From an uncultured Syntrophaceae bacterium (GTDB lineage: Bacteria > Desulfobacterota > Syntrophia > Syntrophales > UBA4778), in the NCBI GenBank assembly GCA_964597995.1, contig CAZRAC010000002.1:51-64050 (forward strand): DNA of 64,000 nt, written 5' to 3'. Under the pieces are notes generated by a model. The model did no database searches and was not told where the DNA came from. It worked only from the letters and a program-made list of their open reading frames with translations. The translations under genes and the position numbers were made by a program. Each line of letters starts with the position of its first letter. Within the stretch, counting starts at the first letter, position 1. This document shows, piece by piece, positions 1 through 64,000 of the stretch.

Positions 1-40
1 TTTATTTATTGAGGGCTGAAGGCTAAACTTTACTACGGTC

Positions 41-1246
41 TCAGATTCCGGAGGCCATCTGGAAGATGGGCAGGTACATCGCTATGATCATCCCGCCCAC
101 GACGCCGCCCAGAAAGACCATCATGACCGGCTCGAGGAGGGACGTCATGGCCGACACGGCGGCATCCACCTCATCGTCATAAAAGTCGGCGATCTTGGCC
201 AACATGGTATCCAGGGCGCCGGTGTTCTCCCCCACGCTTATCATCTGCACGACCATCGGGGGGAATATCCCCGTATCCTTCAAGGGCTCCGCGATCGTCT
301 TGCCCTCACTGATGCTCCTCTTCGTAGTCTGGAGGGCTTCCTCGATGATGACGTTTCCCGCCGTCCGGCTGACGATGTCGAGACCCTCGACGATGGGCAC
401 GCCGCTCGCCATCATCGTGGAGAGGGTCCGCGAGAATTTGGCGACGGCAACCTTCTTGAGCAGGGGTCCGAAGATCGGGGCCTTGAGGATCATCCGGTCT
501 ACGAGGGTCCTTCCCCCCTTCGTCCGGTAAAATCGGCTGAAGGCGACCACAAGAAGCACCACGCCGCCGAGCATGTACAGAAAATAGTCCTGGGTGAACT
601 GGCTGGCATTGACGAGAAACTGGGTAGGCGCGGGTAGTGCCTTACCCATGCCTTCGAACATCTTCTGGAACACCGGGATGACCTTGAGGAGAAGCAGTGC
701 CACGACCGCAATGGAGATCAAAAGTACGCTGGCGGGATAGGTCATAGCGCCCTTGACGCGGCTCTTGAGCTTCATCGACTTTTCCATATATGTGGAGAGG
801 CGCTGGAGGATGGTGTCCAGGATGCCGCCAGCCTCCCCGGCAGCGATAAGGTTGACGAAGAGGTCGTCGAATATCTTCGGGTATTTTCTCATGGCGTCCG
901 TCAGTGTTGTGCCGCCTTCGATGTCTTCCTTGATCTTCTGGATCACCTTGGCAAAGGCCTTGTTCTTTTCCTGAGAGGCGAGCATCTCCAGACACTGGAT
1001 GATAGGGAGGCCGGCGTTGATCATCGTGGAAAACTGACGGGCGAAAACGACGACTTCCTTTTCCTTAACCCGCTGCTGGAAAAATGGTATGTACTCGAGG
1101 AGGTCTTTCGGTTTCTTCTTGACCTTGATGTCTCTGTAACCCCGCCTGCGGAGCTGGTTTCGCAGGGCGGCCTCGTCAGGGGCCTCCTGCTCCCCCTTTT
1201 TGACCTCGCCCTTCATAGTCCGCACTTCCCATAGATAAACCGGCAT
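41..1246 (-). CDS. pilC: Type IV pilus assembly platform protein (GspF/PilC family)
   Basis: 401-aa ORF with two GspF-type repeats (FARQFSTMINAGLPI and FSRTLSTMMASGVPI) and three hydrophobic TM stretches, the typical PilC layout. Confidence 0.85.
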   Translation of the reverse strand: MPVYLWEVRTMKGEVKKGEQEAPDEAALRNQLRRRGYRDIKVKKKPKDLLEYIPFFQQRVKEKEVVVFARQFSTMINAGLPIIQCLEMLASQEKNKAFAKVIQKIKEDIEGGTTLTDAMRKYPKIFDDLFVNLIAAGEAGGILDTILQRLSTYMEKSMKLKSRVKGAMTYPASVLLISIAVVALLLLKVIPVFQKMFEGMGKALPAPTQFLVNASQFTQDYFLYMLGGVVLLVVAFSRFYRTKGGRTLVDRMILKAPIFGPLLKKVAVAKFSRTLSTMMASGVPIVEGLDIVSRTAGNVIIEEALQTTKRSISEGKTIAEPLKDTGIFPPMVVQMISVGENTGALDTMLAKIADFYDDEVDAAVSAMTSLLEPVMMVFLGGVVGGMIIAMYLPIFQMASGI

Positions 1247-1271
1247 GGGACACTCCTATTCGGTAGTTTAG

Positions 1272-2081
1272 TCAAATGTTCTTGTCTGTCGAACGTGGGG
1301 TCACTCTATCGCGTTTTCTATAGATGTCAAAGAGGATGATCCCCGCTGCAACCGATACATTCAGCGAGTCGACGCCGCTTCCCATCGGTATGGAGACCAG
1401 GAAATCACACTTTTCCCTGATGAGCGGCCTGATCCCCTTTCCTTCGCTCCCCATGACGAGGCCGATGTTGCCGCGAAAGTTCACCTCGCGGATGTCCTCA
1501 CCGGACCCTGCCACAGCACCGTACACCCAGAAACCCTGTTCCTTGAGGAATTCGATGGTTTGAGCCAGATTTGTGACCCGGGCGATCGGTGTCCGCCGTG
1601 CCAAACCAGCGGAGGCCTTGACGACGGCCGATGTCACGGAAACCGCCCTCTTTTCCGGTATGATCAACCCGTTTACGTCAAAGCAATGAGCCGTCCTTAT
1701 CAGTGAGCCGAGATTCTGGGGGTCCGTGACGGAATCGAGGAGGAGGATCAGATTGTCTTTGTAGGAATCGGCTCGACGGCGAATGATGTCGTCAACGGCG
1801 ACGTAGGAAAATTCCGGGCAGAAACAGAGGACACCCTGGTGTACCGCCTTGCCCGTCAGACGGTCGAGATAACCTTTTTCCCGGAAAATGACCTCGATGC
1901 CCTTATCTTCGGCAAGCTTGAGCAACCTCTTGAGGGGTGCCCCGCCCCTGCCTTCAGCGATGACGAGGCCCTCCACCGTTCCGCTCTTCAATGCCTCGAG
2001 TACGGGATTGACGCCGTAAACAACTGCCATTTGTAAAACGACCCGATATCCATAGGATGAACGGCGACGGGCAGAGGACAC
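1272..2081 (-). CDS. rlmB: 23S rRNA 2'-O-ribose methyltransferase, SpoU/TrmH family (RlmB-like)
   Basis: 269-aa ORF with SpoU/TrmH motifs (LLLDSVTDPQNLGSLIRTA, GLVMGSEGKGIR, IPMGSGVDSLNVSVAAGIILF). Start is uncertain: GTG at 2081 or ATG at 2030 (MAVVYGVNPVLEAL). Confidence 0.8.
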   Translation of the reverse strand: MSSARRRSSYGYRVVLQMAVVYGVNPVLEALKSGTVEGLVIAEGRGGAPLKRLLKLAEDKGIEVIFREKGYLDRLTGKAVHQGVLCFCPEFSYVAVDDIIRRRADSYKDNLILLLDSVTDPQNLGSLIRTAHCFDVNGLIIPEKRAVSVTSAVVKASAGLARRTPIARVTNLAQTIEFLKEQGFWVYGAVAGSGEDIREVNFRGNIGLVMGSEGKGIRPLIREKCDFLVSIPMGSGVDSLNVSVAAGIILFDIYRKRDRVTPRSTDKNI

Positions 2082-2090
2082 CCTACTGTC

Positions 2091-2846
2091 TTATTTTTTT
2101 CCTCTGCTGGCCATGCCCGCGGCGATGGCTTCGACGATGCCGTCCGCCGCTGCAACGGGGTCCGGGGCCTCGAGGATCGGCCTGCCGACGACCAGGTAAT
2201 CGGCTCCTCTCCGTACGGCCTCCTCCGGTGTGACCACCCTTTTCTGGTCGTCCCTTTGCGTCGTCCCGCTCGTCCTGATGCCGGGGGTGACGATTACGAA
2301 GTCGCGGCCGCAGGCGTCACGGATGCTTTCTGCCTCCTGCGCCGACGCAACGACCCCGGAGACGCCGGCCTCTTTCGCCAATCGCGCGAGACGGACGACT
2401 AACTGTTGCGGCGAGGCCTTGTGAAAACCCAATTCTTCCATGTCCCCTTCGTTCAGGCTGGTCAGGACGGTCACCGCCAGGACCACGGGCATCGGAGAGC
2501 CCATCCGCTCGGAAACAGCCTTCGCGGCGCGGACGGCCTCTTCCATCATCTTGCGGCCCCCCAGGGCATGGAGGTTGAACATAGCGACGCCGAGCTTCGT
2601 CGCCGCCTCCGCGGCCCCCGCCACCGTGTTGGGGATGTCGTGAAATTTGAGGTCGAGAAAGACCTTGCCGCCCCTCTCCTGCACGCTCTTGACTATTGCC
2701 GGCCCGAAGGATGTGAAGGCCTCTTTCCCGACCTTGAACATCCCCACGTGGCCCTTCAATCGACCAACCCACGACAATGCATCCTCGACATCACCGCCCA
2801 CATCCAGGGCGAGGATCAGCCGGCTCCGGGCAGCTTCGCTACTCAA
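2091..2846 (-). CDS. pyrF: Orotidine 5'-phosphate decarboxylase
   Basis: The ORF track gives 2091-2912. OMP decarboxylase motifs are present ([27 protein letters not shown]). The first 22 codons overlap rpoZ, so I place the start at the in-frame TTG at 2846, which overlaps the rpoZ stop. The start is an inference. Confidence 0.8.
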
Positions 2847-3108
2847 TCTCCTCTTCCTCGCCGACAAATTCGGTGTAATCTTCGATCGCCAGTCGTTCTT
2901 CCTGCACGGCAATCAGGTATTCGGGGTGAGCGTACCTGACCTTACCCGCGGCGATCTCCCGGAGTGCGGTGACGACCTCGCGGTTGTCCGTCTTGACCAG
3001 CGGCTTGGCCCCCTTGAGTAACTGCCTTGTCCTCTGGGCCGCCAGTATAACAAGGGCGAACCTATTCTTTGCCTCCCTGAGGCAATCTTCTACGGTAATC
3101 CTCGCCAT
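2839..3108 (-). CDS. rpoZ: DNA-directed RNA polymerase subunit omega
   Basis: 89 aa. The N-terminus [30 protein letters not shown] is the RpoZ signature. The conserved gmk-rpoZ order is present. Confidence 0.9.
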
Positions 3109-3140
3109 ATTTTTTGAAACCTCCGATATCCTTCGTATAT

Positions 3141-3761
3141 TTAATCATTCTGCCCGATGAACGGGGTGATTTCCTTCACCAATCTTTCTCGCCTGCTCTT
3201 TTCCGCCAGATAGACGGCCCTCAGGCGGTCGACGGATTCTTCTATCTTCCGGTTGAAGATAACATAATCATACCAGAAAACTTCCTTGATCTCTGCCGTC
3301 GCCTTCTCGAGACGCCTCTTCAATGCCTCCGGTGACTCGGAGCCCCTGCCCCTCAGGCGTCTTTTCAGAACCTCCAGGGACGGCGGCAGCACAAACACGA
3401 AGACTCCCCCAGGGTATCTCTCCTTCAGGGCCTTCGCGCCCCGGGAGTCTACGTCAAATATGATATCATAGCCTCTACGAAGATAATTCTCCACCTCTTT
3501 TCGGGGGGTCCCGTAGAGATGACCGTAATTCTCCGCCCATTCGATGAAGGCCTCTTTTTTTATCATCCTGCGAAAGGTTTTCTCGTCGACGAATACGTAG
3601 TCCCGGCCGTTGACCTCACCGGGTCTGGGCGGTCGCGTCGTGTAGGAAACAGAATAACGTAGGCAGGGAAACATCTTCAGCACCTCCTTGCATATCGAGG
3701 TCTTCCCGGCCCCGGACGGCGCCGACACGGCGATATAGATGGGTTCGTTCTTCTTCGGCAT
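3141..3761 (-). CDS. gmk: Guanylate kinase
   Basis: 206 aa with P-loop [10 protein letters not shown] and the guanylate kinase signature [22 protein letters not shown]. Confidence 0.92.
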
Positions 3762-3765
3762 CCCT

Positions 3766-4647
3766 CTACTCTATGTTCTGAACCTGTTCCCTCAGCCGGG
3801 AGAGTTCGCTCTTGATCTCCACGACCTGTCGGGAGATCTCGGCGTCGTTGCTCTTCGAACCAATGGTGTTCACCTCACGGTTCATCTCCTGGAGGAGGAA
3901 GTCCAACTTCCGTCCCACGGCCTCGCCGCTCTTCAGCATCTCTGCGAACTGATCCATGTGGCTCTTGAAGCGGACGATCTCTTCCGTGATGTCCATCCGG
4001 TCCGCCATGATTGCCACCTCCTGGCTCACCCTCGATTCGTCGATTTCCGCCGAGCATAGGAGTTCCTTCACCCGGTCGGAGAGCTTCTTGTGGTACTCCG
4101 TCACTACCTGGGGTACCCGGGAAGCGATGACGTCGAGACTCCGCCCAATGGCATCCATCCGCCGGTCGAAGTCCCTGCAGATGACCTCCCCTTCCTTTTC
4201 CCGCATGGCCGTCAGTGCGTCCAGCGCCCCGTCGAGGACTCCTTCCAGCGCTGCCCACGCAGCCTCGAGGTTAACTTCGACCTCCGGGTAGATGAAGGCG
4301 TCTTTGAAACCGGTGAGCATACCTATGGTGATCTCATCCCTCAAGCCCAACGCCTCTTTCATCCGACTCAAGAGAGAATGGTAATGCCTGATCATCGGCA
4401 TATTGAGGTCGATCATGGCGCCCACCTGGTCGGCGTCGGAGTCCGCTTTCACCCCGACCTCTATCCTCCCCCTGGATAACTTCTCGCCTACCTTCTTCTT
4501 CACTTCCCCCTCGAGGGGCTGGAGTGAAGCCGGTAGTCGAACAAATATCTCCAAGAACCGGTGGTTGAGAGACTTGACCTCGACCACCCACTTCTTGCCG
4601 TCCTGGACCGCCTCCGCCCTTCCGTACCCGGTCATGCTCTTGATCAT
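3766..4647 (-). CDS. yicC: YicC family stress-induced protein
   Basis: 293 aa. N-terminal MTGYGRAE and C-terminal DFLLQEMNREVNTIGSKS are the YicC_N / DUF1732 hallmarks. Confidence 0.85.
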   Translation of the reverse strand: MIKSMTGYGRAEAVQDGKKWVVEVKSLNHRFLEIFVRLPASLQPLEGEVKKKVGEKLSRGRIEVGVKADSDADQVGAMIDLNMPMIRHYHSLLSRMKEALGLRDEITIGMLTGFKDAFIYPEVEVNLEAAWAALEGVLDGALDALTAMREKEGEVICRDFDRRMDAIGRSLDVIASRVPQVVTEYHKKLSDRVKELLCSAEIDESRVSQEVAIMADRMDITEEIVRFKSHMDQFAEMLKSGEAVGRKLDFLLQEMNREVNTIGSKSNDAEISRQVVEIKSELSRLREQVQNIE

Positions 4648-4654
4648 GGTCGTC

Positions 4655-5185
4655 TCATCGTCTCTCTTTCAGTTGGAAGACATACTTTCTTCTTAGTTTC
4701 GTTAAGATGTCGATCGTTTCCTTGCTCCTGTAGTCCGGGTACGTCCACTCCAGGGGACGGAATTCCTTGTCCCGGTAGATCAACGTCAGGTCCGCGTAGA
4801 CACCGTCGCGAAGGTAGGGTCGGTGGGCGTAACCCTTCCCCGTCGCAAGAATCAGGTGGAACTCGGAGAGGTAACCCGGGTCTACATTCACGCCCCGCCT
4901 TCCCGCGGAGGCAAAGTGGCCCTCGAGACCGTTGGTAAAAAGCTTGACCTCGGGAAGAAACGAGGGGTCGATTAGCCCTTCGAAGGAGACGAACCTCCTC
5001 ACAAGGGGCCAGCCCATCTCCTCCCGGTAATAATCCGTGTAATCGAAGGGGATGAACCGGCTGAGGTAGTCGGTCGACCCGAATTCCTCGGACATAAGCC
5101 TCAGGGCTTCACCGATGAGTTCCTTCCTGGGGGAGAAGATGCTTGCCACCAGTTTGACGGGCCTTGGCTCTTTCGGCTGACTCAC
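4655..5185 (-). CDS. DUF4416 family protein
   Basis: 176 aa. The pattern YYREEMGWPL ... VNVDPGYL ... LILATGKGYAHRPYL ... WTYPDYRS matches my memory of DUF4416. No function is known. Confidence 0.55.
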   Translation of the reverse strand: MSQPKEPRPVKLVASIFSPRKELIGEALRLMSEEFGSTDYLSRFIPFDYTDYYREEMGWPLVRRFVSFEGLIDPSFLPEVKLFTNGLEGHFASAGRRGVNVDPGYLSEFHLILATGKGYAHRPYLRDGVYADLTLIYRDKEFRPLEWTYPDYRSKETIDILTKLRRKYVFQLKERR

Positions 5186-6183
5186 AAAGACCCCACGAGC
5201 TCTTCCCGCGTCACCGTTGCCGTCCCCACCTTTCCGACCGCGATCCCCGCCGCCTGGTTGGCCAGCACTGCTGCCTCCCTGAACGAAGCTCCCGCGGCGA
5301 TGGAAAGGGCAAAAACGCCTATCGCCGTGTCTCCTGCCCCGGTCACGTCGAACACTTCTCTGGCAACGGTGGGGATGTGGGTGATACCACCGTTTCTCTC
5401 GTACAGACTCATCCCCTCCTCACCCCGGGTGATGAGGATCGCTTTCAACTGGAGTCGGTCCATGAGGTGTTCGGCGGCCCGGCTGACCTCGGCTTCCTTC
5501 AAGGCGAATTCACCGTTGATGTCTTCGACCCCGAGGGCCGACTCGGCCTCGTGGTGATTGGGCGTGATCACATCGAACCCGCGATAGAGAGAGAAGTCGC
5601 TGTGCTTCGGGTCGACACAGGTCACTACGCCGCTTCCCTGCATGATTTTCCGGATACCGTCGAGGAGCGGGCCGGATACCATTCCCTTGTTGTAGTCCGA
5701 TATCACAACGGCCCCCAGTTCGTCGCGTTTCTTTTGTATGTACTCGAGGACTCTCTCTACACTCGCCTGCCGGACGGGCTGTCTGCTCTCCCGGTCGAAC
5801 CGAACCACCTGCTGACTGTGGGCGACGATCCTTGTCTTTATCGTCGTGGGCCGGTCGTCCTCGACGACGATACCGTCGGTGTCCACCTTCAACCTTCCCA
5901 GTTCATCCAAAAGCCAGCGTCCCATCCCGTCGTCGCCGATCACGCCGCAGACAAAGACCTTCCCGCCCAGGGCGATGACATTGTTCATGACATTCGCGGA
6001 ACCCCCCAGCAGGTGGCTTTCCCGTCCGACCTCCACGACGGGCACGGGCGCCTCGGGCGATATCCGGGAGACCTTGCCCCATATGAAGTGGTCAACCATG
6101 ACATCGCCGACGACCAAGACCGTGGCGTGCGAAAAATCGTCCACGATCTGCCTCGCCTTCCTGGCGTTCAGGATCTTCATCAT
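5182..6183 (-). CDS. hldA: D-glycero-beta-D-manno-heptose-7-phosphate kinase (RfaE domain I / HldA type, PfkB family)
   Basis: PfkB ribokinase-like motifs (VLVVGDVMVDHFIWG, DVTGAGDT, GTATVT). The ORF track starts at 6219. I prefer ATG at 6183, which forms an ATGA overlap with the galE stop. Confidence 0.8.
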   Translation of the reverse strand: MMKILNARKARQIVDDFSHATVLVVGDVMVDHFIWGKVSRISPEAPVPVVEVGRESHLLGGSANVMNNVIALGGKVFVCGVIGDDGMGRWLLDELGRLKVDTDGIVVEDDRPTTIKTRIVAHSQQVVRFDRESRQPVRQASVERVLEYIQKKRDELGAVVISDYNKGMVSGPLLDGIRKIMQGSGVVTCVDPKHSDFSLYRGFDVITPNHHEAESALGVEDINGEFALKEAEVSRAAEHLMDRLQLKAILITRGEEGMSLYERNGGITHIPTVAREVFDVTGAGDTAIGVFALSIAAGASFREAAVLANQAAGIAVGKVGTATVTREELVGSL

Positions 6184-7160
6184 GATCTTCCCCCGAACCT
6201 CCTCCGATGCCATTCCCACGCCGTCTCGACGATAACGTCTAGGTCACCGAAACGGGGCCTCCATCCCAGGTCCCTCGATATCCTCTCGGAACTTGCGACA
6301 AGCCTCGCCGGGTCGCCCCGCCTCCGGCCGCTGTCTCTCGCCCTGATTTTCTTCCCCGTCACCCGCTCGGCAGCCCTGATGACCTCGCGAACCGAGCAAC
6401 CCTTTCCGTTTCCGAGGTTGTAGATACCGGACTTTCCGCCTCTTTCGAGGTGTTCCAAGGCCAGGATGTGTGCCTCTGCCAGGTCCGTCACGTGGATGTA
6501 ATCCCGGACGCAGGTGCCGTCGGGTGTGTCGTAGTCGGTGCCGAAGATCGTCACCTCTTCTCGTCTACCCAGGGCAGCGTCAAGTATCAACGGGATAAGG
6601 TGGGTTTCCGGGTCATGGTCCTCCCCAATAAGGCCGTCCGGGTCGGCCCCCGCCGCATTGAAGTACCGGAGGGATAAGTACTCGAGGCCGTAAGTAGGCG
6701 CATATTTCGACAGGATGTTCTCCATGATCAGTTTCGTCTGACCGTATACGTTGACCGGTTCCACAGGATGGCCTTCGTCTATGGGCAACCGCAACGGTTC
6801 TCCGTAGACCGCGGCGCTCGAGGAGAAGACGATCTTTCGGACCCCCGCAGCGAGCATGGCGTCGAGCATACGGATGCCGTTGACGACGTTATTCATGTAA
6901 TAACGGCGGGGGTCTTCTTCCGACTCGCCCACGAGACTATGGGCGGCAAAATGAAGGACCGCCTTGACGCCGTAATTCCTGAAAATTTCGGCGAGGAGAC
7001 CCGTATCCGAGAGGTCCCCCTCGATGAACTTTCCCCACTTAACCGCTTCCCGGTGGCCCCTGGAGAGGTTGTCGAAGGTGACGGTGTCGTAACCCCGTTC
7101 GTGGAGCACCTTCACCGTGTGGGAACCGATGTATCCCGCACCGCCGGTAACAAGTATCAT
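6180..7160 (-). CDS. galE: UDP-glucose 4-epimerase
   Basis: 326 aa with Rossmann motif [14 protein letters not shown] and the SDR YxxxK motif (YGQTKLIME), GalE-like throughout. ATGA overlap with the upstream gene. Confidence 0.85.
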
Positions 7161-8149
7161 GAAGCCCTTTCCTTGAAGTAGGCGAACACCCTCCTGAGAC
7201 CCTCGTCCAATGGCACCTTAGGCTCCCACCCGAGGACGCGTCTTGCCTTAGAGATGTCGGGTTGTCTTACTTTCGGGTCGTCCACGGGGAGGTCCTTGAA
7301 GACGATCTTCTTCCCGCCCCCGCAGAACCCGGAGACCTTTTCCGCAAGCAAAAGGATAGTCATTTCCTGGGGGTTGCCCAGGTTGACGGGTTCGACTTCA
7401 CCGGAGTTCAGGAGGCGCCAGAGGCCCTCCACCAGGTCATCGACGTAGCAGAAACTGCGGGTCTGCCGTCCGTCTCCGAAAACGGTCAGGTCCTCTCCCC
7501 TGAGGGCCTGCCTCATGAAGGTCGGGAGGGCGCGGCCGTCGTCGAGCCGCATCCTTGTACCATAAGTATTGAATATCCTGGCAATCCTCGTATCGAGGCC
7601 ATGGTAACGGTGATAGGCCATGGTCATTGCTTCCGCGAAGCGCTTTGCTTCGTCGTAGACCCCCCGCGGCCCGATGGGGTTGACGTTTCCCCAGTAATCC
7701 TCGGACTGGGGGTGCACAAGCGGGTCTCCGTAACACTCCGACGTGGAGGCAAGGAGAAACTTCGCCCCTTTTGCCTTCGCCAGGCCCAAGGCCTTGTGGG
7801 TTCCGAGAGAGCCAACCTTCAGCGTCTGGATCGGCAGCCTGAGGTAGTCGATCGGGCTTGCCGGCGATGCGAAATGAAGGATGTTGTCGACCCTGCCCTC
7901 CACGTAGATATACTCGGTAACGTCATGCTTGATAAAAGAGAACCTTTCGTTTCCGAAGAGATGGGCGACGTTGTCGATGTTGCCCGTGATCAGGTTGTCC
8001 ATGCAGATGACGGCGTGCCCCTTTTCGAGGAAAAAATCGCAGAGGTGGCTTCCGAGGAAACCAGCCCCTCCGGTAATCAGTGTCCGCTCGACTTCGGGCG
8101 GAAGATGCCGGGTGCTATTTCCTCGGGATGTTCTATCGTTTTCCTTCAT
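7157..8149 (-). CDS. UDP-glucuronate decarboxylase (UDP-xylose synthase-like extended SDR)
   Basis: 330 aa with [20 protein letters not shown] (YxxxK), and UXS-like segments ([32 protein letters not shown]). Confidence 0.75.
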
Positions 8150-8348
8150 GTCCGGTAATCTGACCTATGCTGAAAGCCGGGCTCAGACCTTCCTTTGGCA
8201 CTCTATGTCTCTGAAACAGGATAACGAATGCTATTATCAGGGCCTTTCTTTGTCAACGACTTTCTCCCTAAAAAACAAGTTCTTTCTTGACTTAATCCTA
8301 AAAACGATATAGCCATATTAACTTTACTTAAAGCTGTAAGGTGCCAAG

Positions 8349-9881
8349 GTGCTGATGAAAGAAAAGGAAAGCGACTTTCTCAGGTCACGACGGGAAAAGA
8401 TAGAGAGCCTCAAGGCCGAGGGCATCGAGCTCTACCCGAACGACGTCAAGGTTTCCGATACCGCCGCCGGTATCCTGGCCAGACTCGGCGGCCTGGACAA
8501 CGACGCCCTGAGCAGAATATCCGACCGTTTCTCGCTTGCCGGCCGTATGATGGCGATCAGAGACTTCGGAAAGGGGGCATTTGTCAGCCTCCAGGACCGG
8601 ACAGGCCGGATACAGGTCTTCTTGCGGAAGGACCGCCTCGGCGAAAAGACCTTTTCCCTCTTCAAGAAACTGGATGTCGGGGACATCGTCTACGTCGCCG
8701 GTAAGGCCTTCCGGACCAGGACAAACGAGTTGACGATCGACGCGGATGAGTTCAGGCTTCTTTCCAAGGCGGTAAGGGCGTTGCCCGAGAAGTGGCATGG
8801 ACTGACGGACACGGAGGTGAGATACCGGCAGCGTTATCTCGACCTGATAGTCAACCCGAAGGTTGCCGACGTCTTCAAGAAGCGAAGCCGCATCATCGAG
8901 ATAATCCGCCAGTTCATGAAAGAGCGCGATTTTCTTGAAGTAGAGACGCCTATGATGCAGTACATGGCCGGTGGGGCGGCCGCCCGTCCTTTCAAGACCT
9001 ACCACAACACCCTCGACATGGAGTTTTATCTGCGGATAGCCCCGGAACTTTACCTGAAACGTCTTCTTGTCGGCGGGATGGAGCGGGTTTACGAAATCAA
9101 CCGCAATTTCCGCAATGAAGGGGTTTCTTCCTCCCATAACCCCGAGTTCACGATGATGGAATTCTACCTGGCCTACGCCACTTACGAAGACCTCATGGTT
9201 ATGACGGAAGAGTTGATAACGCGCATCTGCCTTGAGCTTTTCGGTTCCCTCAAGATCACATACCAGGGGCAGGAGCTGGACTTCAGCCGTCCCTGGAGAC
9301 GGTTTACAGTCAAGGAGGCCCTCGTGGAGTTCGGCGGCGTCGAGCCTACCGTCCTCGAAGACCGGAACAAGGCCGTGGCTTACGCTAAGAGCCTGAAACT
9401 GGACGTCGATGACATGCCCCTCGGGAAAGTCATCATGGCCCTTTTCGACGAAACCGTCGAACCCAACCTCGTGCAGCCGACCTTCATCACCGGTTACCCC
9501 GTAGAGGTTTCTCCCCTGGCGAGGAGAAACGCCTCGGACCCTTCCCTCGTCGACCGCTTCGAGCTTTACATCGCCGGGAAGGAGATCGCCAACGCCTTCT
9601 CTGAACTCAACGACCCCGTAGATCAGCGGGAACGTTTTCTGATGCAACTGAAAGAGCGCGAGGCGGGGGATGAAGAGGCCCATGGGATGGACTACGATTA
9701 CATCCGCGCCCTCGAGTACGGGATGCCGCCCGCGGCGGGAGAGGGAATCGGGATCGACCGGCTGGTGATGATCCTGACCGACTCGGCCTCGATCAGAGAC
9801 GTGATCCTCTTCCCCCACATGAGGGTTAAGGACGAGGCAAGAAAGGAGGAAGACGACGAACCCGGAGTGATCGAGGGTTGA
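8349..9881 (+). CDS. lysS: Lysine--tRNA ligase (class II)
   Basis: 510 aa with an N-terminal OB-fold region and class II motifs (YEINRNFRNEG, GIGIDRLVMILT). GTG at 8349 or ATG at 8355. Confidence 0.93.
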   Translation: MLMKEKESDFLRSRREKIESLKAEGIELYPNDVKVSDTAAGILARLGGLDNDALSRISDRFSLAGRMMAIRDFGKGAFVSLQDRTGRIQVFLRKDRLGEKTFSLFKKLDVGDIVYVAGKAFRTRTNELTIDADEFRLLSKAVRALPEKWHGLTDTEVRYRQRYLDLIVNPKVADVFKKRSRIIEIIRQFMKERDFLEVETPMMQYMAGGAAARPFKTYHNTLDMEFYLRIAPELYLKRLLVGGMERVYEINRNFRNEGVSSSHNPEFTMMEFYLAYATYEDLMVMTEELITRICLELFGSLKITYQGQELDFSRPWRRFTVKEALVEFGGVEPTVLEDRNKAVAYAKSLKLDVDDMPLGKVIMALFDETVEPNLVQPTFITGYPVEVSPLARRNASDPSLVDRFELYIAGKEIANAFSELNDPVDQRERFLMQLKEREAGDEEAHGMDYDYIRALEYGMPPAAGEGIGIDRLVMILTDSASIRDVILFPHMRVKDEARKEEDDEPGVIEG

Positions 9882-11140
9882 CCGGAAGCCGTATGGGATA
9901 CGAACTATTCATCAGCCTCAGGTATCTCCGCGCCAAAAGGAAGCAGATATTTCTCTCGATCATCACCGTCATCTCGATTTGCGGTATATTCCTGGGGGTG
10001 GCGGCGCTGATCATCGTGCTCGCCGTCATGAACGGCTTCGAGACGGAGCTGCGGGACAAGATCCTCGGCATGAACTCCCACGTCGTCGTGATGGGGTACA
10101 CCGGGCCGGTCAAGGACTTCGAAAGGGTCAGGGAAAAGGTCGATTCGGTCAAAGGGGTGGTCGCCTCCACGCCTTTCATCTACAGCCAGGTGATGCTGAA
10201 GAGCGGAAGCCATGTCAGCGGTGTGGTGCTGAGGGGACTGGAACCGGAGGACGCCCTCAAGGTGATAAACGTGGGGAAGATGGTCGAAGGCAGCCTCAGC
10301 CGCCTTTCGGAGAGAGGGCGGACCGGACCCGGTATCGTCGTCGGGAAGGAGTTGGCAAAAAACCTCGGGCTTTCACTCGGTGACCCTGTGGACATCGTCG
10401 CCCCGATGGGGATCACGACACCCATGGGCATGGTACCCAAGATGAGACGTTTCGAGGTAGTCGGTATCTTCGATTCGGGCTTTTACGAGTACGACTCTTC
10501 CCTTGCCTGCATCTCCCTCAAGGAAAGTCAGGACTTTCTCGGGATGCAAGGCATGGTGACAGGGTTGGAAGTCAAGGTGGACGACATCTTCAGGGCTAAG
10601 GAGATTGCCCGGGCGATCGAGCTCGAGCTCGGCTTTCCCTTCTGGGTGCGGGACTGGATGCAGATGAACAAGAACCTTTTCTCGGCGCTCAAACTCGAGA
10701 AACGGGTGATGTTCATCATCTTGACGTTGATCGTCCTCGTCGCCGCCTTCAACATAGTCACCGCGCTGATCATGCTCGTCATGGAGAAGACGAGGGACAT
10801 CGCTATCCTGAAATCCATGGGAGCGACGTCCAAAAGCATCATGAAGATATTCATCTTTCAGGGGGTTGTTATCGGCACCATCGGGACGATCTTGGGTTGC
10901 GCCGGCGGACTGGCCGTTGCCCTTAATCTGGAGAGAATATCCCTGTTCGTCGAGAAGACCTTCGGGTTCAAGATCCTTCCCGGGGACGTCTATTATCTCA
11001 ATGCCTTGCCCTCGCAGGTGAACTACGGAGACGTCGCCGTGATCGTCGTTGGAACGATGGTGATCAGCTTCCTGGCAACGATCTACCCCTCCAGGCGGGC
11101 AGCCCGGCTCGACCCGGCCGAGGCGCTGAGATACGAATAA
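9878..11140 (+). CDS. lolC: Lipoprotein-releasing ABC transporter permease (LolC/LolE family)
   Basis: 420 aa with the N-terminus [14 protein letters not shown], a large periplasmic loop, and a C-terminal FtsX-type TM bundle. Start is TTG at 9878 (overlapping the lysS stop) or ATG at 9893. Confidence 0.85.
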
Positions 11141-11151
11141 GAAAGCTCGTC

Positions 11152-11820
11152 GTGATCAAAGTCAGCAAGCTGAACAAGACATTCATCAAAGACGGCAAGA
11201 GGATAGAGGTCCTCAAAGACCTAGATCTGGATGTACAAAGGGGAGAGTCCCTGTCCATCGTCGGTGCCTCAGGGGCCGGCAAGAGCACCCTCATCCATAT
11301 CCTGGGGACACTGGACCATCCTACATCGGGAGAGGTGATAATCGGGGGGAGCGATGTTTTCCGATGGGACGGCGGAAAGTTGGCGGCCTTCCGAAACAGG
11401 ATGATAGGCTTCGTTTTCCAGTTTCATCACCTGCTCCCGGAGTTCAGCAGTCTGGAGAACACAATGATGCCGGCCTTGATAGGCGGTATGGCCGGCCGAA
11501 AAGCGAAGGAAAAAGCAGAAACAGTACTCAAAGAAGTAGGTCTGGGCGACAGGTTGGCGCACAAACCCGGGGAACTGTCTGGGGGCGAGCAGCAGAGGGT
11601 AGCGGTGGCTAGGGCGCTTGTCATGGAACCGGAGATCATCCTGGCCGATGAGCCCACGGGGAACCTCGACACGGAAACGGGGAGAAGAATAGAGGATATG
11701 TTGATCTCCCTGAACAGGGAAAGAGGGATCACACTGGTTGTGGTAACTCATAACGCATCCTTAGCTCAACGTATGTCACGCAGCATCGGGCTGCAGGACG
11801 GAAAGATTCGAAACCAGTGA
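11152..11820 (+). CDS. lolD: Lipoprotein-releasing system ATP-binding protein
   Basis: 222 aa with Walker [13 protein letters not shown] signature [10 protein letters not shown], and Walker [12 protein letters not shown]. It follows lolC. Confidence 0.88.
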
Positions 11821-14468
11821 AAAAGAACGGCTTCCTCACCGCGACGATTTGTTTCTTTTCGGTCCTCCTTATTTGCTCTATGCCGGCAGCTCATGGGGAT
11901 GAGCTGAAAAAGGTCGCCCTCTTCCCCTTCGATGTGTATGCCGAAAAAGATCGCGCCTCCTTGCAGAAGCAGGTGGGTGAGTCGATCCAGAACAACCTGC
12001 TCAGAAGTAGGGCGATCCAGATAATCCCCCAGGATGTACTCATGAAGTCGCTGAACGGAAGGCAGATTGACGAAAAAACGGCCCTGCAGGTCGGACGGGA
12101 GGTCGGGGCCGACGTCGCGATCATCGGAAGCGTGTCGCAACTCGGGAAAGTCGTCAGCATAGACGCCAAGTTGATCGACGTAACGTCCGGCCAGGCACCC
12201 CAGGGGGTGTTCGTTCAGGGCACCTTGGCGGAAGGCATCGGCAACCTCTCGGCCCGACTGACAGACGACCTCATCCTGAAGATCGCCGCGGAAAAGCGCA
12301 TCGCCTCGATCGTCGTCATGGGAAACCGCAAGATCGAAACGAGTGCCATCATGAACGTTCTCAAGGAATCCCCGGGGAAACTCTTTTCCCCCGCCGACCT
12401 CTCCGCCGACATCAAGGCCATCTACAAGACAGGCTACTTCAGCGACGTAAAGGCGGACGTCAAAGACACCCCGGGAGGGAAGGTGATCACGTTCACGGTC
12501 CAGGAAAGACCCATGATCTCCAATGTGGTCGTAAAGGGAAACGATGCTATAGAGACCAAAGAAATCGAGGCCGTGCTCACCGTCAGGCTGCGGCAGTTCC
12601 TGGATGTAGACAAGATCAAAGAGGACGTGGAGAAAATCAGGACCCTTTACCACAACAAGGGCTACTTCAACGTCGAGATCAAATACGACATAGAAATGAA
12701 GTCGGAGAAAGAGGCCATCCTGACTTATACGATCGTCGAAGGACGCAGGCTGTACATAAAGAGCATCTCCTTCACGGGTGTGCAGGCCTTCAGCCCCAAA
12801 GAGCTGAAGAATATGATGGATACCAGCGAATACGGCCTTTTCCATTTCTTCACCGACTCGGGAATCCTGAAAGAAGACAAACTCAAAGAAGATGTGAAGA
12901 AGTTGAACGCCTTTTACCTGAATAACGGTTACATCAACGCTAAGGTCGGGGACCCGGAAATCACCCACGACAAGCGATGGATCTACATCACGATCCCGGT
13001 CATAGAAGGGAAACGGTTCAAGGTAGGTAATGTGACCATCTCGGGGGATACAATCTCCGTTCCCCGGGAGAAACTTCTGTCGGAGCTCCAGATCAAGAAG
13101 AAAGAATTCTATGATCGTGAAGCGATCATGAGGGATATCGATTACCTGACCCAGGCGTACAACGACGAGGGTTATGCCTATGCCGACGTCACGCCCATTA
13201 CCGTCCCGGACGAGAAAGAGCAGAAAGTCAACATAGAATATCAAGTGGTCAAGGGGGAAAAGGTCCATTTCAACCGCATTTCCATAGCGGGAAACACCAA
13301 GACGCGGGACAAGGTCATCCGTCGGCAACTGGCGGTAGTGGAAGGCGACCTATTCAGTCGGCAGAAGATGAAAGAGAGTTACGCGAACCTTGCCCAGTTG
13401 CGGTACTTCGAGGAAGTGGACATCCAGACGGAAAAAGGACCCGACAAGAACCTCATGGACGTGAACATCCGTGTCAAAGAAAAACCCACGGGGATGGTGA
13501 GCTTTGGGGCCGGGTACAGCGCCCTCGATTCCATGGTCATGTCGGGTCAGATCGTACAGCGCAATCTTTTCGGCAAGGGCCAGAGCCTGGGACTCACGGC
13601 GGCGATAGGCGGCAGGTCGAGAAACTACGACCTCTACTTCATCGAGCCCTGGTTGTTCGACATGCCTCTGTGGAGCAAAACCAACCTTTGGAATTGGGAG
13701 CGAAGTTACGATACTTTCAACGTGGAGTCATTCGGTTTCGGCCAGATGTTAGGTTACACTATATTTCCCAAGTGGCGTACAACAGGCTACTTAGGATACC
13801 GGCTGTCGAACGACAAGATAAAGGACGTTCTGCCGACGGCGGCACACATCATCAAAACGCAGGAGGGCACGACCCTGTTGAGCGGCGTCGAGGCCATGCT
13901 TGTTAGGGATACGACGAATGACAATCTGTTCCCGACGAAGGGCTCGAAAAATGCGGTTTCCGTCGAGTACACTGGCGGTCTTATGCAGGGGGACGTGGAC
14001 TACACTAAATACCAGGCAAGTTCCGCCTGGTTTATCCCGCTCCCCGGTGAGACTGTCTTCAGCGCCCGCGGTCGGATCGGGTACATACAGGAGCGCGGGG
14101 ACAAAGAAATACCGGTCTTTTACCGCTTCTGGCTGGGAGGTATCGATTCGCTCAGGGGGCTCCGCGACGTCGGACCGCGTGATCCGGAGACCGGCGACTT
14201 CATCGGAGGGTTGACCTTCTTGAACTTCAACGTCGAATACATCTTCAATCTCGTCAAGAACGCGGGGATGAAAGGCGTTGTCTTCTTCGACACAGGCAAC
14301 ACGTGGAACAGCGGTTATCATTTCGACGACATGAGGATGACGGCGGGCGGCGGTATCCGCTGGTTTTCTCCGATCGGGCCCATCCGCATCGAATACGGCT
14401 TCGTCCTCGACAGGAAGACGGGCGAACCCACGGGCAGGTGGGAATTCACGATCGGAACTTCTATGTAA
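11817..14468 (+). CDS. bamA: Outer membrane protein assembly factor BamA (Omp85)
   Basis: 883 aa with a signal peptide, repeated POTRA-like modules, and a C-terminal Omp85 barrel ([18 protein letters not shown] ... FTIGTSM). GTGA overlap with lolD. Confidence 0.92.
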
Positions 14469-14570
14469 GGGCGACCGTGGGGCTCCCGGGATCGGGTAAA
14501 AGGAAAATACGGGGTTGAAGGCGAGGCTGTTGTCCTCTCTCCACCCTGACAAATTAAAGGACGGATCATC

Positions 14571-15137
14571 ATGAAAAGGTTTTATCTATCGGCAGTAGGG
14601 CTTGTGATCTTGCTGTCTCTCCTCGTACCGGCGACTGTCAGGGCCGAAAAAATCGGTTTCGTCGACATCCGGGAGGTAATCGCCCGTTCTGAGGCGGGAA
14701 AGAAGGCGCAGGCGGAGTTCAAGAAAGCCGTAGAGAAAAAGAGTCAGCTTGTCAAGCAGAAGGAAGCCGACCTCAAGAAAGATAAAAGCGAGTACGACAA
14801 AGTGCGACCCACTCTTTCGGATACCGCGGCGAAAGAAAGAGAAATGGAGCTGCAGAAGAAATACCGCGATTATCAACGCCTCGTTAACGACGCCGGCGAA
14901 GCGATGAAGCGCAAAGACCAAGAACTTTCCCGTAGGCTGCTCCCCGAAATCTACAAGGTCATAACCGCCGTCGGTGCCAGGGGAGGCTATACCGCGATCC
15001 TCGACATCAGCAATCCCGTCGTGGTTTACTCCTCGGGAGAGAATAACTTGACCGACCAGGTGATCAGCGAATTCAACAAGGTCCCCATCAAGGCCCAGGG
15101 AAAGAAGAAAACCTCTGAGAAGGGCAAGACAAAGTAA
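14571..15137 (+). CDS. skp: OmpH/Skp family periplasmic chaperone
   Basis: 188 aa with a signal peptide and a Lys/Glu-rich coiled-coil core. It sits in the conserved bamA-skp-lpxD position. Confidence 0.85.
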   Translation: MKRFYLSAVGLVILLSLLVPATVRAEKIGFVDIREVIARSEAGKKAQAEFKKAVEKKSQLVKQKEADLKKDKSEYDKVRPTLSDTAAKEREMELQKKYRDYQRLVNDAGEAMKRKDQELSRRLLPEIYKVITAVGARGGYTAILDISNPVVVYSSGENNLTDQVISEFNKVPIKAQGKKKTSEKGKTK

Positions 15138-15140
15138 AGG

Positions 15141-16193
15141 TTGCGTCCCATGGAAAAAAGTGTCTCTGAGATAGCGGAAATCCTGAACGGGACGGTCATC
15201 GGGGACGGAAGGTTGACGATCCGCGACGTCAAGGGGATAGACGAAGCGGGGGAGGGCGATTTGACGTTCATCGCCAACCAGAAGTACCGCAAACATCTGG
15301 AGGATACAGGCGCCTCCGCCGTTCTCGTCTCGCCGGATGTCAAGCAATCAAAGAAAACGCTGATCGTCGTGAGGGATCCCTATGCTTCTATGGCGAGGGT
15401 CCTCTCGGTCTTCTACCCCCCCGATAGGGAAGTGGCCGGAATAAGTCCACTTGCGTTCGTAGCAAAGGACGCGTTCGTCTCGGAGGATGCGGTGGTATAC
15501 CCCTACGTTTACGTGGGTGGGGGTGCCCGGGTTGAAAGCAGGGTCGTCCTGCACCCGGGAGTAGTCATAGGCGCGGGGGCCGTGGTCGGTGAGGAAAGCA
15601 TCCTTTACCCCAATGTGACGGTCTACCGCCGCTGCCGGGTAGGCAAGCGGGTAATCCTTCATGCGGGTGTTGTGGTGGGCAGTGACGGCTTCGGCTACGC
15701 CGACCCCGGACGGGAGAACATCAAGGTGCCCCAAATCGGCATCGTTCAGATAGACGACGACGTTGAGGTGGGGGCCAATTCGACGATAGACCGGGGAACC
15801 CTGGGCAGGACCTGGATCCAGAGAGGAGTCAAGATAGACAACCTCGTCCAGGTCGCCCACAACGTCGTCGTCGGGGAAAATTCGGTCATCGTTTCCCAGG
15901 TCGGTATTTCAGGCAGCACAAAGTTGGGTAAGAGCGTAGTTGTCGGCGGTCAGGCGGGCCTCGTGGGCCACATCACCGTGGGGGACCGCGTGATGATCGC
16001 GGCAAGGTCGGGCGTCACAAAGGACGTCGCACCGAACAGCGTCATCGCGGGGGCACCCGGCGCTCCACATAGCAGGTGGCTGAAAATTCAGGGCGCCGTC
16101 GCCCGATTGCCCGAGATGCGGAGCGCGGTCAAGGGCATGCTGAAAAGAATCGAAAAACTCGAAGAAAGGATAAAAGCAAGGGAGTTTAAATGA
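15141..16193 (+). CDS. lpxD: UDP-3-O-acylglucosamine N-acyltransferase
   Basis: 350 aa with a left-handed beta-helix hexapeptide repeat region and an LpxD N-terminal domain ([13 protein letters not shown]). TTG at 15141 or ATG at 15150. Confidence 0.9.
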
Positions 16194-16963
16194 ACATCCA
16201 TCCAACGGCCGTTGTATCTCCCGAAGCACAACTGGGGGAGGGCGTTCAAATCGGCCCTTACGCAATCATCGGTCCCGACGTAAGCATCGGGTCGAATACG
16301 TTCATCGGTCCGCACGCCGTCATCGAAAGGCATACGGATATAGGTGATAACTGTCGTATCCTTCAGTTCGCCTCCATCGGAGGCGACCCCCAGGACCTCA
16401 AGTATAGAGGCGAAGACACGAGGGTCGTCATCGGGAATAACAATGTGATCCGCGAGTTCGTGACCATCAACCGCGCTACTTCGGCGGACATCGGTGTGAC
16501 GAAGATCGGCGACAACAACCTCCTCATGGCTTACTGCCATGTGGCTCACAACTGCAAGTTGGGCAACTTCGTCGTGATGGCCAATTCGGCGAACCTGGCC
16601 GGTCACATCCACATCGATGATTATGCCATCATCGGCGGTCTGACGGGGATCCACCAATTCACACGCATCGGCAGACACGCCTTCGTCGGGGGTGCTTCGG
16701 CCATCGCCCGCGATGTGCCGCCTTTCACGACCGTCGCCGGAAACCACGCGAAACCCTACGGCCTGAATATCGTAGGACTCCGGCGAAGGGGTTTTGACGA
16801 AGAGACGCTCAAGGCGTTGAAGCAGGCCTACAAACTCGTTTACCGCTCATCCCTCCTCCTCGCCGACGCCCTCCGGAGGATACGGGCTGAGGTGCCAGAC
16901 ATCCCGGAGGTAAGGCAGTTCGTCGAATTTATCGAGAAGTCGGAGCGGGGAATATGCAGATAG
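16190..16963 (+). CDS. lpxA: Acyl-ACP--UDP-N-acetylglucosamine O-acyltransferase
   Basis: 257 aa. It begins [28 protein letters not shown] (hexapeptide repeats) and has the LpxA C-terminal helical domain. ATGA overlap with lpxD. Confidence 0.9.
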
Positions 16964-17009
16964 GGCGGGCGAAAGGTCAGGGACGGAAGGCATAGGGTAA
17001 AGAAAAAAC

Positions 17010-18002
17010 ATGAAGCGGGACGGAGTCGTCAGGGTCGGAGTGGTCGGAATAGGGCGTCTGGGCAACTACCACCTCCAGAAGTACAGTATGATGCCCGAAT
17101 GCGTCATCGTCGGCGTCGCCGACATCGTCGAGGAGCGTGCCTCGAAGGCGGCCGACACTTACCGGTGCGAGGCATTCACAGATCACAGGGAACTTATCGG
17201 CAAGGTGGATGCAGTGAGCGTCACCGTCCCCACGAAGGACCATTTCGTCGTCGCCAGGGACTTCCTGGCTGCCGGGGCGGACGTCCTCCTGGAGAAGCCG
17301 ATCACGACAACGCTCGAAGAGGCGGACGAACTGATCGCTACCGCCGAGCAGAAGAAGGCCGTCTTTCAAGTCGGTTTTGTCGAAAGGTTCAACCCCGCCA
17401 TCGTCGCCCTCGAAAAGGTCATCGGCCGGCCCCTTTTTATCGAGACGCACCGCCTCCATCCATTTTTCACCCGCGGGACAGACGTGGACGTAGTCCTTGA
17501 CCTGATGATCCATGACCTCGACATAATCCTCCACTTCGTGAGGACCCCAGTAGAAAACGTGGACGCCGTCGGCGTATCCATCCTTTCCGACAAGGTCGAC
17601 ATCGCCAACGCCCGGGTGACGTTTCATGACGGTTGCGTGGCCAACATCACAGCGAGCAGAGTCACCAACAAGAATATGCAGAAGATACGATTTTTCGGTT
17701 TCGAGGGTTATCACTCCATCGACTACGGAAAACGGGAGATCGTCTCCCTCGGCGCGAGGAGCGGTGCGAACGGCAGGCTGGAGATCGGCGTCAACGACGT
17801 CGAGGTGAAGATGCAGGACCCGTTGGAAGAAGAGATCCGGTCTTTCCTCCGTTGTGTCATCACCCGGACTGCGCCCCCGGTATCCGGGAGAGAGGCGAGG
17901 AATTCGTTGGAGCTTGCGCTCCGCATCACGGAAAAAATAAACTCGGGAAGGGAAAGAATCCTCCATGCTGCCGATGGTAGACTTGCAGAGACAGTATCTT
18001 GA
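17010..18002 (+). CDS. gnnA: Gfo/Idh/MocA-family NAD-dependent oxidoreductase, GnnA-like (UDP-GlcNAc 3-dehydrogenase candidate)
   Basis: 330 aa with N-terminal Rossmann VGVVGIGRLGNYH and a Gfo/Idh/MocA fold. It lies between lpxA and lpxB, followed by a DegT aminotransferase. Confidence 0.65.
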   Translation: MKRDGVVRVGVVGIGRLGNYHLQKYSMMPECVIVGVADIVEERASKAADTYRCEAFTDHRELIGKVDAVSVTVPTKDHFVVARDFLAAGADVLLEKPITTTLEEADELIATAEQKKAVFQVGFVERFNPAIVALEKVIGRPLFIETHRLHPFFTRGTDVDVVLDLMIHDLDIILHFVRTPVENVDAVGVSILSDKVDIANARVTFHDGCVANITASRVTNKNMQKIRFFGFEGYHSIDYGKREIVSLGARSGANGRLEIGVNDVEVKMQDPLEEEIRSFLRCVITRTAPPVSGREARNSLELALRITEKINSGRERILHAADGRLAETVS

Positions 18003-19059
18003 CCTCAAGGCTGAGGTCGATGAGGCCATCGGGCAGGTCTTGAAAGAGGCGCGGTTCATCCTTGGCCCGAACGTCGCAAGGCTGGAAGAAGAGATCGCCG
18101 CTTATCTCGGGTCGTCTTCCGCCATCGGCGTCGCCAGCGGTACGGACGCCCTGCTCCTTGCCCTCCGGGCGTGCGGGGTCGGCGAGGGCGACGAGGTGAT
18201 CACGACGCCCTTCACCTTCATCGCCACCGCGGAGGTCATCGCCCTGTTGGGGGCCGTTCCCGTCTTCGCGGACATCGCGCCGGACACCTTCAACATCGAC
18301 CCCGACAGGATAGAGGAGAAGGTCACCGCCCGGACGAAGGCGATCATTCCCGTCCATCTTTTCGGCCTCCCGGCAGATATGGACGGCATCCTCGGCATAG
18401 CCGGTAGACACGGCCTGGCGGTCGTCGAAGACTGCGCCCAGGCCTTCGGCGCCGAATACAAGGGAAAGAAGGTCGGGACCTTCGGCAACTACGGCTGCTT
18501 CAGTTTCTTCCCCAGCAAGAACCTCGCTTGTTACGGCGATGGAGGAATAGTCGTGACAGGAAACGAGGATTCGGCCGGCACGATAAGACTCCTGAGAAAC
18601 CATGGGAGCAGAAAGAGGTACTACCACGAGGAACTCGGCTACAACAGCCGCCTCGACGAGATACAGGCGGCTGTCCTGCGTGTAAAGTTGAAGAGGATCG
18701 ACGAATTCAACGCCGCCCGGAGAAAAAACGCAGACCTGTACCGCAAGTACATACGAAACGCCAGTGTGGCGCTTCCCTCAGAAACGGCCGACGGCAGGCA
18801 CGTCTACCACCAGTTCACGGTTCTGTCGAAAAAGCGCGACCGGATAGCGGCTGCCTTGAACGAAAATGAAATAGCGTCGGCGGTTTACTACCCCGTCCCC
18901 CTCCATCTCCAGGAAGTCTTTGCCCACCTCGGTTACAGACCCGGCGATTTCCCCAACAGCGAACGTTGCGCCGCGGAAGCGATCTCCCTTCCCATGTTCC
19001 CGGAATTGACGGAAGAAGAAATCCGACGCGTCTGCGACGTCATAAACCATGTCTCCTGA
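17965..19059 (+). CDS. gnnB: DegT/DnrJ/EryC1/StrS-family PLP aminotransferase, GnnB-like
   Basis: 364 aa with DegT-family features (LEEEIAAYLG, FSFFPSKNL with the PLP Lys, NSRLDEIQAAVL). It lies between lpxA and lpxB. Confidence 0.7.
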   Translation: MLPMVDLQRQYLDLKAEVDEAIGQVLKEARFILGPNVARLEEEIAAYLGSSSAIGVASGTDALLLALRACGVGEGDEVITTPFTFIATAEVIALLGAVPVFADIAPDTFNIDPDRIEEKVTARTKAIIPVHLFGLPADMDGILGIAGRHGLAVVEDCAQAFGAEYKGKKVGTFGNYGCFSFFPSKNLACYGDGGIVVTGNEDSAGTIRLLRNHGSRKRYYHEELGYNSRLDEIQAAVLRVKLKRIDEFNAARRKNADLYRKYIRNASVALPSETADGRHVYHQFTVLSKKRDRIAAALNENEIASAVYYPVPLHLQEVFAHLGYRPGDFPNSERCAAEAISLPMFPELTEEEIRRVCDVINHVS

Positions 19060-20230
19060 AAGAGAAAACCGTGCCGTGCAGCCGGGACGCACAAAAAAGG
19101 TCCTGATCGTCGCCGGGGAAGCGTCGGGTGACCTCCACGGGGCCAACCTGGTGCGGGAGATGAAAGAGGTCGACCCCGGCATCCAGTTTTACGGAATCGG
19201 GGGGAAGAGGCTGCAAGAGGCCGGCGTTGATCTGGTCGCCCGTTCGTCGGAGATGGCCGTCGTCGGCTTGACGGAGGTCTTCGCGAAGTTCGGCTTCATC
19301 CTGAACGTCTTCTTTCGCCTGAAGAAATCGCTCGGCGCAGAGAAACCCGACCTCGCCGTCCTCATCGATTATCCGGACTTCAACATCCCTCTTGCCAGGG
19401 CCGCGAAGAAGAGCGGTGTCAAAGTTTTCTACTACATCAGCCCCCAGGTCTGGGCCTGGAGAAAAGGGCGTATCCGGAGCATAAAAAAGTACATCGACCG
19501 CATGGCGGTGATCTTTCCCTTCGAGAAGGACTTCTACGAAAAAGCGGGCGTCGCCGTGACCTTCGTCGGCCACCCCTTGCTCGACACGGCCCGGGCGACG
19601 GGTTCGCGGGAGGAAGTCCGTCTGAAGCTGGGGCTCGACCGGCGCGCAACCACAGTCGCACTCCTTCCCGGAAGCCGGGATAACGAAGTCACCCGTCTGC
19701 TCCCGTTGATGACGAAGGCGGCGGAAATCTTGAGTGAAGAATTCCCGGGCGTCCAATTCGTCCTCCCTCTCGCCGACACCCTTGATGAAGGTCTTGTGAC
19801 GAGTATAATACGGCGGTCCACGGCCAAGGTACTCGTCGTCGCCGACTCCATCTACGACGTACTCGCTGCGGCCGACGTAGCCGTCGTTACCTCCGGCACC
19901 GCGACGGTCGAGACGGCCCTCATGGAAACGCCCATGGTGGTCGTCTACCGGGTCTCGGGCCTCACTTACTACGTCGGCAGGTTGCTCGTCGACGTGCAGA
20001 ACATCGCCATGGCCAACATCATCGCCGGTAAGACGGTCGTCGTCGAACTGATCCAGGATGACGCAACTGCCGTGGCGATAGCAAAAGAAGTTGCCGAAAT
20101 TCTTCGAGATGATATAAAGAAAGGTGCGATCGTCGAAGAACTGAAGAAGGTAAGGGAAAGGCTCGGCAGTCCCGGCGCTGCGAAGAGGGCGGCCCGACTG
20201 GCGGTCGAGCTGTTGAATTCGAACGGTTGA
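19049..20230 (+). CDS. lpxB: Lipid-A-disaccharide synthase
   Basis: 393 aa with LpxB motifs (VAGEASGDLHGANLV, ISPQVWAWRKGR, GTATVETAL). Confidence 0.9.
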   Translation: MSPERENRAVQPGRTKKVLIVAGEASGDLHGANLVREMKEVDPGIQFYGIGGKRLQEAGVDLVARSSEMAVVGLTEVFAKFGFILNVFFRLKKSLGAEKPDLAVLIDYPDFNIPLARAAKKSGVKVFYYISPQVWAWRKGRIRSIKKYIDRMAVIFPFEKDFYEKAGVAVTFVGHPLLDTARATGSREEVRLKLGLDRRATTVALLPGSRDNEVTRLLPLMTKAAEILSEEFPGVQFVLPLADTLDEGLVTSIIRRSTAKVLVVADSIYDVLAAADVAVVTSGTATVETALMETPMVVVYRVSGLTYYVGRLLVDVQNIAMANIIAGKTVVVELIQDDATAVAIAKEVAEILRDDIKKGAIVEELKKVRERLGSPGAAKRAARLAVELLNSNG

Positions 20231-20242
20231 AACGATAAGGCT

Positions 20243-22015
20243 ATGGAATTATACAAGCGGCTTTTAAAACTCGCCCGGCCTCACTGGCTGCGTTTTATCT
20301 TCGCCATGCTCTGCATGGCCGTCGTGGGCGCGACGACGGGTGCGGCGGCCTTTCTCGTAAAGCCCGCCATGGACGACATCTTCCTCAACCGGGACGCAGC
20401 CGCCCTCAAGTGGATCCCCGTCGCCGTCGTCGTCATCTACCTGCTGAAGGGCCTCGGCAATTACGGCCAGACGATAATCATGAGCTACATAGGCCAGCGT
20501 GTGGTCACGGACCTCAGGAACCAGCTTTACAATCACATCTTAAGGCAGCCGCTCTCGTTCTTCACTAAATACCCCACGGGCAACCTGATGGCCCGTCTCA
20601 CGAGCGACGTGGGTCTGGTGCAGGGCGCCGTATCGGAGGCCGTAACGAGCATCCTCAAAGACTCCTTCAGCCTCATCGGACTCATCTTCGTCATCTTTTA
20701 CCGGGACTGGAAGCTCGCCATCGTCGCTTCCTTCATCTTCCCGCTGGCGATCTATCCTGTGCTGTCTTTCGGCCGGAAGATGAGGAAGATCTCCGGCTAC
20801 ACCCAGGTAACCGTAGGGAGTCTCACTTCTTTACTCCAGGAGACGATCTCGGGTAATCGTATCGTCAAGGCCTTCGGTATGGAGTCTTACGAGAACAAAC
20901 GTTTCGCTAAGGAAAACGAGCGCCTCTTCAAACTGACGATGAAGTCCGTGTCGGTGCGCGCCGTCTCGAGCCCGCTCATGGAGTTTTTCGGGGGTATCGG
21001 GATCGCCGCGATCATCATCTACGGGGGATACCAGGTCCTTCATGGCATCTCTACCCCCGGCACGTTCTTTTCTTTTCTGGCGGCGCTCATGATGCTCTAC
21101 GAACCGGCCAAGAGGTTGACGAACGTCAACAACACGATCCAACAAGGGCTGGCCGGCGCCGAGCGGATCTTCAGCGTCATCGACACGGTCCCCGAAATCA
21201 AAAACAAAGAAGGTGCCGTAGAACTACCGAGGATATCAAGGGAGATTTGCTTCGACGACGTCTCTTTCCGGTATGAAGAAACGCTCGTGCTGAAGCACAT
21301 CAACCTGAGGATCAAGGCCGGAGAATGCATAGCCCTCGTCGGTATGAGCGGCGGGGGAAAGACCACGCTCGTCAACCTGATTCCCCGTTTCTACGACGTG
21401 ACGGAAGGACGGATCCTGATCGACGGGTACGACATCCGTGACGTGACCATCGAATCCTTACGCGCCCAGGTCGGCATAGTCACCCAGCAGACCATACTTT
21501 TCAACGATACCGTGAGGAACAACATCGCTTACGGTGACATCCGAAAGTCCGACGAAGACATAGTTAAAGCCGCGAAGGCCGCTAATGCCCACGACTTCAT
21601 CATGAAACTGCCCCAGGGGTACGATACCATCATCGGCGAGCAGGGGGTAAAGTTGTCGGGCGGCGAAAGACAGAGGATATCGATCGCCAGGGCCCTTCTC
21701 AAGGATGCCCCCATACTGATCCTGGATGAAGCCACTTCATCCCTCGACACCGAGGCGGAGATCGAGGTCCAGGAGGCCCTCGACAAACTCATGGAAGGGC
21801 GGACCACCTTCGTAATCGCCCACCGGCTGTCGACGATCCGCAATGCCGACAGGATCGTCGTCCTCGTGGACGGGCGGATCGTCGAAGAGGGCACCCATGA
21901 GTCCCTGTTGCGGCGGAGAGGAGAGTATTACAAATTGTACAGTATGCAGTTCAGGGATAACGCAATTAACGGAGTGGAGGCGCAACACCTGACCGACGCC
22001 CAATGCCTGCCGTGA
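20243..22015 (+). CDS. msbA: Lipid A export ABC transporter permease/ATPase
   Basis: 590 aa with six N-terminal TM helices and an ABC domain (GMSGGGKTT, LSGGERQRISIARA, ILILDEATSSLD). It lies within the lipid A operon. Confidence 0.85.
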   Translation: MELYKRLLKLARPHWLRFIFAMLCMAVVGATTGAAAFLVKPAMDDIFLNRDAAALKWIPVAVVVIYLLKGLGNYGQTIIMSYIGQRVVTDLRNQLYNHILRQPLSFFTKYPTGNLMARLTSDVGLVQGAVSEAVTSILKDSFSLIGLIFVIFYRDWKLAIVASFIFPLAIYPVLSFGRKMRKISGYTQVTVGSLTSLLQETISGNRIVKAFGMESYENKRFAKENERLFKLTMKSVSVRAVSSPLMEFFGGIGIAAIIIYGGYQVLHGISTPGTFFSFLAALMMLYEPAKRLTNVNNTIQQGLAGAERIFSVIDTVPEIKNKEGAVELPRISREICFDDVSFRYEETLVLKHINLRIKAGECIALVGMSGGGKTTLVNLIPRFYDVTEGRILIDGYDIRDVTIESLRAQVGIVTQQTILFNDTVRNNIAYGDIRKSDEDIVKAAKAANAHDFIMKLPQGYDTIIGEQGVKLSGGERQRISIARALLKDAPILILDEATSSLDTEAEIEVQEALDKLMEGRTTFVIAHRLSTIRNADRIVVLVDGRIVEEGTHESLLRRRGEYYKLYSMQFRDNAINGVEAQHLTDAQCLP

Positions 22016-23160
22016 AACGAATCGTGACGAAAGCCTGGGACTTCGACGGGCAATCGGATTTCTCGAACCCCTTCCACTCCTTCCTCTACACCCTTTCTCT
22101 GGCTTACGGGGGCGCCGTGCGGTTGAGAAACGTCCTCTACGACGGCGGACTCCTGGGAGTGAAGAGGCTGCCCCGTCCTGTAGTGAGCGTCGGGAACATC
22201 ACGGCGGGGGGCACGGGGAAAACTCCGATGGTCATCTTTCTGACAAAACTGCTGCGAGAGAGGGGATACCGTCCCGCCGTACTGAGTCGTGGTTACAGGG
22301 GAAAAGGCGAAGGACGGGTAAACGTCGTCTCCGACGGCGATCACGTCACAGCCTCCCCCGCCGAGGCCGGCGACGAACCGTTCCTCATCGCCTCATCGAC
22401 CGGGGCGGCGGTCCTGACCGGAGCGGACCGATTTGCTACGGGAAGCCACGCTGTCGAAAGGCTGGGTGCGGACATCCTCGTACTCGACGATGCCTTCCAG
22501 CACCGAAGGCTCTTTCGGGACGTCGACATCCTGCTCCTCGACGCCGACAGGCCTTTCGGGAATCGATGTCTCTTGCCGCGGGGACCGTTGCGGGAACCCG
22601 TTAATGGTCTGAGACGGGCGGATATGATCGTCCTCACGAGGTCCGGCGAAGATAGCGGAGAATCGCCGGTCGAGGAGGAATTGCAGGCGAAGTATCCGGG
22701 GATACCGGTCTTCCGGGCCGTACGACAGCCGAAGGAAATCGTCCCCCTGTCCGCCGGGTCTTTCCCGCCCATACAGGCCGACCCGCTGGAGTCTTCCCCT
22801 TCTTCACCCCAAAAGAGGGAACATGATTCCCCCCCCGAATCCCTCCAAGGCAGGCGGGTCTGCGCCTTCGCTGGGATCGCCAACCCCGATTCCTTCAGAA
22901 AAACCCTGGCCTCCCTGGGAGCTGAAACGGTCGCGTTCCTTACCTTTCCCGACCATCACCGTTACAGGGTCGAAGATATCGAAGCCGTCAGGAAGGCGGC
23001 GGAGAAAGGCAAGTGCGAAATCACCTTGACAACGGAAAAAGACGGGGTAAAACTACGCAGTTTTCCGACGGCGGGCATTCATGCCCTGAGGGTTGAGATG
23101 TCGGTCACGGGCGGGGCGGGCGAATTCGTCGAGGCCGTTCTTGAGAAGCTGGGGAGATGA
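22003..23160 (+). CDS. lpxK: Tetraacyldisaccharide 4'-kinase
   Basis: 385 aa with P-loop VGNITAGGTGKTP and SRGY/LLDDAFQH motifs typical of LpxK. Confidence 0.88.
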   Translation: MPAVKRIVTKAWDFDGQSDFSNPFHSFLYTLSLAYGGAVRLRNVLYDGGLLGVKRLPRPVVSVGNITAGGTGKTPMVIFLTKLLRERGYRPAVLSRGYRGKGEGRVNVVSDGDHVTASPAEAGDEPFLIASSTGAAVLTGADRFATGSHAVERLGADILVLDDAFQHRRLFRDVDILLLDADRPFGNRCLLPRGPLREPVNGLRRADMIVLTRSGEDSGESPVEEELQAKYPGIPVFRAVRQPKEIVPLSAGSFPPIQADPLESSPSSPQKREHDSPPESLQGRRVCAFAGIANPDSFRKTLASLGAETVAFLTFPDHHRYRVEDIEAVRKAAEKGKCEITLTTEKDGVKLRSFPTAGIHALRVEMSVTGGAGEFVEAVLEKLGR

Positions 23161-24035
23161 AACCGACAAAGGCAACACGGCGTATCATGTTTTTCTTCAG
23201 GCTTATCCCGCTTGGGTTGAGGAAGAAGATCTTTACGGCCGCGCTCCTTCTCTTCTACCACATGTCGCCGAAGCAGCGGCTGATCGCCCTCCACAACCTT
23301 AGCCGCGCCTACCCGGAAAAGGACATGGCGGAGATAGTCAAGATAGCCAAGGGCGTTTTCCGGCACGTCGGCATCGTCATAGCGGAATTTTTCGAACTCC
23401 CTTTCATAACGAAAGAGACCCTCCATCAGTGGGTGGAGTTCGACGGACTCGAAAACCTGCAAAAGGCGATCGCCCAAAATCAAGGTGTCCTCGCCGTTGG
23501 GTCCCATTTCGGCAACTGGGAACTGATGACGATTGCGTTACCCATGGCGGCTAAACCGATGCACATCATCCACCGTCCCCTGGACAATCCCATAATCGAA
23601 GACATGCTGGCCTGGGTCAGAACCCTGCATGGAAATTCGCTAATCCCGAAGGAAGGGGCCGCAAAGAAAATCCTGAGACTGCTGCGGAAAAGCGAGATCG
23701 CGGGCATTCTCAGCGACCAGAACATGGCAGCGCGAGAGGGGGTCTTCGTGGATTTCTTCGGCCGCCCGGCCTGCACAGCAGTGGGCACGGCAGTCCTGGC
23801 CATGAGGACGGAGGCGCCGGTCCTGCCGGCATTCATGCCCCGTATGCCGAATGGAAAGTACAAGTTCGTCATCAAGCCGCCGGTTAAGATCACCGTGACC
23901 GGCGACGACCAGGCCGACATCTTGGTCAACACCCAGCGTTTTACGAAGGTCGTTGAAGACATGGTGCGGCAGTATCCCGACCAGTGGTTCTGGGTCCACC
24001 AGCGATGGAAGACTAAGCCGTGCCAGATAGAGTAG
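23157..24035 (+). CDS. lpxL: Lipid A biosynthesis late acyltransferase (LpxL/HtrB family)
   Basis: 292 aa with an N-terminal TM segment, the family motif SHFGNWEL, and the C-terminal YPDQWFWVHQRWK. ATGA overlap with lpxK. Confidence 0.8.
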   Translation: MKPTKATRRIMFFFRLIPLGLRKKIFTAALLLFYHMSPKQRLIALHNLSRAYPEKDMAEIVKIAKGVFRHVGIVIAEFFELPFITKETLHQWVEFDGLENLQKAIAQNQGVLAVGSHFGNWELMTIALPMAAKPMHIIHRPLDNPIIEDMLAWVRTLHGNSLIPKEGAAKKILRLLRKSEIAGILSDQNMAAREGVFVDFFGRPACTAVGTAVLAMRTEAPVLPAFMPRMPNGKYKFVIKPPVKITVTGDDQADILVNTQRFTKVVEDMVRQYPDQWFWVHQRWKTKPCQIE

Positions 24036-25111
24036 AAGTTGAGATGCTGAAGGTCAGGGGCAGGGCGCCTTTCCCGTTCGGCAGGGTGCGGAACATCCTG
24101 GTGCGGAGCACAAACTGGATCGGCGATGTCGTCATGACCTTCCCGGCGATCGCCGCCATAAGGAAAACCCTGCCCGAGGCCAGGATTACGGTCCTGGCAA
24201 AGCCCTGGGTGGCCGAGCTCCTCTGCCTCTGCCCCGACGTGGATGAGGTCATGCTCTTTCAGAGTCCCGGTGTCCATGACGGCCTTTCGGGAAAACTCAG
24301 GCTCGCCGCCGAGCTTAAGGCAAGGCAATTCGACGCAGCGATCCTCCTGCAAAATGCGGTCGAGGCGGCGATCATCGCCCGCTTAGCCGGTATACCGGTA
24401 AGGGCGGGTTACGATTCCGACTGCAGGGGACTTCTCCTCACCCATTCCGTGGGGCGTACCCGGGAAATCCGCAGGGTGCACCAGGTCGATTACTACCTGG
24501 AGATGGTGAAGGCTCTCGGTTTTGCGTCGGCGGGCAGAGACGTGCGGCTCGGCCTCGGTGATGATTACCGGAAGGCCGGCGATGACTTCCTCCGGCATTA
24601 CGGAGTCGACACAGGCAGGTTCCTGGTGGGGCTGGCCCCCGGCGCTACCTATGGCCCGGCAAAGAGATGGTATCCCGACAGGTTCGCCCGGGTAGCCGAT
24701 CGGCTCCGCGAAGAATTCAACGGGGAAACTCTGTTGTTCGGGAGTAAAGCGGACCACGCCGTGGCGGAAGAGGTAAAGAAACACGCCGCTTACCCGGTCG
24801 TCAACGTTGCCGGGAAGACGTCGCTCAAAGAGGCGATCGCGCTTATCGCGCGGTGCCGCCTCTTCATCTCCAACGACTCGGGGTTGATGCACGTCGCCGG
24901 CGCGCTGGGCATACCCCTGATCGCCGTGTTCGGTTCCACCAACCCGGTGACGACCTCGCCGGTAGGGGAGAAGAGCCTTATCGTGACGAAAAGGGTCTCC
25001 TGCAGCCCCTGCCTGAAAGAAAAGTGCGATACCGACTTCCGGTGCATGGACCTCATAACGGCGGACGAAGTCTACGAAGCGGCAAAGGGGTTGTTGGCAT
25101 CCGTTTTGTGA
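24020..25111 (+). CDS. waaF: ADP-heptose:LPS heptosyltransferase (GT9, WaaF-like)
   Basis: 363 aa with ILVRSTNWIGDVVMTFPA, NDSGLMHVAGALGIPLIAVFGSTNP, and a C-terminal CSPC...C motif. Confidence 0.75.
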   Translation: MPDRVEVEMLKVRGRAPFPFGRVRNILVRSTNWIGDVVMTFPAIAAIRKTLPEARITVLAKPWVAELLCLCPDVDEVMLFQSPGVHDGLSGKLRLAAELKARQFDAAILLQNAVEAAIIARLAGIPVRAGYDSDCRGLLLTHSVGRTREIRRVHQVDYYLEMVKALGFASAGRDVRLGLGDDYRKAGDDFLRHYGVDTGRFLVGLAPGATYGPAKRWYPDRFARVADRLREEFNGETLLFGSKADHAVAEEVKKHAAYPVVNVAGKTSLKEAIALIARCRLFISNDSGLMHVAGALGIPLIAVFGSTNPVTTSPVGEKSLIVTKRVSCSPCLKEKCDTDFRCMDLITADEVYEAAKGLLASVL

Positions 25112-25183
25112 GGGTCATCTTTTTAGAAGCGGGAGCGCCGCAGCCGAAAACGACCGGCGGTAGTGGCCCCGGAAGGAAAGAGA

Positions 25184-25774
25184 ATGAAGAATAACGTCGC
25201 CGTATTCATGGACCGGGACGGGACGATCAACGAGGAGGTGGGTTATCTCGGTCGGGTCGAAGAACTCGTCTTGATTCCCGTTGCCGCGGAGGCCGTTCGC
25301 CTGGTCAACGAGGAGGGCATGAAGGCCGTCGTGGTCACCAATCAGTCCGGCGTCGCCAGAGGGTTCTTCACGGAGGAAGACGTTCGCCTGATAAACGGGC
25401 GACTCGCAGAGATGCTGCGTGACGAGGGGGCCGTCATCGACCGGTTCTACTACTGCCCGCATCACCCGACGGAAGGAAGAGAACCCTACCGGGTCGCCTG
25501 TGCCTGCCGGAAGCCGGAACCGGGGATGCTCCTCCAGGCCGCGGCCGAGCTCGACATCGACCTCGCCCGCTCATACTTGATCGGGGATATGCTGAAGGAC
25601 CTCGATGCGGCACACCGCGCCGGTGCAAAGGGCGTCCTTGTCAGGACCGGCTACGGGAAGAATGTCGGCGTCACGGACGGGCCGGATTACATCGCCGAGG
25701 ACATCCTCGATGCCGTCCGCTGGATTCTTGACGACAGGAAGAAGGCACGCCATCCTTCGCCAGGCCCGAGATAA
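25184..25774 (+). CDS. gmhB: D-glycero-beta-D-manno-heptose 1,7-bisphosphate 7-phosphatase
   Basis: HAD motif I (FMDRDGTIN), TNQSGVARG, and a zinc-binding CPHHP...CxCRKP. The ORF track starts at 25163; ATG at 25184 is preferred. Confidence 0.85.
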   Translation: MKNNVAVFMDRDGTINEEVGYLGRVEELVLIPVAAEAVRLVNEEGMKAVVVTNQSGVARGFFTEEDVRLINGRLAEMLRDEGAVIDRFYYCPHHPTEGREPYRVACACRKPEPGMLLQAAAELDIDLARSYLIGDMLKDLDAAHRAGAKGVLVRTGYGKNVGVTDGPDYIAEDILDAVRWILDDRKKARHPSPGPR

Positions 25775-25792
25775 CGTTATCGACGGAAGCCA

Positions 25793-26830
25793 ATGAACAT
25801 CCTGATCGTAAAACTGAGCGCCGTCGGCGATGTCGTCCACACCCTGCCGTCTCTGGCGGCGTTGAGAAAGCTCTACCCGGACGCCCATATCACGTGGGTT
25901 ATCGAGGAAGCCGCGGCCGACCTCGTTACCGGCCATCCAAGCCTCGACAGGGTGCTCGTTTCCCGCCGGAAAAGCTGGGCCAAAAGTCTCGGGAGTCCCC
26001 GGCGCGCCCTCCGGGCGGTTGATGAAGTAAGGTCGTTCCTGCGTACGCTCAGAGACCGCCCTTACGACCTCGTCATCGATTTTCACGGCCTTTTCAAGAG
26101 CGCCGTCATCGTCTTCCTCAGCCGGGGAAAACGCAAACTCGGTTACGACAGCCTCCAGGAACTGAGCGGCCTCTTTCTGAACGAGAAGATCCCCGAGGAC
26201 ATGGACAAACACGCCGTCGACCGTTATCTCGACTTCTTGCGTCATCTCGGGGCTCCCGAGGAAGAACCCGCCTTTTTGATCCCCGTCGGCGAGGAAAACA
26301 GGAGGCGGGTCAAAGGCTTCCTCGAAGAGTACGGCCTTGACAGGGGCGCGGGATTTGTGGCAGTAAGTCCCGTGGCTCTGTGGGAGACGAAACTGTGGGA
26401 GGAAAACAGATTCGCGGCCCTATGTGACAGGGTCGTCGGGGAACTCGGCCTGAAGGTCGTCCTGACTGGTGATAAAGCCGGAGGTGTTCTCGGTCGCATC
26501 GAAGCCCGGATGACGGAATCGGCAGTGAACCTGGGCGGAAAGACGACGCTGCGCGACCTGGCGGCCTTGTATAAAAGAGCGAGGGTCCTCGTCACCACCG
26601 ATTCCGGTCCGATGCACATCGCGGCCGCCGTCGGCACCCCGGTCATCGCCCTCTTCGGCCCCACTGCGCCGTGGAGAACCGGACCATACGGCCCGGGCCA
26701 CATCGTCATCCGGAAAGCGATAGCCTGCAGCCCCTGCTTTCTAAAACACTGCGCAACCGGGCAGTGCATGAAAGACATCACGGTGGAAGAGGTTTTCGAA
26801 GCTGTAAAAAAGGGCATCGCGGACGTATAA
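25793..26830 (+). CDS. waaC: ADP-heptose:LPS heptosyltransferase (GT9, WaaC-like)
   Basis: 345 aa with MNILIVKLSAVGDVVHTLP, TTDSGPMHIAAAVGTPVIALFGPT, and CSPCFLKHC. Confidence 0.75.
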   Translation: MNILIVKLSAVGDVVHTLPSLAALRKLYPDAHITWVIEEAAADLVTGHPSLDRVLVSRRKSWAKSLGSPRRALRAVDEVRSFLRTLRDRPYDLVIDFHGLFKSAVIVFLSRGKRKLGYDSLQELSGLFLNEKIPEDMDKHAVDRYLDFLRHLGAPEEEPAFLIPVGEENRRRVKGFLEEYGLDRGAGFVAVSPVALWETKLWEENRFAALCDRVVGELGLKVVLTGDKAGGVLGRIEARMTESAVNLGGKTTLRDLAALYKRARVLVTTDSGPMHIAAAVGTPVIALFGPTAPWRTGPYGPGHIVIRKAIACSPCFLKHCATGQCMKDITVEEVFEAVKKGIADV

Positions 26831-26852
26831 AGCCCATGAATAAGGACCTCAC

Positions 26853-27467
26853 ATGAAACCACGCATCGGCTTTACTTTGTCGTTCTTCGTTGTCGTTTTC
26901 CTGAACCTCATAGTCTTCATACCCTTTGTATTCGCTGAGGATCGCGTCAGCACAGCCGCGGCGAACCCAGAGACTCGCTTCTGGAAAGAGTCCGGTGTCG
27001 TCATAGGTTACGGAACAAGCGAGATTCACGAGGGCCATTATGAACCGATGCTGTTCATCTGGCACCTTGCCTACGACCTCAGGAATTATATCCCGGCACT
27101 GAAGAACCATAAGGGAATCCTGGCCGGCGTCTGCGAGCCCCAGGTCAACCCGGCCTTCCGGCCGAGCTCGGACTTTGAATTCGGCGTGGGGGTGGGGCTG
27201 AAGTACTTATACCCCGTGACCGACAGGCTCTACCCATACATCCAATTGACCGTCGGGCCGCATTATATCTCCCTGCAAACAGAAGACCAGGCGAGTGGGT
27301 TTATCTTCTCCAACACTGTCGGCGTGGGAATTTACTACTTTGTCACCAAAAACTCGGCTGCCATGGTCGGGTATCGTGCTCGTCACATATCCAACGCCGG
27401 GACAAGGGAACCGAACGACGGGATCAACACCCATTTCGGCACCATAGGGTACTCTTTCTTCTTCTGA
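26853..27467 (+). CDS. pagL: Lipid A 3-O-deacylase / acyloxyacyl hydrolase (PagL family)
   Basis: 204 aa with a signal peptide and beta-barrel-like alternation. The C-terminal catalytic motif is RHISNAGTREPNDGINTHFGTIGYSFFF (HxSN[GA] ... PNxG). Confidence 0.72.
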   Translation: MKPRIGFTLSFFVVVFLNLIVFIPFVFAEDRVSTAAANPETRFWKESGVVIGYGTSEIHEGHYEPMLFIWHLAYDLRNYIPALKNHKGILAGVCEPQVNPAFRPSSDFEFGVGVGLKYLYPVTDRLYPYIQLTVGPHYISLQTEDQASGFIFSNTVGVGIYYFVTKNSAAMVGYRARHISNAGTREPNDGINTHFGTIGYSFFF

Positions 27468-27489
27468 GGATTACGGCACGGAGGCGAAA

Positions 27490-27660
27490 ATGGTGATCAG
27501 CAAAGAGCTGCTCGACATCCTGGCCTGCCCGAACTGTAAGGGCGACATCCGTCTTAATGAGGCCGGCGACGGCCTGGTCTGCGATCATTGTAAGTTGCTG
27601 TACGAGATCAAAGACGGCATCCCGATCATGCTCGTCGAGGAGGCGAAAAAAATCGAATGA
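27490..27660 (+). CDS. Trm112/YcaR (UPF0434) family small zinc-ribbon protein
   Basis: 56-aa ORF, below the ORF-track cutoff and read directly from the sequence: MVISKELLDILACPNCKGDIRLNEAGDGLVCDHCKLLYEIKDGIPIMLVEEAKKIE. It has two CxxC pairs and the family ending DGIPIML. Confidence 0.8.
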   Translation: MVISKELLDILACPNCKGDIRLNEAGDGLVCDHCKLLYEIKDGIPIMLVEEAKKIE

Positions 27661-27661
27661 T

Positions 27662-28576
27662 TCACGGGCACCCTCGCAGATGCCAGAGGATGAGTCGCGA
27701 GTAGACGGACAACTTAGTCCTGATTCTTCTGTTCGCCCCGAGCAGGAAGAGATTCGCCGCCGCCATCGAAACCCAATCGACGGTCAGCCGGCAAAGAATC
27801 AATAATCGGGCAAGAATATATTGGGGTCGTTTGTACCATTTGCGAAAGTAAGCGTACCGAGACCGATAGAAAGCGATCCTCGACTCGACGCCGTGGCCGA
27901 TACTCCGGCCTTGAAAGTGGTAGATCGCGGCCGAAGGAATAAAATAAACCTTCCAACCGGCCTTCTTCATCCGGAAGGCCCAATCCGTCTCTTCCAGAAA
28001 GAAGAAAAACCGCTCATCGAACAGCCCTACTTCGTCGATTGCCTTCTTTCTCACCATCAGGCAGGCGCCGATACATGATTCTACCTCAACGGGTTCCTTA
28101 TAATCCTTTCGTTTACTCGGGTATCTTTTAGGAAAAAGGTATTCCAGGATAGAGGTGTTGAAGAGGAGGGTTAAAAGGCTGGGGAAGGCGGCGATGGAAT
28201 TCTGCCTGCTCCCGTCTTCGTTCAACAACTGCCCGCAGGCCATGGCGGTGTCGGGGTGCTGCTCTAAAAAGAAAAACAGTTGACGCACCGCGCCGTCCGT
28301 GAGGACGGTGTCCGTGTTGAGGAGGAGGGCGTAGCGTCCCTGCATCACCTCCAGGGCCTGGTTGTTTGCCGCCCCGAAACCCCTGTTCGTCTCGTTCTCG
28401 ATGATTTTGACGTCGGGGAAATCCTCTTTCAGCATGGCGACGCTCCCGTCTTGCGACGCGTTGTCCACCACGATGACCTCGAAGTGGATGTCCTTCAAGG
28501 TTCGATAGACGGACTGGAGGCAGCCGCGCAGGAGGTCTTTCGTGTTCCAGTTGACGATGACAACCGAGAGGTCCAT
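27662..28576 (-). CDS. Glycosyltransferase family 2
   Basis: 304 aa with MDLSVVIVNWNTKDLL, VDNASQDGS, and a DxD-like LLNTDTV motif. This is the typical GT2 fold. Confidence 0.8.
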   Translation of the reverse strand: MDLSVVIVNWNTKDLLRGCLQSVYRTLKDIHFEVIVVDNASQDGSVAMLKEDFPDVKIIENETNRGFGAANNQALEVMQGRYALLLNTDTVLTDGAVRQLFFFLEQHPDTAMACGQLLNEDGSRQNSIAAFPSLLTLLFNTSILEYLFPKRYPSKRKDYKEPVEVESCIGACLMVRKKAIDEVGLFDERFFFFLEETDWAFRMKKAGWKVYFIPSAAIYHFQGRSIGHGVESRIAFYRSRYAYFRKWYKRPQYILARLLILCRLTVDWVSMAAANLFLLGANRRIRTKLSVYSRLILWHLRGCP

Positions 28577-29347
28577 TCAAACCTTTTTCGCCCCGCGACT
28601 GAGTTCGCTCAGTTTTGCGTACTTGAAGAATTTGTTTACCGAGTCGGTGACGGAGAGGATGAAACCCTGTCTCCCGTCAAGGAAACCGAGCCTCAGGATG
28701 TAGTTCTGAAGGAAGGCCAACTCCGCCCGCAGTACCGCCTCCCCTATCGAGGCCCTCCGGCCCTCGGCAAACGCCTCCTGTGCGCCCAGGGTGGAGTAAC
28801 GGTCGATCTTCATCAAGATTTTGCTGAAACGTCCCTCGGTGAAATGCTCGATGGGTACGTCGAGGGCTGCGACCGGGCCGTCCACCTGCACCGACTCATG
28901 GACGGTGGCCTCACTCATCCGGCCGACCCCTCTTCGGAAGAGCCTGACGATCCGGTCCGGCCACCAGCCCATGTGTCTGACCCAGCGGCCCTGAAAATAA
29001 TTTTTCCTCGGGAAGCTGTAACCCGCCGCACCCTTATCTTGTCCCGTGACAATGCCTTTGATGGCCTCTGCCGTCTCGGCGGGGATGCGTTCATCGGCGT
29101 CGAGGACCAGGATCCAGGGATGCCGACACCGGTCGACGGCCGACTGCTTCTGGGGGCCGAAACCCCTCCAGGGTACCTCGAACACCTCGCAACCGAGGTC
29201 GGAAGCCAGTTGAACGGTGCCGTCGGTGCTCCCCGAATCGACGACAACGATCTGTCCGGCGAAAGAAACACTCCTCAGGCAGTCGGGAAGGTTTTCGGCC
29301 TCGTCTTTCGTTATGATCGCGACGGAAAGGGGGATCTTATCTGTCAT
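28577..29347 (-). CDS. Glycosyltransferase family 2 (LPS-core type)
   Basis: The ORF track gives 28577-29407. I prefer the ATG at 29347 (MTDKIPLSVAIITKDEAENL). VVVDSGSTDGT and LVLDADE are GT2 motifs. Confidence 0.78.
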   Translation of the reverse strand: MTDKIPLSVAIITKDEAENLPDCLRSVSFAGQIVVVDSGSTDGTVQLASDLGCEVFEVPWRGFGPQKQSAVDRCRHPWILVLDADERIPAETAEAIKGIVTGQDKGAAGYSFPRKNYFQGRWVRHMGWWPDRIVRLFRRGVGRMSEATVHESVQVDGPVAALDVPIEHFTEGRFSKILMKIDRYSTLGAQEAFAEGRRASIGEAVLRAELAFLQNYILRLGFLDGRQGFILSVTDSVNKFFKYAKLSELSRGAKKV

Positions 29348-29635
29348 AGGAAGAATTTCTCGTGCCAAAGTACACCCGCTCGCCCTTGATTCGTCTCCTA
29401 TCATCACAGGGCGAAAGGATTATCAGATTAGTGGGATCAATGCAATGTCGTGAAAGTCCGCGGGCAGTGCATCCCGTCGCCCCTTCTTCTGTCGCATCTT
29501 TCCTAATTCCTTGCGAATCCTCCTGCTTGTTGGTATCCTCACCGCGCTCGGCCGCCTTATCTTGTCGTGTCGGTTTGTCCCTCCGGGCAGGCATCACATC
29601 TCAGTGCAGGCCGCTTACTTTTTTACGGGGTTTCT

Positions 29636-30877
29636 ATGACATCGGCATTCAAAACAGCGAAGACGGCCGAAATCGATCGGACGAAGTTGGCTGAATATTC
29701 CGTGCCGGTTTTGTTGGCCGTCTATATTTTTGCCCAGCCGTTCCATTACCTGACCGCTGTAGAGGAAGTGGGGATTTATCTCGCCTTTTTAATATCGGTT
29801 TATTTGGTCCTTACCAAGAAAGTCGAGTTTACCTTCGATACGCCTTTGTCTTTGCCGTTCGTGCTCTTCGCCCTGTGGGCGCTGATAGGGATTGCCTTCG
29901 CAATAAACAAGCCAAATTCCATCCACGACTTCTATGCCCATCTGTTGAAATACTATGTGTTGTTCTTTTTGGTGTTCAATTTTTTCAGGACTCGAGATAA
30001 GTTTTTGGCCCTGGCCCTGATCATAACCGTTTCCTTCACCATTTTTTCTTTGTGGGGGATGGTATGTGTATATGGCGTAGAAGGCAAAAAGCTCTTCGTG
30101 GACAGGTTCACCAGCCCCGCCTTTCTCCCTTATCGAACGTACATCCATGTCTTCGGAGCGATTACCGCTATGAGTTTCTTTTACTCCGAAACGGCTGTCT
30201 CGAGGAAATCGTTTTTTGCCCTCTGCATATTTGTCGATGTCTTGGCGACTTTCTTATCCCAGACAAGGAGCGCAATCATAGCCTTGACGGCCGCACTGTA
30301 CCTGTTGCTCATCGTCAAGAGGAAGTACAAACAGATAGTACTTATTACGGTGCTCTTGTTGGCCGTAGTCTATTTCTCACCGGTCAAGGATCGGTTTCTG
30401 GACGAAAGGGAATACACTGTCAGAATAGCCAATTATTACCTGTACTCTGCAATCATCAGGGACTATCCCATAAAAGGTATCGGTTTCGGTATGCAGACCT
30501 ACCAGGACCCCGGGTTGAATATCGATTCGTACAACAAGTATGTGCCTGAGAAGATACGGGTATCCCCTCCGAATCTGATCCCGCACAACACATTTTTTGA
30601 CATAGCCGTGAGGTTGGGGTTGATCGGCTTGGGGCTTTATGTGTTGATAATTTTCATGTCCTTGAAGATGTTGTTTGTCGTCATCAGGAATAGAGCGGAC
30701 CCGTTTCTCCGGGAATGGGGTTTTTGCCTCTGCGCCAATTTCTTGGCTTTCTTCATCCAGGCGATGTTTACAGAAACGTCGTTCGGAGTCCAAGCCCTTA
30801 CGCAGTACTTGCTGTTCGCGATGATCGCGATACTCTGGAAAATCGACAAGGAGGGCGTGGGGACAGTTGGTGAGTAA
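29636..30877 (+). CDS. O-antigen ligase (WaaL/Wzy_C) family membrane protein
   Basis: About 413 aa from the ATG at 29636, with about 10-12 TM helices and a Wzy_C-like periplasmic loop (SQTRSAIIAL ... PHNTFFDIAVRLGLIG). Confidence 0.75.
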   Translation: MTSAFKTAKTAEIDRTKLAEYSVPVLLAVYIFAQPFHYLTAVEEVGIYLAFLISVYLVLTKKVEFTFDTPLSLPFVLFALWALIGIAFAINKPNSIHDFYAHLLKYYVLFFLVFNFFRTRDKFLALALIITVSFTIFSLWGMVCVYGVEGKKLFVDRFTSPAFLPYRTYIHVFGAITAMSFFYSETAVSRKSFFALCIFVDVLATFLSQTRSAIIALTAALYLLLIVKRKYKQIVLITVLLLAVVYFSPVKDRFLDEREYTVRIANYYLYSAIIRDYPIKGIGFGMQTYQDPGLNIDSYNKYVPEKIRVSPPNLIPHNTFFDIAVRLGLIGLGLYVLIIFMSLKMLFVVIRNRADPFLREWGFCLCANFLAFFIQAMFTETSFGVQALTQYLLFAMIAILWKIDKEGVGTVGE

Positions 30878-31072
30878 GAAAGATGAAAAATTTCTCTTGA
30901 CTCAAAACACAGTTACTCTGTATTTCTGCACATCCTGCTACGGTCTCCAAGGATGCGATACGCCCATGCAGTGAGGGGCGATGATAATGATAAGCAGTTG
31001 CGGGGTCTTTCCCGCGAGCCGTTATCTTTCGGGTTATTCAGACCTGACGACTATTTTAATCGGGAGGCCAAA

Positions 31073-31642
31073 ATGATCAGAGACCTTGTCCTTAAGAACA
31101 GGAGTTACCGCAGATTTTACGAGGACTTTTCGGTCGACAGGGAAACCTTGCAGGAGCTTGTGGACCTCGCGCGGCTTACCCCATCGGCTGCCAACAAACA
31201 ACCTTTGAAGTACATCCTTTCCTGCGACCGCGAGAAGAACGCCGTCATCTTCCCTAACCTGGCGTGGGCGGGATACCTCAAAGACTGGCCGGGACCCTCT
31301 GAAGGGGAGAGACCTTCGGCTTACATCATCGTGCTCGTGGACACGGAAATAAGTCGGTCCGCGGACATCGACTGCGGCATTGCCGCCCAGACCATCCTCT
31401 TGGGCGCCGTTTCGAAGGGGCTCGGAGGGTGCATGATCGCCTCAGTCCGGCGGGACAGTCTCCGGGAGGCCCTCAAAATACCGGCGCGGTACGAGATCAT
31501 CCTCGTCATCGCCCTCGGCAAACCCAAGGAGACCGTGATCATCGAGAAGATGGGTTCCGACGGTGACGTGAAGTACTGGCGGGACGGCGAAGGGAGGCAC
31601 CATGTCCCCAAACGGTCCCTCGAGGAGATCATTCTGCCCTGA
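31073..31642 (+). CDS. Nitroreductase family protein
   Basis: ATG at 31073 preceded by GGGAGG. RSYRRF, LTPSAANKQPLKY and IAAQTILLGA are nitroreductase signatures. Confidence 0.8.
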   Translation: MIRDLVLKNRSYRRFYEDFSVDRETLQELVDLARLTPSAANKQPLKYILSCDREKNAVIFPNLAWAGYLKDWPGPSEGERPSAYIIVLVDTEISRSADIDCGIAAQTILLGAVSKGLGGCMIASVRRDSLREALKIPARYEIILVIALGKPKETVIIEKMGSDGDVKYWRDGEGRHHVPKRSLEEIILP

Positions 31643-31680
31643 TCCGTTTCAGGGTGGGGGATGACCCCGGGCGACCTCGC

Positions 31681-32697
31681 TCACAGTCCCCTGGCAGCGA
31701 TGTAAGCGGCGAGGTCGGCCACGCGGCAGGAGTAACCCCATTCGTTGTCGTACCAGGCGACGCATTTGGCCAGGTTGCCTTTCCCGCGGAGTACCTGCGT
31801 GAACTCGACGTCCACCGTCGACGAATGCTCATCGCCCTTGAAGTCCGTCGAGACCAGCGGCTCCTCCTCGCAGGCCATGATCCCCTTCAGTCGTCCTTCG
31901 CAGGCCTCCTTCAAGACGGCCCTGAGTTCCTCCGTCGTTGCCCCTTTCTTTAGCTGGGCCGAGAAGTCGACGACGGAAACGGTCGGCGTGGGAACCCGGA
32001 GGGCGTAGCCGTCGAACCGACCCGCCAGGTCCGGGATCACGAGGGCGATCGCCCTGGCCGCCCCGGTGGTCGTCGGGATGATGTTCTGTGCGGCGGCCCT
32101 GGCCCGTCTCAGGTCCTTGTGGGGAAGGTCGAGGATGCGCTGGTCGTTAGTGTAAGAATGGACGGTGACCATCATCCCCTGCTCGACGCCGAAGGCCTGA
32201 TGGATGACGGATACCGGCGGCGCCAGGCAATTCGTCGTGCAAGAGGCGTTCGAGAGGATGTGGTGCTTGAGGGGGTCGTAGGCATCCTCGTTCACTCCCA
32301 TGACGACGGTCAGGTCTTCGCCCTTTGCCGGGGCGGTGATGATGACTTTTTTCACGCCCGCCGCCCGATGGACGGCCGCTCTCTCGGCCGAGGTGAAAAG
32401 GCCGGTGCTCTCCACTACTATGTCGACGCCGAACTCGTCCCAGGGTATCTCCCCGGGGTCGCGGCAGGCGAAGCTCTGCACGGGTTGGTCGTTGATGAGA
32501 AAGCGATCCCTCTCCGCGACGACGGTTCCGCCGAACCGTCCGTAGTTGGTGTCGTACTTAAGGAGATGGGCGTTCGTCTTTGTGTCGAAAAGGTCGTTGA
32601 CGGCTACGACCTGGAGGGTGGCGGCTTGCCTTTCCATGATCGCCTTCAGGACCTGCCGTCCGATCCTCCCGAAACCGTTTATTCCTATGCGGACCAT
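31681..32697 (-). CDS. gap: Glyceraldehyde-3-phosphate dehydrogenase (type I)
   Basis: 338 aa with [14 protein letters not shown], the active site [12 protein letters not shown], and the C-terminal WYDNEWGYS. Confidence 0.95.
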
Positions 32698-32757
32698 GTT
32701 TTCTGTGTCTCCCTGTTGGTTCAGTCAATCAGTAATTGCCGGCCTGAGGCAGGCTGT

Positions 32758-33321
32758 TCAGTTGTCGTCCAGACGGTACTTGGACTCCGCCATCAGGTCG
32801 CGCTCCCGTCGGAGATGCTGATGCATCCTGGCGTTGTCCAGGGCGATGGCGCTCAGGTTAGCCGCCGCCTCCATAAACCGGATTTCCTTCTCTTTGAACC
32901 TTTTCACGTCATCCGTGTAAACACGCAAAACCCCGACTGCCGTGGTCCCTACGACGAGAGGAACGACTAGGACAGACCGGATGCCTTCCGCGCGGGCCAT
33001 GTCGTTGTACTGGAATCGCGGGTCCGTCTGGGCGTCTTCGATCCAGATGACCTTCCCCTTGAGCGCTTCCTGGTCTATGCCGCTTTCCTCGACGAGGACG
33101 GGTCCTTTGTGGACGTAATCGCTCGAAAGGCCGTGGTAGGCCCCCAGGTTCAACCTTTTCTTCCGCTCGTCGAGTATCCGCAGTGAGCTGGCTTTGACCT
33201 TCATGGCCTCGGCAACGCTACGGACGATCTCCTCCAAGACGCGGGCCGGCTCCAGGGATGCGTTTATCACCTTCGCTACATCGTAGAGCGCGGTAAAGTA
33301 ATCCATCTCTTTTTCGGGCAT
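32758..33321 (-). CDS. GAF domain-containing protein
   Basis: 187 aa, a stand-alone GAF-like fold (ASSLRILDERKKRL ... SVLVVPLVVGTTAVGVLRVY). No output domain is present. Confidence 0.65.
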   Translation of the reverse strand: MPEKEMDYFTALYDVAKVINASLEPARVLEEIVRSVAEAMKVKASSLRILDERKKRLNLGAYHGLSSDYVHKGPVLVEESGIDQEALKGKVIWIEDAQTDPRFQYNDMARAEGIRSVLVVPLVVGTTAVGVLRVYTDDVKRFKEKEIRFMEAAANLSAIALDNARMHQHLRRERDLMAESKYRLDDN

Positions 33322-33402
33322 TTTGCCTCTCCTGTTTTTGGTGTCCCGATAACGATTGACAATCTTGTAAAAGGCAGCAAATCCACCTTAAACATCATGC
33401 CG

Positions 33403-33569
33403 GTGCGTCATCCCGATGAAAATCGGGGCGGCATCAAGGCGAATGGCCTTCAACGTCATACCGGCGACAGCCGGTATCCAGGGCTGTCAGCTGGTCACAA
33501 CATCGCTGGCCCCCGGCCTTCGCCGGGGTGACGACTTTATACGAGAACTTCACGATCGACGGGATCGTG
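33403..33569. repeat. Cluster of four short GC-rich hairpin (REP-like) units
   Basis: Perfect small palindromes: cccgat-gaaa-atcggg (33412-33427), taccggc-gaca-gccggta (about 33459-33476), ccccggc-cttc-gccgggg (about 33510-33527), cacgatc-gacgg-gatcgtg (33551-33569). The first unit recurs inverted at 47378-47396. Confidence 0.7.
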
Positions 33570-33617
33570 AAATGTAAAAATCGGTTTTTCGTCAAGCTTC
33601 GACAAGACTGCCATCCC

Positions 33618-34106
33618 TCACCGCACAGCCACTGTGACGGTTTGGGCGTCGAGGACCCGCAGTAACTCCGTCGGCGCCATTTCCGCAAGGAGCCCCTTTC
33701 TTCCCGCGTTGATGAGTATTTTCGGGAGGTCGAGGACCGTGGCTTCCACGTAAACGGGCAGGCGCTTGCGCGTCCCGAAGGGCGATGTCCCCCCGACCAT
33801 GTAGCCGGTGTGTTTTTCCGCGACCTTGGGGTCGCAGGCGCTCACCGACTTGACGCCCAGAAACCTCGCCATGTTTTTCGTCGAGACGTGCCTGTTGCCG
33901 TGCATGATGACGATGAAGGGTGACTTTCGCTCGTCGTCCTCCATGACGATCGTCTTCACGACCCGGTACTCATCGACTCTCAGTTCCCTGGCCGCCGTCT
34001 CGGTGCATCCCCTCTCCTCGTATTTGTATGGGTGGAGCGTGAAGGTAACCCCTTTTTCCTTCATCATCCTTATCGCCGGCGTCGCCGGGAAGTGATCTTT
34101 GGTCAA
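33618..34106 (-). CDS. ybaK: Cys-tRNA(Pro)/Cys-tRNA(Cys) deacylase YbaK
   Basis: 162 aa. TPAIRMMKEKGVTFTLHPY ... KTIVM ... GYMVGGTSPFG matches the YbaK/ProX editing domain. Confidence 0.82.
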   Translation of the reverse strand: MTKDHFPATPAIRMMKEKGVTFTLHPYKYEERGCTETAARELRVDEYRVVKTIVMEDDERKSPFIVIMHGNRHVSTKNMARFLGVKSVSACDPKVAEKHTGYMVGGTSPFGTRKRLPVYVEATVLDLPKILINAGRKGLLAEMAPTELLRVLDAQTVTVAVR

Positions 34107-34139
34107 TTCTACTCCTCAAAAAGGCCGGAAGGCAAAGGG

Positions 34140-35066
34140 CTAAAAAGACATGCCCGGCTTCCAGCTCTTCCCCTGCCATGTATTCCTTTCTTCCATAGCC
34201 TCGCGGATGGCCCGAAGGTTCGCCTGTTTTTCCAGGGCCCACTGCGGCGCGACCAGTTCCGCCGGGTGGGGGTCGCCGGTCAGACGATGGATGACTACGG
34301 AAGGCGGCAGCAGCGAAAGGAACTCGGCGACGATTCCCGCGTATTCCTCGCGGTCCAGACAGCGATAGGCCCCGGATTCATATAGTCTGTGGAGGACCGT
34401 ACCCTTTACGACGTATAGGAGGTGAATCTTGACTGCCTGGATGTCCATCCCGGCGAGGGCCTCGGCCGTTTCGAGCATCTCGCGTCTCCCCTCGCCGGGG
34501 AGCCCGAGGATGACGTGGACGCAGACGTCGACCCCTCTCCGGCGGGTTCTGTCGACGGCCTCTTGGAAGACCGAGAAGGTATGGCCCCTGTTTATGAGTT
34601 CGAGGGTACGGTCATGGGCGGACTGAAGGCCATACTCGACAGAGACAAAGGAACGCCGGTTCAGCTCGGCGAGGAGGTCCAAGACTTCGTCGTCGACGCA
34701 GTCCGGCCTCGTGCCGACGGCGAGGCCGACGACTTCCGGAACGCCAAGGGCCTCCTCGTAACGGCGGCGGAGCGTCTCCACGGGCCCATAAGTGTTCGAG
34801 AAGGACTGGAAGTAGGCGATGAATTTCTCCGCCTTATACCTTTTTTCCAGGGCGGCCTTTCCCCTCTCGAGCTGCTCCCGGACCGAGAGGGACGAGAAGG
34901 CGCCGGTCCCGGAACCGCGGGTGTTGCAGTAGATGCACCCGCCGGTGCCGACCTTTCCGTCGCGGTTGGGGCAGGTGAAACCGGCGTCAAGAGTGACCTT
35001 CTGTACGCGGCAGCCGAAACGCTCCCGCATTGCCCGGGCGAGGTCGTTGTATGGCAAACTTGACAT
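34140..35066 (-). CDS. Radical SAM protein, TIGR01212 family
   Basis: Family-specific cluster FTCPNRDGKVGTGGCIYCN. The ORF track extends to 35144; the ATG at 35066 (MSSLPYNDL) is preferred. Confidence 0.78.
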   Translation of the reverse strand: MSSLPYNDLARAMRERFGCRVQKVTLDAGFTCPNRDGKVGTGGCIYCNTRGSGTGAFSSLSVREQLERGKAALEKRYKAEKFIAYFQSFSNTYGPVETLRRRYEEALGVPEVVGLAVGTRPDCVDDEVLDLLAELNRRSFVSVEYGLQSAHDRTLELINRGHTFSVFQEAVDRTRRRGVDVCVHVILGLPGEGRREMLETAEALAGMDIQAVKIHLLYVVKGTVLHRLYESGAYRCLDREEYAGIVAEFLSLLPPSVVIHRLTGDPHPAELVAPQWALEKQANLRAIREAMEERNTWQGKSWKPGMSF

Positions 35067-35253
35067 GGCTCTTCGAGGATATATAATCAAAAACCCTTCG
35101 CTATCGAACGGATACATTCTGGCTTCATACCCTGGAATTGTCAACCCGGAAGTTCGATTTTGGAGGAATCAAACGTCTTTACGCCGGGACCTCTACACCG
35201 GAGATGGCCTTCGGGAGGGGTCCGCGGACTTTTTTTGGACCGTGAGCCTTGGA

Positions 35254-37128
35254 ATGTCTTCTCAGTATGACGTGATCGTCGTCGGTGCGGGCCATGCGGG
35301 CTGCGAGGCCGCCCTCGCGGCGGCCCGGATGGGGTGCCGGACGTTGCTCTTCTCGATCAATCTCGACACCGTGGCGCATATGCCCTGCTCGCCTTCGATC
35401 GGCGGCGTGGGAAAGGGACACTTGGTGAAGGAAGTGGACGCCCTGGGGGGCGAGATGGGGAAGGCGGCGGACCTCACGGCCCTTCAATACCGAACCCTGA
35501 ACACCCGGAAAGGCCCGGCCGTCCGGAGCACCCGCACGCAGAACGACAAGGCCCGTTACCGGATACTCATGAAGGGCGTGGTCGAGCGCCAACCCCTGAT
35601 CGACCTGAAGCAGACGCTCGTCGAGGAGATACTTGCCGAGGGCGGCAGGGTCGTGGGGGTCCGGGATCATATCGGCGCGGAGTTCTTCGCACCGACAGTG
35701 GTCCTGACGACAGGGACCTTCCTCCACGGGCTGGTCCATATCGGGAGGAAGCAGATCCCCTCGGGGAGGGCCGGGGAGTTTCCGGCCGATGGCCTGGCCG
35801 AGAGCCTGAGGAACCTCGGGTTCAGGATGGGGAGGATGAAGACGGGAACGCCCGCCCGTGTCCGCCGGGACACCATCGACTTTTGCCGTTTCGCTGAACT
35901 GCGGGGAGACGAAGAGCCGAATCCCTTCTCCCTCTTCACGGAAAAGACGGAAATCACCCAGATTCCCTGCTACATCGGGCGTACCGGTGAGCGGACGGGG
36001 GAGATAATCCGGCGCAACATCCATCTCTCGCCCCTTTACAACGGGACCATCCAAGGGGTGTCGGCCCGGTATTGCCCGTCCTTAGAGGACAAGATGATGA
36101 AGTTTCCTGAGAGGGAGCATCACCAGATAATCCTCGAACCGGAGGGGCTCGACACCGAAGAGATCTACGTGAGCGGCACGGGCAATTCCTTGCCTTACGA
36201 GGTACAGATCGACCTCGTGCGGTCCGTTCCCGGCCTTGAAGAGGCCCGCATCATGCGGCCTGCCTACGCCATCGAGTACGACTTTGTCTACCCTACCCAG
36301 TTGAAACCGACGCTGGAAACGAAGCTAGTCGAGGGTCTGTTTTTCGCGGGACAGATAAACGGAACCTCTGGTTACGAGGAGGCGGCCGCCCAGGGACTCT
36401 GGGCGGGCATAAACGCGGCCCTCAAGGTGCAGAAGCGGCGGCCCTTCATCCTCGACCGTTCCGAGGCTTACATGGGTGTCATGGTCGACGACCTCGTCAC
36501 GAGGGGGACCCGCGAGCCTTACCGGATGTTCACGTCCCGCGCCGAATACCGACTTCTGTTGAGAGAGGACAACGCCGCCTTTCGCCTGGTCGAGAAGGGT
36601 TTCGAGCTCGGCCTCCAGGACAGAGAGGCCTTGGAAAGGGTAGTGGAGAAGGAAAGGCGCGTCGAGCTGGAGACGAGACGGCTGGAGCAGAAGAGGGTGA
36701 GGTCGACGCCGGAAGCGAACCGCATCCTCGAGAAGGCCGGCTCGGTTCCCATCGACGAATCCGCTACGCTCAGCCAGATACTGAAGAGGCCCGAGGTGTC
36801 CTATGCCGATGTCGAGGCGATCGAGGGCGTCATTTCCGACCTGCCCGCGGACGTGAAGAGGCAGGTTGAGGTTCGTTGTAAGTACGACGGCTACATCAGA
36901 CGCCAGGAGGCGGAGGTGAAAAAGTTCAAACACCTCGAAAGGCTGGAGATACCGGGGGACTTCGATTACCGCGGGATACCGGGGCTTTCCAACGAACTCA
37001 AGCAGAAACTCGGCGAGATACGCCCCCTTTCCCTGGGGCAGGCCTCGCGTATCGAAGGCATGACACCCGCCGCCCTTTCCGTGCTCATGGTCTTTCTCAA
37101 ACGGCACCGGGAAGGAAAAGCATCTTGA
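35254..37128 (+). CDS. mnmG: tRNA uridine 5-carboxymethylaminomethyl modification enzyme MnmG (GidA)
   Basis: The true start is the ATG at 35254 (MSSQYDVIVVGAGHAGCEAALAAARMG). The ORF-track start at 34933 is an upstream extension overlapping the neighbouring gene. The protein is GidA-like over its full length. Confidence 0.93.
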   Translation: MSSQYDVIVVGAGHAGCEAALAAARMGCRTLLFSINLDTVAHMPCSPSIGGVGKGHLVKEVDALGGEMGKAADLTALQYRTLNTRKGPAVRSTRTQNDKARYRILMKGVVERQPLIDLKQTLVEEILAEGGRVVGVRDHIGAEFFAPTVVLTTGTFLHGLVHIGRKQIPSGRAGEFPADGLAESLRNLGFRMGRMKTGTPARVRRDTIDFCRFAELRGDEEPNPFSLFTEKTEITQIPCYIGRTGERTGEIIRRNIHLSPLYNGTIQGVSARYCPSLEDKMMKFPEREHHQIILEPEGLDTEEIYVSGTGNSLPYEVQIDLVRSVPGLEEARIMRPAYAIEYDFVYPTQLKPTLETKLVEGLFFAGQINGTSGYEEAAAQGLWAGINAALKVQKRRPFILDRSEAYMGVMVDDLVTRGTREPYRMFTSRAEYRLLLREDNAAFRLVEKGFELGLQDREALERVVEKERRVELETRRLEQKRVRSTPEANRILEKAGSVPIDESATLSQILKRPEVSYADVEAIEGVISDLPADVKRQVEVRCKYDGYIRRQEAEVKKFKHLERLEIPGDFDYRGIPGLSNELKQKLGEIRPLSLGQASRIEGMTPAALSVLMVFLKRHREGKAS

Positions 37129-37189
37129 CTGAACAGGTTTGCTGGTAAACCGCGTCGATGTATGTCCCTCGGCTCTTTTCCGTCCGGGG

Positions 37190-38203
37190 TCATTCGGCGC
37201 CGCTGCCGCCGTCGAGCCTTAATTCTTCCAGCGCCCTGAGGACGTCATCTTCACCGCTGTAATGCTTTTTTCCCGCCCTCCCGGCGATCACGACGGTGGG
37301 AGTGGACCGGACGCCGTCTTCCTTGATGTAGTCGTTGTACTTTCGGAAGAACGGGGCGGTGTCCCGCTGCACGACTTTTATCTTTTTCGCCTCAAGAAAA
37401 TTCCTCAACTCGCTTTCCGTTTTCAATCCCTTTTCCGCCGCCTCGAAGAGCGCACGCCGGACCTGGTTGGCGGATTCAAGGGTTTCTCCCCCCGCACCGG
37501 TAGCGTAGATGTAATACCTTGCGTAAAGGACCGTTTCGCGGTGCATCGGTGTATCGATAAAAAGAACCCGTCCCTTTCCGTCCCGGGCGATCTCTTCGGT
37601 CAGCTTCTCTATCTTCGGTTCCACGCGGCGACAGGGCGCACAGAAATAGTCCGAGTAAACCCGGACCTCCCTTTCCCCCTGCCCGTAAACGTACGGGCCC
37701 GTCTCGGCGGCATACGCAGGCAAGGCGCTCCCCGAAAAGGTCAAGACAAAGAAGGCGAACCCCGCCAGCACGAATAGTATGAGGGGATAATGTCTCGACG
37801 CCGGCGAGAACCGGACGCCTCCAAGGAGGTAGAGCAGCCGCCGCCATCCCCTTTCGGCGGGAGGTTCATAGTTGACCGCAAAGGCCAAAACCACGCAGGC
37901 GGCGAAGGCAAGGCAGTAGGGGCAATAAACACCTTCTTTCAACTGGAACCAGAGGAGGAACACCTCCCCTCCCATCCCCGCAGCGAGGGCAGCTCGCAAA
38001 AAATGGCTCCTCTCCGCCCAGGCAAGGACGGCAACTACGGCCATGAAGAGAATCCCGACCAACTTGAGGTCGATTCCGAGGACGTCGCCCTGGAGATAGG
38101 AGCACTCACCGTCGCAAAGGGTGTAGAAGGCCATCGTCCCTATGCCGACGAGCGCAAGCACGACAGTCGCCGTTTTCTTTGTCCGGGAAAGGCGCCTATC
38201 CAT
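37190..38203 (-). CDS. Membrane thiol:disulfide oxidoreductase: VKOR/DsbB-like TM domain fused to a thioredoxin/DsbA-like domain
   Basis: 337 aa. The N-terminal half has about 5 TM helices with a loop Cys pair (LCDGEC) and an intramembrane CPYC. The C-terminal half has a thioredoxin-like FCAPC motif. Confidence 0.6.
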   Translation of the reverse strand: MDRRLSRTKKTATVVLALVGIGTMAFYTLCDGECSYLQGDVLGIDLKLVGILFMAVVAVLAWAERSHFLRAALAAGMGGEVFLLWFQLKEGVYCPYCLAFAACVVLAFAVNYEPPAERGWRRLLYLLGGVRFSPASRHYPLILFVLAGFAFFVLTFSGSALPAYAAETGPYVYGQGEREVRVYSDYFCAPCRRVEPKIEKLTEEIARDGKGRVLFIDTPMHRETVLYARYYIYATGAGGETLESANQVRRALFEAAEKGLKTESELRNFLEAKKIKVVQRDTAPFFRKYNDYIKEDGVRSTPTVVIAGRAGKKHYSGEDDVLRALEELRLDGGSGAE

Positions 38204-38212
38204 CTTCGGCTC

Positions 38213-38809
38213 TCAAGATTTCCCGGCCGCTTTTTCTCTGTAACGGGCCATGATCTCCGACCGGGTGAGGATGGGGACTACAGGACGGACGTGCCGCTCG
38301 ATCAACTCCCGGCCGCCTTCTTCCCGGTCGATGAGGACGACGGCGAGCTCTACGGTCAGCCCTGCCTCCCGGGCGCTTTCGACCGCCGCGATGGTCGAGG
38401 CCCCGGTAGTCACCACGTCGTCGATGACGGCGACTTTATCGCCAGGCCTCACGTTTCCTTCTATCTTGCTCCGGGTCCCGTGGGCCTTGGCGTCCTTCCG
38501 GACGATGAATGACCGGATAGGGCGACCTTTCTCGAAGGAAATCAGGGCGAGGGCGTTGGCTATCGGGTCGGCGCCGAGGGTCAACCCCCCTGCCGCCTTC
38601 ACGTCCGTGTCCTTCAATATATCGAAGACGAGGTTGCCGATGAGGTACATCCCTTCCGGGTCGAGTGTCGTGGGTTTGCAATCGAAGTAGTAAGGGCTCT
38701 TCCTCCCCGAGGACAGCGTGAAGGGGTTATCCTCGTTGTACCGGAAAGACCGCTCGATGATGAGGTCGGCGAGCCTGTCCTTCATTTTTTCAAGGTCTTT
38801 GTTCGTCAT
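38213..38809 (-). CDS. pyrE: Orotate phosphoribosyltransferase
   Basis: 198 aa with the PRPP-binding loop KVAVIDDVVTTGAS and a type I PRTase fold. ATGA overlap with the metH stop. Confidence 0.88.
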   Translation of the reverse strand: MTNKDLEKMKDRLADLIIERSFRYNEDNPFTLSSGRKSPYYFDCKPTTLDPEGMYLIGNLVFDILKDTDVKAAGGLTLGADPIANALALISFEKGRPIRSFIVRKDAKAHGTRSKIEGNVRPGDKVAVIDDVVTTGASTIAAVESAREAGLTVELAVVLIDREEGGRELIERHVRPVVPILTRSEIMARYREKAAGKS

Positions 38810-41211
38810 GTCTTACCGAATATCTCCTCGAGTTTTCTGACCGCCTCGACGCCGTCTTTGGCGTATTCGGCGCCCAGGGATCGGGCGTAGGCCTTCGTCA
38901 CGACCGCGCCGCCGAGCAGGAATCGGCAGTCGGAACACTCCTTGGCGGCCAGCTCCATCACTTCCTTCATGCGTACCATGGTCGTCGTCATGAGGGCGGA
39001 CAACCCGACGACCGCTCCTCTGTGGGCCTTCGCTGCCTCGATGATTTTCCCTGCGGGCACGTCTTTCCCCAGGTCGATGACCCTGTAGCCGTGGTTTTTC
39101 ACCATCAGGGCGACGATGTTCTTCCCGATGTCGTGGATGTCCCCCTCGACCGTCGCGAGGATGACGGTCTTTCTGTCGTCGGCTGCAAGGTCTTCTTTGA
39201 GGTGGGGTTCGAGGTAATCCATGCCCTGCTTCATCGCCTCAGCGCTCGCGATGAGCTGGGGCAGGAAATACTCCCGCCTGTCGAACCTTCCCCCTACCTC
39301 GGTGATCGCCGGTATCATCACGTCCTCAACGAGGCCGAGGGGCGACGCCCCTGCGGCCAGGGCGGCGGCGAGCAACCTTCCTATGTCCTCCCGGTTGCCC
39401 TCCAGGATGGCCTGGTATACTTTTTCCTCCGGTGTCGTTGTTTCGGGGGTCTCTCGTTTCCCGGAGTTTGCGGCCTGTTCACTGAAACGGGCGATGAAAG
39501 CTGCCGCGTCCCCGTCCTTCTGGGTGAGGAGGTCGGAGGCGGCCTTGATGTTCATGAGCTCCGCCTGGCCGGGGTTGGCGATGGCGAGGGTCAGTCCCTT
39601 CCCGGCAGCCATGGCGAGGAAGGCGGCGTTTATCCACATTCTCCCCGGCATCCCGAAGGAGACGTTCGAGAGGCCGAGGACCGTTCTTGTGCCGAACCTG
39701 CGGGAGCACCACTCGACGGTTTCCAGCGTTTCCAGCGCCGCCCGGGGGTCCGCCGCGACGGTCATGACAAGCCCGTCGACGACCAGGTCCTCCTTCGTGA
39801 ACCCCCGCGCCCGTGCCCTCCGAAAGACATCCCGGATGACCTCCTTGCGTCTCGCCGCCGTCCGGGGGACCTCCCCCTTTGCGACGGGTAGGAGGATGAA
39901 CATGGCGCCGTATCTGGCCGCCGCCGCAAGCAACCTGTCGATTTTCTCTTCTTCGCCGGAGATTGAATTGAGCAAGGCCCGGCCCGGGTATCTCCTCAGA
40001 GCTGCTTCTATCGTCTCGACCTTCGGCGAGTCGATCACAAGGGGCAGGGCGGTGGCGACCGCGAGCACGTCGACGGCGCCAGTCATGGCCTTTACTTCGT
40101 CGATGCCGGGGACGCCGACATTGACGTCGAGGAGGTCTGCGCCTTCCCTCTCCTGGTCGCGGGCCATCTGGCGGACCAGGGTGAACCTTCCTTCCGTGAA
40201 TTCCTCCCGGAGGGCCTCCCTCAGGGCCTTTTTCCCCGTGGGGTTTATCCGCTCGCCGATGACCTTCAGGGCGCCTCCCCGGTCGAGAAAGACCGTCTTC
40301 CTCGGCGAGGTGAGGGCTGCGATCGACCTTTTCGCCGGCAGGATGGGTTTCTTGTTCTTCAAGTTCCTCTTCAGGGAACGGATGTGGTCGGGCGTCGTCC
40401 CGCAGCAGCCGCCCACTAGGGCGGCGCCGGCGGAGGCAAGCTCCTTTCCGAAGGCTCCGAACTCGGACGCGTCCATCGGGAAGACCGTCTCCCCTTCCTT
40501 GACGACCGGTATCCCGGCGTTCGGCTTCGCCGCGAGGGGGACGGTCGCGTGGGGCTTCATGGCGGAGATGAACCGCATCATGTCCTCGGGGCCGGTGGAG
40601 CAGTTGCAGCCCACGGCGTCGGCGCCGAGGCTCTGGAGGGTTACGAGGGCCGTCACCGGGTCCGTCCCGTTCAATGTCCGCCCGTCTTTCTCGAAGGTCA
40701 TCGTGACCACCGTGAAGAGGCCGGTGATCTCCCGCGCCGCGATCAAGGCGGCCCGCGCCTCCTGGATGTCCAACATGGTCTCGATGACCAGGAGGTCCAC
40801 GCCCCCTGCGATGAGCCCTTCTATCTGCTCCTTGAAGATGTCAACTGCTTCCTCGAAGTCGAGCGGACCGAAGGGCGAAACGAACCGACCCGTCGGGCCG
40901 ACGTCGCCGGCTACGAGGGCCTTCCCCTCCGCCGCTTCTTTTGCCAGTCGCGCGAGCTTCCGGTTTATCGCCTTCACGTCGGAGAGGCCGTATTCGGCGA
41001 GCTTCAGCCTGTTTGCCCCGAAGGTGGCCGTGTAGATGATGTCGGCCCCCGCCCGCCGATAGCCGGAGTGAACGGCCCGGATCGCTTCGGGATGGTCGAT
41101 ACACCAGGCCTCGGGGCAGACCCCCGACGGCATACCCATTCTGTGGAGCTCCGTCCCGGTGGCGCCGTCGAGGAGCAGGACCTTTTTCTTGAGGAGGCTC
41201 GGTATCTTCAT
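38806..41211 (-). CDS. metH: Methionine synthase core (Hcy-binding, pterin-binding and B12-binding modules, no AdoMet activation module)
   Basis: 801 aa with the Hcy S-methyltransferase N-terminus (LLDGATGTEL ... GGCCGTTP), a pterin-binding barrel, and the B12-binding DxHxxG motif (GDIHDIGKNIV). It ends right after the B12 Rossmann domain. Confidence 0.88.
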   Translation of the reverse strand: MKIPSLLKKKVLLLDGATGTELHRMGMPSGVCPEAWCIDHPEAIRAVHSGYRRAGADIIYTATFGANRLKLAEYGLSDVKAINRKLARLAKEAAEGKALVAGDVGPTGRFVSPFGPLDFEEAVDIFKEQIEGLIAGGVDLLVIETMLDIQEARAALIAAREITGLFTVVTMTFEKDGRTLNGTDPVTALVTLQSLGADAVGCNCSTGPEDMMRFISAMKPHATVPLAAKPNAGIPVVKEGETVFPMDASEFGAFGKELASAGAALVGGCCGTTPDHIRSLKRNLKNKKPILPAKRSIAALTSPRKTVFLDRGGALKVIGERINPTGKKALREALREEFTEGRFTLVRQMARDQEREGADLLDVNVGVPGIDEVKAMTGAVDVLAVATALPLVIDSPKVETIEAALRRYPGRALLNSISGEEEKIDRLLAAAARYGAMFILLPVAKGEVPRTAARRKEVIRDVFRRARARGFTKEDLVVDGLVMTVAADPRAALETLETVEWCSRRFGTRTVLGLSNVSFGMPGRMWINAAFLAMAAGKGLTLAIANPGQAELMNIKAASDLLTQKDGDAAAFIARFSEQAANSGKRETPETTTPEEKVYQAILEGNREDIGRLLAAALAAGASPLGLVEDVMIPAITEVGGRFDRREYFLPQLIASAEAMKQGMDYLEPHLKEDLAADDRKTVILATVEGDIHDIGKNIVALMVKNHGYRVIDLGKDVPAGKIIEAAKAHRGAVVGLSALMTTTMVRMKEVMELAAKECSDCRFLLGGAVVTKAYARSLGAEYAKDGVEAVRKLEEIFGKT

Positions 41212-41563
41212 CTTCCGGTGCGCAATCGTTGCAAAATCGAAAAACGGCGATTTACAGTAAACTTTGAAGGCGCCGATACTACCATCAACCCGATATGGGT
41301 GTCCAGTTTTTAGGGAGAGTTATAGAATCGCTTCTTCGATTAGAAGCCCATCCGGGTCCGCCACCAGCGTGAACAGGCGACCTTTGAGGTGAACTCGCGC
41401 AGAATCATAGCGCAGCCTGTTTCTGCGCGAGGCGATGAGGACTAAGGCGAGCGATTCATCTCTCTCGACCTTGCATTTGTTCGCTTATGGCTGCATGCAA
41501 GTTGTCAAGCGTACAATGCACAGTGTCCTCAACCACTTACCACTCTTGGTATCATAGAAAGAG

Positions 41564-44500
41564 TTACGATTTCCAATACGAGCCGCGACGATGCACGTGT
41601 TTATGGCTAGACCACAAGTTATGAAGACTCTCCCTCAACGCAAGGGTGTCCTGATGTTTTAGGTCGCGTTCTCCCCAAAGAAGCCACACTAAGGTTTGGT
41701 GGGTATGATTTAAATAACACTTCATCAAATCGGCGCGTAAGTACAGTAAGTGGGAGCGGAACGTGTCTTCATCGGCCTTGAACTTTCGATATATTGTGGC
41801 GACACGTCCGCCTTGATCGTATAAGTCCCATTCGCCTTGTCTATTAACTAAACTTAGTTGCTCACAAATTGCTGGGGCAGGAACCGTAATGCCGCTCACC
41901 TGATTGAGTGGACTGTGGTAGCCTTCCCAAGCAAAGCTGTAAACAGGCACTTCAACAGGAATCCCCGTACTGCTATGCCTCGAAAAAGCTTTCCGTATAT
42001 CGCGCTTTACTCTACCATCTTGTTCGCGGAGGTGTGATCCGAAACGGGGAGACCAAGGAATTTCGCCTGCGTATGTGTAGTAGTCTTCCGTTGGCTCCGG
42101 GATAGCCATATTGCCTGGGTACTCGACCGTCTTAAAAGCTGCCAATAGCTTTTTGACATGACCGCGTTCCACCAGCAAGCCCCGGAGAAAAGTAAATACA
42201 CACCTTGGGTCATCCTTTGAAGACTGCTCAATGTAACCGTCTAGAAGCACCCACGGGCCATCCTGACCATCCACTTCTTTAAGATGTAGCAGATGATTGT
42301 AATTTGGAATGGGGCCATCTGTGATCCATGCCCGAGGTTCTGCAGGAGTCTTGGTGAATAAATCGGGTAACGGGGGTTGCCAAGTCTTCGCAGGTTCAGG
42401 GAAGCTGGGATCAATGTCGGCGTCAGATGAGCGTTCGCCAGCTCGCCAATCCGGTAAAGTGCCCTCGTCGAACCTAATTCCATACATTTCAAAGAAAGCT
42501 ATCCAAGAATATTTCTTCCCGTATCTGTCTGTCTTTGGGACTCCACGGCTTTCAGCTCGCCATGATGAGCCGCGGATTCTCTTGTCTATCTCGGCAAACT
42601 GACTTGACCTGTATCCCAATTGCGCGATCCTGTATTCGATTTGATGCCTAACTTTTCGATATATTGAGTTATCAAAGTCGTAGTTTCTTCTATGCGGAAT
42701 CAGCCTGCCAATGGTATAGTTTCCGAAGTCCATAAGGATTGACCCCTTGGCTTCGGCTATATCAGAGTCGCTGATTTTATCCGGTTCCAAAAATGGTGAG
42801 GGAATTTGACTGAACGTAGGTTGTAAGTGCGTTCTCTGCTCATCTGGTATGCATCCGGGAGCCAACCGGGTTGCCAGATTGATTACACCCCGGGCATAGT
42901 CCCTCATCAAGACATGGCAGGTAGCGTGCGGAGCTTTAGGAACGAACATCTCCTCTACCAATTTGCGTGCAAAGTCAGGGAGTCCCTTACGTAGCTCTTC
43001 ACCCCGAGGATCGGCCCAAAGCGACATCACAACGCCGTAACACGCCGCAAGCATACGCTCAGGTACATAAGGGTCATTTATTTCCAGTGAGTTCAGTGTC
43101 AGATCAAATAGAGCCTTTGGATTGCTGCATCCAAACCAATACAACGCACGTGTGGCATGATCACGTAGCAGACGGACTGTGCTTGTGAGGGTCCACATCA
43201 TCCACCGTGCTTTCAACTGATCCCGGGGGCTTAGAGCCTGCACCGACCGCCAGCGTTGCTCTAACCACTTTATATCTTCAAGTATATCTTCTTGCCTGCT
43301 GCGAACCCATTCCGTCCATCGGCGATCGCGTTCCGCCATCGACATTGAGCGAAGAACTTCGTTCAAGAAATCCACATTCAGGGGATGGGCTTGAGCCGCA
43401 CGGGTGGTCCAGAGCCTATAGAATAGGTCACGGTGTCCTTGCGGCTGTTGAGCAGTAAGGGTGGCTAATTGTGATACTGTCTCACTATCCAAGAACTCCT
43501 TGTCCAACCATGCCGAGTTATAAAGAGCCTTTGTCCGGAGTGGTTCGTCCAACAGGGTCCAGAGTTGCTCTCTGTATCTGCGGCGAGGCGTCAGCCCCAC
43601 AAGAGCCGTAAAGATATCAGCTGCGAGTGGATGCTGCTCTCCTACATCACCCGCAATCATTTTTGTTGCTTCCGCTTGTAACCATCTCATAAACTCATCA
43701 GACCCTGCATACTTCTCAATCAGTGCATCGGCTACGAGATGACCGGCTAAGGCATCATAAACGACAGCTATCTGATTACCACCCAAACGGGGGTCGGATA
43801 CTCGGATGAGCACACGTTCCTGTTCCAGGGCTCGGATAATGCTCTGATCCCACGGACGAACATGATCGCCTAACCGTTCGCGTAATTCATCAAGATCAAG
43901 GCTGCGCGTTTTCGCTTCCCATAAACACAAGCCGATCTTGCTAAGCACGGTGCGAATGTCAGACTCAAAGTAACGCCAGGAACGAGGCGAGAGCTGTGCA
44001 ATGCGTTCTGCTACCTGTTCCAAGTATCGCTCAAACAATGAGGTCAGTGAGCCAGGCATCGCTTCAACACCTACGAGCCGCTCACGTTTAGGATTTGTCA
44101 CCTCGCAAAACATGCGCAACGTGAGTGGATGTTGGAGAAGTTCCAATGGTAGCGCTGCATCCGATGGGTCGATCTGGTAATATTTGAAATAACGGCGCAC
44201 TGCATCATAGATGTCGTGTCCAAAGCCTGGTATCTCCAATCGTTCAACCCCATCGGGCAGCGCCTCTTTAACAAAGTCTGAACGAAGAGTGCACACCACC
44301 ACGACATATGGATACCGGGCTAGCATCTCATTCAGTGATGCAAGTTGCTGCTTCCAGTCGCGAGGATCCTCTGCTTCGTTCAAGCCGTCAAGGACGATGG
44401 GTAAACGTCTGCCCGCACGCTGACCTGCAGCGTCTACGGCAGCGACTAACGCTGCGAAACTCTCTACAGGGCGGCCGTTGATAACAAATCTGCGAGCAAG

Positions 44501-45598
44501 ATCATCAAGGGTTCCTCGGGCTGCCAGGTCACGTCCGTGGATCAGGATACCGGCAGGACGGTTCTCTACCGGGGCAGTGAGTTGGGCTGATAGGTGAGTC
44601 TTACCATATCCTGCATCAGCAACAACCGCGATCAAGCGATCCTCCAGCGCCTTGCGAAAATCATCGAGGAGCCGATTAGCAGCGAAAATATCTGCCACCA
44701 CGTTAGTGGCCCGCAAAACGACAGGACGTCGCTCTCTCCTCAATCGGCGAAGCAAGACATTCCACCCAAGATCAGGACCGCCTCGGGCAGTAAGTGCTTG
44801 ATGCACGATTTCATAATCTCCACCTGCCAAAGCGGTATGCGTCTGACCTAAGGTGTCTGCAACGAGAGTTGCGGTCACGACTAACCTACTGACCTCTTCC
44901 ACGATGTCCTTAGGCAAACTTGCCAGCTCAGTGCTGACAGCAGCAACACCATCCCGAAGCCGGTTTGTCACCGCTGTCAGATCAGACCAAGCTTCCTCCT
45001 CACCCAATGTGCGACGAAGTGAACGCTCGGCATCCACAATTTGGTGTGCTTCAGGCAGCCATCTTCCTGAAATACGCGCAACCGATTCATTATGCTTGTC
45101 GCTCAGCAAGTCCGGCGTAAGAACGAGTTCGCCGAAATAGGTACCGCGAAGGATTTCTGCGGGCCCACTGAGATGTGTTTCAACATCAGCGGCCGTCCAA
45201 AGATGGAGCCTCATGTGTGTTTGCAAACCATAGAACCATTCCTGATCACCTTCCGTCAGAGTGTGTCTTGTCCAGAGAATCCAGTCGGTCAATTCGGGAA
45301 GAATTTCTTTTGTCTTCCTGATAGCCTCCTCAATTTGTCTTCTCCGTGTATTTCCGATGGCCCGTCCACTCTGAAGGTCATACCACCTGCATTGCCAGCC
45401 ATACCAGCGCCCAGGTTCTCCCAGAGGGCACCTTGCGTGTAGTTTTAAGTGGAACTCAACCCCTGGTTGATTAGCAAGGGCGCGAAAATCACCATATTGC
45501 CCATAGTGCAGGCGAATGATTGCACGGCACAGTTGCTCGAAGTTGCGGGTTTCATCCCCAGGCAATGTCGCAAATATTTTCCAGTTCAATGCAGGCAC
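41564..45598 (-). CDS. NACHT/STAND-family NTPase with a distinct N-terminal domain and an ~880-aa C-terminal region of unknown fold
   Basis: 1344 aa, GTG start preceded by GGGAGGGAGG. Walker A is ADAGYGKT (aa 327-334, nt 44597-44620) and Walker B is IVLDGLNE (aa 401-408, nt 44375-44398). VVVVCTLRSD and LEIPGFG...YF follow in NACHT order. Confidence 0.75.
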   Translation of the reverse strand: MPALNWKIFATLPGDETRNFEQLCRAIIRLHYGQYGDFRALANQPGVEFHLKLHARCPLGEPGRWYGWQCRWYDLQSGRAIGNTRRRQIEEAIRKTKEILPELTDWILWTRHTLTEGDQEWFYGLQTHMRLHLWTAADVETHLSGPAEILRGTYFGELVLTPDLLSDKHNESVARISGRWLPEAHQIVDAERSLRRTLGEEEAWSDLTAVTNRLRDGVAAVSTELASLPKDIVEEVSRLVVTATLVADTLGQTHTALAGGDYEIVHQALTARGGPDLGWNVLLRRLRRERRPVVLRATNVVADIFAANRLLDDFRKALEDRLIAVVADAGYGKTHLSAQLTAPVENRPAGILIHGRDLAARGTLDDLARRFVINGRPVESFAALVAAVDAAGQRAGRRLPIVLDGLNEAEDPRDWKQQLASLNEMLARYPYVVVVCTLRSDFVKEALPDGVERLEIPGFGHDIYDAVRRYFKYYQIDPSDAALPLELLQHPLTLRMFCEVTNPKRERLVGVEAMPGSLTSLFERYLEQVAERIAQLSPRSWRYFESDIRTVLSKIGLCLWEAKTRSLDLDELRERLGDHVRPWDQSIIRALEQERVLIRVSDPRLGGNQIAVVYDALAGHLVADALIEKYAGSDEFMRWLQAEATKMIAGDVGEQHPLAADIFTALVGLTPRRRYREQLWTLLDEPLRTKALYNSAWLDKEFLDSETVSQLATLTAQQPQGHRDLFYRLWTTRAAQAHPLNVDFLNEVLRSMSMAERDRRWTEWVRSRQEDILEDIKWLEQRWRSVQALSPRDQLKARWMMWTLTSTVRLLRDHATRALYWFGCSNPKALFDLTLNSLEINDPYVPERMLAACYGVVMSLWADPRGEELRKGLPDFARKLVEEMFVPKAPHATCHVLMRDYARGVINLATRLAPGCIPDEQRTHLQPTFSQIPSPFLEPDKISDSDIAEAKGSILMDFGNYTIGRLIPHRRNYDFDNSIYRKVRHQIEYRIAQLGYRSSQFAEIDKRIRGSSWRAESRGVPKTDRYGKKYSWIAFFEMYGIRFDEGTLPDWRAGERSSDADIDPSFPEPAKTWQPPLPDLFTKTPAEPRAWITDGPIPNYNHLLHLKEVDGQDGPWVLLDGYIEQSSKDDPRCVFTFLRGLLVERGHVKKLLAAFKTVEYPGNMAIPEPTEDYYTYAGEIPWSPRFGSHLREQDGRVKRDIRKAFSRHSSTGIPVEVPVYSFAWEGYHSPLNQVSGITVPAPAICEQLSLVNRQGEWDLYDQGGRVATIYRKFKADEDTFRSHLLYLRADLMKCYLNHTHQTLVWLLWGERDLKHQDTLALRESLHNLWSSHKHVHRRGSYWKS

Positions 45599-45616
45599 AA
45601 CGTCCTCCCTCCCATC

Positions 45617-46030
45617 TCAAGAAGACCTGCCACGCCCGTACCCTGTATTAGGATAGTTATGGGCCGAATACACTTCTACCTTAGCACCTTTATCTAAGAG
45701 AACCTTGAGGAATGCAGAAACATCCGCCTCCTCTGTAGTAATAACTACTTTGTTGCCATCGACATCAACCTGAACGTCATAAAGTAGTTGCTCCAATTCT
45801 GCCGGACCAAGAATGTACAGATTTGCTGCTCTCAAGAGTTCCAACATTCCGTCTGTGAACCGATCTTGGGGAACTGTATTACTCTGGTTCTTGTCCGCAT
45901 CATCCTTTACCTGACCAGCAAGCTGGCTAAGCAAGTCTTTGGCTTTTTCTGCATCGCTGACTTCTTTGAAGTGCCCGATCATAACAAGATTCATGGAGTG
46001 TTCAGAGCCATAGCCCTTCCAAATCTTCAT
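45617..46030 (-). CDS. Hypothetical 137-aa protein (no family recognised), translationally coupled between the radical SAM and NACHT genes
   Basis: The ORF track starts at 46045. The ATG at 46030 is preceded by GGGAGG at 7 nt and overlaps the upstream stop (ATGA). No TM segment or signal peptide is seen. The tail is Gly/Arg/Tyr-rich (YSAHNYPNTGYGRGRSS). Confidence 0.6.
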   Translation of the reverse strand: MKIWKGYGSEHSMNLVMIGHFKEVSDAEKAKDLLSQLAGQVKDDADKNQSNTVPQDRFTDGMLELLRAANLYILGPAELEQLLYDVQVDVDGNKVVITTEEADVSAFLKVLLDKGAKVEVYSAHNYPNTGYGRGRSS

Positions 46031-46965
46031 TTTGCAACCTCCCACATTGATTCAAGCATTCTTAGAGCTTCCATTACCCCTCCCGACGCAATGGGGATAC
46101 CATGTTTATCATACGATGATCTTTTGATTGTTCCTGATGCATCGATATGAGCATATGCACGAAGCTCAGTTTCTCTGGGCAAGGGGTCCGCAATGGGCAT
46201 ACTGTCCCGACCTACTTCGCTTACAGCTATACGAATGGGGCCAGCATAAGAGTGCACCCACCTGCGCAGTGCTTGCATTGTGCTATTGTCAATACCGCTT
46301 CCCTTGTTTGTAGGGAGCTGCGGAAGTAGGAGAAACTCAGATGCACCGACTTCTGCTGCCAGCGCGATAGCTGCGTCTATTTCGGGAAGAGTGAGGCAGT
46401 TTACCAGATAATTGATGCCAAAGGGAGCACACTCACGAATCACTTCAAGCTTTTGGAGTAGTGCTGAAAAAGACCGGTTACGTATCTTCTCATATGTGGC
46501 GCCGATGCCGTCCATGCTGACGCGGATGAAATGTACATTTCCCTTTAAGGTAGCGGCCAATCGGCCATCGATGTGGTGTCCATGTGTTGTGAATGTCGCA
46601 GCCATGCCGGTGTTTTGGGTAACATGGTTGCATATATGAAGCAGGTTTTTGTACAAAGTTGGTTCACCGCCTCCGAAACCGACACCAATACACCCATTTG
46701 CATCAAGCTCGTCTAACCAATCAATTAACCGGCCCATACTAAGCATGGCCGGATTTTTGGGCGCAAAACAATGAGGACAATCAAGATCACATGCATTCGC
46801 TAACGCAATCGAGACATGGCGTGGCGCAGTGGACCACAACTCCTGAGCCACTTTAGCGTCGTCGATAAGAAGGTTCAGTCCTGTCTCGCGACTAAAAAGG
46901 AGGATGCCATCGGGGCCTGTTCGCACTTTGAACCGATGGAGCATTTTAACTATACCAGGCCGCAT
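46027..46965 (-). CDS. Radical SAM enzyme (no SPASM/twitch auxiliary Cys cluster evident)
   Basis: 312 aa with CxxxCxxC at C59/C63/C66 (ANACDLDCPHCF, nt 46768-46791) and the SAM-binding GGGEP (aa 98-102). The C-terminal half has only two isolated Cys. Confidence 0.8.
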   Translation of the reverse strand: MRPGIVKMLHRFKVRTGPDGILLFSRETGLNLLIDDAKVAQELWSTAPRHVSIALANACDLDCPHCFAPKNPAMLSMGRLIDWLDELDANGCIGVGFGGGEPTLYKNLLHICNHVTQNTGMAATFTTHGHHIDGRLAATLKGNVHFIRVSMDGIGATYEKIRNRSFSALLQKLEVIRECAPFGINYLVNCLTLPEIDAAIALAAEVGASEFLLLPQLPTNKGSGIDNSTMQALRRWVHSYAGPIRIAVSEVGRDSMPIADPLPRETELRAYAHIDASGTIKRSSYDKHGIPIASGGVMEALRMLESMWEVAK

Positions 46966-46972
46966 ATTTGTA

Positions 46973-47001
46973 ATTTTATCAAGAGTAAATCACATCGTTA
47001 A
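46973..47001 (-). promoter_or_regulatory. Putative sigma70-type promoter of the cassette (TTAACG-N17-TAAAAT)
   Basis: Read on the minus strand, the -35 TTAACG is at 47001-46996 and the -10 TAAAAT at 46978-46973, ending 7 nt before the ATG at 46965. There is no SD before that ATG, so the mRNA may be leaderless or short-leader. Confidence 0.3.
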
Positions 47002-47018
47002 TTCTAATTCTCCCTCGG

Positions 47019-47291
47019 TCAGGTCAGTGCCCGGTCATACCACATAAGTAGCTTCGGGTCTTCCTGGAGGACGTTCTCGGGAATCTTGCGGGCCACGGTG
47101 ATGATGGTGGCGTAGTCGCGCTCCTGCCAGGCCTTCTTAAATCCGGCGCGGACGGCCTCGTACTTGTCGGAGACGTACTTGAAGAGCAGGGTGAGGATGT
47201 AGTCCTTGTACTGAGAGGCGTCCATGCCGCCCCGCAGTTCGTCACAGGATTGCCAGAGGGAGGAATAGAGCTGCGATTTTTTCAGGGCCAT
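47019..47291 (-). pseudogene. hsdM: Truncated type I R-M methyltransferase (HsdM-like) remnant
   Basis: 90-aa ORF. The first about 44 aa (MALKKSQLYSSLWQSCDELRGGMDASQYKDYILTLLFKYVSDKY) match the HsdM N-terminal domain. No AdoMet-binding or NPPY/F catalytic region follows, and the ORF is far shorter than any functional HsdM. Confidence 0.65.
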
Positions 47292-47329
47292 CGGTCAGTA
47301 CCTCATCGCATCCATTGTTCTTCTACCTT

Positions 47330-47405
47330 GCGCTTCCCCACCGCCGGGAAAACTCGAGATTGAATATACTGGATTCCGCCCCGATTTTCATCGGGCTGAC
47401 GCGCC
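47330..47405. repeat. REP-like hairpin units (inverted copy of the 33.4-kb unit)
   Basis: gccccgattttcatcgggc (47378-47396) is the reverse complement of the cccgatgaaaatcgggg unit at 33412-33428, and the flanks also match (gcgtca.cccgatgaaaatcggggcgg.atc). A second small palindrome, ttccc...gggaa, lies at about 47334-47350. Confidence 0.65.
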
Positions 47406-47453
47406 GGAATGGCAAAAATGGTGATCCTCGATTTTTTTGCGAGTCGATCAATG

Positions 47454-48083
47454 CTATGCCTTTATGGGCTCGATGCCGGCAAGGGCCGTAACGGATTTTT
47501 CGGGCACGAGCAGGCAGGCCTCCGTCAGTCGGACGCCGAGCTGGTCGAGGCCGAGGGTCCTGTATATCCACTCCTGGTTTTGCAGCGGAAAGTCGCCGTA
47601 GCCCGCGGAAAAACGCCTTTTCGTGAGTCTGCGGTTTTCCCGGCGGAGTTTCCCTTCGAGGTACGCCATCATCCAGTCCAGGGCAAGGTCCACCACTTCG
47701 CTCGCCGCCGCGTCCAGGACCACGGCGCGGGTCATTCTGCCCCGCTCTGTATCTTTTTTGATTTCCTCCATGATGGCGGCCCCGGCGGTTGCGCCCATCA
47801 GCATGACTTCGTCCGAATGCCTGAGCAGCCCGGCGAGGCTTCTGCTCGCCAGCGTCTCGCCGTTCGCGAGTTTGATTTCCGTGTCCTTTTCCCTGTCGAT
47901 GGCCAACCGGACGGCAACACCGGCAAGGCGGATGAGGGAGAGGGCGTCGTCGATCGCACGGTCTGTTTCCTCCGCCTCGTGGGGCTTGAGGCGGGTCGTC
48001 CCTTTCCGGTATCCCAGCCGTCTGTAGATCTTTTCTTTCGGTGCCGCGAGGGTTATGGTGTCAAAAAAAAATGAACGTGCCAT
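47454..48083 (-). CDS. Stand-alone methionine synthase reactivation (AdoMet-binding, Met_synt_B12) domain protein
   Basis: 209 aa. RFSAGYGDFPLQNQEWIYRTLGLDQLGVRLTEACLLVPEKSVTALAGI matches the MetH activation-domain signature (RxxxGYxxxP ... P.KS). Confidence 0.78.
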   Translation of the reverse strand: MARSFFFDTITLAAPKEKIYRRLGYRKGTTRLKPHEAEETDRAIDDALSLIRLAGVAVRLAIDREKDTEIKLANGETLASRSLAGLLRHSDEVMLMGATAGAAIMEEIKKDTERGRMTRAVVLDAAASEVVDLALDWMMAYLEGKLRRENRRLTKRRFSAGYGDFPLQNQEWIYRTLGLDQLGVRLTEACLLVPEKSVTALAGIEPIKA

Positions 48084-48221
48084 GAGGTTATCCGGCCCCG
48101 TCTTAGCTCCTTTCCCTCTTGTTTTGGGGACTTATCTCCATATAACACTTCCGGCCGTCAAACTAAAGGCCAAAGATTTTTAGCGAAGAGATCTCATCCT
48201 TGACAACGGTTCGAGGGCTGT

Positions 48222-48380
48222 GCTAAGGGTCACGCCAGATGGGACAAGGGAAGACGGTGGGAATCCGTCGCGGTCGCGCCGCTGTTACCGGGACGAAAGC
48301 CTTTGAAACCACTGCCCGCTTCAGGCGGGTGGGAAGGTCGGCGAGTAGGGGGAACCGGGAGCCAGAAGACCTACCCATCG
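48222..48380 (+). promoter_or_regulatory. Cobalamin (B12) riboswitch aptamer
   Basis: Conserved core agggaagacggtgggaatccgtcgcggtcgcgccgctgttaccggg, the B12 box aaccactgcccgcttcaggcgggtgggaaggtc, and the closing gccagaagacctaccc. It lies directly upstream of the cob operon. Confidence 0.85.
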
Positions 48381-48446
48381 ACGAAACCTGATACCGACCT
48401 TCGCGCCATAGGGTCGGTTTCGAGTCTGCGCCGGATGGAAAACGTC

Positions 48447-48481
48447 ATCCCTGGGCCTTGATGGGTCTGGGGATTTTTTTT
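48447..48481 (+). terminator. Intrinsic terminator (riboswitch expression platform)
   Basis: 11-bp stem AUCCCUGGGCC / GGUCUGGGGAU (three G-U pairs) with a 6-nt loop, followed by a T8 run at 48474-48481, immediately before the first cob gene. Confidence 0.65.
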
Positions 48482-48491
48482 GGTGAGGGCG

Positions 48492-51056
48492 ATGACGGCA
48501 GGGCACGGCGGTAATGTGAGACAACTAGCTCTACTGGCGGGGGTCCCGGAAGGCGAGCTGCTCGACTTTTCGGCGAACATAAACCCCCTCGGCCCCCCCG
48601 AATGGCTCCGCACCGTCGTCAGCTCTCGCCTCCATGAGCTCTCCCGCTACCCGGACCCCGATTGCCGGGCCTTGACCGAGACCGCCGCTCGCCGTTACGG
48701 CGTAAGGCCCGGGGAGGTCATCGCCGGGAACGGCTCTTCGGAGATCATCCGCTTCATCCCCCGTGTTTTCCCGGCGGAGTGCGCCCTCATCCCCGTCCCC
48801 GCCTATGCGGATTACGCCCTGGCCGCGCAACTGGCCGGCCTCCGGGTGGAAAAGTTCTTTGCGCGGGAGGAAGACGGGTTCATCCCGGACATTGACGCAT
48901 TCGGGAAGGCGGTCGGGGAGAGGGACATCGTCTTCCTCGGCCAGCCCAACAACCCGACGGGCGCCCTGTGCGACGCCGACCGTATCCGCCGGCTCGCCGG
49001 CGAGCATCCTTCCACCCTCTTTGTCGTCGATGAGGCCTTCGCCGACTTCGTCGAGGGTATGGAAAGACTGACGCAAAAAAGGCCGCCGAACGTCCTCGTC
49101 CTCTGCTCGCTCACGAAGTTCTATGCCTTGCCGGGCCTGAGGCTGGGCCTCGCCGTCGGGGACGAGGCGGTGGTCGGCCGGCTGCGCGACGCCCTGCCGC
49201 CCTGGTCGGTGAACGCCCTCGCGCAGGCCGTGGGTGAGGAGGCCTTGAGAGATGAGGACTACGCGCAACGGACGAGGGAACTCGTGCGGCGGGAGCGGGA
49301 GAGGCTTGCCGGTTGGCTGGCGGGGATTCCCGGCCTGACCGTTTACCCCGGACAGGCGAATTTTCTCCTCTTGCGGCTGGACCGGAAGGGGACGACCGCA
49401 CCCCGCCTTGCCGAGCAGCTTCTCAAGCGGGGGATCGCCGTGCGCGTTTGCGACAATTTCGACGGGCTCGACGAGCGGTTTCTCCGGGTCGCCGTGCGGA
49501 CGGAAGAGGAAAACGCCCGTTTGGTTGATGCAGTTGCGACGGTGCTCGGCAGACCGCGGAAGGCGGTGAAAAAGAGAACACCCGCCGTGATGTTTCAGGG
49601 GACGGCATCGAATGCGGGCAAGAGCGTACTCGCGGCGGCCTTCTGCCGGATCCTCCTCCAGGACGGTTACAGCCCCGCGCCTTTTAAGGCCCAGAACATG
49701 TCGCTCAATTCCTTCGTCACCGGGGAGGGGGGAGAAATGGGACGGGCGCAGGTCGTCCAGGCCCAGGCCTGCCGCATCACTCCGGACGTGCGGATGAACC
49801 CGATCCTCCTGAAACCGAACAGCGACACGGGCGCGCAGGTCATCGTCCTGGGGAGGCCGGTGGGGAACATGGATGTAGAGACCTATATCCGTTTCAAATC
49901 AAGGGCCTTCGACACGGTTAAGGATGCCTACGATTCCCTCGCCCAAAATCACGACGTGATGGTCCTCGAGGGGGCCGGCAGCCCCGCGGAGGTGAACCTC
50001 AAGCACCACGATATCGTGAACATGCAGATGGCCCGCCATGCGGGTGCCCCCGTCCTCATCGTGGGCGACATCGACCGGGGAGGCGTCTTCGCTTCCTTTG
50101 TGGGCACGATGGAGTTACTCGCGGAATGGGAAAGGGCGTTGGTCGCGGGCTTCGTCGTCAACCGTTTTCGCGGGGATGAAAGACTCTTGCAGGACGCCCT
50201 CGATTATACAATGCGTCACACCGGCAGGCCGACCTTCGGCATCGTCCCCTATCTCCAAGACCTCGGGCTGCCGGAGGAGGATTCGGTCGCCTTCAAGGCG
50301 GCCGCCGCCGAGGCGCCTCCCGGAGGCGAGGCCGTGGAGGTGGGGCTCGTGGACCTTCCCCATATATCGAACTTTACCGATTTCGACTCCCTGCGCCTGG
50401 AGCCCGACGTCCGTCTGCGGGTCATCCGGTCGTCCCGCGACATCGGGAACCCCGACGCACTCATCATCCCCGGCAGCAAGAACGTGATCGGCGACCTGGA
50501 TTATCTCTTCCAGAACGGGCTGGCGCGGAAGGTCATGGAGCTCGCCGCCTCCGGGAAAACGGAGGTGGTGGGGATATGCGGGGGTTTTCAGATCCTGGGC
50601 GAAGGGATCGCAGACCCCTACGGGGTCGAGTCCGACCGGCGCCGGGTGAGGGGACTGGGGATTTTGCCCGTCACGACGACGCTTGAGGAGGAAAAGACCC
50701 TGGCCTGCGTCAAGGGGAGGCACGTCGAGTCCGGCCTCACCGTGCAGGGTTACGAGATCCACCACGGCCGGACCGTGGGACCGGGCCTTGTTCCCGCCGT
50801 CGAGCGGGAAGACGGGGAGATCCTGGGCGTGCGGACGGCGGAGGGCCTGGCCTGGGGGACATATCTTCACGGGATATTCGACGCCGACGATTTCCGCCGG
50901 TGGTTCGTCGACAGGCTGCGGGTGCGGCGGGGGCTGGCGCCCGCGGGGAGAACCCTTTCCCGTTACGACCTGGAGCCCGCTTTCGACCGGCTGGCAGCGG
51001 TGGTGCGCCGGAGCCTGAGGATAGGAGAAATCTACCGGCTGATGGGCCTCCGATGA
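48492..51056 (+). CDS. cobQ: Fusion protein: L-threonine-O-3-phosphate decarboxylase (CobD, class I/II aminotransferase fold) + cobyric acid synthase (CobQ/CbiP)
   Basis: A single ORF. The N-terminal about 360 aa are CobD-like (GHGGN ... NPLGPP ... NPTG ... [14 protein letters not shown]). From about nt 49590 it is CobQ-like ([13 protein letters not shown] ... GATase domain [10 protein letters not shown]). The ATG at 48492 is preferred over the ORF-track start at 48480. Confidence 0.8.
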
Positions 51057-52006
51057 GACTGGAGTACCAGATCCTCGCGGCCTTCGTCCTGGACCTGCTG
51101 CTCGGCGACCCGCGGGGAATGCCCCACCCGGTGAAGATGATCGGGGGTTTCGCCCTCCGCATAGAAGGGCCCTGCCGTAGACTCGCGAGGCCCCGGACGG
51201 CCGGCGTCATCGCCGCCGCAGCGGTCATCGGCGTGACGGCGCTCGCGGCGGGAGCGGTGATATATGCAGCGGGCCTCATCCACCCGCTCGCCGCCGACGC
51301 GGTATCGACCGCTCTTCTTTACACGAGCTTCGCCGCGGGGGACCTTGCCGGCCACAGCAGGAGCGTCCTCCGGGCCCTGGAGGCGGGGGACCTCGGCGAA
51401 GCGAGGAGGCGTGTCTCCTGGATGGTCGGCCGTGATACGGAGGGTCTCGACGAGCGGGGGGTAACGCGGGCCGCCGTCGAGAGCGTGGCGGAGAACACCG
51501 TCGACGGCGTCATCGCCCCGTTATTCTACGCCGCGGTCGCGGGGCCGGTCGGCGCCCTGGTATACAAGGCCGTGAACACGCTCGACTCAACCTTCGGTTA
51601 CCGCAACGAGCGTTATGCCGAGTTCGGTTGGGCCTCGGCCCGGATCGACGATGTCGCCAATTATGTTCCGGCGCGGCTTGCCGTACCGCTCATCGCGCTG
51701 GCCGCTTTCATCGTCGGGATGGATAGCCGCAGGGCCTGGGAAGTGGCGCTCAGGGACGGGCGGAACCATCGGAGCCCAAACTCGGGCTGGGCGGAGGCAG
51801 CCTTTGCCGGTGCCCTGGGGGTGAGGCTCGGCGGACCGGTCGTTAGAGGCGGTAAACCGGAGACGATGCCGTCGCTCGGGGATCCGCGGCGGGAGCTTGA
51901 GTCGTCCCAGATCGGGAAGGCGAACGCTCTCATGTTCGCGGCGGCGACCCTCGCGACGCTTTTGTTCACGGGAACGAGGGCGGCGTTCGTTTGGCTGGTC
52001 GCATGA
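51053..52006 (+). CDS. cbiB: Adenosylcobinamide-phosphate synthase
   Basis: The ATG at 51053 forms an ATGA overlap with the previous stop. [21 protein letters not shown] is the CbiB N-terminal signature. The protein is a TM protein. Confidence 0.85.
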
Positions 52007-52557
52007 CGGAGATTCGTGACGGAGGCATGGTGACGGGGGCGGGGCGTGTGCTGCTTTTCACCGGCGACGGCAAGGGGAAGACGACCGCGGCCCTCGGTAT
52101 GGCCCTGAGAGCGGCGGGACACGGGATGAAGACACTGGTCGTCCAGTTCATAAAGGCCGACCAGGGGACGGGAGAGATCGCGGCCTGCCGGTTTATCCCC
52201 GAGATCGAGGTCGTCCAGACGGGGCGCGGCTTTCTGCCTGACCGGGAAAGTCCCGCTTTCGAGGAACACCGCCGGGCGGCCCGGGAGGGACTGGCGCTTG
52301 CCCTGAGGGCGCTCGCGGAGCGGCGCTGCGAAATCCTCGTCCTCGACGAGGTCTGCCCTGCCGTGGCGAAGGGGTTATTAGAGGAGAAGGACGTGCTCGA
52401 GGTAATCGAAAGAAGCGGCCCGGAGGTCTGCATGGTCCTGACGGGCCGGGGTGCAACGCCGGGCCTCATGGCTGCTGCCGATACGGTGACGGAGATGAAG
52501 GCCCTCCGGCATGGCCTGACGAAGGGCCTCACGGCAAGGAAGGGAGTGGAGTTTTAA
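52003..52557 (+). CDS. cobO: Cob(I)yrinic acid a,c-diamide adenosyltransferase (CobA/CobO/BtuR type)
   Basis: P-loop FTGDGKGKTTAALG and VVQFIKA. ATGA overlap at 52003. Confidence 0.85.
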   Translation: MTEIRDGGMVTGAGRVLLFTGDGKGKTTAALGMALRAAGHGMKTLVVQFIKADQGTGEIAACRFIPEIEVVQTGRGFLPDRESPAFEEHRRAAREGLALALRALAERRCEILVLDEVCPAVAKGLLEEKDVLEVIERSGPEVCMVLTGRGATPGLMAAADTVTEMKALRHGLTKGLTARKGVEF

Positions 52558-52558
52558 G

Positions 52559-53953
52559 ATGGCCTGTCCCAGGATCGTCATCGCGGGCGCCGAAAGCGGC
52601 GTGGGAAAGACGTCTCTCACGCTCGCGGCCGTGGCGGCCTTGCGCCGGCGGGGTCTGAAGGTCCAGGCCTTCAAGGTGGGGCCGGACTTTCTCGACCCGA
52701 CCCATCTTACCGTGGCGTCGGGGCGGCCTTGCTACAACCTCGACGGCTGGATGACGGGGAAGGACTACGTTCTTCGCCTCTTCGCCCGGACAACGGCCGA
52801 CGCCGACTTCGCCGTCGTCGAGGGCGTGATGGGCCTCTTCGACGGCGCCGATGCCGACTCGATCAAGGGGAGCACCGCCGAGATAGCGCGGTGGCTCAAG
52901 GCGCCCGTCGTCCTTGTGGTGAACGTCCACGGCATGGCCCGGAGCGTTGCCGCCCTTGTGGCGGGTTACAGCCGCTTCGAGAGGGGGGTGAACATCTGCG
53001 GCGTCATCGCCAACCACTGCGGGTCGGAGCGCCACGCCGTCGGGATTCGCGACGCCTTGAAGGCGCGCAACCTCCCGCCGCTCCTGGGGGCGATACCGAG
53101 AGGGGGGCTTCCCGTGCTGGAGAGCAGGCATCTCGGCCTGGTGACGGCGGACGGAGAGACCCTCTCGGAATCCGTCATCGGGGAATTGGCGGCGGCCTTT
53201 GCGCGTCATGTGAAAGTGGAGGAGTTTCTCCGGTCGGCGGGCAGGGAGGACGTTCGGGCGGCCGCGGCAAAGGAGCGGGGGTTACATGCAGCGCCACGGG
53301 GTGTACGCCTGGGGATCGCCCGCGACGGCGCCTTCCATTTCTACTACCGGGACCTCTTCGATGAGCTGGAGCGGCGCGGGGGCATCCTTCATTTCTTTTC
53401 CCCCCTCGCCGACCGGAGGCTCCCGGAGGGCATCCAGGGCCTGATCCTCGGCGGCGGATACCCGGAGGAATACGCGCAGGAACTCGCGGCGAACGAGGAA
53501 ATGCTCTCCGAGGTGAGGGAATTCGTCCGCTCCGGGCGGCCGGTCTATGCCGAATGCGGGGGCCTGATGTACCTTTCCCGGGGGATAGAGGGCACGGACG
53601 GAAGGCGGTATCCCCTGGCGGGGCTCTTGCCGGTCTGGACGAGGATGCTCGGCAGGCTGAAGAGACTGGGGTACGTGGAGGCCACCCTCAAGGGGGATTC
53701 CCTGTGGGGCCGGAAGGGCGAGACATTGAAGGGGCACGAATTCCATTATTCCGAGATAGTCCCTGTGGGTGGGCGGGCGCCGGAAGGCGCAAAGTGGCGG
53801 CCGCTCTACACCCTGAGGAATCGGATGGACGGGCGCCCGGCGAACGAGGGGTTTCGACTGGGCCGGACGGAGGCGAGCTACGTCCACCTTCACCTTGCCT
53901 CCCGGCCGTCCGCCGTCGATAGGTTCCTCAGTTGCTGTGGGGAGAGGCCATGA
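52559..53953 (+). CDS. cbiA: Cobyrinate a,c-diamide synthase
   Basis: 464 aa with IAGAESGVGKTSLTL, FKVGPDFLDP, and a C-terminal GATase domain (YAECGGLMYL). Confidence 0.88.
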   Translation: MACPRIVIAGAESGVGKTSLTLAAVAALRRRGLKVQAFKVGPDFLDPTHLTVASGRPCYNLDGWMTGKDYVLRLFARTTADADFAVVEGVMGLFDGADADSIKGSTAEIARWLKAPVVLVVNVHGMARSVAALVAGYSRFERGVNICGVIANHCGSERHAVGIRDALKARNLPPLLGAIPRGGLPVLESRHLGLVTADGETLSESVIGELAAAFARHVKVEEFLRSAGREDVRAAAAKERGLHAAPRGVRLGIARDGAFHFYYRDLFDELERRGGILHFFSPLADRRLPEGIQGLILGGGYPEEYAQELAANEEMLSEVREFVRSGRPVYAECGGLMYLSRGIEGTDGRRYPLAGLLPVWTRMLGRLKRLGYVEATLKGDSLWGRKGETLKGHEFHYSEIVPVGGRAPEGAKWRPLYTLRNRMDGRPANEGFRLGRTEASYVHLHLASRPSAVDRFLSCCGERP

Positions 53954-54654
53954 CCGGTAAAATGAAAGAAAAAATAAAGGGGCGGCCACTGATCCACGAC
54001 TTCTACGCCGATCCGCTGAGCGGCCCGGGGATCGAGAGAAGGTCCTTTGAGTTGATCGACGCGGAGGCGCCCCGCCACGCCTTTTCCCCCGAGGAGTGGG
54101 AGGTGGTGCGCCGGATGGTCCATACGACGGGTGATTTTCGCCTCTTAGATGACGTTCGGTTTTCCCGTGACGCAATCGCGGCGGGAAAGAGAGCACTGAA
54201 AAGAGGGGCCCCGATTTACACCGACTCCAGCATGATCCGCGCCGGGTTGTCGCTAGCGAGACTCCGGGCGGCCTGCGGGGATTACCGCCGCCGGAGCATC
54301 TTCTGCCATATCGCGGACCGCGACGTGGCGGCGGCGGCGCAGTCGTCGGGGCTGCCGAGGTCGATCCACGCCCTGCGGAAGGCGCGGCCGATCCTCGACG
54401 GCGGGATCATTGTCTTCGGCAACGCCCCGATCGCGCTACTAGAGCTGAACCGGATGGTAATGGAGGAGGGGGTGCGGCCGGCCCTGGTCATCGCGATGCC
54501 CGTCGGTTTTGTCCACGTCGTCGAGAGCAAGGAGGAGGTGCTCTCCCTCGCCGTCCCCGCGATCGCCCTCCTCGGCCGCAGGGGCGGCAGTCCCCTCGCC
54601 GTCAGCGTAGTCCACGCCCTCTGCGGCCTGGCGTCGCGGACGAAGACTGATTGA
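53950..54654 (+). CDS. cbiC: Cobalt-precorrin-8 methylmutase
   Basis: CbiC/CobH fold signatures (VVRRMVHTTGDF, FGNAPIAL). ATGA overlap at 53950. Confidence 0.85.
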   Translation: MTGKMKEKIKGRPLIHDFYADPLSGPGIERRSFELIDAEAPRHAFSPEEWEVVRRMVHTTGDFRLLDDVRFSRDAIAAGKRALKRGAPIYTDSSMIRAGLSLARLRAACGDYRRRSIFCHIADRDVAAAAQSSGLPRSIHALRKARPILDGGIIVFGNAPIALLELNRMVMEEGVRPALVIAMPVGFVHVVESKEEVLSLAVPAIALLGRRGGSPLAVSVVHALCGLASRTKTD

Positions 54655-54661
54655 AGGAGGC

Positions 54662-55111
54662 ATGGTGAAAGAAGAGTTTGAAGAGGCCGTCATCCTCCTC
54701 GGACACGGGAGCCGGGCCCCGGGGGCCGGGGAGAGCATGGAGAGGGTGGCCGCCGGCCTGCGGGAGAGGCTCCGAGGTGGCAACGTCGAGGTCTGCTACA
54801 TGGCGAACCAGGGGCCGGCATTTCGGGATGCCCTGGGAAGGTGTGCGACCCGGGGGGCCCGGAAGGTCGTCGTCATCCCCTATTTTCTTCATATAGGGAT
54901 GCACATCCTTCAGGACGTCCCCGAGCTGTTGAAGAGGGAGGCGGAGCGGTTCCCCGGCGTCGAGCTGGTGCTGGGCAAAAGCCTGGGGTTCGACGATTGT
55001 CTCGTGGACCTGGTGATGAAGCGCCTGGATGAGTCCAGGGCGTTACCCGATGTGCGCAGATTAGAGCCGGCGGTGCCGGAGGAGGTTTTCGATGAAGATA
55101 AAACTCGGTAG
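54662..55111 (+). CDS. cbiX: Sirohydrochlorin cobaltochelatase, small form (CbiX-S)
   Basis: 149 aa with LLGHGSR and VIPYFLHIGMHILQDVP, as expected for CbiX. Confidence 0.8.
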   Translation: MVKEEFEEAVILLGHGSRAPGAGESMERVAAGLRERLRGGNVEVCYMANQGPAFRDALGRCATRGARKVVVIPYFLHIGMHILQDVPELLKREAERFPGVELVLGKSLGFDDCLVDLVMKRLDESRALPDVRRLEPAVPEEVFDEDKTR

Positions 55112-55850
55112 GCCGGGAGCAGTCGTCCTCGTTGCCGGGGGCGCCTTTTTGCTGCCGGAGAACGCGGCGGCCATGCACATCGCGGAAGGGATATTACCCT
55201 TCGACTGGGCGGCGCTGTGGTCGGCCGTCGCCCTTCCCTTCGTAGCCTGGGGCCTTTACAATCTAAAGAAGCGGGCGGCCGAAGACCTCTCCTTCAAGCC
55301 CCTCGTCGGCCTGATGGCCGCCGTCGTGTTCATCATCTCCTGTATGCCCGTTCCAGTCCCCTTCGCCGGCACCTGTTCCCATCCATGCGGCACGGGGATT
55401 TCCGGAATCCTCGTCGGCCCGGCCGTCAGCGTCCTCATCACCGCCGTCGCCCTCCTCATCCAGGCCCTTTTTCTCGCCCACGGCGGGCTGAGCACCTGGG
55501 GCGCCGACATCGTCTCCATGGGGGTGATGGGCTCCTTTGCGGGATACCTCGTTTTCCGGGCCTTACGGTCGCTGAAGTTCAATCTCGCCGTCTCCGGCTT
55601 CATGGCGGGGCTCCTCGCCGACTGGGCCACCTACCTCATGACCTCGCTGGAACTGGCAGCCGGTATCAGGGGGACATCCGAGTTCGGCCCCCTCTTCTGG
55701 AAGATCGTCCTTGCCTTCATACCCACCCAGCTCCCCCTCGGGATTCTCGAGGGCGCCATGACGGCGGGGATGATCGTCCTTCTCTACCGGAAACGGCCCG
55801 ACATCCTGCTCAGGATGGGCGTCCTGAAGCAGAAGGAGGCGGCGTCATGA
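55092..55850 (+). CDS. cbiM: Cobalt ECF transporter substrate-capture component CbiM
   Basis: 252 aa. A signal-like leader is followed by MHIAEGILP (the N-terminal Met-His metal-binding motif after processing) and 6-7 TM helices. Confidence 0.88.
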   Translation: MKIKLGRPGAVVLVAGGAFLLPENAAAMHIAEGILPFDWAALWSAVALPFVAWGLYNLKKRAAEDLSFKPLVGLMAAVVFIISCMPVPVPFAGTCSHPCGTGISGILVGPAVSVLITAVALLIQALFLAHGGLSTWGADIVSMGVMGSFAGYLVFRALRSLKFNLAVSGFMAGLLADWATYLMTSLELAAGIRGTSEFGPLFWKIVLAFIPTQLPLGILEGAMTAGMIVLLYRKRPDILLRMGVLKQKEAAS

Positions 55851-56284
55851 GAAAAGGTGATTCATCACAAAGACGTCACCCCGGCCGCGGGGACGGAAAC
55901 ACAAGCTGTGGGCTGCGGAAGGCGCCTTTGCCCGGCGCCGGGCTGTTACTTCTCTTTGCCGTGGTTATGGGCCTTGCGCTGATATTCTTGCCGGCCTGTG
56001 CGGGGGCTGCCGAGCAGGGTAAGGGGGGCAAATGGGTCGGCGTGGATGAGGCGGTGATCGAGAAGATCGCGGGGGAGCACGGCCGCGAGGCGAAGGAGCC
56101 GCTGATCGGCGACGACCAGGGCGACATCCTGCTCTTCCTCTTTCTCCTCGCCGGAGCGGCAGGCGGTTTTGTCGCCGGTTATTACTGGCGGGTCCTCATC
56201 ACGGAGAAAAGGGAGAAAGAGGCTGTGGGTGGGGCCTCATCGGGGCTCTCGGCGGGAGGGGCTTCGGCGGAGAAGAGGGAATGA
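55847..56284 (+). CDS. cbiN: CbiN-like / PDGLE-like small membrane component of the cobalt ECF transporter
   Basis: 145 aa read from the ATG at 55847 (ATGA overlap with the cbiM stop). It has two TM segments flanking WVGVDEAVIEKIAGEHG...EPLIG. It sits between cbiM and cbiQ. The 355-aa ORF-track entry is an out-of-frame extension. Confidence 0.5.
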   Translation: MRKGDSSQRRHPGRGDGNTSCGLRKAPLPGAGLLLLFAVVMGLALIFLPACAGAAEQGKGGKWVGVDEAVIEKIAGEHGREAKEPLIGDDQGDILLFLFLLAGAAGGFVAGYYWRVLITEKREKEAVGGASSGLSAGGASAEKRE

Positions 56285-57030
56285 AGCTCTCGGAATACGT
56301 GAACAGCGAGCACCTTCTCTCGCGGGTCGACCCCCGGGTGAAGCTATTCGCCGTCTTCTGCGTCCTCGTCATGGTCCTCAGCTACCGCGGGTTTGCCTTT
56401 CAGATACTGGTAGCCGCCTCCTCTCTCCTCCTCTGCCGCTGGATGAAGGTCCCCTGGCGCGTCCTGGCGCTGCGCTTCACGGAGCCCCTGTTCATTGTTG
56501 CCGTCGTTGTAATCCTGAAACTGCTCTTTTCCGGCGAGGAGGTTCTCTTTCGCTTTTCCCTGTCGGGGATGGAGGTCGCCGGTTACCGGGACGGGCTCTT
56601 CGGCGGCCTTGCCATCGGGGTCAGGATCGTCGCGGCTATATCCGTCATGGCGGCCATGGTCTTTTCCACCTCGTTCACGGAATTGGTGGCGGCGCTCTCG
56701 TGGTACCGTGTCCCCCGGGGTTTCGTCGAGGTCCTCCTCTACGCGTACCGCTACATCTTCGTCCTGCTGGAGGATGCAGGGGTTATTTACGGCGCCCAGA
56801 AAAACCGCCTCGGCTATGCCTCTTTCAGGCGGGGGCTCAATTCCATCGGCGTCCTTGCCGGTTCTCTGGTCCTGAAGGCCTTCGAGCACAGCCAGAACGT
56901 CACGGTGGCCATGGTCCAGCGCGGCTATGACGGGCACATCCCGCTGATGAAACAAAAACCCTTCCGAAAGGCGGAGGTGGCGTTTACCTTGTTGCTGATC
57001 ACGGCCCTGGGGGTTGCATGGAAGATGTAG
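56281..57030 (+). CDS. cbiQ: ECF transporter transmembrane (T) component CbiQ
   Basis: 249 aa, a multi-TM protein with DPRVKL near the N-terminus and the conserved ARG-type coupling helix region (AQKNRLG). Confidence 0.82.
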   Translation: MKLSEYVNSEHLLSRVDPRVKLFAVFCVLVMVLSYRGFAFQILVAASSLLLCRWMKVPWRVLALRFTEPLFIVAVVVILKLLFSGEEVLFRFSLSGMEVAGYRDGLFGGLAIGVRIVAAISVMAAMVFSTSFTELVAALSWYRVPRGFVEVLLYAYRYIFVLLEDAGVIYGAQKNRLGYASFRRGLNSIGVLAGSLVLKAFEHSQNVTVAMVQRGYDGHIPLMKQKPFRKAEVAFTLLLITALGVAWKM

Positions 57031-57914
57031 TCCGTCTTGTCGTCGACGGCGTGAGCCAAACTTATCCGGACGGGACGCAGGCCCTGACCGACGTCAGCCT
57101 CGAGGTCAGAAAGGGGGAATTCGCCGGCATCCTGGGTTACAACGGCTCGGGGAAGACGACGCTCCTTAAGGTCATGGACGGGTTGATCCGGGATTTCCGG
57201 GGAAACGTTTTCCTCGACGGCCGGGAGATCAGGGACATCACGGCCCGGGAGATATACCGCAAGATGGGGATCGTCTTTCAGAACCCGAACGACCAGCTCT
57301 TCGCCTCAACTGTCTTCGAAGACGTGGCCTTCGGGCCGATAAACATGGGCTTCCGGGAGGAGGAAGTCGTCCGCCGGGTGGACCGGGCCTTGCGGGATGT
57401 GGATATGGAAGGGTTCGCCCGGAAGGCCATCCACCATCTGAGCTTCGGGGAGAAGAAACGGGTCTGCATCGCCGGGCTCCTCTCGATGGGCCACGAGATA
57501 CTGCTGCTCGACGAGCCGACGGCGGGGCTGGACCCCCTCGGGGAGTATCACCTGATGAACCTCCTTAGGCGTCTGAACAAAGAAAAAGGCGTGACGGTCG
57601 TGATGGCGACCCACAGCGTTGATATGGTGCCCCTTTTCCTTGACACCCTCTACATCCTGAACGGAGGCAGGGTCGTGAGCAGCGGCGCGCCGACGGAGGT
57701 CTTCCGGACGCCGGAGGGGATGGGGGAAGCGGGGCTGAGGCTCCCCCTGGTTTCGGAGTTGATCTACCGGTTGAAGCATGAGGACGGGATGCCCTTTGAA
57801 AAGGTTCCTCTCACTATCGGCGAGGCGAGGCGGGAGATAATCCGGGCGTTCGAGAAGGGACACTTCTTTTCCGAGGAAGCGGATGCTCGGCCCCCCAGGG
57901 AGGCGAAGGGATGA
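57018..57914 (+). CDS. cbiO: Cobalt ECF transporter ATPase CbiO
   Basis: 298 aa with Walker A GYNGSGKTT, signature LSFGEKKRVCIAG, and Walker B LLLDEPTAGLD. Confidence 0.88.
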   Translation: MEDVVRLVVDGVSQTYPDGTQALTDVSLEVRKGEFAGILGYNGSGKTTLLKVMDGLIRDFRGNVFLDGREIRDITAREIYRKMGIVFQNPNDQLFASTVFEDVAFGPINMGFREEEVVRRVDRALRDVDMEGFARKAIHHLSFGEKKRVCIAGLLSMGHEILLLDEPTAGLDPLGEYHLMNLLRRLNKEKGVTVVMATHSVDMVPLFLDTLYILNGGRVVSSGAPTEVFRTPEGMGEAGLRLPLVSELIYRLKHEDGMPFEKVPLTIGEARREIIRAFEKGHFFSEEADARPPREAKG

Positions 57915-58978
57915 AGGTGCTGCGGGAAGGTTTCACGACCGGGACCTGCGCCGCGGCGGCGGCAAAGGCGGCCGCCCTTCTCCTTGCCGGGAAGGGGAGG
58001 CCGGAGAGCGTTGATGTCTTTCTCCCCGACGGGGAACGAGTGACGCTTCCTGTCCTCTATGCGAGGAAGAAGGGGGCTGCGGCTGTGGCTGCGGTCCGCA
58101 AGGACGCCGGTGACGACCCAGATATCACCGACGGGTGCACTATCGTCGCTTCGGTGTCATGGGATGCAGGGGATGATGCGGGGGGCGTTGTCATCGAGGC
58201 GGGTGAGGGCGTGGGGGTGGTAACGAAGCCGGGGCTCTCGGTTGCGCCCGGGGAGGCCGCAGTGAACCCCGTCCCGCGCAGGATGATCGGGGAGGCCCTC
58301 CGCAGCGTCACAGACCGGGGCGTGCGGGTCACCCTCTCGATCCCCGGGGGAGAGACGCTCGCAGTGAAGACCTTCAACCCCCGGCTGGGAATCGCAGGCG
58401 GTCTCTCGATCCTCGGCACGTCGGGGCGCGTGCGTCCCTTCAGTTGTCCGGCGCTCCGGGCGTCTTTGCAGTGCCTCCTCGCGATGACGGCGGCGAGCGG
58501 CGTCACCGCCCCCGTCCTTGTGCCCGGGCGGATCGGAAAGCGGGCGGCGAAGAGGCACTTCCGGGTGGGATGCGGGCAGGTGGTGGAGGTAGGCAATGAG
58601 TGGGGCTTCGTCCTCGACCTCTTCCGGGAATATTCTTTCTACTCCCTGCTCGTTCTGGGCCATCCGGGCAAGCTGGCGAAGCTGGCCTTCGGCCGGTGGG
58701 ATACCCATTCGTCGCGCTCCGAGAGCGCCGCGGCGGGGGTCGCCGATGTCGCGGCGAGGACACTGAAACGGACGGTAGCGGATTCCAGGACGGTGGAGGG
58801 GGTCTTTTCCCTCCTCGAGCCCAGGGAGAGAGAACAAGTCGGGAACGTCCTTGCCGGGATGGTCCGCCGGGCCGTCGGGGAAAGGGTCGGCCGGGGAGTG
58901 GAGACGGCGGTCGTCCTTGTGGACATGAAGGGCGATATCATCGGGAGGGAGGGGGACCTGAAGCCATGGCAGCTGTGA
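57911..58978 (+). CDS. cbiD: Cobalt-precorrin-5B (C1)-methyltransferase
   Basis: 355 aa. The N-terminus LREGFTTGTCAAAAAKAA is the CbiD signature. Confidence 0.88.
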   Translation: MKVLREGFTTGTCAAAAAKAAALLLAGKGRPESVDVFLPDGERVTLPVLYARKKGAAAVAAVRKDAGDDPDITDGCTIVASVSWDAGDDAGGVVIEAGEGVGVVTKPGLSVAPGEAAVNPVPRRMIGEALRSVTDRGVRVTLSIPGGETLAVKTFNPRLGIAGGLSILGTSGRVRPFSCPALRASLQCLLAMTAASGVTAPVLVPGRIGKRAAKRHFRVGCGQVVEVGNEWGFVLDLFREYSFYSLLVLGHPGKLAKLAFGRWDTHSSRSESAAAGVADVAARTLKRTVADSRTVEGVFSLLEPREREQVGNVLAGMVRRAVGERVGRGVETAVVLVDMKGDIIGREGDLKPWQL

Positions 58979-59613
58979 AACAGCATCCGATAATCATTGC
59001 CGGCTGCGGTCCGGGCTCCCCCGATTTCCTCGCGCCGACGGTACGGAGGGCCGTCGAGGGGGCAGAGGTCCTCGTCGGGGCGAGGCGGCTTCTCGACCTC
59101 TTTCCCGAAAGCGCGGCCGAGAAGATCGCCGTGGGCGCCGACGTCGAGCAAGCCCTCCGGGCGATAGACGAGCGGAGGAGCGACAAGAAAATCGTTGTCC
59201 TCGTAACGGGCGACCCGGGCCTCTGCAGCTTGGCCCGGCCGGTCGTCGACCGTTTCGGCCGCGATGCCTGTCTGGTCATCCCTGGCGTCAGTTCCGTGCA
59301 GGCGGCCTTCGCCAGGCTGGGGCTCGACTGGACGGACGCGAGGATTATCGACGCCCACCGGGAAGACCCGGCCGCTGTGCCGGAGGGCCTCCGCGGGGTG
59401 GCGAAGATAGCGGTCCTTGCGGGGAGACAGGAGGCCTTTCGCTGGGTTGCCGGGCTTGCGGAGGCGGTCGGGGAAGGCTACCGGATTTACGCCTGCGAAG
59501 ACCTGACCCTGCCCGGCGAGAGGGTGAGGGAGGTCGGGAAGAAAGACTTAGACGTCCTTCGTTTTTCACCGCGGTGCGTCGTTCTCTTCCTGCGGGAGGA
59601 TGTCCTGAGATGA
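58966..59613 (+). CDS. cbiE: Cobalt-precorrin-7 (C5)-methyltransferase (CbiE only)
   Basis: Internal ATG at 58966 (MAAVKQHPIIIAGCGPGSPDFL). It has a tetrapyrrole methylase fold and is 215 aa with no CbiT module attached. Confidence 0.78.
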   Translation: MAAVKQHPIIIAGCGPGSPDFLAPTVRRAVEGAEVLVGARRLLDLFPESAAEKIAVGADVEQALRAIDERRSDKKIVVLVTGDPGLCSLARPVVDRFGRDACLVIPGVSSVQAAFARLGLDWTDARIIDAHREDPAAVPEGLRGVAKIAVLAGRQEAFRWVAGLAEAVGEGYRIYACEDLTLPGERVREVGKKDLDVLRFSPRCVVLFLREDVLR

Positions 59614-60335
59614 AGTCTGGGACCCTTTACGGAATCGGCGTCGGCCCCGGCGACCCCGAGCTCATCACCGTCAAGGGGGCGGCCATCCTGTCTCGTTGCC
59701 GCCGTATCTTCGTGCCCAGGGCGCGGTCGGCGGCGGAAAGCCTCGCCCTCGCCATCGCCGAGCAGTACGTGGACGGCGCCGCGGAGATAACGGAGCTCTT
59801 CTTCCCCATGACGGCAGACAAGGAAGAGCTGTCTCGGCGCTGGGGTGAGGCGGCCGAGGCGGTCGCCGCGGCCCTCAGTACGGGGGAGGACGCCTGTTTC
59901 CTGACCCTGGGCGACCCCCTGCTGTACTCCACGTACATCTACCTCCTGCGGGAAATCCGGGCGCGGATGCCTGATGCAACCGTCGTCACGGTGCCCGGTG
60001 TCACGTCTTTCAGCGCCGCCGCCGCCCTTTCCGGGTTCGCCGTCGGCGAAGGAAGGGCGCCCGTGACGGTCGTGCCCGCCGCGGACGACATGGACGGTAT
60101 CCGCCGTGCCCTCGCGAACGGGGGAACGGTCGTCATCATGAAGGTCGGGGCGCGTCTCCCGGAAATCCTCGACCTGCTGGAAGAGGCGGGCGTGGCGGAG
60201 GGGGCCGTTTTTGTCTCCCGCGCCGGACTCGAAGGGCAGAGGGTGGTGACGGATGTCCGCAGTCTGAGGGGAGAGGGAGAAGAGGCAGGCTATCTTTCGG
60301 TCATTCTCGTCCATGCGGAGGGCGGTAGGCGATGA
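59610..60335 (+). CDS. cbiL: Cobalt-factor II (precorrin-2) C20-methyltransferase
   Basis: The ATG at 59610 forms an ATGA overlap. LYGIGVGPGDPELITVKG is present and the protein is CbiL/CobI-like. Confidence 0.82.
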   Translation: MKSGTLYGIGVGPGDPELITVKGAAILSRCRRIFVPRARSAAESLALAIAEQYVDGAAEITELFFPMTADKEELSRRWGEAAEAVAAALSTGEDACFLTLGDPLLYSTYIYLLREIRARMPDATVVTVPGVTSFSAAAALSGFAVGEGRAPVTVVPAADDMDGIRRALANGGTVVIMKVGARLPEILDLLEEAGVAEGAVFVSRAGLEGQRVVTDVRSLRGEGEEAGYLSVILVHAEGGRR

Positions 60336-61093
60336 AGGTATACTTTATCGGGGCCGGTCCCGGCGACCCCGAGCTTTTGACACTGAAGGCGCGCCGACTC
60401 CTCGGCGATTGCCGGGTCTGCGTCTTTGCCGGGTCGCTGGTTAGTCCCGGTGTGATGGCCCTCGTCAACCCCGGGGCCGAGCTTCACGACTCGGCGAAGA
60501 TGTCGCTTGAGGAGATAACGGCCGTCTTCCGGGACGCTCAAGGAAGAGGCATCGACGTCGTCAGGCTGCACTCGGGCGACCCCTCGCTCTACGGCGCCAT
60601 CCGGGAGCAGATGAACCGGCTCGACCGCCTCGGGGTCGGTTACGAGGTCGTTCCGGGCGTGAGCGCCTTTCAGGCCGCCGCGGCGGCGTTGAAGACGGAG
60701 CTGACGGCGCCGGAGGTCGCCCAGACGGTCATCCTCACCCGCACCTCCGGCAGGACCCCCCTTCCCGCGAAGCAGCAACTGGAGAGGCTCGCCGAGACGG
60801 GGGCGACGCTTTGCATTTTTCTTTCCGGGACGAAGGTCGAGGAGACGGCGGCGACGCTCGTGCCGTACTACGGTCCGGATTGCCCCGCCGCCGTCGTCTA
60901 CCACGCCTCCTGGCCCGACGAGAAGCTCGTGGAGGGGACGCTCGCGGACATCGCCGATAAGGCGAGGCGGGCGGGGACGGGTCAGACCTCGATCATCATA
61001 GTGGGTCGTGCCCTTGCGCGCGACTTGCCCGACTCGCGGCTCTATGCCGCGACGTTCGGCCATCAGCACCGCAAGGCGCGGGAGGAACCATGA
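60332..61093 (+). CDS. cbiF: Cobalt-precorrin-4 C11-methyltransferase
   Basis: 253 aa. MKVYFIGAGPGDPELLTLKA ... VRLHSGDPSLYGA is CbiF/CobM-like. Confidence 0.85.
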   Translation: MKVYFIGAGPGDPELLTLKARRLLGDCRVCVFAGSLVSPGVMALVNPGAELHDSAKMSLEEITAVFRDAQGRGIDVVRLHSGDPSLYGAIREQMNRLDRLGVGYEVVPGVSAFQAAAAALKTELTAPEVAQTVILTRTSGRTPLPAKQQLERLAETGATLCIFLSGTKVEETAATLVPYYGPDCPAAVVYHASWPDEKLVEGTLADIADKARRAGTGQTSIIIVGRALARDLPDSRLYAATFGHQHRKAREEP

Positions 61094-61884
61094 GGACGGC
61101 CGTCATCACCCTCTCGCAAGAGGGCGCCCGTGTCGCGGCACGGCTGGCGCGTCGGCTGGAGGACGCCTGCCTCTACGTGCACGATAGCGCGGGTGCGCCG
61201 GAAGAAGGATTCCCCGGTGCCCGGATGTTCGGCGGTGTTATGGAACTTACGGCGGAGATCTTCCATCGCTGCGACGCCCTCGTCTACGTGGCGCCCTGCG
61301 GTGTCGCTGTCAGGGCGACAGCGGCGCACCTGAGAGACAAGAGAGAAGATCCCGCTGTCGTCGTCGTGGACGTCGGCGGCCGGTATGCCGTGAGCCTGGC
61401 CGGCGGTCATGAGGGCGGGGCGAACGAGTTGGCCCTCCGGGTGGCGAACATCATCGGGGCCGAGCCCGTCATAACCACGACGACGGAGGCCCTCAAGGAC
61501 CTTATCGTTGGGGTTGGCTGTCGGCGGGGCGTGAAGGCGGAAAAGGTGACGCGGGCGGTGGAAGAGGCCCTCGAGCTGGCGGGGGGGGCGCTGTCCCGGG
61601 TGCGGTGGCTCGCCTCGGCCGACATCAAAGCAGAGGAAGAGGGATTGATCGAGGCCGCCGCCCGTCTCGGAATTCCCCTTCGCTTCATAAGTTCTCAGGA
61701 GATAAGGTCGGCGGCCTTTTCCTTCACGAGGTCCGAATTTGTGGAAAAGCAAGTAAACCTGCCGGCGGTTGCGGAACCGGCAGCCCTGCTCGCAGGAAGG
61801 AGGACGAGATTAATACTTCCCAGGACAGTCCTGCACGGCGTTACGGTCGCCGTGGCAAGGGAAAGCTTTTTGTGGTCGGAATAG
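61090..61884 (+). CDS. cbiG: Cobalt-precorrin-5A hydrolase
   Basis: 264 aa with CbiG N- and C-domain patterns (VITLSQEGARVA ... IVGVGCRRG ... ASADIKAEEEGL). Confidence 0.8.
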   Translation: MRTAVITLSQEGARVAARLARRLEDACLYVHDSAGAPEEGFPGARMFGGVMELTAEIFHRCDALVYVAPCGVAVRATAAHLRDKREDPAVVVVDVGGRYAVSLAGGHEGGANELALRVANIIGAEPVITTTTEALKDLIVGVGCRRGVKAEKVTRAVEEALELAGGALSRVRWLASADIKAEEEGLIEAAARLGIPLRFISSQEIRSAAFSFTRSEFVEKQVNLPAVAEPAALLAGRRTRLILPRTVLHGVTVAVARESFLWSE

Positions 61885-62588
61885 GCCCGGGCGGGGTCTC
61901 TGACCGGACGCGGCGGGCCGAGGAAGCCATCGCCGAGAGCACCGTGGTCGTGGGCTACAGCCGTTACCTCGATCTCGTGGCGGACCTGACGGAGAGGAAA
62001 GAAGTCATCGCCACGGGGATGACGAAAGAGGTAGAGCGGTGTCGGGTCGCCCTTGAACGGGCCCGGCGCGGCGAGGTCGTCGCCCTCGTTTCCTCGGGAG
62101 ACCCGGGCATCTACGGGATGGCCGGTCTGGTGCTGGAGCTCGCCGAGAAAGAAGGAGCCTCGCCCGCCGTGGAAGTGGTACCCGGCGTGAGTTCCGTCAG
62201 CGCCGCCGCCGCGAGGCTCGGCGCCCCCCTCATGCTGGACTTTGCCTGCATCAGCCTGAGCGACCTTCTCGTCCCCTGGGAGGTGATCAGGGCGAGGCTG
62301 GAAGCGACGGCGGCGGCGGACCTCGTGGTGGCCCTCTTCAACCCCCGGAGCCGCAAGCGGGTGAAACAGGTCGAAGAGGCCGGCGCGATCTTCCTCAGGC
62401 ACAGGCCGGGGTCGACGCCGGTGGGGATCGCGACAGACCTGGGTGCGGCGGGGGAAAAGGTCGTCCTTTCCGACCTCGACCATTTTCTCGAATTCGAGAT
62501 CGGCATGCGGAGCGTCGTCATCATCGGGAATCGGTCGTCTAGGGTCATCCAGGGCCGGTTCGTCACGCCGCGGGGCTATCGGTTATGA
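61872..62588 (+). CDS. cbiH: Cobalt-precorrin-3B C17-methyltransferase
   Basis: CbiH-like (VVGIGPGG ... VVGYSRYLDL ... VSSGDPGIYGMA). The start is uncertain. The in-frame GTG at 61872 is chosen because the ORF-track ATG at 61605 would overlap cbiG by 280 nt. Confidence 0.78.
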   Translation: MVGIGPGGVSDRTRRAEEAIAESTVVVGYSRYLDLVADLTERKEVIATGMTKEVERCRVALERARRGEVVALVSSGDPGIYGMAGLVLELAEKEGASPAVEVVPGVSSVSAAAARLGAPLMLDFACISLSDLLVPWEVIRARLEATAAADLVVALFNPRSRKRVKQVEEAGAIFLRHRPGSTPVGIATDLGAAGEKVVLSDLDHFLEFEIGMRSVVIIGNRSSRVIQGRFVTPRGYRL

Positions 62589-63352
62589 TCCTTCTTCTCG
62601 GAGGCACCGCCGAAACGGGCGTCCTCGCCGGGGCCCTCACCGCAGCGGGCTACAGGGTCCTCGTCTCCACGGCGACGGAGATACCCCTGGAACTCGCCGA
62701 CATGGCAGGGGTGACCAGGCGGTCGGGGCCCCTCGACGAACAAGGCATGGCCCGGGTCATCATGGAATACGGGATCCGGGCCATCGTGGATTGCACCCAC
62801 CCCTACGCCGAGCGGGCGCGGGCGACGGCGAGGGAGGCCGCCGAGGCGGCGGGCATCCCCTACTTTACCCTGATCCGTCCGGCGGGCATCTCCGACGACG
62901 GGGACGTCGTTTTTGCGGATGACCACCGGGAGGCCGCCGCGAAGGCATTCTCTTTTGGCCGGCCGGTCTTGCTCACCACGGGTTCTCGAAACCTCGCGCC
63001 CTACGTGCATGCCTCAGGGGAGACGGGCGTCGCCCTCGTCGTTCGCGTGCTGCCCGAGGATGCGTCTCTGAAGGCCTGTGCCGCGGCCGGTATCTTGCCG
63101 CGGAACGTTGTGACCGGTCGCGGTCCCTTCTCGGTAGAAGAAAACCGGAGGGTCATCAGGGAGTTCGGGATAGGCGTCCTCGTCACCAAGGACGGCGGCG
63201 GGGCGGGAGGCATCCGGGAGAAGGTAGAGGCAGCTACGGCGGAAGGCTGCCGCATAGTGGCGCTCCGCCGTCCGCCGCGGCCGGCCCACGGTGTTTTCGA
63301 CAGTCCGCGGGAGCTCGTCGAGGCGGTCAAGGCGAAGGTTCCCCGGGAGTGA
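62585..63352 (+). CDS. cbiJ: Cobalt-precorrin-6A reductase
   Basis: 255 aa. MILLLGGTAETGVLAGAL ... VDCTHPYA ... LLTTGS is CbiJ/CobK-like. Confidence 0.82.
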   Translation: MILLLGGTAETGVLAGALTAAGYRVLVSTATEIPLELADMAGVTRRSGPLDEQGMARVIMEYGIRAIVDCTHPYAERARATAREAAEAAGIPYFTLIRPAGISDDGDVVFADDHREAAAKAFSFGRPVLLTTGSRNLAPYVHASGETGVALVVRVLPEDASLKACAAAGILPRNVVTGRGPFSVEENRRVIREFGIGVLVTKDGGGAGGIREKVEAATAEGCRIVALRRPPRPAHGVFDSPRELVEAVKAKVPRE

Positions 63353-63355
63353 GGT

Positions 63356-63961
63356 ATGGCGCGCAGGGTCTTACTTTTGCGGCACGGCGATGTCGGCGAA
63401 GAGAACCGTGGTCGCTACATCGGGAGCAGCGATGTCCCGCTGAGCGCTGCGGGTGTGCGCCGGGTTGAGGGCATGGCTGATCTTTTCCCCCGTGGGGATT
63501 CCCTCCTCTGCCTCTGCAGCCCGCTGCGACGCTGCCGGGAGACGGCCGGCGTCGTCTCTCGCGTAACCGGGCTCGATTTCGCGGTGGACCCGGACCTCCG
63601 GGAGGTCGATTTCGGTGACTGGGAGGGCAAGACCTTTGCCGAGATCAGCGAGTCCTTCCCCGCAGAGGTGGAGAAATGGAGCGCCTTCGACGGTTTTGCG
63701 TTCCCCGGGGGCGAATCGGTCGCCCATTTCCTCTCCCGGGTCCGCCGCGCCGCGGGACGGATGGCGAAGGCCCGGGAAGACACGGTCCTTGCCTGCACCC
63801 ACGGGGGCGTCATCAGGAGCCTCATCTGCCACTTTCTCGGGATACCGCCCCGGAATCACCTCCTCTTCGTCGTGGAACCGGCGTCGCTCACCACGGTCGA
63901 ACTGTACGATGGGGGTGGGGTGTTAGTGGGGCTGAACGAAACGGGACGGAGGAAGGGCTGA
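63356..63961 (+). CDS. cobC: Alpha-ribazole phosphatase / histidine phosphatase family
   Basis: 201 aa with the catalytic RHG motif (LLLRHGDV) and a second His (CTHGGVIR). It lies in a cob operon context. Confidence 0.72.
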   Translation: MARRVLLLRHGDVGEENRGRYIGSSDVPLSAAGVRRVEGMADLFPRGDSLLCLCSPLRRCRETAGVVSRVTGLDFAVDPDLREVDFGDWEGKTFAEISESFPAEVEKWSAFDGFAFPGGESVAHFLSRVRRAAGRMAKAREDTVLACTHGGVIRSLICHFLGIPPRNHLLFVVEPASLTTVELYDGGGVLVGLNETGRRKG

Positions 63962-64000
63962 TGGCAAAGGTCGTTGTCGTCACCGGTGGGAGCAGGAGCG
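63961..64000 (+). CDS. cobU: Start of adenosylcobinamide kinase/guanylyltransferase (partial, runs off the window)
   Basis: The ATG at 63961 overlaps the cobC stop (TGATG). MAKVVVVTGGSRS is the beginning of the CobU P-loop (TGG.RSGKS). Only 13 codons are visible. Confidence 0.5.
   Translation, partial: MAKVVVVTGGSRS

What the first reader, a model, noticed from the sequence alone, without database searches (positions are those of the whole stretch)
38806..48083. The islet splits a two-gene (split) methionine synthase locus
Seen: the 801-aa MetH ends right after the B12-binding domain (DxHxxG at GDIHDIGKNIV) and lacks the AdoMet reactivation module. A separate 209-aa ORF (47454-48083, same strand) carries that module (RFSAGYGDFPL ... 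PEKSVTALAGI). The two genes are 6.2 kb apart. The interval contains only the hsdM remnant, REP-like hairpins and the low-G+C cassette. Established: full-length MetH is a four-module protein. In some bacteria, such as Thermotoga, the reactivation module is a separate polypeptide. Inference: the two genes were once adjacent and co-transcribed, and this junction has acted as an integration or turnover hotspot for defence genes. Transcription of metH now depends either on read-through across about 6 kb or on its own promoter in 41212-41470.
Basis: partly seen in the sequence, partly recalled or inferred. Interest (0 to 1): 0.6.

Follow-up and report, generated by a model that had tools for sequence, protein, structure and literature searches.

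The report
Defence-gene hotspot splitting a two-gene methionine synthase
In this Syntrophales bacterium a 6.1-kb block of anti-phage genes sits between the two genes that together make B12-dependent methionine synthase; close relatives carry other defence systems, or nothing, at the same spot, so this is a clear but ordinary example of a defence-gene hotspot.

Summary

- **The two genes.** metH (38806-41211, minus strand) has the homocysteine, pterin, cap and B12 domains and no activation domain. The 209-aa ORF (47454-48083, minus strand) is a stand-alone activation protein of the Thermotoga TM0269 type. Its predicted structure matches PDB 1J6R at TM 0.78/0.83, and the next 18 matches are all MetH reactivation domains.
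- **Ancestral state.** In 68 of 80 species-level genomes metH follows this gene within about 260 nt. The closest strain found (97.6% nt identity) has an empty junction.
- **The island.** It spans 41245-47360. It carries a known three-gene defence operon: Avap1 (radical SAM), Avap2 (DUF6375) and Avs2, the KpAvs2 type.
- **The "hsdM remnant".** It is a chimera. The first 46 codons come from a type I hsdM that is intact at this site in relatives. The last 46 codons are the end of a BREX PglXI methylase that travels with the Avs2 trio elsewhere.
- **Other cargo at the same junction.** Relatives carry a type I R-M system with a GmrSD-like gene, an IS3-family element, a DUF499/DUF1156 BREX-related system, or BrxF.
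- **metH expression.** A 73-nt IS3-like end with a promoter-like motif lies 65 nt upstream of metH in every island-bearing strain found. Its function is untested.

This is a new member of known kinds, of modest interest.

The parts
38806..41211 (-). metH core: homocysteine-binding, pterin-binding, cap and B12-binding domains, with no activation domain
   Evidence: Pfam and NCBIfam matches. The ORF is 801 aa. Its stop overlaps the start of the pyrE-like gene by 4 nt.
41212..41244 (-). Native 33-nt metH leader with the ribosome-binding site GGAAG. It is shared with the empty-site strain.
   Evidence: Homology between L103/L104 and the window begins at 41244. JGI contig L100 also starts there.
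41245..41317 (-). Right-end module of the island: a diverged IS3-family left-end remnant (CCCTAAAAACTGGACA...)
   Evidence: It is shared by the window, L101, L102 and L108; its 15-nt core motif also occurs once, upstream of metH, in L105-L107. It is absent from the empty site in L103. The 16-mer, with one mismatch, is the left end of the IS3-family element in L102. The similarity extends beyond the 16-mer.
41276..41305 (-). Promoter-like site TGGACA-N18-TAGTAT with a TG extension, 65 nt upstream of the metH ATG
   Evidence: Found by the consensus scan (8 sites against 5.9 expected, so weak on its own). The hexamers are conserved in all island-bearing strains.
41318..41563 (.). 246-nt spacer after the avs2 stop, unique to this strain. 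It contains the hairpin 41394-41431, which has no T-run after it.
   Evidence: No homologue in any fetched locus by blastn or tblastx. Hairpin. The fold is not unusual (z = -1.3).
41564..45598 (-). avs2: a STAND NTPase of AVAST type 2, 1344 aa, full length
   Evidence: PADLOC Avs2 E=1.4e-123. NCBIfam Avs2 E=1.3e-87, and the Avs4 nuclease N-terminus matches residues 5-118 at E=8.5e-6. Homologues are 1340-1350 aa long.
45617..46030 (-). avap2 (DUF6375), 137 aa. Its ATG overlaps the avap1 stop in an ATGA motif.
   Evidence: Pfam PF19902 at 176.5 bits. Gene call. Named Avap2 in PMC11564622.
46027..46965 (-). avap1: radical SAM protein, 312 aa
   Evidence: Pfam Radical_SAM E=2.3e-13. PADLOC pVip-like E=1.7e-15. 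Named Avap1 in PMC11564622.
46966..47018 (-). AT-rich spacer (G+C 0.30) with the promoter-like site TTAACG-N17-TAAAAT (46973-47001) ahead of avap1
47019..47159 (-). Last 46 codons of a BREX PglXI-type methylase, carried along with the Avs2 trio
   Evidence: DNA homology with L098 and L099 runs from 47159 down to the avs2 stop. 43 of 48 aa are identical to the C-terminus of the 1000-aa PglXI in L099. PADLOC PglXI positions 867-914 of 919.
47160..47291 (-). First ~46 codons of a type I hsdM, fused in frame to the pglXI end (together the 90-aa ORF 47019-47291)
   Evidence: 93.9% nt identity to the start of the intact 815-aa hsdM of L101. The crossover is GACAAGTAC|GAGGCC. Pfam HsdM_N.
47292..47360 (-). 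Left end of the island: the region upstream of hsdM, shared with the R-M and IS alleles
47361..47453 (-). Native intergenic DNA after the activation gene. It includes a 32-nt REP-like element (47376-47407). About 60-70 nt of the native spacer are deleted relative to L101 and L103.
   Evidence: L103 nt 1-30 equal 47390-47361 at 100%. Alignments. A second, inverted copy lies at 33400-33431.
47454..48083 (-). Stand-alone MetH activation (reactivation) protein, 209 aa, TM0269 type
48210..48392 (+). Context: a cobalamin riboswitch ahead of the divergent cobD/cobQ-cbi operon
   Evidence: Rfam RF00174 at 90.5 bits.

Best explanation
The activation-protein gene and metH form an ancestral two-gene unit, a split B12-dependent methionine synthase of the Thermotoga TM0268/TM0269 kind but with the small gene first. 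In this group of Syntrophales strains the short spacer between the two genes has become a hotspot where defence DNA is gained, swapped and eroded.

In the window the spacer holds a 6.1-kb island (41245-47360). It consists of:
- the upstream region and first 46 codons of a type I hsdM;
- fused in frame to these, the last 46 codons of a BREX PglXI methylase;
- an apparently intact Avap1-Avap2-Avs2 operon;
- 246 nt of unknown origin;
- a 73-nt fossil of an IS3-family left end.

The most likely history, which is inferred, runs as follows.
1. An R-M island like the one still present in L101 occupied the site.
2. Most of it was replaced by illegitimate recombination with DNA cut out of a BREX type 3 locus, in which the Avs2 trio sits between pglXI and brxH. 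About 4 nt of microhomology mark the hsdM/pglXI joint.
3. The right-hand joint formed at an IS end.

All cargo points the same way as the two host genes. metH can therefore still be reached by read-through, and it may also use the promoter-like site in the IS-end module. Both routes are inferred and neither has been shown.
For: **Identity of the two host genes.**

**Ancestral adjacency.** 68 of 80 species-level genomes have the genes adjacent, with a median gap of 48 nt. L007 and L014 are syntenic and empty. The closest strain, L103/L104, has an empty junction.

**Hotspot.** Four other kinds of cargo sit at the same junction in relatives with 91-94% nt identity in the flanks:
- type I R-M with a GmrSD-like gene (L101, L105-107; PADLOC MTase_I and REase_I E=0);
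- an IS3-family element (L102);
- a DUF499 system (L108-110; PADLOC E=0);
- BrxF (L011-13; E=1.6e-25).

The JGI assembly breaks at the junction.

**Cassette identity.** PADLOC Avs2 1.4e-123, Pfam DUF6375 at 176 bits, and radical SAM. The trio is described as the KpAvs2 operon in PMC11564622. It is conserved in L098 and L099.

**Chimeric remnant.** The 5' half is 93.9% identical to the hsdM of L101. The 3' half matches the PglXI of L099 at 43 of 48 aa, and DNA homology with L098 and L099 starts exactly at 47159. In L098 and L099 the trio lies between PglXI and BrxH.

**IS-end module.**

**Foreign composition.** G+C is 0.46-0.51 in the cassette against 0.61-0.64 in the two flanking genes.

**No barrier to read-through.** No terminator-like site on the minus strand lies between avs2 and metH.
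Against: - The empty-site contigs L103 and L104 start only 120 nt upstream of metH. The activation gene itself is not seen on them. Only the intergenic sequence that follows it in the other strains is present.
- The order of events is a reconstruction from a handful of metagenome contigs. Relatives at 91-94% identity may be sister species rather than strains.
- Across the wider order, inserts at this junction are mostly not defence genes: response regulators, an isocitrate-dehydrogenase-family gene and a rubrerythrin. Only L073 carries a Hachiman-like pair. The defence hotspot is therefore a feature of this clade, not of the gene pair in general.
- The promoter call is a weak consensus match (8 found against 5.9 expected) in an organism whose promoters are not characterised.
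- No expression data exist.
Confidence: 0.85

Rival explanations
1. The island is one self-mobile element (an integrative element or composite transposon) that inserted in a single step between the two genes.
For: An IS3-like end lies at the right edge, and a related IS occupies the site in L102. The cassette has foreign G+C.
Against: - The interval has no integrase, transposase or tRNA gene.
- There are no flanking direct repeats or terminal inverted repeats.
- The IS-like end is in the wrong orientation to be an outer terminus, and it is shared by alleles with unrelated cargo.
- The left part (hsdM 5' end and its upstream region) is shared with the R-M and IS alleles. The Avs2 block is therefore nested inside an older island.
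Confidence: 0.07
2. The Avs2 block did not come from outside. A BREX type 3 allele with the trio embedded was already at this very junction, as in the BrxF strain. The window allele arose by recombination between that allele and the R-M allele, followed by loss of brxH, pglZ and brxA.
For: - BrxF, the first gene of BREX type 3, follows the activation gene directly in L011-13.
- The window keeps a pglXI 3' end.
- In L098 and L099 the trio lies between pglXI and brxH.
Against: - The BrxF contigs end after about 240 nt, so their content is unknown.
- The best non-identical Avs2 in the protein database is only 77% identical. Fragments on short contigs could have been missed.
- There is no brxH remnant downstream of avs2 by tblastx.
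Confidence: 0.25
3. The two genes are functionally independent here. The 209-aa protein is not the MetH partner, or the split arrangement was never an operon in this lineage.
For: The Pfam Met_synt_B12 match is below threshold. The genes are 6.2 kb apart.
Against: The fold and profile matches to TM0269 and to MetH reactivation domains are clear. R157, G161 and Y162 are invariant across 23 family members; I read them, from memory, as the RxxxGY AdoMet-binding motif. The genes are adjacent in 68 of 80 genomes and at the empty junction of the closest strain.
Confidence: 0.02

Closest known systems
Split cobalamin-dependent methionine synthase TM0268/TM0269 of Thermotoga maritima (Huang et al. 2007 Protein Sci, cited in PMC7857596; PDB 1J6R)
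   Same: The MetH core lacks the activation domain, and a separate protein of about 200 aa has the activation-domain fold. The predicted structure matches 1J6R at TM 0.78/0.83. An RFSAGY motif is present.
   Different: - The small gene is upstream of metH here, not downstream.
- Sequence identity to TM0269 is only about 23%.
- In this strain the pair is separated by 6.2 kb of defence DNA.
- No biochemistry has been done.
KpAvs2 operon (Avap1-Avap2-Avs2) of Klebsiella pneumoniae (Bechon et al. 2024, PMC11564622)
   Same: The gene order and content are the same: a radical SAM protein, a DUF6375 protein and a large Avs2 STAND NTPase with an N-terminal nuclease-like region. The genes are tightly coupled.
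   Different: The host is a Syntrophales bacterium. The operon carries the stub of a BREX pglXI gene upstream, and in two relatives it is embedded in a BREX type 3 locus. An Mrr-type nuclease domain was not confirmed here with Pfam.
Core-gene-flanked defence hotspots (P. aeruginosa cDHS, PMC10250203; E. coli defence islands, PMC10121019)
   Same: The flanking genes are conserved, the cargo between them varies and is mostly defence genes, and empty alleles exist. Replacement rather than simple insertion is evident.
   Different: The flanks are the two halves of one enzyme system that are normally separated by only tens of nucleotides. All cargo is co-oriented with them. No integrase or tRNA is associated.
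BREX type 3 loci with embedded auxiliary defence genes (PMC12839542)
   Same: The pglXI 3' stub upstream of the trio, and the L098/L099 contexts (BrxC ... PglXI, the trio, BrxH), fit embedding of extra effectors inside BREX loci.
   Different: In the window only 140 nt of pglXI survive. No other BREX gene is present.

Membership tests
Split MetH (TM0268/TM0269 type) | MetH polypeptide with homocysteine, pterin, cap and B12 domains and no activation domain | tested here: met
   Four Pfam domains end at residue 782 of 801. The protein aligns to positions 2-831 of the 1182-position TIGR02082 model.
Split MetH (TM0268/TM0269 type) | Separate small protein with the fold of the MetH activation domain | tested here: met
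   Model pLDDT 91. Foldseek matches 1J6R at E=2.7e-13 and TM 0.78/0.83, and ranks 2-19 are all MetH reactivation domains. The family profile hits 1J6R at E=5.5e-12. Pfam PF02965 alone is below its cut-off.
Split MetH (TM0268/TM0269 type) | AdoMet-binding RxxxGY motif (recalled from the E. coli MetH literature) | tested here: met
   R157-F-S-A-G161-Y162. R157, G161 and Y162 are invariant in 23 family members.
Split MetH (TM0268/TM0269 type) | The two genes are adjacent | tested here: not met
   They are 6242 nt apart in the window. They are adjacent in 68 of 80 related genomes and at the empty junction in L103.
Split MetH (TM0268/TM0269 type) | The small protein is required for reductive reactivation of MetH | not testable with these tools
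   This needs an enzyme assay.
Avap1-Avap2-Avs2 (KpAvs2-type) defence operon | Avs2-family STAND NTPase | tested here: met
   PADLOC Avs2 PDLC02164 at E=1.4e-123 over residues 2-966. NCBIfam Avs2 gives 295 bits, below its equivalog cut-off of 1000.
Avap1-Avap2-Avs2 (KpAvs2-type) defence operon | Adjacent DUF6375 (Avap2) and radical SAM (Avap1) genes | tested here: met
   PF19902 at 176.5 bits and PF04055 at E=2.3e-13. These are the criteria used in PMC11564622. The same trio occurs in L098 and L099.
Avap1-Avap2-Avs2 (KpAvs2-type) defence operon | N-terminal Mrr-family endonuclease effector | tested here: inconclusive
   Only the NCBIfam Avs4 nuclease N-terminus matches residues 5-118, at E=8.5e-6. 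Pfam finds nothing even at E<=1.
Avap1-Avap2-Avs2 (KpAvs2-type) defence operon | Protects against phage | not testable with these tools
   This needs infection assays.
Core-gene-flanked defence hotspot | Same flanks with different cargo in related genomes, including empty alleles | tested here: met
   Five occupied states and one empty state.
Core-gene-flanked defence hotspot | Cargo is predominantly defence genes | tested here: met
   Within the clade the cargo is Avs2, type I R-M with a GmrSD-like gene, a DUF499 system, and BrxF. Across the wider order the cargo is mostly not defence genes.
Self-mobile integrative element or composite transposon | Integrase or transposase, terminal repeats, target-site duplication | tested here: not met
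   The island has no such gene, there is no tRNA gene, and there are no flanking repeats. Only a 73-nt IS-end fossil is present.

The most novel reading that the evidence does not exclude
The hotspot is tolerated inside an essential two-gene unit because each island carries, at its metH-proximal edge, an outward-facing promoter that derives from an IS3-family left end. In addition, all cargo is kept co-oriented. Under this reading IS3-family elements were attracted to the REP-like hairpins in the native spacer, founded the hotspot, and left the promoter that now drives metH. This would link expression of SAM-dependent defence genes to the methionine/SAM cycle.
Probability: 0.12. Interest if true: 0.5.

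Novelty: new member of a known kind. Interest (0 to 1): 0.3.

Why it matters
The locus is a clean natural series: one empty allele and five different occupied alleles of a single junction. It shows defence systems being replaced in place by illegitimate recombination between unrelated methylase genes, rather than by a mobile element. It shows that a hotspot can sit between the two genes of a split enzyme. It extends the Avap1-Avap2-Avs2 operon to anaerobic syntrophs and shows it embedded in BREX type 3 loci. None of this changes current concepts. Its value is as a well-resolved example, and as a caution for annotation: the activation protein escapes Pfam, and the 90-aa "hsdM" ORF is a fusion of two genes.

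Tried and rejected
- **Island ends.** A search for target-site duplications or terminal inverted repeats found only chance-level short repeats. The window has no tRNA gene.
- **RNA families.** Rfam scans of the region and of the empty-site loci found only the cobalamin riboswitch of the cob operon and an unrelated tRNA. No riboswitch precedes metH or the activation gene.
- **Spacer fold.** Folding of the avs2-metH spacer is not more stable than shuffles (z = -1.3). The 41394-41431 hairpin lacks a U-run, so it was not called a terminator.
- **The 246-nt segment 41318-41563.** blastn and tblastx against all fetched loci gave only self hits, so a brxH remnant was rejected.
- **Small ORFs in both spacers.** None was convincing.
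- **Avs2 end domains.** Pfam on the N- and C-terminal parts found nothing.
- **Metagenome scans.** Two scans, one with an exact 23-mer of the metH leader and one with the activation protein, gave 0 and 1 uninformative loci.
- **L004.** It first looked like a variant lacking the cassette. It is 100% identical to the window, and only the gene calls differ.
- **Huang et al. 2007.** The paper could not be opened. It is cited through PMC7857596.

Full report
**What is in the sequence**

On the minus strand, 38806-41211 encodes an 801-aa MetH. It has the homocysteine S-methyltransferase domain (12-283), the pterin-binding domain (320-544), the B12 cap (595-668) and the B12-binding domain (682-782), and then it stops. 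It aligns to positions 2-831 of the 1182-position TIGR02082 metH model, so the activation module is missing.

On the same strand, 6242 nt upstream, 47454-48083 encodes a 209-aa protein. Pfam alone would not identify it, because Met_synt_B12 scores 16 bits against a cut-off of 25. Other evidence is clear:
- It matches PDB 1J6R, the stand-alone activation protein TM0269 of Thermotoga maritima, at E=5e-8.
- A 23-member family profile hits 1J6R at E=5.5e-12, and the C-terminal part of full-length MetH at E=7.5e-4.
- An AlphaFold model (pLDDT 91, pTM 0.86) matches 1J6R at TM 0.78/0.83 and E=2.7e-13. The next 18 matches are all MetH reactivation domains from Thermus, human and E. coli.
- R157, G161 and Y162 of RFSAGY are invariant in the family. 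From memory of the E. coli MetH literature, this fits the RxxxGY AdoMet-binding motif.

Split MetH is already known: Huang et al. [quoted passage not shown]

**What lies between the genes**

The low-G+C cassette (0.46-0.51 against 0.61-0.64 for the two flanking genes) is three tightly packed genes on the same strand:
- a radical SAM protein (46027-46965);
- a DUF6375 protein (45617-46030), whose ATG overlaps the preceding stop in an ATGA motif;
- a 1344-aa STAND NTPase (41564-45598) that matches PADLOC Avs2 at E=1.4e-123.

This is the Avap1-Avap2-Avs2 operon described for Klebsiella pneumoniae. There Avap2 binds Avs2 and is needed for defence, and about 5% of Avs2 homologues have such partners (PMC11564622). 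Homologues of the Avs2 protein occur in very different phyla at 50-77% identity, always at 1340-1350 aa. The gene therefore looks intact and horizontally acquired. The same trio is found in two other metagenome contigs, L098 and L099.

**The "hsdM remnant" is a chimera**

PADLOC matches residues 1-62 of the 90-aa ORF (47019-47291) to the N-terminus of type I methylases. It matches residues 43-90 to the extreme C-terminus of PglXI, the BREX type 3 methylase.

DNA homology between the window and L098/L099 does not stop at avap1. It runs on to 47159, in the middle of this ORF. In L099 that stretch is the end of a 1000-aa PglXI, with 43 of 48 residues identical. In both L098 and L099 the trio lies between pglXI and brxH of a BREX type 3-like locus (BrxC and PglXI at E=0, BrxH at 1e-40 to 1e-62).

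The other half, 47160-47291 together with the 70 nt upstream, is 93.9% identical to the start of an intact 815-aa hsdM. That hsdM occupies this very site in a close relative (L101).

The joint is ...GACAAGTAC|GAGGCCGTC..., with about 4 nt of microhomology. The Avs2 block therefore arrived as a piece cut from a BREX locus, and it was joined to a resident R-M island by illegitimate recombination.

**Were the genes once adjacent?**

Yes.
- A scan of one genome per species with the family profile returned 80 loci. In 68 of them metH starts within about 260 nt of the activation gene, with a median of 48 nt.
- The nearest syntenic species (L007-L010, L014) have the cob operon, the activation gene, a 35-50 nt gap, metH and the pyrE-like gene in the same order as the window.
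- The closest strain found (L103/L104, 97.6% nt identity over 9.6 kb) shows the decisive junction. Its first 30 nt equal window 47390-47361. The next 58 nt are native spacer, as seen to the left of the island in L101. From nt 89 it equals the window from 41244 downward.

This defines the island as 41245-47360 (6116 nt). It also shows that the window has lost about 60-70 nt of native spacer. One caveat applies: these two contigs begin 120 nt before metH, so the activation gene itself is not on them.

**Is the junction a hotspot?**

Yes, within this clade. MetH proteins at 90% identity or more led to contigs whose flanks are 91-94% identical in nt to the window. They carry different cargo at the same place:
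- hsdM-hsdS-GmrSD-like-hsdR-YgjP-like, 9.1 kb (L101, L105-107);
- a shorter hsdM stub followed by an IS3-family element (L102, GCA_033812145.1);
- a DUF499-DUF3780-DUF1156 methylase-PLD helicase system, called BREX-related in PMC12839542 (L108-110);
- BrxF directly after the stop codon of the activation gene (L011-13).

The JGI assembly of the window's own strain breaks at this junction.

The window and L102 keep hsdM stubs with different breakpoints (47155 against 47199). They are therefore independent derivatives of an R-M-bearing allele.

Outside the clade, 12 of the 80 species have something between the two genes or have lost the linkage. The cargo there is mostly regulators or metabolic genes. 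One has a Hachiman-like pair (L073). The defence hotspot is thus local to this clade.

**The right edge and metH expression**

The window, L101, L102 and L108 share 41245-41317, and L105-L107 carry its core motif upstream of metH. The empty allele lacks it.

This module begins with CCCTAAAAACTGGACA. With one mismatch, the same 16-mer is the left end of the IS3-family element in L102, and the similarity extends further inward. I read the module as a fossil of an IS3-family left end.

In the window the outermost bases (TATAACTCTCCC) resemble the L102 IS end more than they resemble the L101 version. This hints that the right-hand joint was made at an IS end.

The module contains TGGACA-N18-TAGTAT with a TG extension, 65 nt before the metH ATG. 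It is conserved in all these strains.

No terminator-like site on the minus strand lies between avs2 and metH, and all cargo in all five occupied alleles is co-oriented with metH. Read-through and a local promoter are therefore both possible. Neither has been shown.

**Verdict**

What is there is a defence hotspot of a known kind, carrying a known defence operon, inside a known kind of split enzyme locus. The new details are:
- the chimeric methylase stub;
- the BREX origin of the Avs2 block;
- the exact island limits;
- the IS-end module;
- the allele series.

I rate it a new member of known kinds, with interest 0.3.

Noticed in passing
window 48210-48392 (+), 48480-51056 (+) and beyond; L007 9345-9534: A cobalamin riboswitch precedes a CobD-type aminotransferase/CobQ fusion gene (858 aa) and a cbi/cob operon. 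These are transcribed divergently from the activation gene, so B12 synthesis genes sit next to the B12-dependent enzyme. The layout is conserved in the nearest species.
   Followed up: partly
window 47376-47407 and 33400-33431: A 32-nt intergenic element with the hairpin CCCGA-TGAAAA-TCGGG occurs twice in the window, in opposite orientation, at 94% identity. Similar CCGGCG...ATCCAG hairpins occur in the native spacer of relatives. This is a possible REP-like family and a possible target for IS3-family insertion (the second point is from memory only).
   Followed up: partly
L099 2-13304; L098 1021-7810: In two unrelated metagenome contigs the Avap1-Avap2-Avs2 trio is embedded in a BREX type 3-like locus between pglXI and brxH. 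I did not see this context mentioned in the passages of the Avs2 and BREX papers that I read.
   Followed up: partly
L073 11209-15291: In an uncultured Syntrophus sp. chromosome (OY762510) a 263-aa gene and a 1096-aa HamB-like helicase gene lie between the activation gene and metH. The helicase matches PADLOC HamB at E=5.6e-30. This may be a Hachiman-like system; the small protein has no match.
   Followed up: partly
window 41110-41244: In JGI sample 3300010347 the assembly breaks here. One contig ends at 41110 and another starts at 41244. This is what strain variants at the junction in the same sample would produce.
   Followed up: no
window 41318-41563: This 246-nt stretch after avs2 has no homologue in any fetched locus. 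It contains a 14-bp-stem hairpin (41394-41431) with no U-run after it. Its origin is unknown.
   Followed up: yes
L101 4027-5841: A 604-aa GmrSD_N-domain gene sits between hsdS and hsdR of the type I R-M system that occupies the junction in relatives. It looks like a type IV-like enzyme nested inside a type I operon.
   Followed up: no
window 34933-37128: The longest ORF for the MnmG/GidA gene is 731 aa, but gene calls in related contigs give 624-628 aa. The first ~100 codons of the ORF are probably not translated.
   Followed up: no

What the first reader, a model, noticed from the sequence alone, without database searches (positions are those of the whole stretch)
41470..47018. Low-G+C three-gene operon (radical SAM + 137-aa orphan + 1344-aa NACHT NTPase): candidate undescribed defence system
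Seen in the sequence: three co-directional minus-strand genes leave no room for internal promoters. The radical SAM stop (TGA 46029-46027) overlaps the ATG of the small gene (46030-46028, ATGA), which is preceded by GGGAGG. The small gene stop (45619-45617) is followed 18 nt later by the GTG of the NTPase (45598), which is preceded by GGGAGGGAGG. Counted lines inside the block are 43% (42601-42660) and 52% G+C (44101-44160), against 60% (40081-40140) and 72% (49381-49440) outside. The block therefore looks horizontally acquired, yet it carries no integrase or transposase. It lies directly beside a truncated hsdM-like gene. Established knowledge: NACHT/STAND NTPases (Avs proteins, bacterial NLR-related proteins) act as phage sensors, and viperin-family radical SAM enzymes are antiviral effectors. 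I know of no described system that couples a radical SAM enzyme and a small partner protein to a NACHT NTPase. Inference: the NACHT protein is the sensor or switch, the radical SAM enzyme is an effector or maturase, and the small protein is an adaptor or substrate.
Basis: partly seen in the sequence, partly recalled or inferred. Interest (0 to 1): 0.92.

Follow-up and report, generated by a model that had tools for sequence, protein, structure and literature searches.

The report
Known three-gene Avs2 anti-phage operon
This low-G+C block is a real, intact anti-phage gene trio, but it is not new: it is another copy of the Avs2 operon with two helper genes (Avap1, Avap2) that was described and tested in Klebsiella in 2024.

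Summary
The sequence observation holds. Three tightly packed minus-strand genes (radical SAM 46965-46027, 137-aa gene 46030-45617, 1344-aa NTPase 45598-41564) lie in a 47-55% G+C block within a 59-69% G+C housekeeping neighbourhood.

The claim of novelty does not hold.
- The NTPase is an Avs2-family STAND protein (PADLOC Avs2, E=1e-123) with an N-terminal Mrr-like nuclease.
- The 137-aa "orphan" is a full-length DUF6375/PF19902 protein (E=4e-52, more than 1000 homologues).
- This exact trio is the published KpAvs2 operon: Avap1 (radical SAM), Avap2 (DUF6375) and Avs2 (Béchon et al., Nat Commun 2024, PMC11564622). That operon was shown to defend E. coli by abortive infection.
- In 80 genomes from at least a dozen phyla the order rSAM-DUF6375-Avs2 is kept in 79 (the 80th contig ends early). 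Two of them are genomes pictured in that paper.

The likely effector is the Avs2 nuclease, not the radical SAM enzyme.

- The neighbouring "hsdM" ORF is a chimera. Its 3' end belongs to the acquired block.
- Avap1 resembles peptide-modifying radical SAM enzymes more than viperin.
- Avap2's N-terminal tail is the most conserved segment of the system, and this is unexplained.

Verdict: new member of a known kind; low interest.

The parts
46027..46965 (-). avap1: radical SAM protein, 312 aa. CxxxCxxC at C59/C63/C66 and GGGEP at 98-102. It has an extra N-terminal beta domain (aa 1-47) and no C-terminal Cys cluster.
   Evidence: Pfam PF04055 E=2e-13. Motifs are invariant in 70-75 homologues. AF2 model pLDDT 88. 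Nearest PDB folds are SkfB at TMq 0.74 and SuiB at 0.66-0.69, then viperins at about 0.60-0.67. It sits directly upstream of DUF6375 in 80/80 loci.
45617..46030 (-). avap2: DUF6375 protein, 137 aa. Its start overlaps the avap1 stop (ATGA).
   Evidence: Pfam PF19902 E=4e-52, full length. 1070 homologues. AF2 pLDDT 85, ferredoxin-like beta-alpha-beta-beta-alpha-beta fold with two inserted helices. No informative PDB or viral fold neighbour. Residues 1-21 show 81% mean pairwise identity across loci.
41564..45598 (-). avs2: Avs2-family STAND NTPase, 1344 aa, GTG start.
   Evidence: PADLOC Avs2 PDLC02164 E=1.4e-123 over aa 2-966. NCBIfam Avs2 E=1.3e-87. PDB 9o4e (EcAvs2) E=1.5e-28 over aa 323-967. 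70% identical over its full length to the Avs2 of Nitrospirae JdFR-85 (L007), a genome shown in Fig. 1B of PMC11564622.
45224..45598 (-). Avs2 aa 1-125: Mrr-like PD-(D/E)xK nuclease effector domain (E21, G46-V-E48-F-H50, G67-W-Q69-C-R71).
   Evidence: Matches the N-terminus of Avs4 (NF041815 aa 1-103, E=8.5e-6) and of the PADLOC Avs2 profile from position 2. The motif columns are invariant in 63/64 homologues. Position 71 is K in 44 and R in 19, and R here. Mean identity 0.59.
44639..45223 (-). [quoted passage not shown] This is the region to which Avap2 docks in KpAvs2.
   Evidence: Assigned by position relative to the nuclease and Walker A motifs; I did not test the helical character here. 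It is the second least conserved part of Avs2 after the C-terminal sensor (mean identity 0.41). Its role is taken from PMC11564622 (AF-Multimer plus co-IP) and from the EcAvs2 cryo-EM preprint.
44159..44638 (-). Avs2 aa 321-480: STAND NTPase core, with Walker A G330-x-G-K333-T334 and Walker B D404...E408, E410.
   Evidence: G330, G332, K333, T334, D404, E408 and E410 are invariant in 64/64 homologues. Weak Pfam NACHT/AAA_22 hits lie here.
41564..44158 (-). Avs2 aa 481-1344 plus stop: helical (TPR-like) region and C-terminal sensor.
   Evidence: Avs2 profiles cover up to about aa 966. The last 380 aa or so are the least conserved part (mean identity 0.37). That is expected for the phage-protein recognition pocket, which in KpAvs2 is removed by deletion of residues 1066-1352.
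46973..47001 (-). Promoter-like site (TTAACG-17-TGnTAAAAT) 8 nt upstream of the avap1 ATG.
   Evidence: Consensus scan only, 9/12 matches with an extended -10 TG. The total count of such sites in the region is not above shuffles, so this is weak evidence.
47019..47291 (-). 90-aa chimeric methyltransferase remnant. aa 1 to about 45 is an HsdM N-terminus. aa 43-90 is the C-terminus of a PglX-like/type II MTase. The recombination junction is near 47160.
   Evidence: PF12161 E=3.7e-10 for aa 10-56. PADLOC MTase_I covers aa 1-62 and MTase_II/PglX C-terminus covers aa 43-90. The last 48 aa are 88% identical to the end of the 1097-aa MTase directly upstream of avap1 in L007. blastn colinearity with L007 starts at 47159.
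41571..47159 (-). Extent of the horizontally acquired block, defined by DNA colinearity with the nearest relative.
   Evidence: blastn: window 47159-41571 aligns with L007 6884-12469 at 70.6% over 5638 nt. G+C is 0.47-0.55 against 0.57-0.70 in the flanks.

Best explanation
The block is a horizontally acquired, intact copy of the KpAvs2-type three-gene Avs2 anti-phage operon: avap1 (radical SAM), avap2 (DUF6375) and avs2.

How it most likely works:
- Shown for homologues, inferred here: the C-terminal helical/sensor part of Avs2 binds a phage protein. That can be the large terminase or small phage-specific proteins such as Ksap1/Ksap2.
- Binding lets the ATP-bound STAND module form a tetramer.
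- The tetramer brings the N-terminal Mrr-like nuclease domains together. They degrade DNA and abort the infection.
- Avap2 is constitutively bound to the helical extension between nuclease and ATPase. It is needed for full defence.
- Avap1 is an auxiliary radical SAM enzyme needed only against some phages. Its chemistry is unknown.

My inferences:
- Avap1 and Avap2 are made in fixed proportion through the conserved ATGA translational coupling.
- Avap1 is more likely to act on a protein or peptide than on a nucleotide.
- Avap2's invariant N-terminal tail is a docking or substrate element for a conserved partner (Avap1 or the nuclease domain).
For: - Avs2 identity: PADLOC Avs2 E=1.4e-123, NCBIfam Avs2 E=1.3e-87, PDB 9o4e EcAvs2 E=1.5e-28.
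- Accessory genes meet the published operational definition, namely neighbours of an Avs2 that hit PF19902 and PF04055 (definition; hits).
- The trio order is conserved in 79/80 loci from at least a dozen phyla, including archaea. Among them are Nitrospirae JdFR-85 (63/74/70% identity for the three proteins) and Syntrophobacterales Delta_02. Both genomes are listed in Fig. 1B of PMC11564622 as carrying the KpAvs2 operon.
- Walker A/B and nuclease motif columns are invariant.
- ATGA coupling is kept in 64/80 loci.
- Defence context: a Vibrio plasmid copy lies beside BREX. L097/L098 copies are nested in a type I R-M operon. Flanking ORFs of 45 loci hit many R-M and other defence models. A methyltransferase remnant sits next door here.
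- Mechanism: PMC11564622 and the EcAvs2 cryo-EM preprint 10.64898/2026.04.30.721860.
- Avap1 fold is nearest to SkfB/SuiB. The viperin model is hit only over the core.
Against: - I could not align the proteins to KpAvs2 itself, because the sequence and supplements were not retrievable. The link is transitive, through loci named in the paper.
- The NCBIfam Avs2 score (295 bits) is far below that model's equivalog cut-off (1000), so this is a divergent Avs2 subfamily.
- The nuclease catalytic lysine, which corresponds by number to K71 of KpAvs2 (K71A abolishes defence), is arginine here.
- The source is an uncultured organism known only from metagenome contigs, so expression and function are untested.
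- The roles I give to Avap1 and Avap2 are inference only.
Confidence: 0.9

Rival explanations
1. This would be a previously undescribed defence system in which the NACHT protein senses infection and the radical SAM enzyme is the effector (viperin-like, making an antiviral small molecule), with the small protein as adaptor or substrate.
For: The best PADLOC hit of the radical SAM protein is pVip (E=1.7e-15). Viperins are among its structural neighbours (TMq about 0.60-0.67). Neither accessory protein has its own model in PADLOC-DB v2.0.0.
Against: - The system is described (PMC11564622).
- The viperin matches cover only the generic core (aa 52-160). NCBIfam viperin scores 41 bits against a cut-off of 180.
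- The Avs2 protein carries its own conserved nuclease effector.
- In KpAvs2 the nuclease mutant loses defence, Avap1 is dispensable against SECphi18, and no pVip-type nucleotides were found.
Confidence: 0.03
2. A RiPP-like or cofactor biosynthetic cassette. The radical SAM enzyme would mature the small protein or peptide, and the STAND protein would act as a regulator, with no role in immunity.
For: - Avap1's closest solved folds are the RiPP maturases SkfB and SuiB.
- Its best NCBIfam hits are peptide and cofactor maturases.
- The ATGA-coupled small gene has an invariant, apparently unstructured N-terminal tail.
Against: - Avap1 has no SPASM/twitch cysteines after residue 190.
- No RRE is detectable.
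- No protease, transporter or immunity gene is present in the block.
- Avap2 is a folded 137-aa ferredoxin-like domain, not a leader-core peptide.
- The pair is always followed by Avs2 (79/79 evaluable loci) and often sits among R-M/BREX genes.
- The Klebsiella operon has a phage-defence phenotype.
Confidence: 0.03
3. A member of the known family that is attenuated or inactive in this genome. The nuclease would be weakened by the K71R change, and the locus would be a decaying defence island, as the deleted methyltransferase next door suggests.
For: - R replaces the catalytic-motif K at position 71. K71A abolishes KpAvs2 defence.
- The adjacent methyltransferase has suffered a deletion of roughly 1000 codons.
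Against: - All three ORFs are intact over 5.4 kb, with every other motif preserved.
- R71 is found in 19 of the 63 homologues with a residue at that position, in otherwise well-conserved nuclease domains. K and R alternate between close relatives, which points to a tolerated conservative variant.
- Contigs 99.98-100% identical over the aligned stretch recur in several independent metagenome assemblies.
Confidence: 0.08

Closest known systems
KpAvs2 operon of Klebsiella pneumoniae S_15PV (Avap1-Avap2-KpAvs2; Béchon et al., Nat Commun 2024, PMC11564622)
   Same: - Three genes: a radical SAM protein (PF04055), a DUF6375 protein (PF19902) and an Avs2.
- The Avs2 has an N-terminal Mrr-like nuclease, a helical extension, a STAND NTPase and a long C-terminal sensor.
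- Sizes are similar (1344 aa here; the KpAvs2 residue numbering runs to at least 1352). The Walker A lysine is at 333 here and 337 there.
- The operon sits among defence genes.
- Two genomes shown in the paper's Fig. 1B carry loci that are collinear with this one (63-74% identity for L007; 43-55% best-segment identity for L021).
   Different: - Different host (an uncultured organism from metagenomes, G+C about 60-69%) and an untested phage spectrum.
- Position 71 of the nuclease motif is R rather than K.
- The C-terminal sensor is divergent (family mean identity 0.37), so the triggers may differ.
EcAvs2 (single-gene AVAST type 2; cryo-EM structure 9O4E, bioRxiv 10.64898/2026.04.30.721860)
   Same: The STAND ATPase and TPR region are homologous (aa 323-967, E=1.5e-28). 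The expected mechanism is the same: terminase-induced C4 tetramerisation, with a helical extension between effector and ATPase that contributes to the target interface.
   Different: EcAvs2 works alone, has a different and uncharacterised N-terminal effector rather than an Mrr nuclease, and has no Avap partners.
Prokaryotic viperins (pVip)
   Same: Radical SAM partial TIM-barrel fold, and an association with anti-phage defence.
   Different: - Only the core matches (41 bits against a cut-off of 180).
- Avap1 has an extra N-terminal beta domain and a different C-terminal part.
- For the Klebsiella homologue, no ddh-nucleotides were detected and no NTP pocket was predicted.
Peptide-modifying radical SAM maturases SkfB / SuiB
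   Same: These are the best structural matches to the Avap1 model (TMq 0.74 for SkfB and 0.66-0.69 for SuiB) and the best PDB sequence hit (SkfB, E=7e-7). Avap1 is also encoded next to a small partner protein.
   Different: Avap1 has no auxiliary Fe-S cluster cysteines and no detectable RRE. The partner is a folded domain, not a leader-core peptide.

Membership tests
KpAvs2-type three-gene Avs2 operon (Avap1-Avap2-Avs2) | The large gene is an Avs2-family STAND NTPase | tested here: met
   PADLOC Avs2 PDLC02164 E=1.4e-123, plus five other Avs2 models. NCBIfam Avs2 E=1.3e-87, though at 295 bits it is below the 1000-bit equivalog cut-off. PDB EcAvs2 9o4e E=1.5e-28.
KpAvs2-type three-gene Avs2 operon (Avap1-Avap2-Avs2) | A neighbour within two genes hits PF19902/DUF6375 (the paper's definition of Avap2) | tested here: met
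   PF19902 E=4.3e-52, aa 1-132 of 137. The gene lies 18 nt upstream of avs2. The definition is quoted.
KpAvs2-type three-gene Avs2 operon (Avap1-Avap2-Avs2) | A neighbour within two genes hits PF04055/radical SAM (the paper's definition of Avap1) | tested here: met
   PF04055 E=2.3e-13. CxxxCxxC and GGGEP motifs are invariant in homologues.
KpAvs2-type three-gene Avs2 operon (Avap1-Avap2-Avs2) | Collinear with loci that the paper itself lists as KpAvs2-operon homologues | tested here: met
   L007 (Nitrospirae JdFR-85) shows 63/74/70% identity for the three proteins and 70.6% DNA identity over 5.6 kb. L021 (Syntrophobacterales Delta_02) shows 50/55/43%.
KpAvs2-type three-gene Avs2 operon (Avap1-Avap2-Avs2) | N-terminal Mrr-like PD-(D/E)xK nuclease with an intact catalytic motif (K71 in KpAvs2) | tested here: inconclusive
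   The domain is present and highly conserved (E21, E48 and Q69 invariant). However, position 71 is R here, against K in 44 and R in 19 homologues. Catalytic competence of the R variant is unknown.
KpAvs2-type three-gene Avs2 operon (Avap1-Avap2-Avs2) | Walker A lysine of the STAND NTPase (K337 in KpAvs2) | tested here: met
   G330-Y-G-K333-T334. G, K and T are invariant in 64/64 homologues. Walker B D404/E408/E410 are also invariant.
KpAvs2-type three-gene Avs2 operon (Avap1-Avap2-Avs2) | Direct sequence similarity to KpAvs2, Avap1 and Avap2 of K. pneumoniae S_15PV | not tested
   The sequences could not be retrieved. No supplementary files are held, and no Klebsiella copy appeared among the plasmid hits or the 80 loci kept from genome contigs.
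KpAvs2-type three-gene Avs2 operon (Avap1-Avap2-Avs2) | [quoted passage not shown] | not testable with these tools
   Experimental.
Prokaryotic viperin (pVip) | Full-length match to a viperin model above its cut-off | tested here: not met
   NF038283 scores 41.2 bits against a cut-off of 180, covering aa 53-160 only. PADLOC pVip covers aa 52-160 of a 257-position profile.
SPASM/twitch peptide-modifying radical SAM maturases (SkfB, SuiB, PqqE) | C-terminal cysteine ligands for auxiliary Fe-S cluster(s) | tested here: not met
   There is no cysteine after C190 in the window protein. The only other conserved cysteines are C92 and C112.
SPASM/twitch peptide-modifying radical SAM maturases (SkfB, SuiB, PqqE) | N-terminal RiPP recognition element (PqqD-like) | tested here: not met
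   A profile of aa 1-52 finds no RRE-containing PDB chain at E<=10, and no Pfam family is found at E<=10.
   16.1 bits against a cut-off of 26.7, E=0.01. The protein is a STAND NTPase of the Avs2 type rather than a recognisable NACHT.
Type I R-M methyltransferase HsdM (the neighbouring ORF) | Full-length HsdM with the N6_Mtase catalytic domain | tested here: not met
   Only the N-terminal domain (aa 10-56) matches. TIGR00497 scores 21 bits against a cut-off of 243. The C-terminal 48 aa belong to a different, PglX-like MTase.

The most novel reading that the evidence does not exclude
Avap1 may not be a small-molecule enzyme. It could be a protein-directed radical SAM enzyme whose target or docking element is the invariant, intrinsically flexible N-terminal tail of Avap2 (MK[IV]WxGYGSEHS). 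Avap2 would then be a radical-SAM-modified or radical-SAM-gated co-factor that licenses or restrains the Avs2 nuclease.

This would be the first post-translational radical chemistry found inside an NLR-like immune receptor complex. It would also explain two published observations: removing Avap2 in the presence of Avap1 and Avs2 appears toxic, and Avap1 matters only for some phages.
Probability: 0.12. Interest if true: 0.7.

Novelty: new member of a known kind. Interest (0 to 1): 0.22.

Why it matters
As a discovery it matters little. The system has been named and shown to work since 2024, and the Avs2 activation mechanism now has a cryo-EM structure.

Its remaining value is as comparative material for the one open question in that system, namely what Avap1 and Avap2 do.
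- The trio is an almost indivisible module across bacteria and archaea (79/79 evaluable loci), with conserved translational coupling of avap1 and avap2.
- Avap1 looks more like peptide-modifying radical SAM enzymes than like viperin, yet it lacks their auxiliary clusters and RRE.
- The most conserved element of the whole system is a tail of about 20 residues in Avap2. The published docking site does not explain this.
- K and R alternate at the nuclease catalytic position.

Each of these points can be tested by experiment in the existing KpAvs2 system.

Tried and rejected
1. **Empty site.** I looked for contigs carrying the flanking 209-aa gene or metH without the island.
   - L090 looked empty from its gene calls but is 100% identical to the window.
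   - The only other metH contig ends 33 nt upstream of metH.
   - No empty site was found, so the insertion event is not reconstructed.
2. **RRE in Avap1.** The N-terminal motif (GPDGxxxFxRxTGxNxLxDE...W) reminded me of PqqD-like elements. A profile search of PDB sequences and a Pfam scan both found nothing. Rejected as unsupported.
3. **Avap2 fold neighbours.**
   - PDB Foldseek gave only generic or designed ferredoxin folds at E>0.02.
   - The viral library gave nothing at E<0.03.
   - A PDB sequence profile gave only chance ribosomal hits.
4. **Glyoxalase/VOC idea for Avap2.** This came from one JGI name, "PhnB". The model's topology is ferredoxin-like, so the idea is not supported.
5. **Terminal repeats, tRNA, integrase.** Only short chance-level repeats were found, and no tRNA.
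6. **KpAvs2 sequence.** The paper's supplements are not held, and plasmid tblastn found Vibrio, Deinococcus and cyanobacterial copies but no Klebsiella.
7. **Defence-neighbourhood enrichment.** A batch PADLOC/Pfam scan of 111 flanking ORFs showed many R-M and other defence hits. The tool reports per-family counts only and I had no control set, so I treat this as qualitative.
8. **Glycyl-radical and Lys-Trp crosslink analogies for the Avap2 tail.** These rest on recall only. No test was possible, so I kept them only as part of the low-probability novel case.

Full report
**1. Observation.** The finding's sequence-level statements are accurate.
- The minus strand carries three ORFs: 46965-46027 (312 aa, ATG), 46030-45617 (137 aa) and 45598-41564 (1344 aa, GTG).
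- The first stop overlaps the second start as ATGA (46030-46027), and GGGAGG lies 7 nt upstream.
- The second stop (45619-45617) is followed 18 nt later by the GTG, with GGGAGGGAGG in between.
- G+C is 0.47-0.55 from 41500 to 47000, against 0.57-0.70 on both sides.
- The flanks are housekeeping genes: GAPDH, MnmG, a MetH core, and cobalamin biosynthesis.
- There is no integrase, transposase or tRNA.
- A promoter-like site (47001-46973, minus strand) lies just upstream of the first ATG, but it is only a consensus match.

**2. What the genes are.**
- *The 1344-aa protein.* It gets only sub-threshold NACHT/AAA hits in Pfam. It matches Avs2 models strongly:
  - PADLOC PDLC02164, E=1.4e-123 over residues 2-966;
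  - NCBIfam Avs2, E=1.3e-87, although below that model's strict cut-off;
  - the solved EcAvs2 structure 9o4e, E=1.5e-28 over residues 323-967.
- *Its N-terminus.* The first ~120 residues match the N-terminus of Avs4. They carry a PD-(D/E)xK-type motif (E21, G-V-E48-F-H, G-W-Q69-C-R71) that is nearly invariant among homologues.
- *The 137-aa protein.* It is not an orphan. It is a full-length member of Pfam DUF6375/PF19902 (E=4e-52), with 1070 homologues in the protein collection.
- *The 312-aa protein.* It is a radical SAM enzyme (PF04055). Viperin models match it only over the generic core.

**3. It is a described system.** A full-text search for DUF6375 returned one paper, Béchon et al., Nat Commun 2024 (PMC11564622).
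- The paper describes a set of Avs2 homologues, typified by KpAvs2 of Klebsiella pneumoniae, that sit in a three-gene operon. The partners are a radical SAM protein (named Avap1) and a PF19902/DUF6375 protein (Avap2).
- The operon protects E. coli by abortive infection with DNA degradation.
- Nuclease (K71A), Walker A (K337A) and C-terminal deletion mutants lose defence.
- Avap2 binds the helical bundle between nuclease and NTPase (AF-Multimer and co-IP) and is required.
- Avap1 is needed against T2 but not against SECphi18.
- No viperin-type nucleotides were found.
- Deleting Avap2 was not possible, which suggests toxicity.
- About 5% of Avs2 homologues have Avap2, and most of those also have Avap1.
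- I found no later paper on the Avap proteins.
- A 2026 preprint gives the EcAvs2-terminase cryo-EM structure. It shows a terminase-induced C4 tetramer, in which the helical extension between effector and ATPase forms part of the target interface. It also states that most Avs2 proteins use Mrr-like nucleases as effectors.

**4. Membership test.**
- The paper defines Avap2 and Avap1 as neighbours of an Avs2 that hit PF19902 and PF04055. This locus meets both definitions.
- A scan of one genome per species with a DUF6375 alignment found 169 relatives, of which 80 loci were kept.
- tblastn with the three window proteins shows rSAM, then DUF6375, then Avs2 on one strand in 79 loci. In the 80th, the contig ends after DUF6375.
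- The ATGA overlap is present in 64/80 loci. The DUF6375-Avs2 spacer is 29 nt or less in 75 of 79.
- Two of the loci come from genomes shown in the paper's Fig. 1B:
  - Nitrospirae JdFR-85 (L007) has 63/74/70% identity for the three proteins, the Avs2 match covering nearly its full length, and 70.6% DNA identity over 5.6 kb;
  - Syntrophobacterales Delta_02 (L021) has 50/55/43% identity.
- The hosts span Nitrospirae, Cyanobacteria, Actinobacteria, Firmicutes, Planctomycetes, Acidobacteria, Chloroflexi, Proteobacteria, Deinococcus and methanogenic archaea.
- The trio also occurs on 16 plasmids.
- I could not compare directly with KpAvs2, because its sequence was not retrievable. That is the one untested membership row.

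**5. A variant residue.** Position 71 of the nuclease QxK motif is Arg here.
- Among the 63 full-length homologues with a residue at that position, it is K in 44 and R in 19.
- The three nearest relatives have K. The next group, at 44-56% identity, mostly has R.
- The change is therefore recurrent and conservative.
- Whether it alters activity is unknown. KpAvs2 K71A is inactive.

**6. What can be added about the accessory proteins.**
- *Avap1 structure.* AF2 gives a confident model (pLDDT 88). The nearest solved structures are the peptide maturases SkfB (TMq 0.74) and SuiB (0.66-0.69), followed by viperins (about 0.60-0.67), BlsE, MoaA and anSME. SkfB is also the best PDB sequence hit.
- *Avap1 limits.* It lacks auxiliary-cluster cysteines and has no detectable RRE. 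It is therefore not a member of that family, although a protein or peptide substrate seems more likely than a nucleotide.
- *Avap2 structure.* The model is confident (pLDDT 85, pTM 0.80) and shows a ferredoxin-like beta-alpha-beta-beta-alpha-beta domain with two inserted helices. Residues 1-11 are low-confidence. There is no informative structural neighbour.
- *Conservation, as mean pairwise identity across 64 loci.*
  - Avap2 residues 1-21: 0.81, the most conserved stretch of the whole system.
  - Avap1 core: 0.60.
  - Avs2 nuclease: 0.59.
  - Avs2 NTPase: 0.57.
  - Helical extension, where Avap2 is reported to dock: 0.41.
- *Invariant Avap2 residues.* M1, W4, G8, E10, H11, S12, N14, L15, V16, G19 and F21 are invariant in 81/81 sequences, and S122-A-H124 is nearly so.
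- *Possible functional site.* By the topology of the fold (my inference), the start of beta-1 and the ends of beta-3 and beta-4 lie at one pole. These residues probably form one polar site there.
- *Duplicated variant.* A tandem-duplicated Avap2 (P0068) keeps the SEHSxN motif only in repeat 1 and the SAH motif only in repeat 2. That hints at a site built across a dimer.
- *Open point.* An adaptor that merely binds a poorly conserved helix bundle does not account for these features. They suggest a second, conserved partner, either Avap1 or the nuclease domain. This is inference, and I could not run a complex prediction.

**7. The neighbour and the island boundary.**
- The 90-aa ORF at 47291-47019 is a chimera.
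  - Residues 1 to about 45 are the N-terminus of a type I HsdM.
  - Residues 43-90 are the C-terminus of a PglX-like/type II methyltransferase.
  - Those last 48 residues are 88% identical to the end of the 1097-aa methyltransferase that lies directly upstream of avap1 in L007.
- DNA colinearity with L007 starts at 47159 and ends at 41571.
- The acquired block therefore included the 3' end of that methyltransferase gene. A deletion or recombination then joined it to an hsdM 5' end.
- Related copies sit inside a type I R-M operon (L097/L098) and next to BREX on a Vibrio plasmid. Flanking ORFs of 45 loci hit many R-M and other defence models (qualitative only, with no control set).
- The island sits between a MetH core gene (801 aa, no activation domain) and a 209-aa gene with a weak match to the MetH activation domain.
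- I found no empty site.

**8. Verdict.**
- The defence interpretation is right in outline.
- The novelty claim, the "orphan" label and the proposed effector role of the radical SAM enzyme are not supported.
- This is a new member of a known, experimentally characterised kind.
- The remaining interest lies in the still-unknown roles of Avap1 and Avap2. The conservation pattern of the Avap2 tail gives a concrete lead that can be tested.

Noticed in passing
window 47019-47291 (-), junction near 47160: The 'truncated hsdM' ORF is a chimera. An HsdM N-terminus (aa 1 to about 45) is fused in frame to the last 48 aa of a PglX-like/type II methyltransferase. That second gene, at full length (1097 aa), lies directly upstream of avap1 in Nitrospirae JdFR-85 (88% identity). 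The fusion implies a deletion of roughly 1000 codons and moves the island boundary to about 47159.
   Followed up: yes
window 45968-46030 (-), Avap2 residues 1-21: This N-terminal tail is the most conserved segment of the whole three-gene system (81% mean pairwise identity across at least a dozen phyla, with 11 invariant residues). Yet AF2 models residues 1-11 as disordered. The published docking of Avap2 on the poorly conserved helical bundle does not explain this.
   Followed up: partly
window 45386-45388 (-), Avs2 residue 71: The lysine of the nuclease QxK motif is arginine here. Among the 63 homologues with a residue at that position, K occurs in 44 and R in 19, and the two alternate between close relatives. 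The functional consequence is unknown.
   Followed up: partly
window 38806-41211 (-) and 47454-48083 (-): The island lies between a MetH core gene without an activation domain and a 209-aa gene with a weak match to the MetH activation domain (Pfam E=0.009; TIGR02082 positions 1123-1171). It may therefore separate two functionally linked genes. A cobalamin biosynthesis cluster follows at 48480-54000 (+).
   Followed up: partly
window 47409-48074 (+) versus 47454-48083 (-): Two long ORFs overlap almost completely on opposite strands. JGI gene calls pick the minus-strand 209-aa ORF, while ENA calls pick the plus-strand 218/221-aa ORF. Only the minus-strand product has any family match, and that match is weak.
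   Followed up: no
L097 and L098, 7000-14400: This is a variant of the trio with a tandem-duplicated Avap2 (237 aa). A DDE transposase is inserted between avap2 and avs2. The whole unit is nested inside a type I R-M operon, between hsdS and hsdR.
   Followed up: partly
L096 (Vibrio parahaemolyticus plasmid pLH80-1), 8045-14731: The trio is carried on Vibrio plasmids: 12 of the 16 plasmid hits are Vibrio, and 11 of the 16 are predicted conjugative. In pLH80-1 (itself typed non-mobilizable) the Avs2 gene is split by an IS3 transposase, and the locus abuts BREX genes brxL/pglZ.
   Followed up: partly
L049 and L071 (Methanotrichaceae / Methanothrix MAGs): The complete trio also occurs in methanogenic archaea, so the module crosses the domain boundary.
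   Followed up: no
L001/L087 and L095 (JGI sample 3300010347): In this metagenome the assembly breaks between the island and metH. One contig ends about 450 nt past the avs2 stop, roughly 100 nt into metH. The other ends 33 nt upstream of the metH start. This could reflect strain heterogeneity at the insertion site, but I could not show it.
   Followed up: partly
window 41394-41431: An inverted repeat with 14-nt arms, 93% complementary and with a 10-nt loop, lies about 130 nt downstream of the avs2 stop. It has no T-run, so it is not a canonical intrinsic terminator.
   Followed up: no
window 34140-35144 (-): A second, unrelated radical SAM gene (PF04055 plus the Radical_SAM_C domain) lies in the housekeeping flank next to mnmG. 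It is not part of the island.
   Followed up: no

Follow-up and report, generated by a model that had tools for sequence, protein, structure and literature searches.

The window, i.e. the whole stretch of 64,000 nucleotides from an uncultured Syntrophaceae bacterium that was analysed, contains three genes on the same strand in the order avap1, avap2, avs2, with avs2 located downstream (Table 1). The avs2 open reading frame starts with GTG and encodes 1344 amino acids, its stop codon being included in the coordinates. Avap1, a radical SAM protein, has an intact CxxxCxxC motif (CDLDCPHC, read in translation) and weak pVip-like PADLOC matches. With its probable ATG start, avap2 overlaps the avap1 stop by 4 nt, and it is separated from avs2 by a gap of 18 nt; the 137-aa gene call for Avap2 is also found on metagenome contigs with identical Avs2, and two such contigs (L081, L082) have the same three-gene order. 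Of 80 related loci in genomes spread over many phyla, 78 have the radical SAM, DUF6375 and avs2 genes in this arrangement, and the remaining two are cut by contig ends; avap2 lies upstream of avs2 in 79 of these loci and avap1 in 78. The operon sits on a small low-GC defence islet, and a search for direct repeats flanking this islet revealed none that were credible.

Table 1. Genes and protein regions of the avap1-avap2-avs2 operon in the window (positions counted from its first letter).
Feature	Position	Strand	Basis
Avap1 (radical SAM, 312 aa)	46027..46965	minus	Pfam PF04055, E 2.3e-13
Avap2 (DUF6375)	45617..46045; probable ATG start gives 137 aa, 45617..46030	minus	Pfam PF19902, E 4.9e-52
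avs2 gene (probably KpAvs2 type)	41564..45598	minus	ORF; PADLOC PDLC02164, E 1.4e-123; PDB 9o4e profile, E 2e-59
Mrr-like PD-(D/E)xK nuclease effector (probable), aa 1-135 (E21, E48, Q69, R71)	45194..45598	minus	AF2, Foldseek, profile
Arg71 codon AGG, catalytic-Lys position (K71 of KpAvs2)	45386..45388	minus	Codon read; family alignment
Helical extension between nuclease and NTPase, aa 136-320	44639..45193	minus	EcAvs2 alignment from aa 160
STAND (NACHT-like) NTPase, aa ~321-600	43799..44638	minus	Motifs; NCBIfam Avs2; weak Pfam NACHT
Alpha-helical TPR-like domain, aa ~601-965	42704..43798	minus	EcAvs2 profile alignment; domain description in PMC13601566
Beta-rich C-terminal sensor, aa 966-1344	41564..42703	minus	EcAvs2 profile, AF2, fold match 8dgc

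The open reading frame claimed in the sequence-only reading is real, and every motif listed there was found at its residue: Walker A ADAGYGKT at aa 327-334 (44597..44620, minus strand; GYGKT at aa 330-334, with the Lys at 333), Walker B IVLDGLNE at aa 401-408 (44375..44398, minus strand), VVVVCTLRSD at aa 432-441 and LEIPGFGHDIYDAVRRYF at aa 454-471, as well as NFEQLCRAIIRLHYG at aa 19-33, GVEF at aa 46-49 and YGWQCRWY at aa 66-73 in the N-terminal part. Judged by sequence comparison, these features are beyond chance (PADLOC E 1.4e-123; 1175 homologues at E<=1e-5), and all of 110 aligned homologues have K333, D404 and E408 of the NTPase. Searching Pfam with the whole protein gave no match at E<=0.01, and with four segments nothing above threshold, as the NACHT model PF05729 reached 20.5 bits (E 4.6e-4, aa ~397-471 only; gathering threshold 26.7 bits). 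A precomputed PF05729 match is present in some Avs2 homologues. "NACHT-like STAND" is a safe label for this NTPase. Because Pfam gives only this sub-threshold match, the earlier description of the protein as unassigned is accurate for ordinary domain models, whereas "degenerate" and "new" were interpretations and not observations.

The specialised models assign the protein to Avs2. PADLOC model PDLC02164 (Avs2) matches aa 2-966 (profile positions 2-999 of 1504, E 1.4e-123), and five more PADLOC Avs2 models match with E-values of 1e-29 to 1e-77. The NCBIfam Avs2 model NF041813 gives 295 bits over aa 323-914 only; this is far under its equivalog cut-off of 1000 bits, and the protein therefore belongs to a divergent Avs2 subfamily to which the equivalog name is not automatically transferable. 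Profile comparison with EcAvs2, solved by cryo-EM in complex with phage terminase (PDB 9o4e; Evans et al. 2026, PMC13601566), gives E 2e-59 in two stretches spanning aa 160-1317, i.e. aa 160-965 against EcAvs2 165-989 (domain E 4.8e-46) and aa 983-1317 (E 4.2e-9). The helical extension, NTPase, TPR domain and C-terminal sensor are thus homologous in the two proteins, whereas EcAvs2 carries another N-terminal effector and works as a single gene.

The closest described counterpart of the whole operon is that of KpAvs2 from Klebsiella pneumoniae S_15PV (Béchon et al. 2024, PMC11564622), which has the same gene order and orientation. From the Mrr-like nuclease through the helical bundle and the STAND NTPase to the Avs2 C-terminus, the domains of KpAvs2 follow each other as they do here, and KpAvs2 likewise has its catalytic basic residue at position 71; however, this residue is Lys in KpAvs2 and Arg here, and the Walker A Lys is 337 there and 333 here. 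K71 and K337 are found in orthologues from Enterobacterales and Pseudomonas, in agreement with the numbering of the KpAvs2 mutants, and the window protein is ~42-44% identical to Enterobacterales orthologues with this numbering (L029, L032). Its host, unlike Klebsiella, is an uncultured high-GC bacterium. We read the gene as encoding a KpAvs2-type Avs2 (AVAST type 2), an antiviral STAND NTPase and the third member of an avap1-avap2-avs2 operon, with a probability of about 0.85. Its architecture is already known, as it belongs to a characterised three-gene anti-phage system.

The C-terminal ~880 aa, in which the sequence-only reading saw a possible new sensor, are the Avs2 TPR domain followed by the beta-rich terminase sensor. 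A novel sensor unrelated to known Avs/bNACHT sensors would agree with the lack of a Pfam match and with a single-sequence PDB search with aa 966-1344, which found nothing significant (EcAvs2 was recovered by profiles only). However, both stretches aligned to EcAvs2 extend over this region, the C-terminal profile A3 matches residues 1103-1447 of 9o4e (E 9.4e-9), and the predicted fold matches that of a terminase-bound sensor: for the AF2 model (pLDDT 76, confident from ~aa 1066), the only significant fold matches in the PDB are the two SeAvs3 chains of the terminase complex 8dgc (E 3.7e-8 and 4.9e-8, prob 1.00). A novel sensor is therefore extremely improbable, and this candidate was rejected; the region resolves into TPR domain and sensor of the characterised Avs2 clade (PMC13601566). 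In SeAvs3, the beta-rich C-terminal sensor, which touches the ATPase of the terminase, has the same fold (PMC13601566), but the TPR domain is different, the nuclease effector is of the Cap4 type and the protein is much larger.

When the contact residues of EcAvs2 were mapped onto the window protein, four of eight had conserved equivalents, which gives indirect support to activation by the large terminase or other phage proteins with tetramerisation. The pocket residues D981, E1362 and E1444 correspond to D957, E1225 and E1310, which are near-invariant in the family, and R1132 corresponds to R1014, a position occupied by Arg in 74 of 110 homologues. The bridging-ATP contacts T1128, R1130 and E1364 as well as W1266 are not conserved in the window protein. 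As a result, its trigger range may differ from that of EcAvs2.

At the N-terminus, the AF2 model of aa 1-135 (pLDDT 90.3, pTM 0.85) has an alpha-beta-beta-beta-alpha-beta core. Its best Foldseek match in the PDB is EcAvs4 (8dgf; prob 1.00, TMq 0.66), followed by MspJI, AspBHI, NucS/EndoMS, Cap4 and Hjc. Furthermore, the N-domain profile matches the N-terminus of 8dgf (E 1.9e-4), and the NCBIfam model of the Avs4 N-terminus matches the Avs2 head (E 8.5e-6). None of 23 N-domains from the family matched Pfam Mrr_cat (PF04471), even with the limit relaxed to E<=10. On these models, the Mrr-like kinship of the head is visible at the profile and fold level only, via EcAvs4. The proposed PD-(D/E)xK (REase-like) fold was thus recovered, and the earlier view of a STAND/NACHT-like NTPase with an Mrr-like head, a helical linker and a radical SAM partner holds. 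The EcAvs4 head, the closest solved structure, shares the motifs NFE, NQxG[VI]E and GWQxK/R-[FW]YD at ~20% identity; it differs in having Lys (Q63-S-K65 in the alignment), and in EcAvs4 the sensor recognises portal protein rather than terminase. The position aligned to Glu48 reads NQSGIE in EcAvs4, and E48 is conserved in 109 of 110 homologues; in this nuclease family, the acidic residue is normally Glu.

The Lys of the QxK motif is absent from the window Avs2, which has Arg71 instead. Position 71 is R in 65, K in 44 and E in one of 110 homologous proteins, and R in 26 and K in 54 of the 80 genome loci; consequently, Lys is not defining for the operon family as found in nature, and of the two residues singled out for an invariance check E48 is conserved and R71 is not. 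On a tree built from the remainder of the protein, at least 17 K/R changes at this position were counted; one transition, AAG to AGG, is enough to switch between the two. The partner genes do not differ between the K and R forms, and one genome carries both forms side by side (L006 and L007). A covariation scan against K/R at position 71 found no other alignment column that co-varies. The Arg71 lineages, the window locus included, make up about a third to a half of the operon family.

The rest of the active site is under strong constraint. Position 21 is a gap in 3 of the 110 homologues and Glu in the other 107, and Q69, like E48, is conserved in 109 of 110. The N-domain has a mean pairwise identity of 0.66 among R lineages and 0.64 among K lineages, in both cases above that of the NTPase, and by this alignment the nuclease head is the most conserved part of Avs2 in R and K lineages alike. 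With E21, E48 and Q69 essentially invariant, K and R alternating and conservation strongest in this domain, the head is probably active rather than degenerate, inactive or repurposed, as previously proposed, and Arg71 appears to be a natural alternative to the catalytic Lys, interchangeable with it and not a mark of decay. A decaying nuclease head was rejected on the conservation of the three residues, the recurrence of K and R and the unrelaxed identity in R lineages. By analogy with the K71 form we infer nuclease activity with Arg71. Against this, Arg in place of the PD-(D/E)xK Lys is not known to support catalysis, and a literature search for such substitutions in PD-(D/E)xK enzymes returned nothing directly relevant. 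A text search of the literature covered by the analysis found nothing on a K65A mutant of Avs4.

Alternatively, the QxR motif could have left the head dead or repurposed as an oligomerisation or DNA-binding scaffold, with the toxic output coming from Avap1. This would fit with Arg replacing the very Lys whose mutation to Ala (K71A) abolishes defence in KpAvs2 (PMC11564622), and with the constant co-encoding of a radical SAM enzyme that weakly resembles viperin. However, the alternation of K and R with identical partners, even within one genome, speaks against a dead head; no other region is as conserved as the head, which is no less conserved in R lineages, and a dead active site would not keep E21, E48 and Q69. 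As to Avap1, in the KpAvs2 system it is dispensable against SECphi18, gives no defence alone, and viperin-type nucleotides were not detected (PMC11564622). This scenario thus seems quite improbable, and the suggestion that the enzymatic output is delegated to the radical SAM partner is not supported by KpAvs2, in which the nuclease is essential, as shown by K71A, and Avap1 is dispensable against some phages (PMC11564622). The broader proposition that Arg71 lineages possess a head without canonical Lys-dependent cleavage, using either an undescribed Arg catalysis or a non-catalytic DNA/oligomerisation module together with a toxic Avap1, is unlikely as well.

It is also conceivable that the Arg71 nuclease is functional but tuned, with altered kinetics or metal/pH dependence (e.g., slower and less prone to autoimmunity, or nicking rather than cutting), and that selection by host or phage pressure flips K and R. 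The recurrent switching via AAG to AGG with everything else constant and the coexistence of both alleles in one genome would be consistent with tuning. Nevertheless, switching could equally reflect near-neutrality, and no co-varying second-site changes were found; we consider tuning a tentative possibility and an active, interchangeable Arg71 head the preferred reading.

An active head would operate as in the characterised relatives. A pocket formed by the helical extension, the TPR domain and the C-terminal sensor would bind a phage protein, by default the ATPase domain of the large terminase; KpAvs2 is also triggered by unrelated small phage proteins. Trigger binding would lead to ATP-dependent tetramerisation through the NTPase, bringing four N-terminal nuclease heads together, and the assembled heads would degrade DNA non-specifically, so that the infection is aborted. 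In KpAvs2, the helical bundle equivalent to aa 136-320 binds Avap2 (PMC11564622), and in EcAvs2 the helical extension contributes to terminase binding (PMC13601566). By analogy, aa 136-320 of the window protein are the probable docking site of Avap2, which would probably sit there as a constitutive accessory subunit, and Avap1 may broaden or modulate defence by a radical SAM reaction. A literature search brought up no later mechanistic study of Avap1 or Avap2.

The main value of these results is a correct annotation: a defence system that is already published accounts for a 1344-aa protein without Pfam match beside a radical SAM gene. As this explanation is complete, the protein is not a new architecture to pursue. 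Beyond that, roughly 30-60% of the natural family have Arg where KpAvs2 depends on a catalytic Lys, a replacement that arose repeatedly and with constraint kept. The effect of exchanging the two residues would bear on the strictness of the Lys in PD-(D/E)xK nucleases and on possible tuning of effector strength in Avs systems. Loci of Nitrospirae JdFR-85 (L001, 70% identity) and Syntrophobacterales Delta_02 (L044) were recovered as close homologues of the window Avs2, and both genomes are among the KpAvs2-operon homologues in Fig. 1B of PMC11564622.

The three-gene unit of radical SAM gene (avap1), DUF6375 gene (avap2) and avs2 is the Avap1-Avap2-KpAvs2 operon that Béchon et al. reported in 2024 (PMC11564622), and the locus is a further example of this known defence operon. 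The avap1 and avap2 genes overlap by 4 nt, and 18 nt separate avap2 from avs2. In the form listed in the table, the avap2 ORF has a GTG start and shares 19 nt with avap1. On identical contigs the gene is called from an ATG five codons downstream (137 aa); its overlap with the avap1 stop is then 4 nt long and of the classic ATGA type, which suggests translational coupling of the two genes. Eighty family loci were recovered from species-representative genomes, one of them in an archaeal MAG and the others spread over many bacterial phyla; the order avap1-avap2-avs2 is found in 78 of them, the remaining two being cut by contig ends. The Nitrospirae JdFR-85 locus is 70% identical to the query, and this genome, as well as Syntrophobacterales Delta_02, appears among the operon homologues in Fig. 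1B of PMC11564622. The presence of the operon in the archaeal MAG (Methanothrix sp.) implies that this defence system has moved between domains.

Features of the operon, its flanks and the Avs2 protein (nucleotide positions in the window; aa, residues of the query protein)
Feature	Position	Strand	Remarks
metH	38806..41211		801 aa, without activation domain
avs2	41564..45598	minus	GTG start, 1344 codons plus stop, single ORF
Arg71 codon (AGG) of avs2	45386..45388	minus	
avap2 (DUF6375)	45617..46045	minus	PF19902, E 4.9e-52; directly upstream of avs2
avap1 (radical SAM)	46027..46965	minus	PF04055, E 2.3e-13; CxxxCxxC intact
90-aa chimeric methyltransferase ORF	47019..47291	minus	islet edge
209-aa ORF	47454..48083	minus	weak match to MetH C-terminal activation region
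NFEQLCRAIIRLHYG	aa 19-33		
GVEF	aa 46-49		
YGWQCRWY	aa 66-73		
Walker A, ADAGYGKT	aa 327-334		
Walker B, IVLDGLNE	aa 401-408		
VVVVCTLRSD	aa 432-441		
LEIPGFGHDIYDAVRRYF	aa 454-471		

All motifs quoted in the sequence-only reading were located at the residue numbers given there. Its remark that ordinary domain models leave most of the protein unassigned was accurate, because Pfam gave no match to the full-length query and, on segments, nothing beyond a NACHT match that stayed below threshold (20.5 bits vs a cut-off of 26.7). The defence-specific models were more informative: the PADLOC Avs2 model PDLC02164 covers aa 2-966 (E 1.4e-123), five further PADLOC Avs2 models match as well, and the NCBIfam Avs2 model matches aa 323-914 with 295 bits, well under its equivalog cut-off of 1000. 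The NCBIfam Avs4 model matches the first 118 aa (E 8.5e-6). Among PDB sequences, E. coli Avs2 (EcAvs2, 9o4e), whose cryo-EM structure in complex with a phage terminase has been published (PMC13601566), was found with the single query sequence (E 1.5e-28) and with a 33-sequence family profile (E 2e-59). The profile alignment consists of two stretches (query aa 160-965 with EcAvs2 165-989, E 4.8e-46; aa 983-1317 with 1101-1447, E 4.2e-9), which indicates that the query is homologous to EcAvs2 except for its first ~160 aa.

For this N-terminal part (the head, aa 1-135), a profile matched the N-terminus of EcAvs4 (8dgf, E 1.9e-4), the aligned motifs being NFE, NQSGIE (NQPGVE in the query) and GWQSKFYD (GWQCRWYD in the query). 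The AlphaFold2 model of the head, a confident one (pLDDT 90.3, pTM 0.85), has an alpha-beta-beta-beta-alpha-beta core; E21 lies on its first helix, strand 2 has E48 at its start, and strand 3 carries both Q69 and R71. Its best PDB fold match is EcAvs4 (prob 1.00, TMq 0.66), followed by MspJI, AspBHI, NucS/EndoMS, Cap4, Hjc and McrC, all of them PD-(D/E)xK nucleases. The predicted structure thus confirms the REase-like fold of the Mrr-like head that had been proposed from the sequence.

The published KpAvs2 begins with an Mrr-family endonuclease, followed by a STAND NTPase and a C-terminus of the Avs2 type, and its defence is lost with K71A (nuclease) or K337A (Walker A) (PMC11564622). Enterobacterales and Pseudomonas orthologues (L029, L032, L016) carry a basic residue at position 71 and their Walker A Lys at position 337, in exact agreement with the KpAvs2 numbering; Arg71 of the query is therefore equivalent to K71, the residue shown by experiment to be essential. 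The two systems share the radical SAM-DUF6375-Avs2 gene set but differ at position 71, which is Arg in the query and Lys in KpAvs2.

The sequence-only reading had taken this Arg, together with Glu48, as signs of a degenerate head that may be inactive or repurposed, which would fit an enzymatic output delegated to the radical SAM partner. Among 110 full-length homologues (≥47% identity), Glu21 is present in all 107 with a residue at that column (three gaps), and E48 and Q69 are each kept in 109; Glu48 is normal for this family and no deviation. At position 71, 65 homologues have R and 44 have K; in the one with E, the N-terminus appears to have been replaced. On a neighbour-joining tree restricted to residues 140 onward, parsimony requires at least 17 K/R changes, each of them one transition of the AAG/AGG type. 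Across the 80 genome loci the E21-E48-Q69 triad is invariant, with K71 in 54 and R71 in 26. In R and K lineages alike, no region of the protein is more conserved than the head (mean pairwise identity 0.66 and 0.64, respectively, vs 0.60-0.62 for the NTPase), no other head column was found to co-vary with K/R at position 71, and both forms keep Avap1 and Avap2. Inactivation of the head is therefore improbable, and the conservation pattern lends no support to delegated output; it reads as the signature of a functional site in which Lys and Arg are interchangeable, and the Arg form is probably active. No PD-(D/E)xK nuclease characterised so far is known to carry Arg in the catalytic Lys position; literature searches yielded nothing useful. 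The natural and recurrent replacement of the essential Lys of a KpAvs2-type effector by Arg is a testable point. The chromosome of a Rhodothermales MAG (OZ244148.1) carries the avap1-avap2-avs2 operon twice, both copies being complete; Lys71 is found in one and Arg71 in the other, a natural pairing in which the alleles can be compared. A 1336-aa homologue (P0106; 64% identical over 74% of the query) aligns abnormally at position 71 and has a precomputed reverse-transcriptase match (PF00078); its N-terminus may have been replaced, a group II intron may have inserted, or the gene call may be an artefact.

The ~880 C-terminal aa had been regarded as a possible new sensor domain. With aa 966-1344 as a single sequence, nothing was found in the PDB, but a 20-sequence profile of the C-terminus matched EcAvs2 residues 1103-1447 (E 9.4e-9). 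In the AlphaFold2 model (pLDDT 76), the beta-rich part from about aa 1066 is confident, and the only significant fold match in the PDB was the SeAvs3-terminase complex 8dgc (chain B, E 3.7e-8; chain A, E 4.9e-8; prob 1.00 each). EcAvs2 residues reported to touch the terminase or bridging ATP include D981, R1132, E1362, E1444, T1128, R1130, E1364 and W1266 (PMC13601566). The near-invariant D957, E1225 and E1310 of the query align with D981, E1362 and E1444, and R1014 (Arg in 74 of 110 homologues) with R1132; for T1128, R1130, E1364 and W1266, the family alignment contains no conserved counterparts. Thus, the region resolves into the TPR domain and sensor of the characterised Avs2 clade, an outcome that the sequence-only reading had itself named as its refutation, and a novel domain was rejected. 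Of the earlier interpretation, the architecture and the Mrr-like head stand.

KpAvs2 defence works through abortive infection, with non-specific degradation of DNA; Avap2 binds to the helical bundle that lies between nuclease and NTPase, and Avap1 is needed against some phages only, viperin-like products not having been found (PMC11564622). By analogy with characterised relatives, a phage protein would bind in a pocket formed by the helical extension, the TPR domain and the C-terminal sensor. The likeliest trigger would be the ATPase domain of the large terminase, although unrelated small phage proteins are also possible, as KpAvs2 shows. The ATP-bound NTPase domains would then tetramerise and bring four nuclease heads together, leading to DNA degradation and death or arrest of the infected cell. 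Avap2 is probably bound constitutively to the helical extension.

The operon lies in a low-GC islet of ~5.8 kb (~41500..47300; GC about 0.47-0.55, ~0.50, vs 0.60-0.67 in the flanks), inserted between metH and the 209-aa ORF; a search for direct repeats of ≥14 nt on either side of it found none. Besides the three genes, the islet contains a methyltransferase remnant at its edge. This ORF resembles the N-terminus of type I HsdM methyltransferases over its first ~63 aa and, over its last ~48 aa, the very C-terminal end of a type II/PglX methyltransferase. It looks like what is left of a collapsed RM or BREX methyltransferase.
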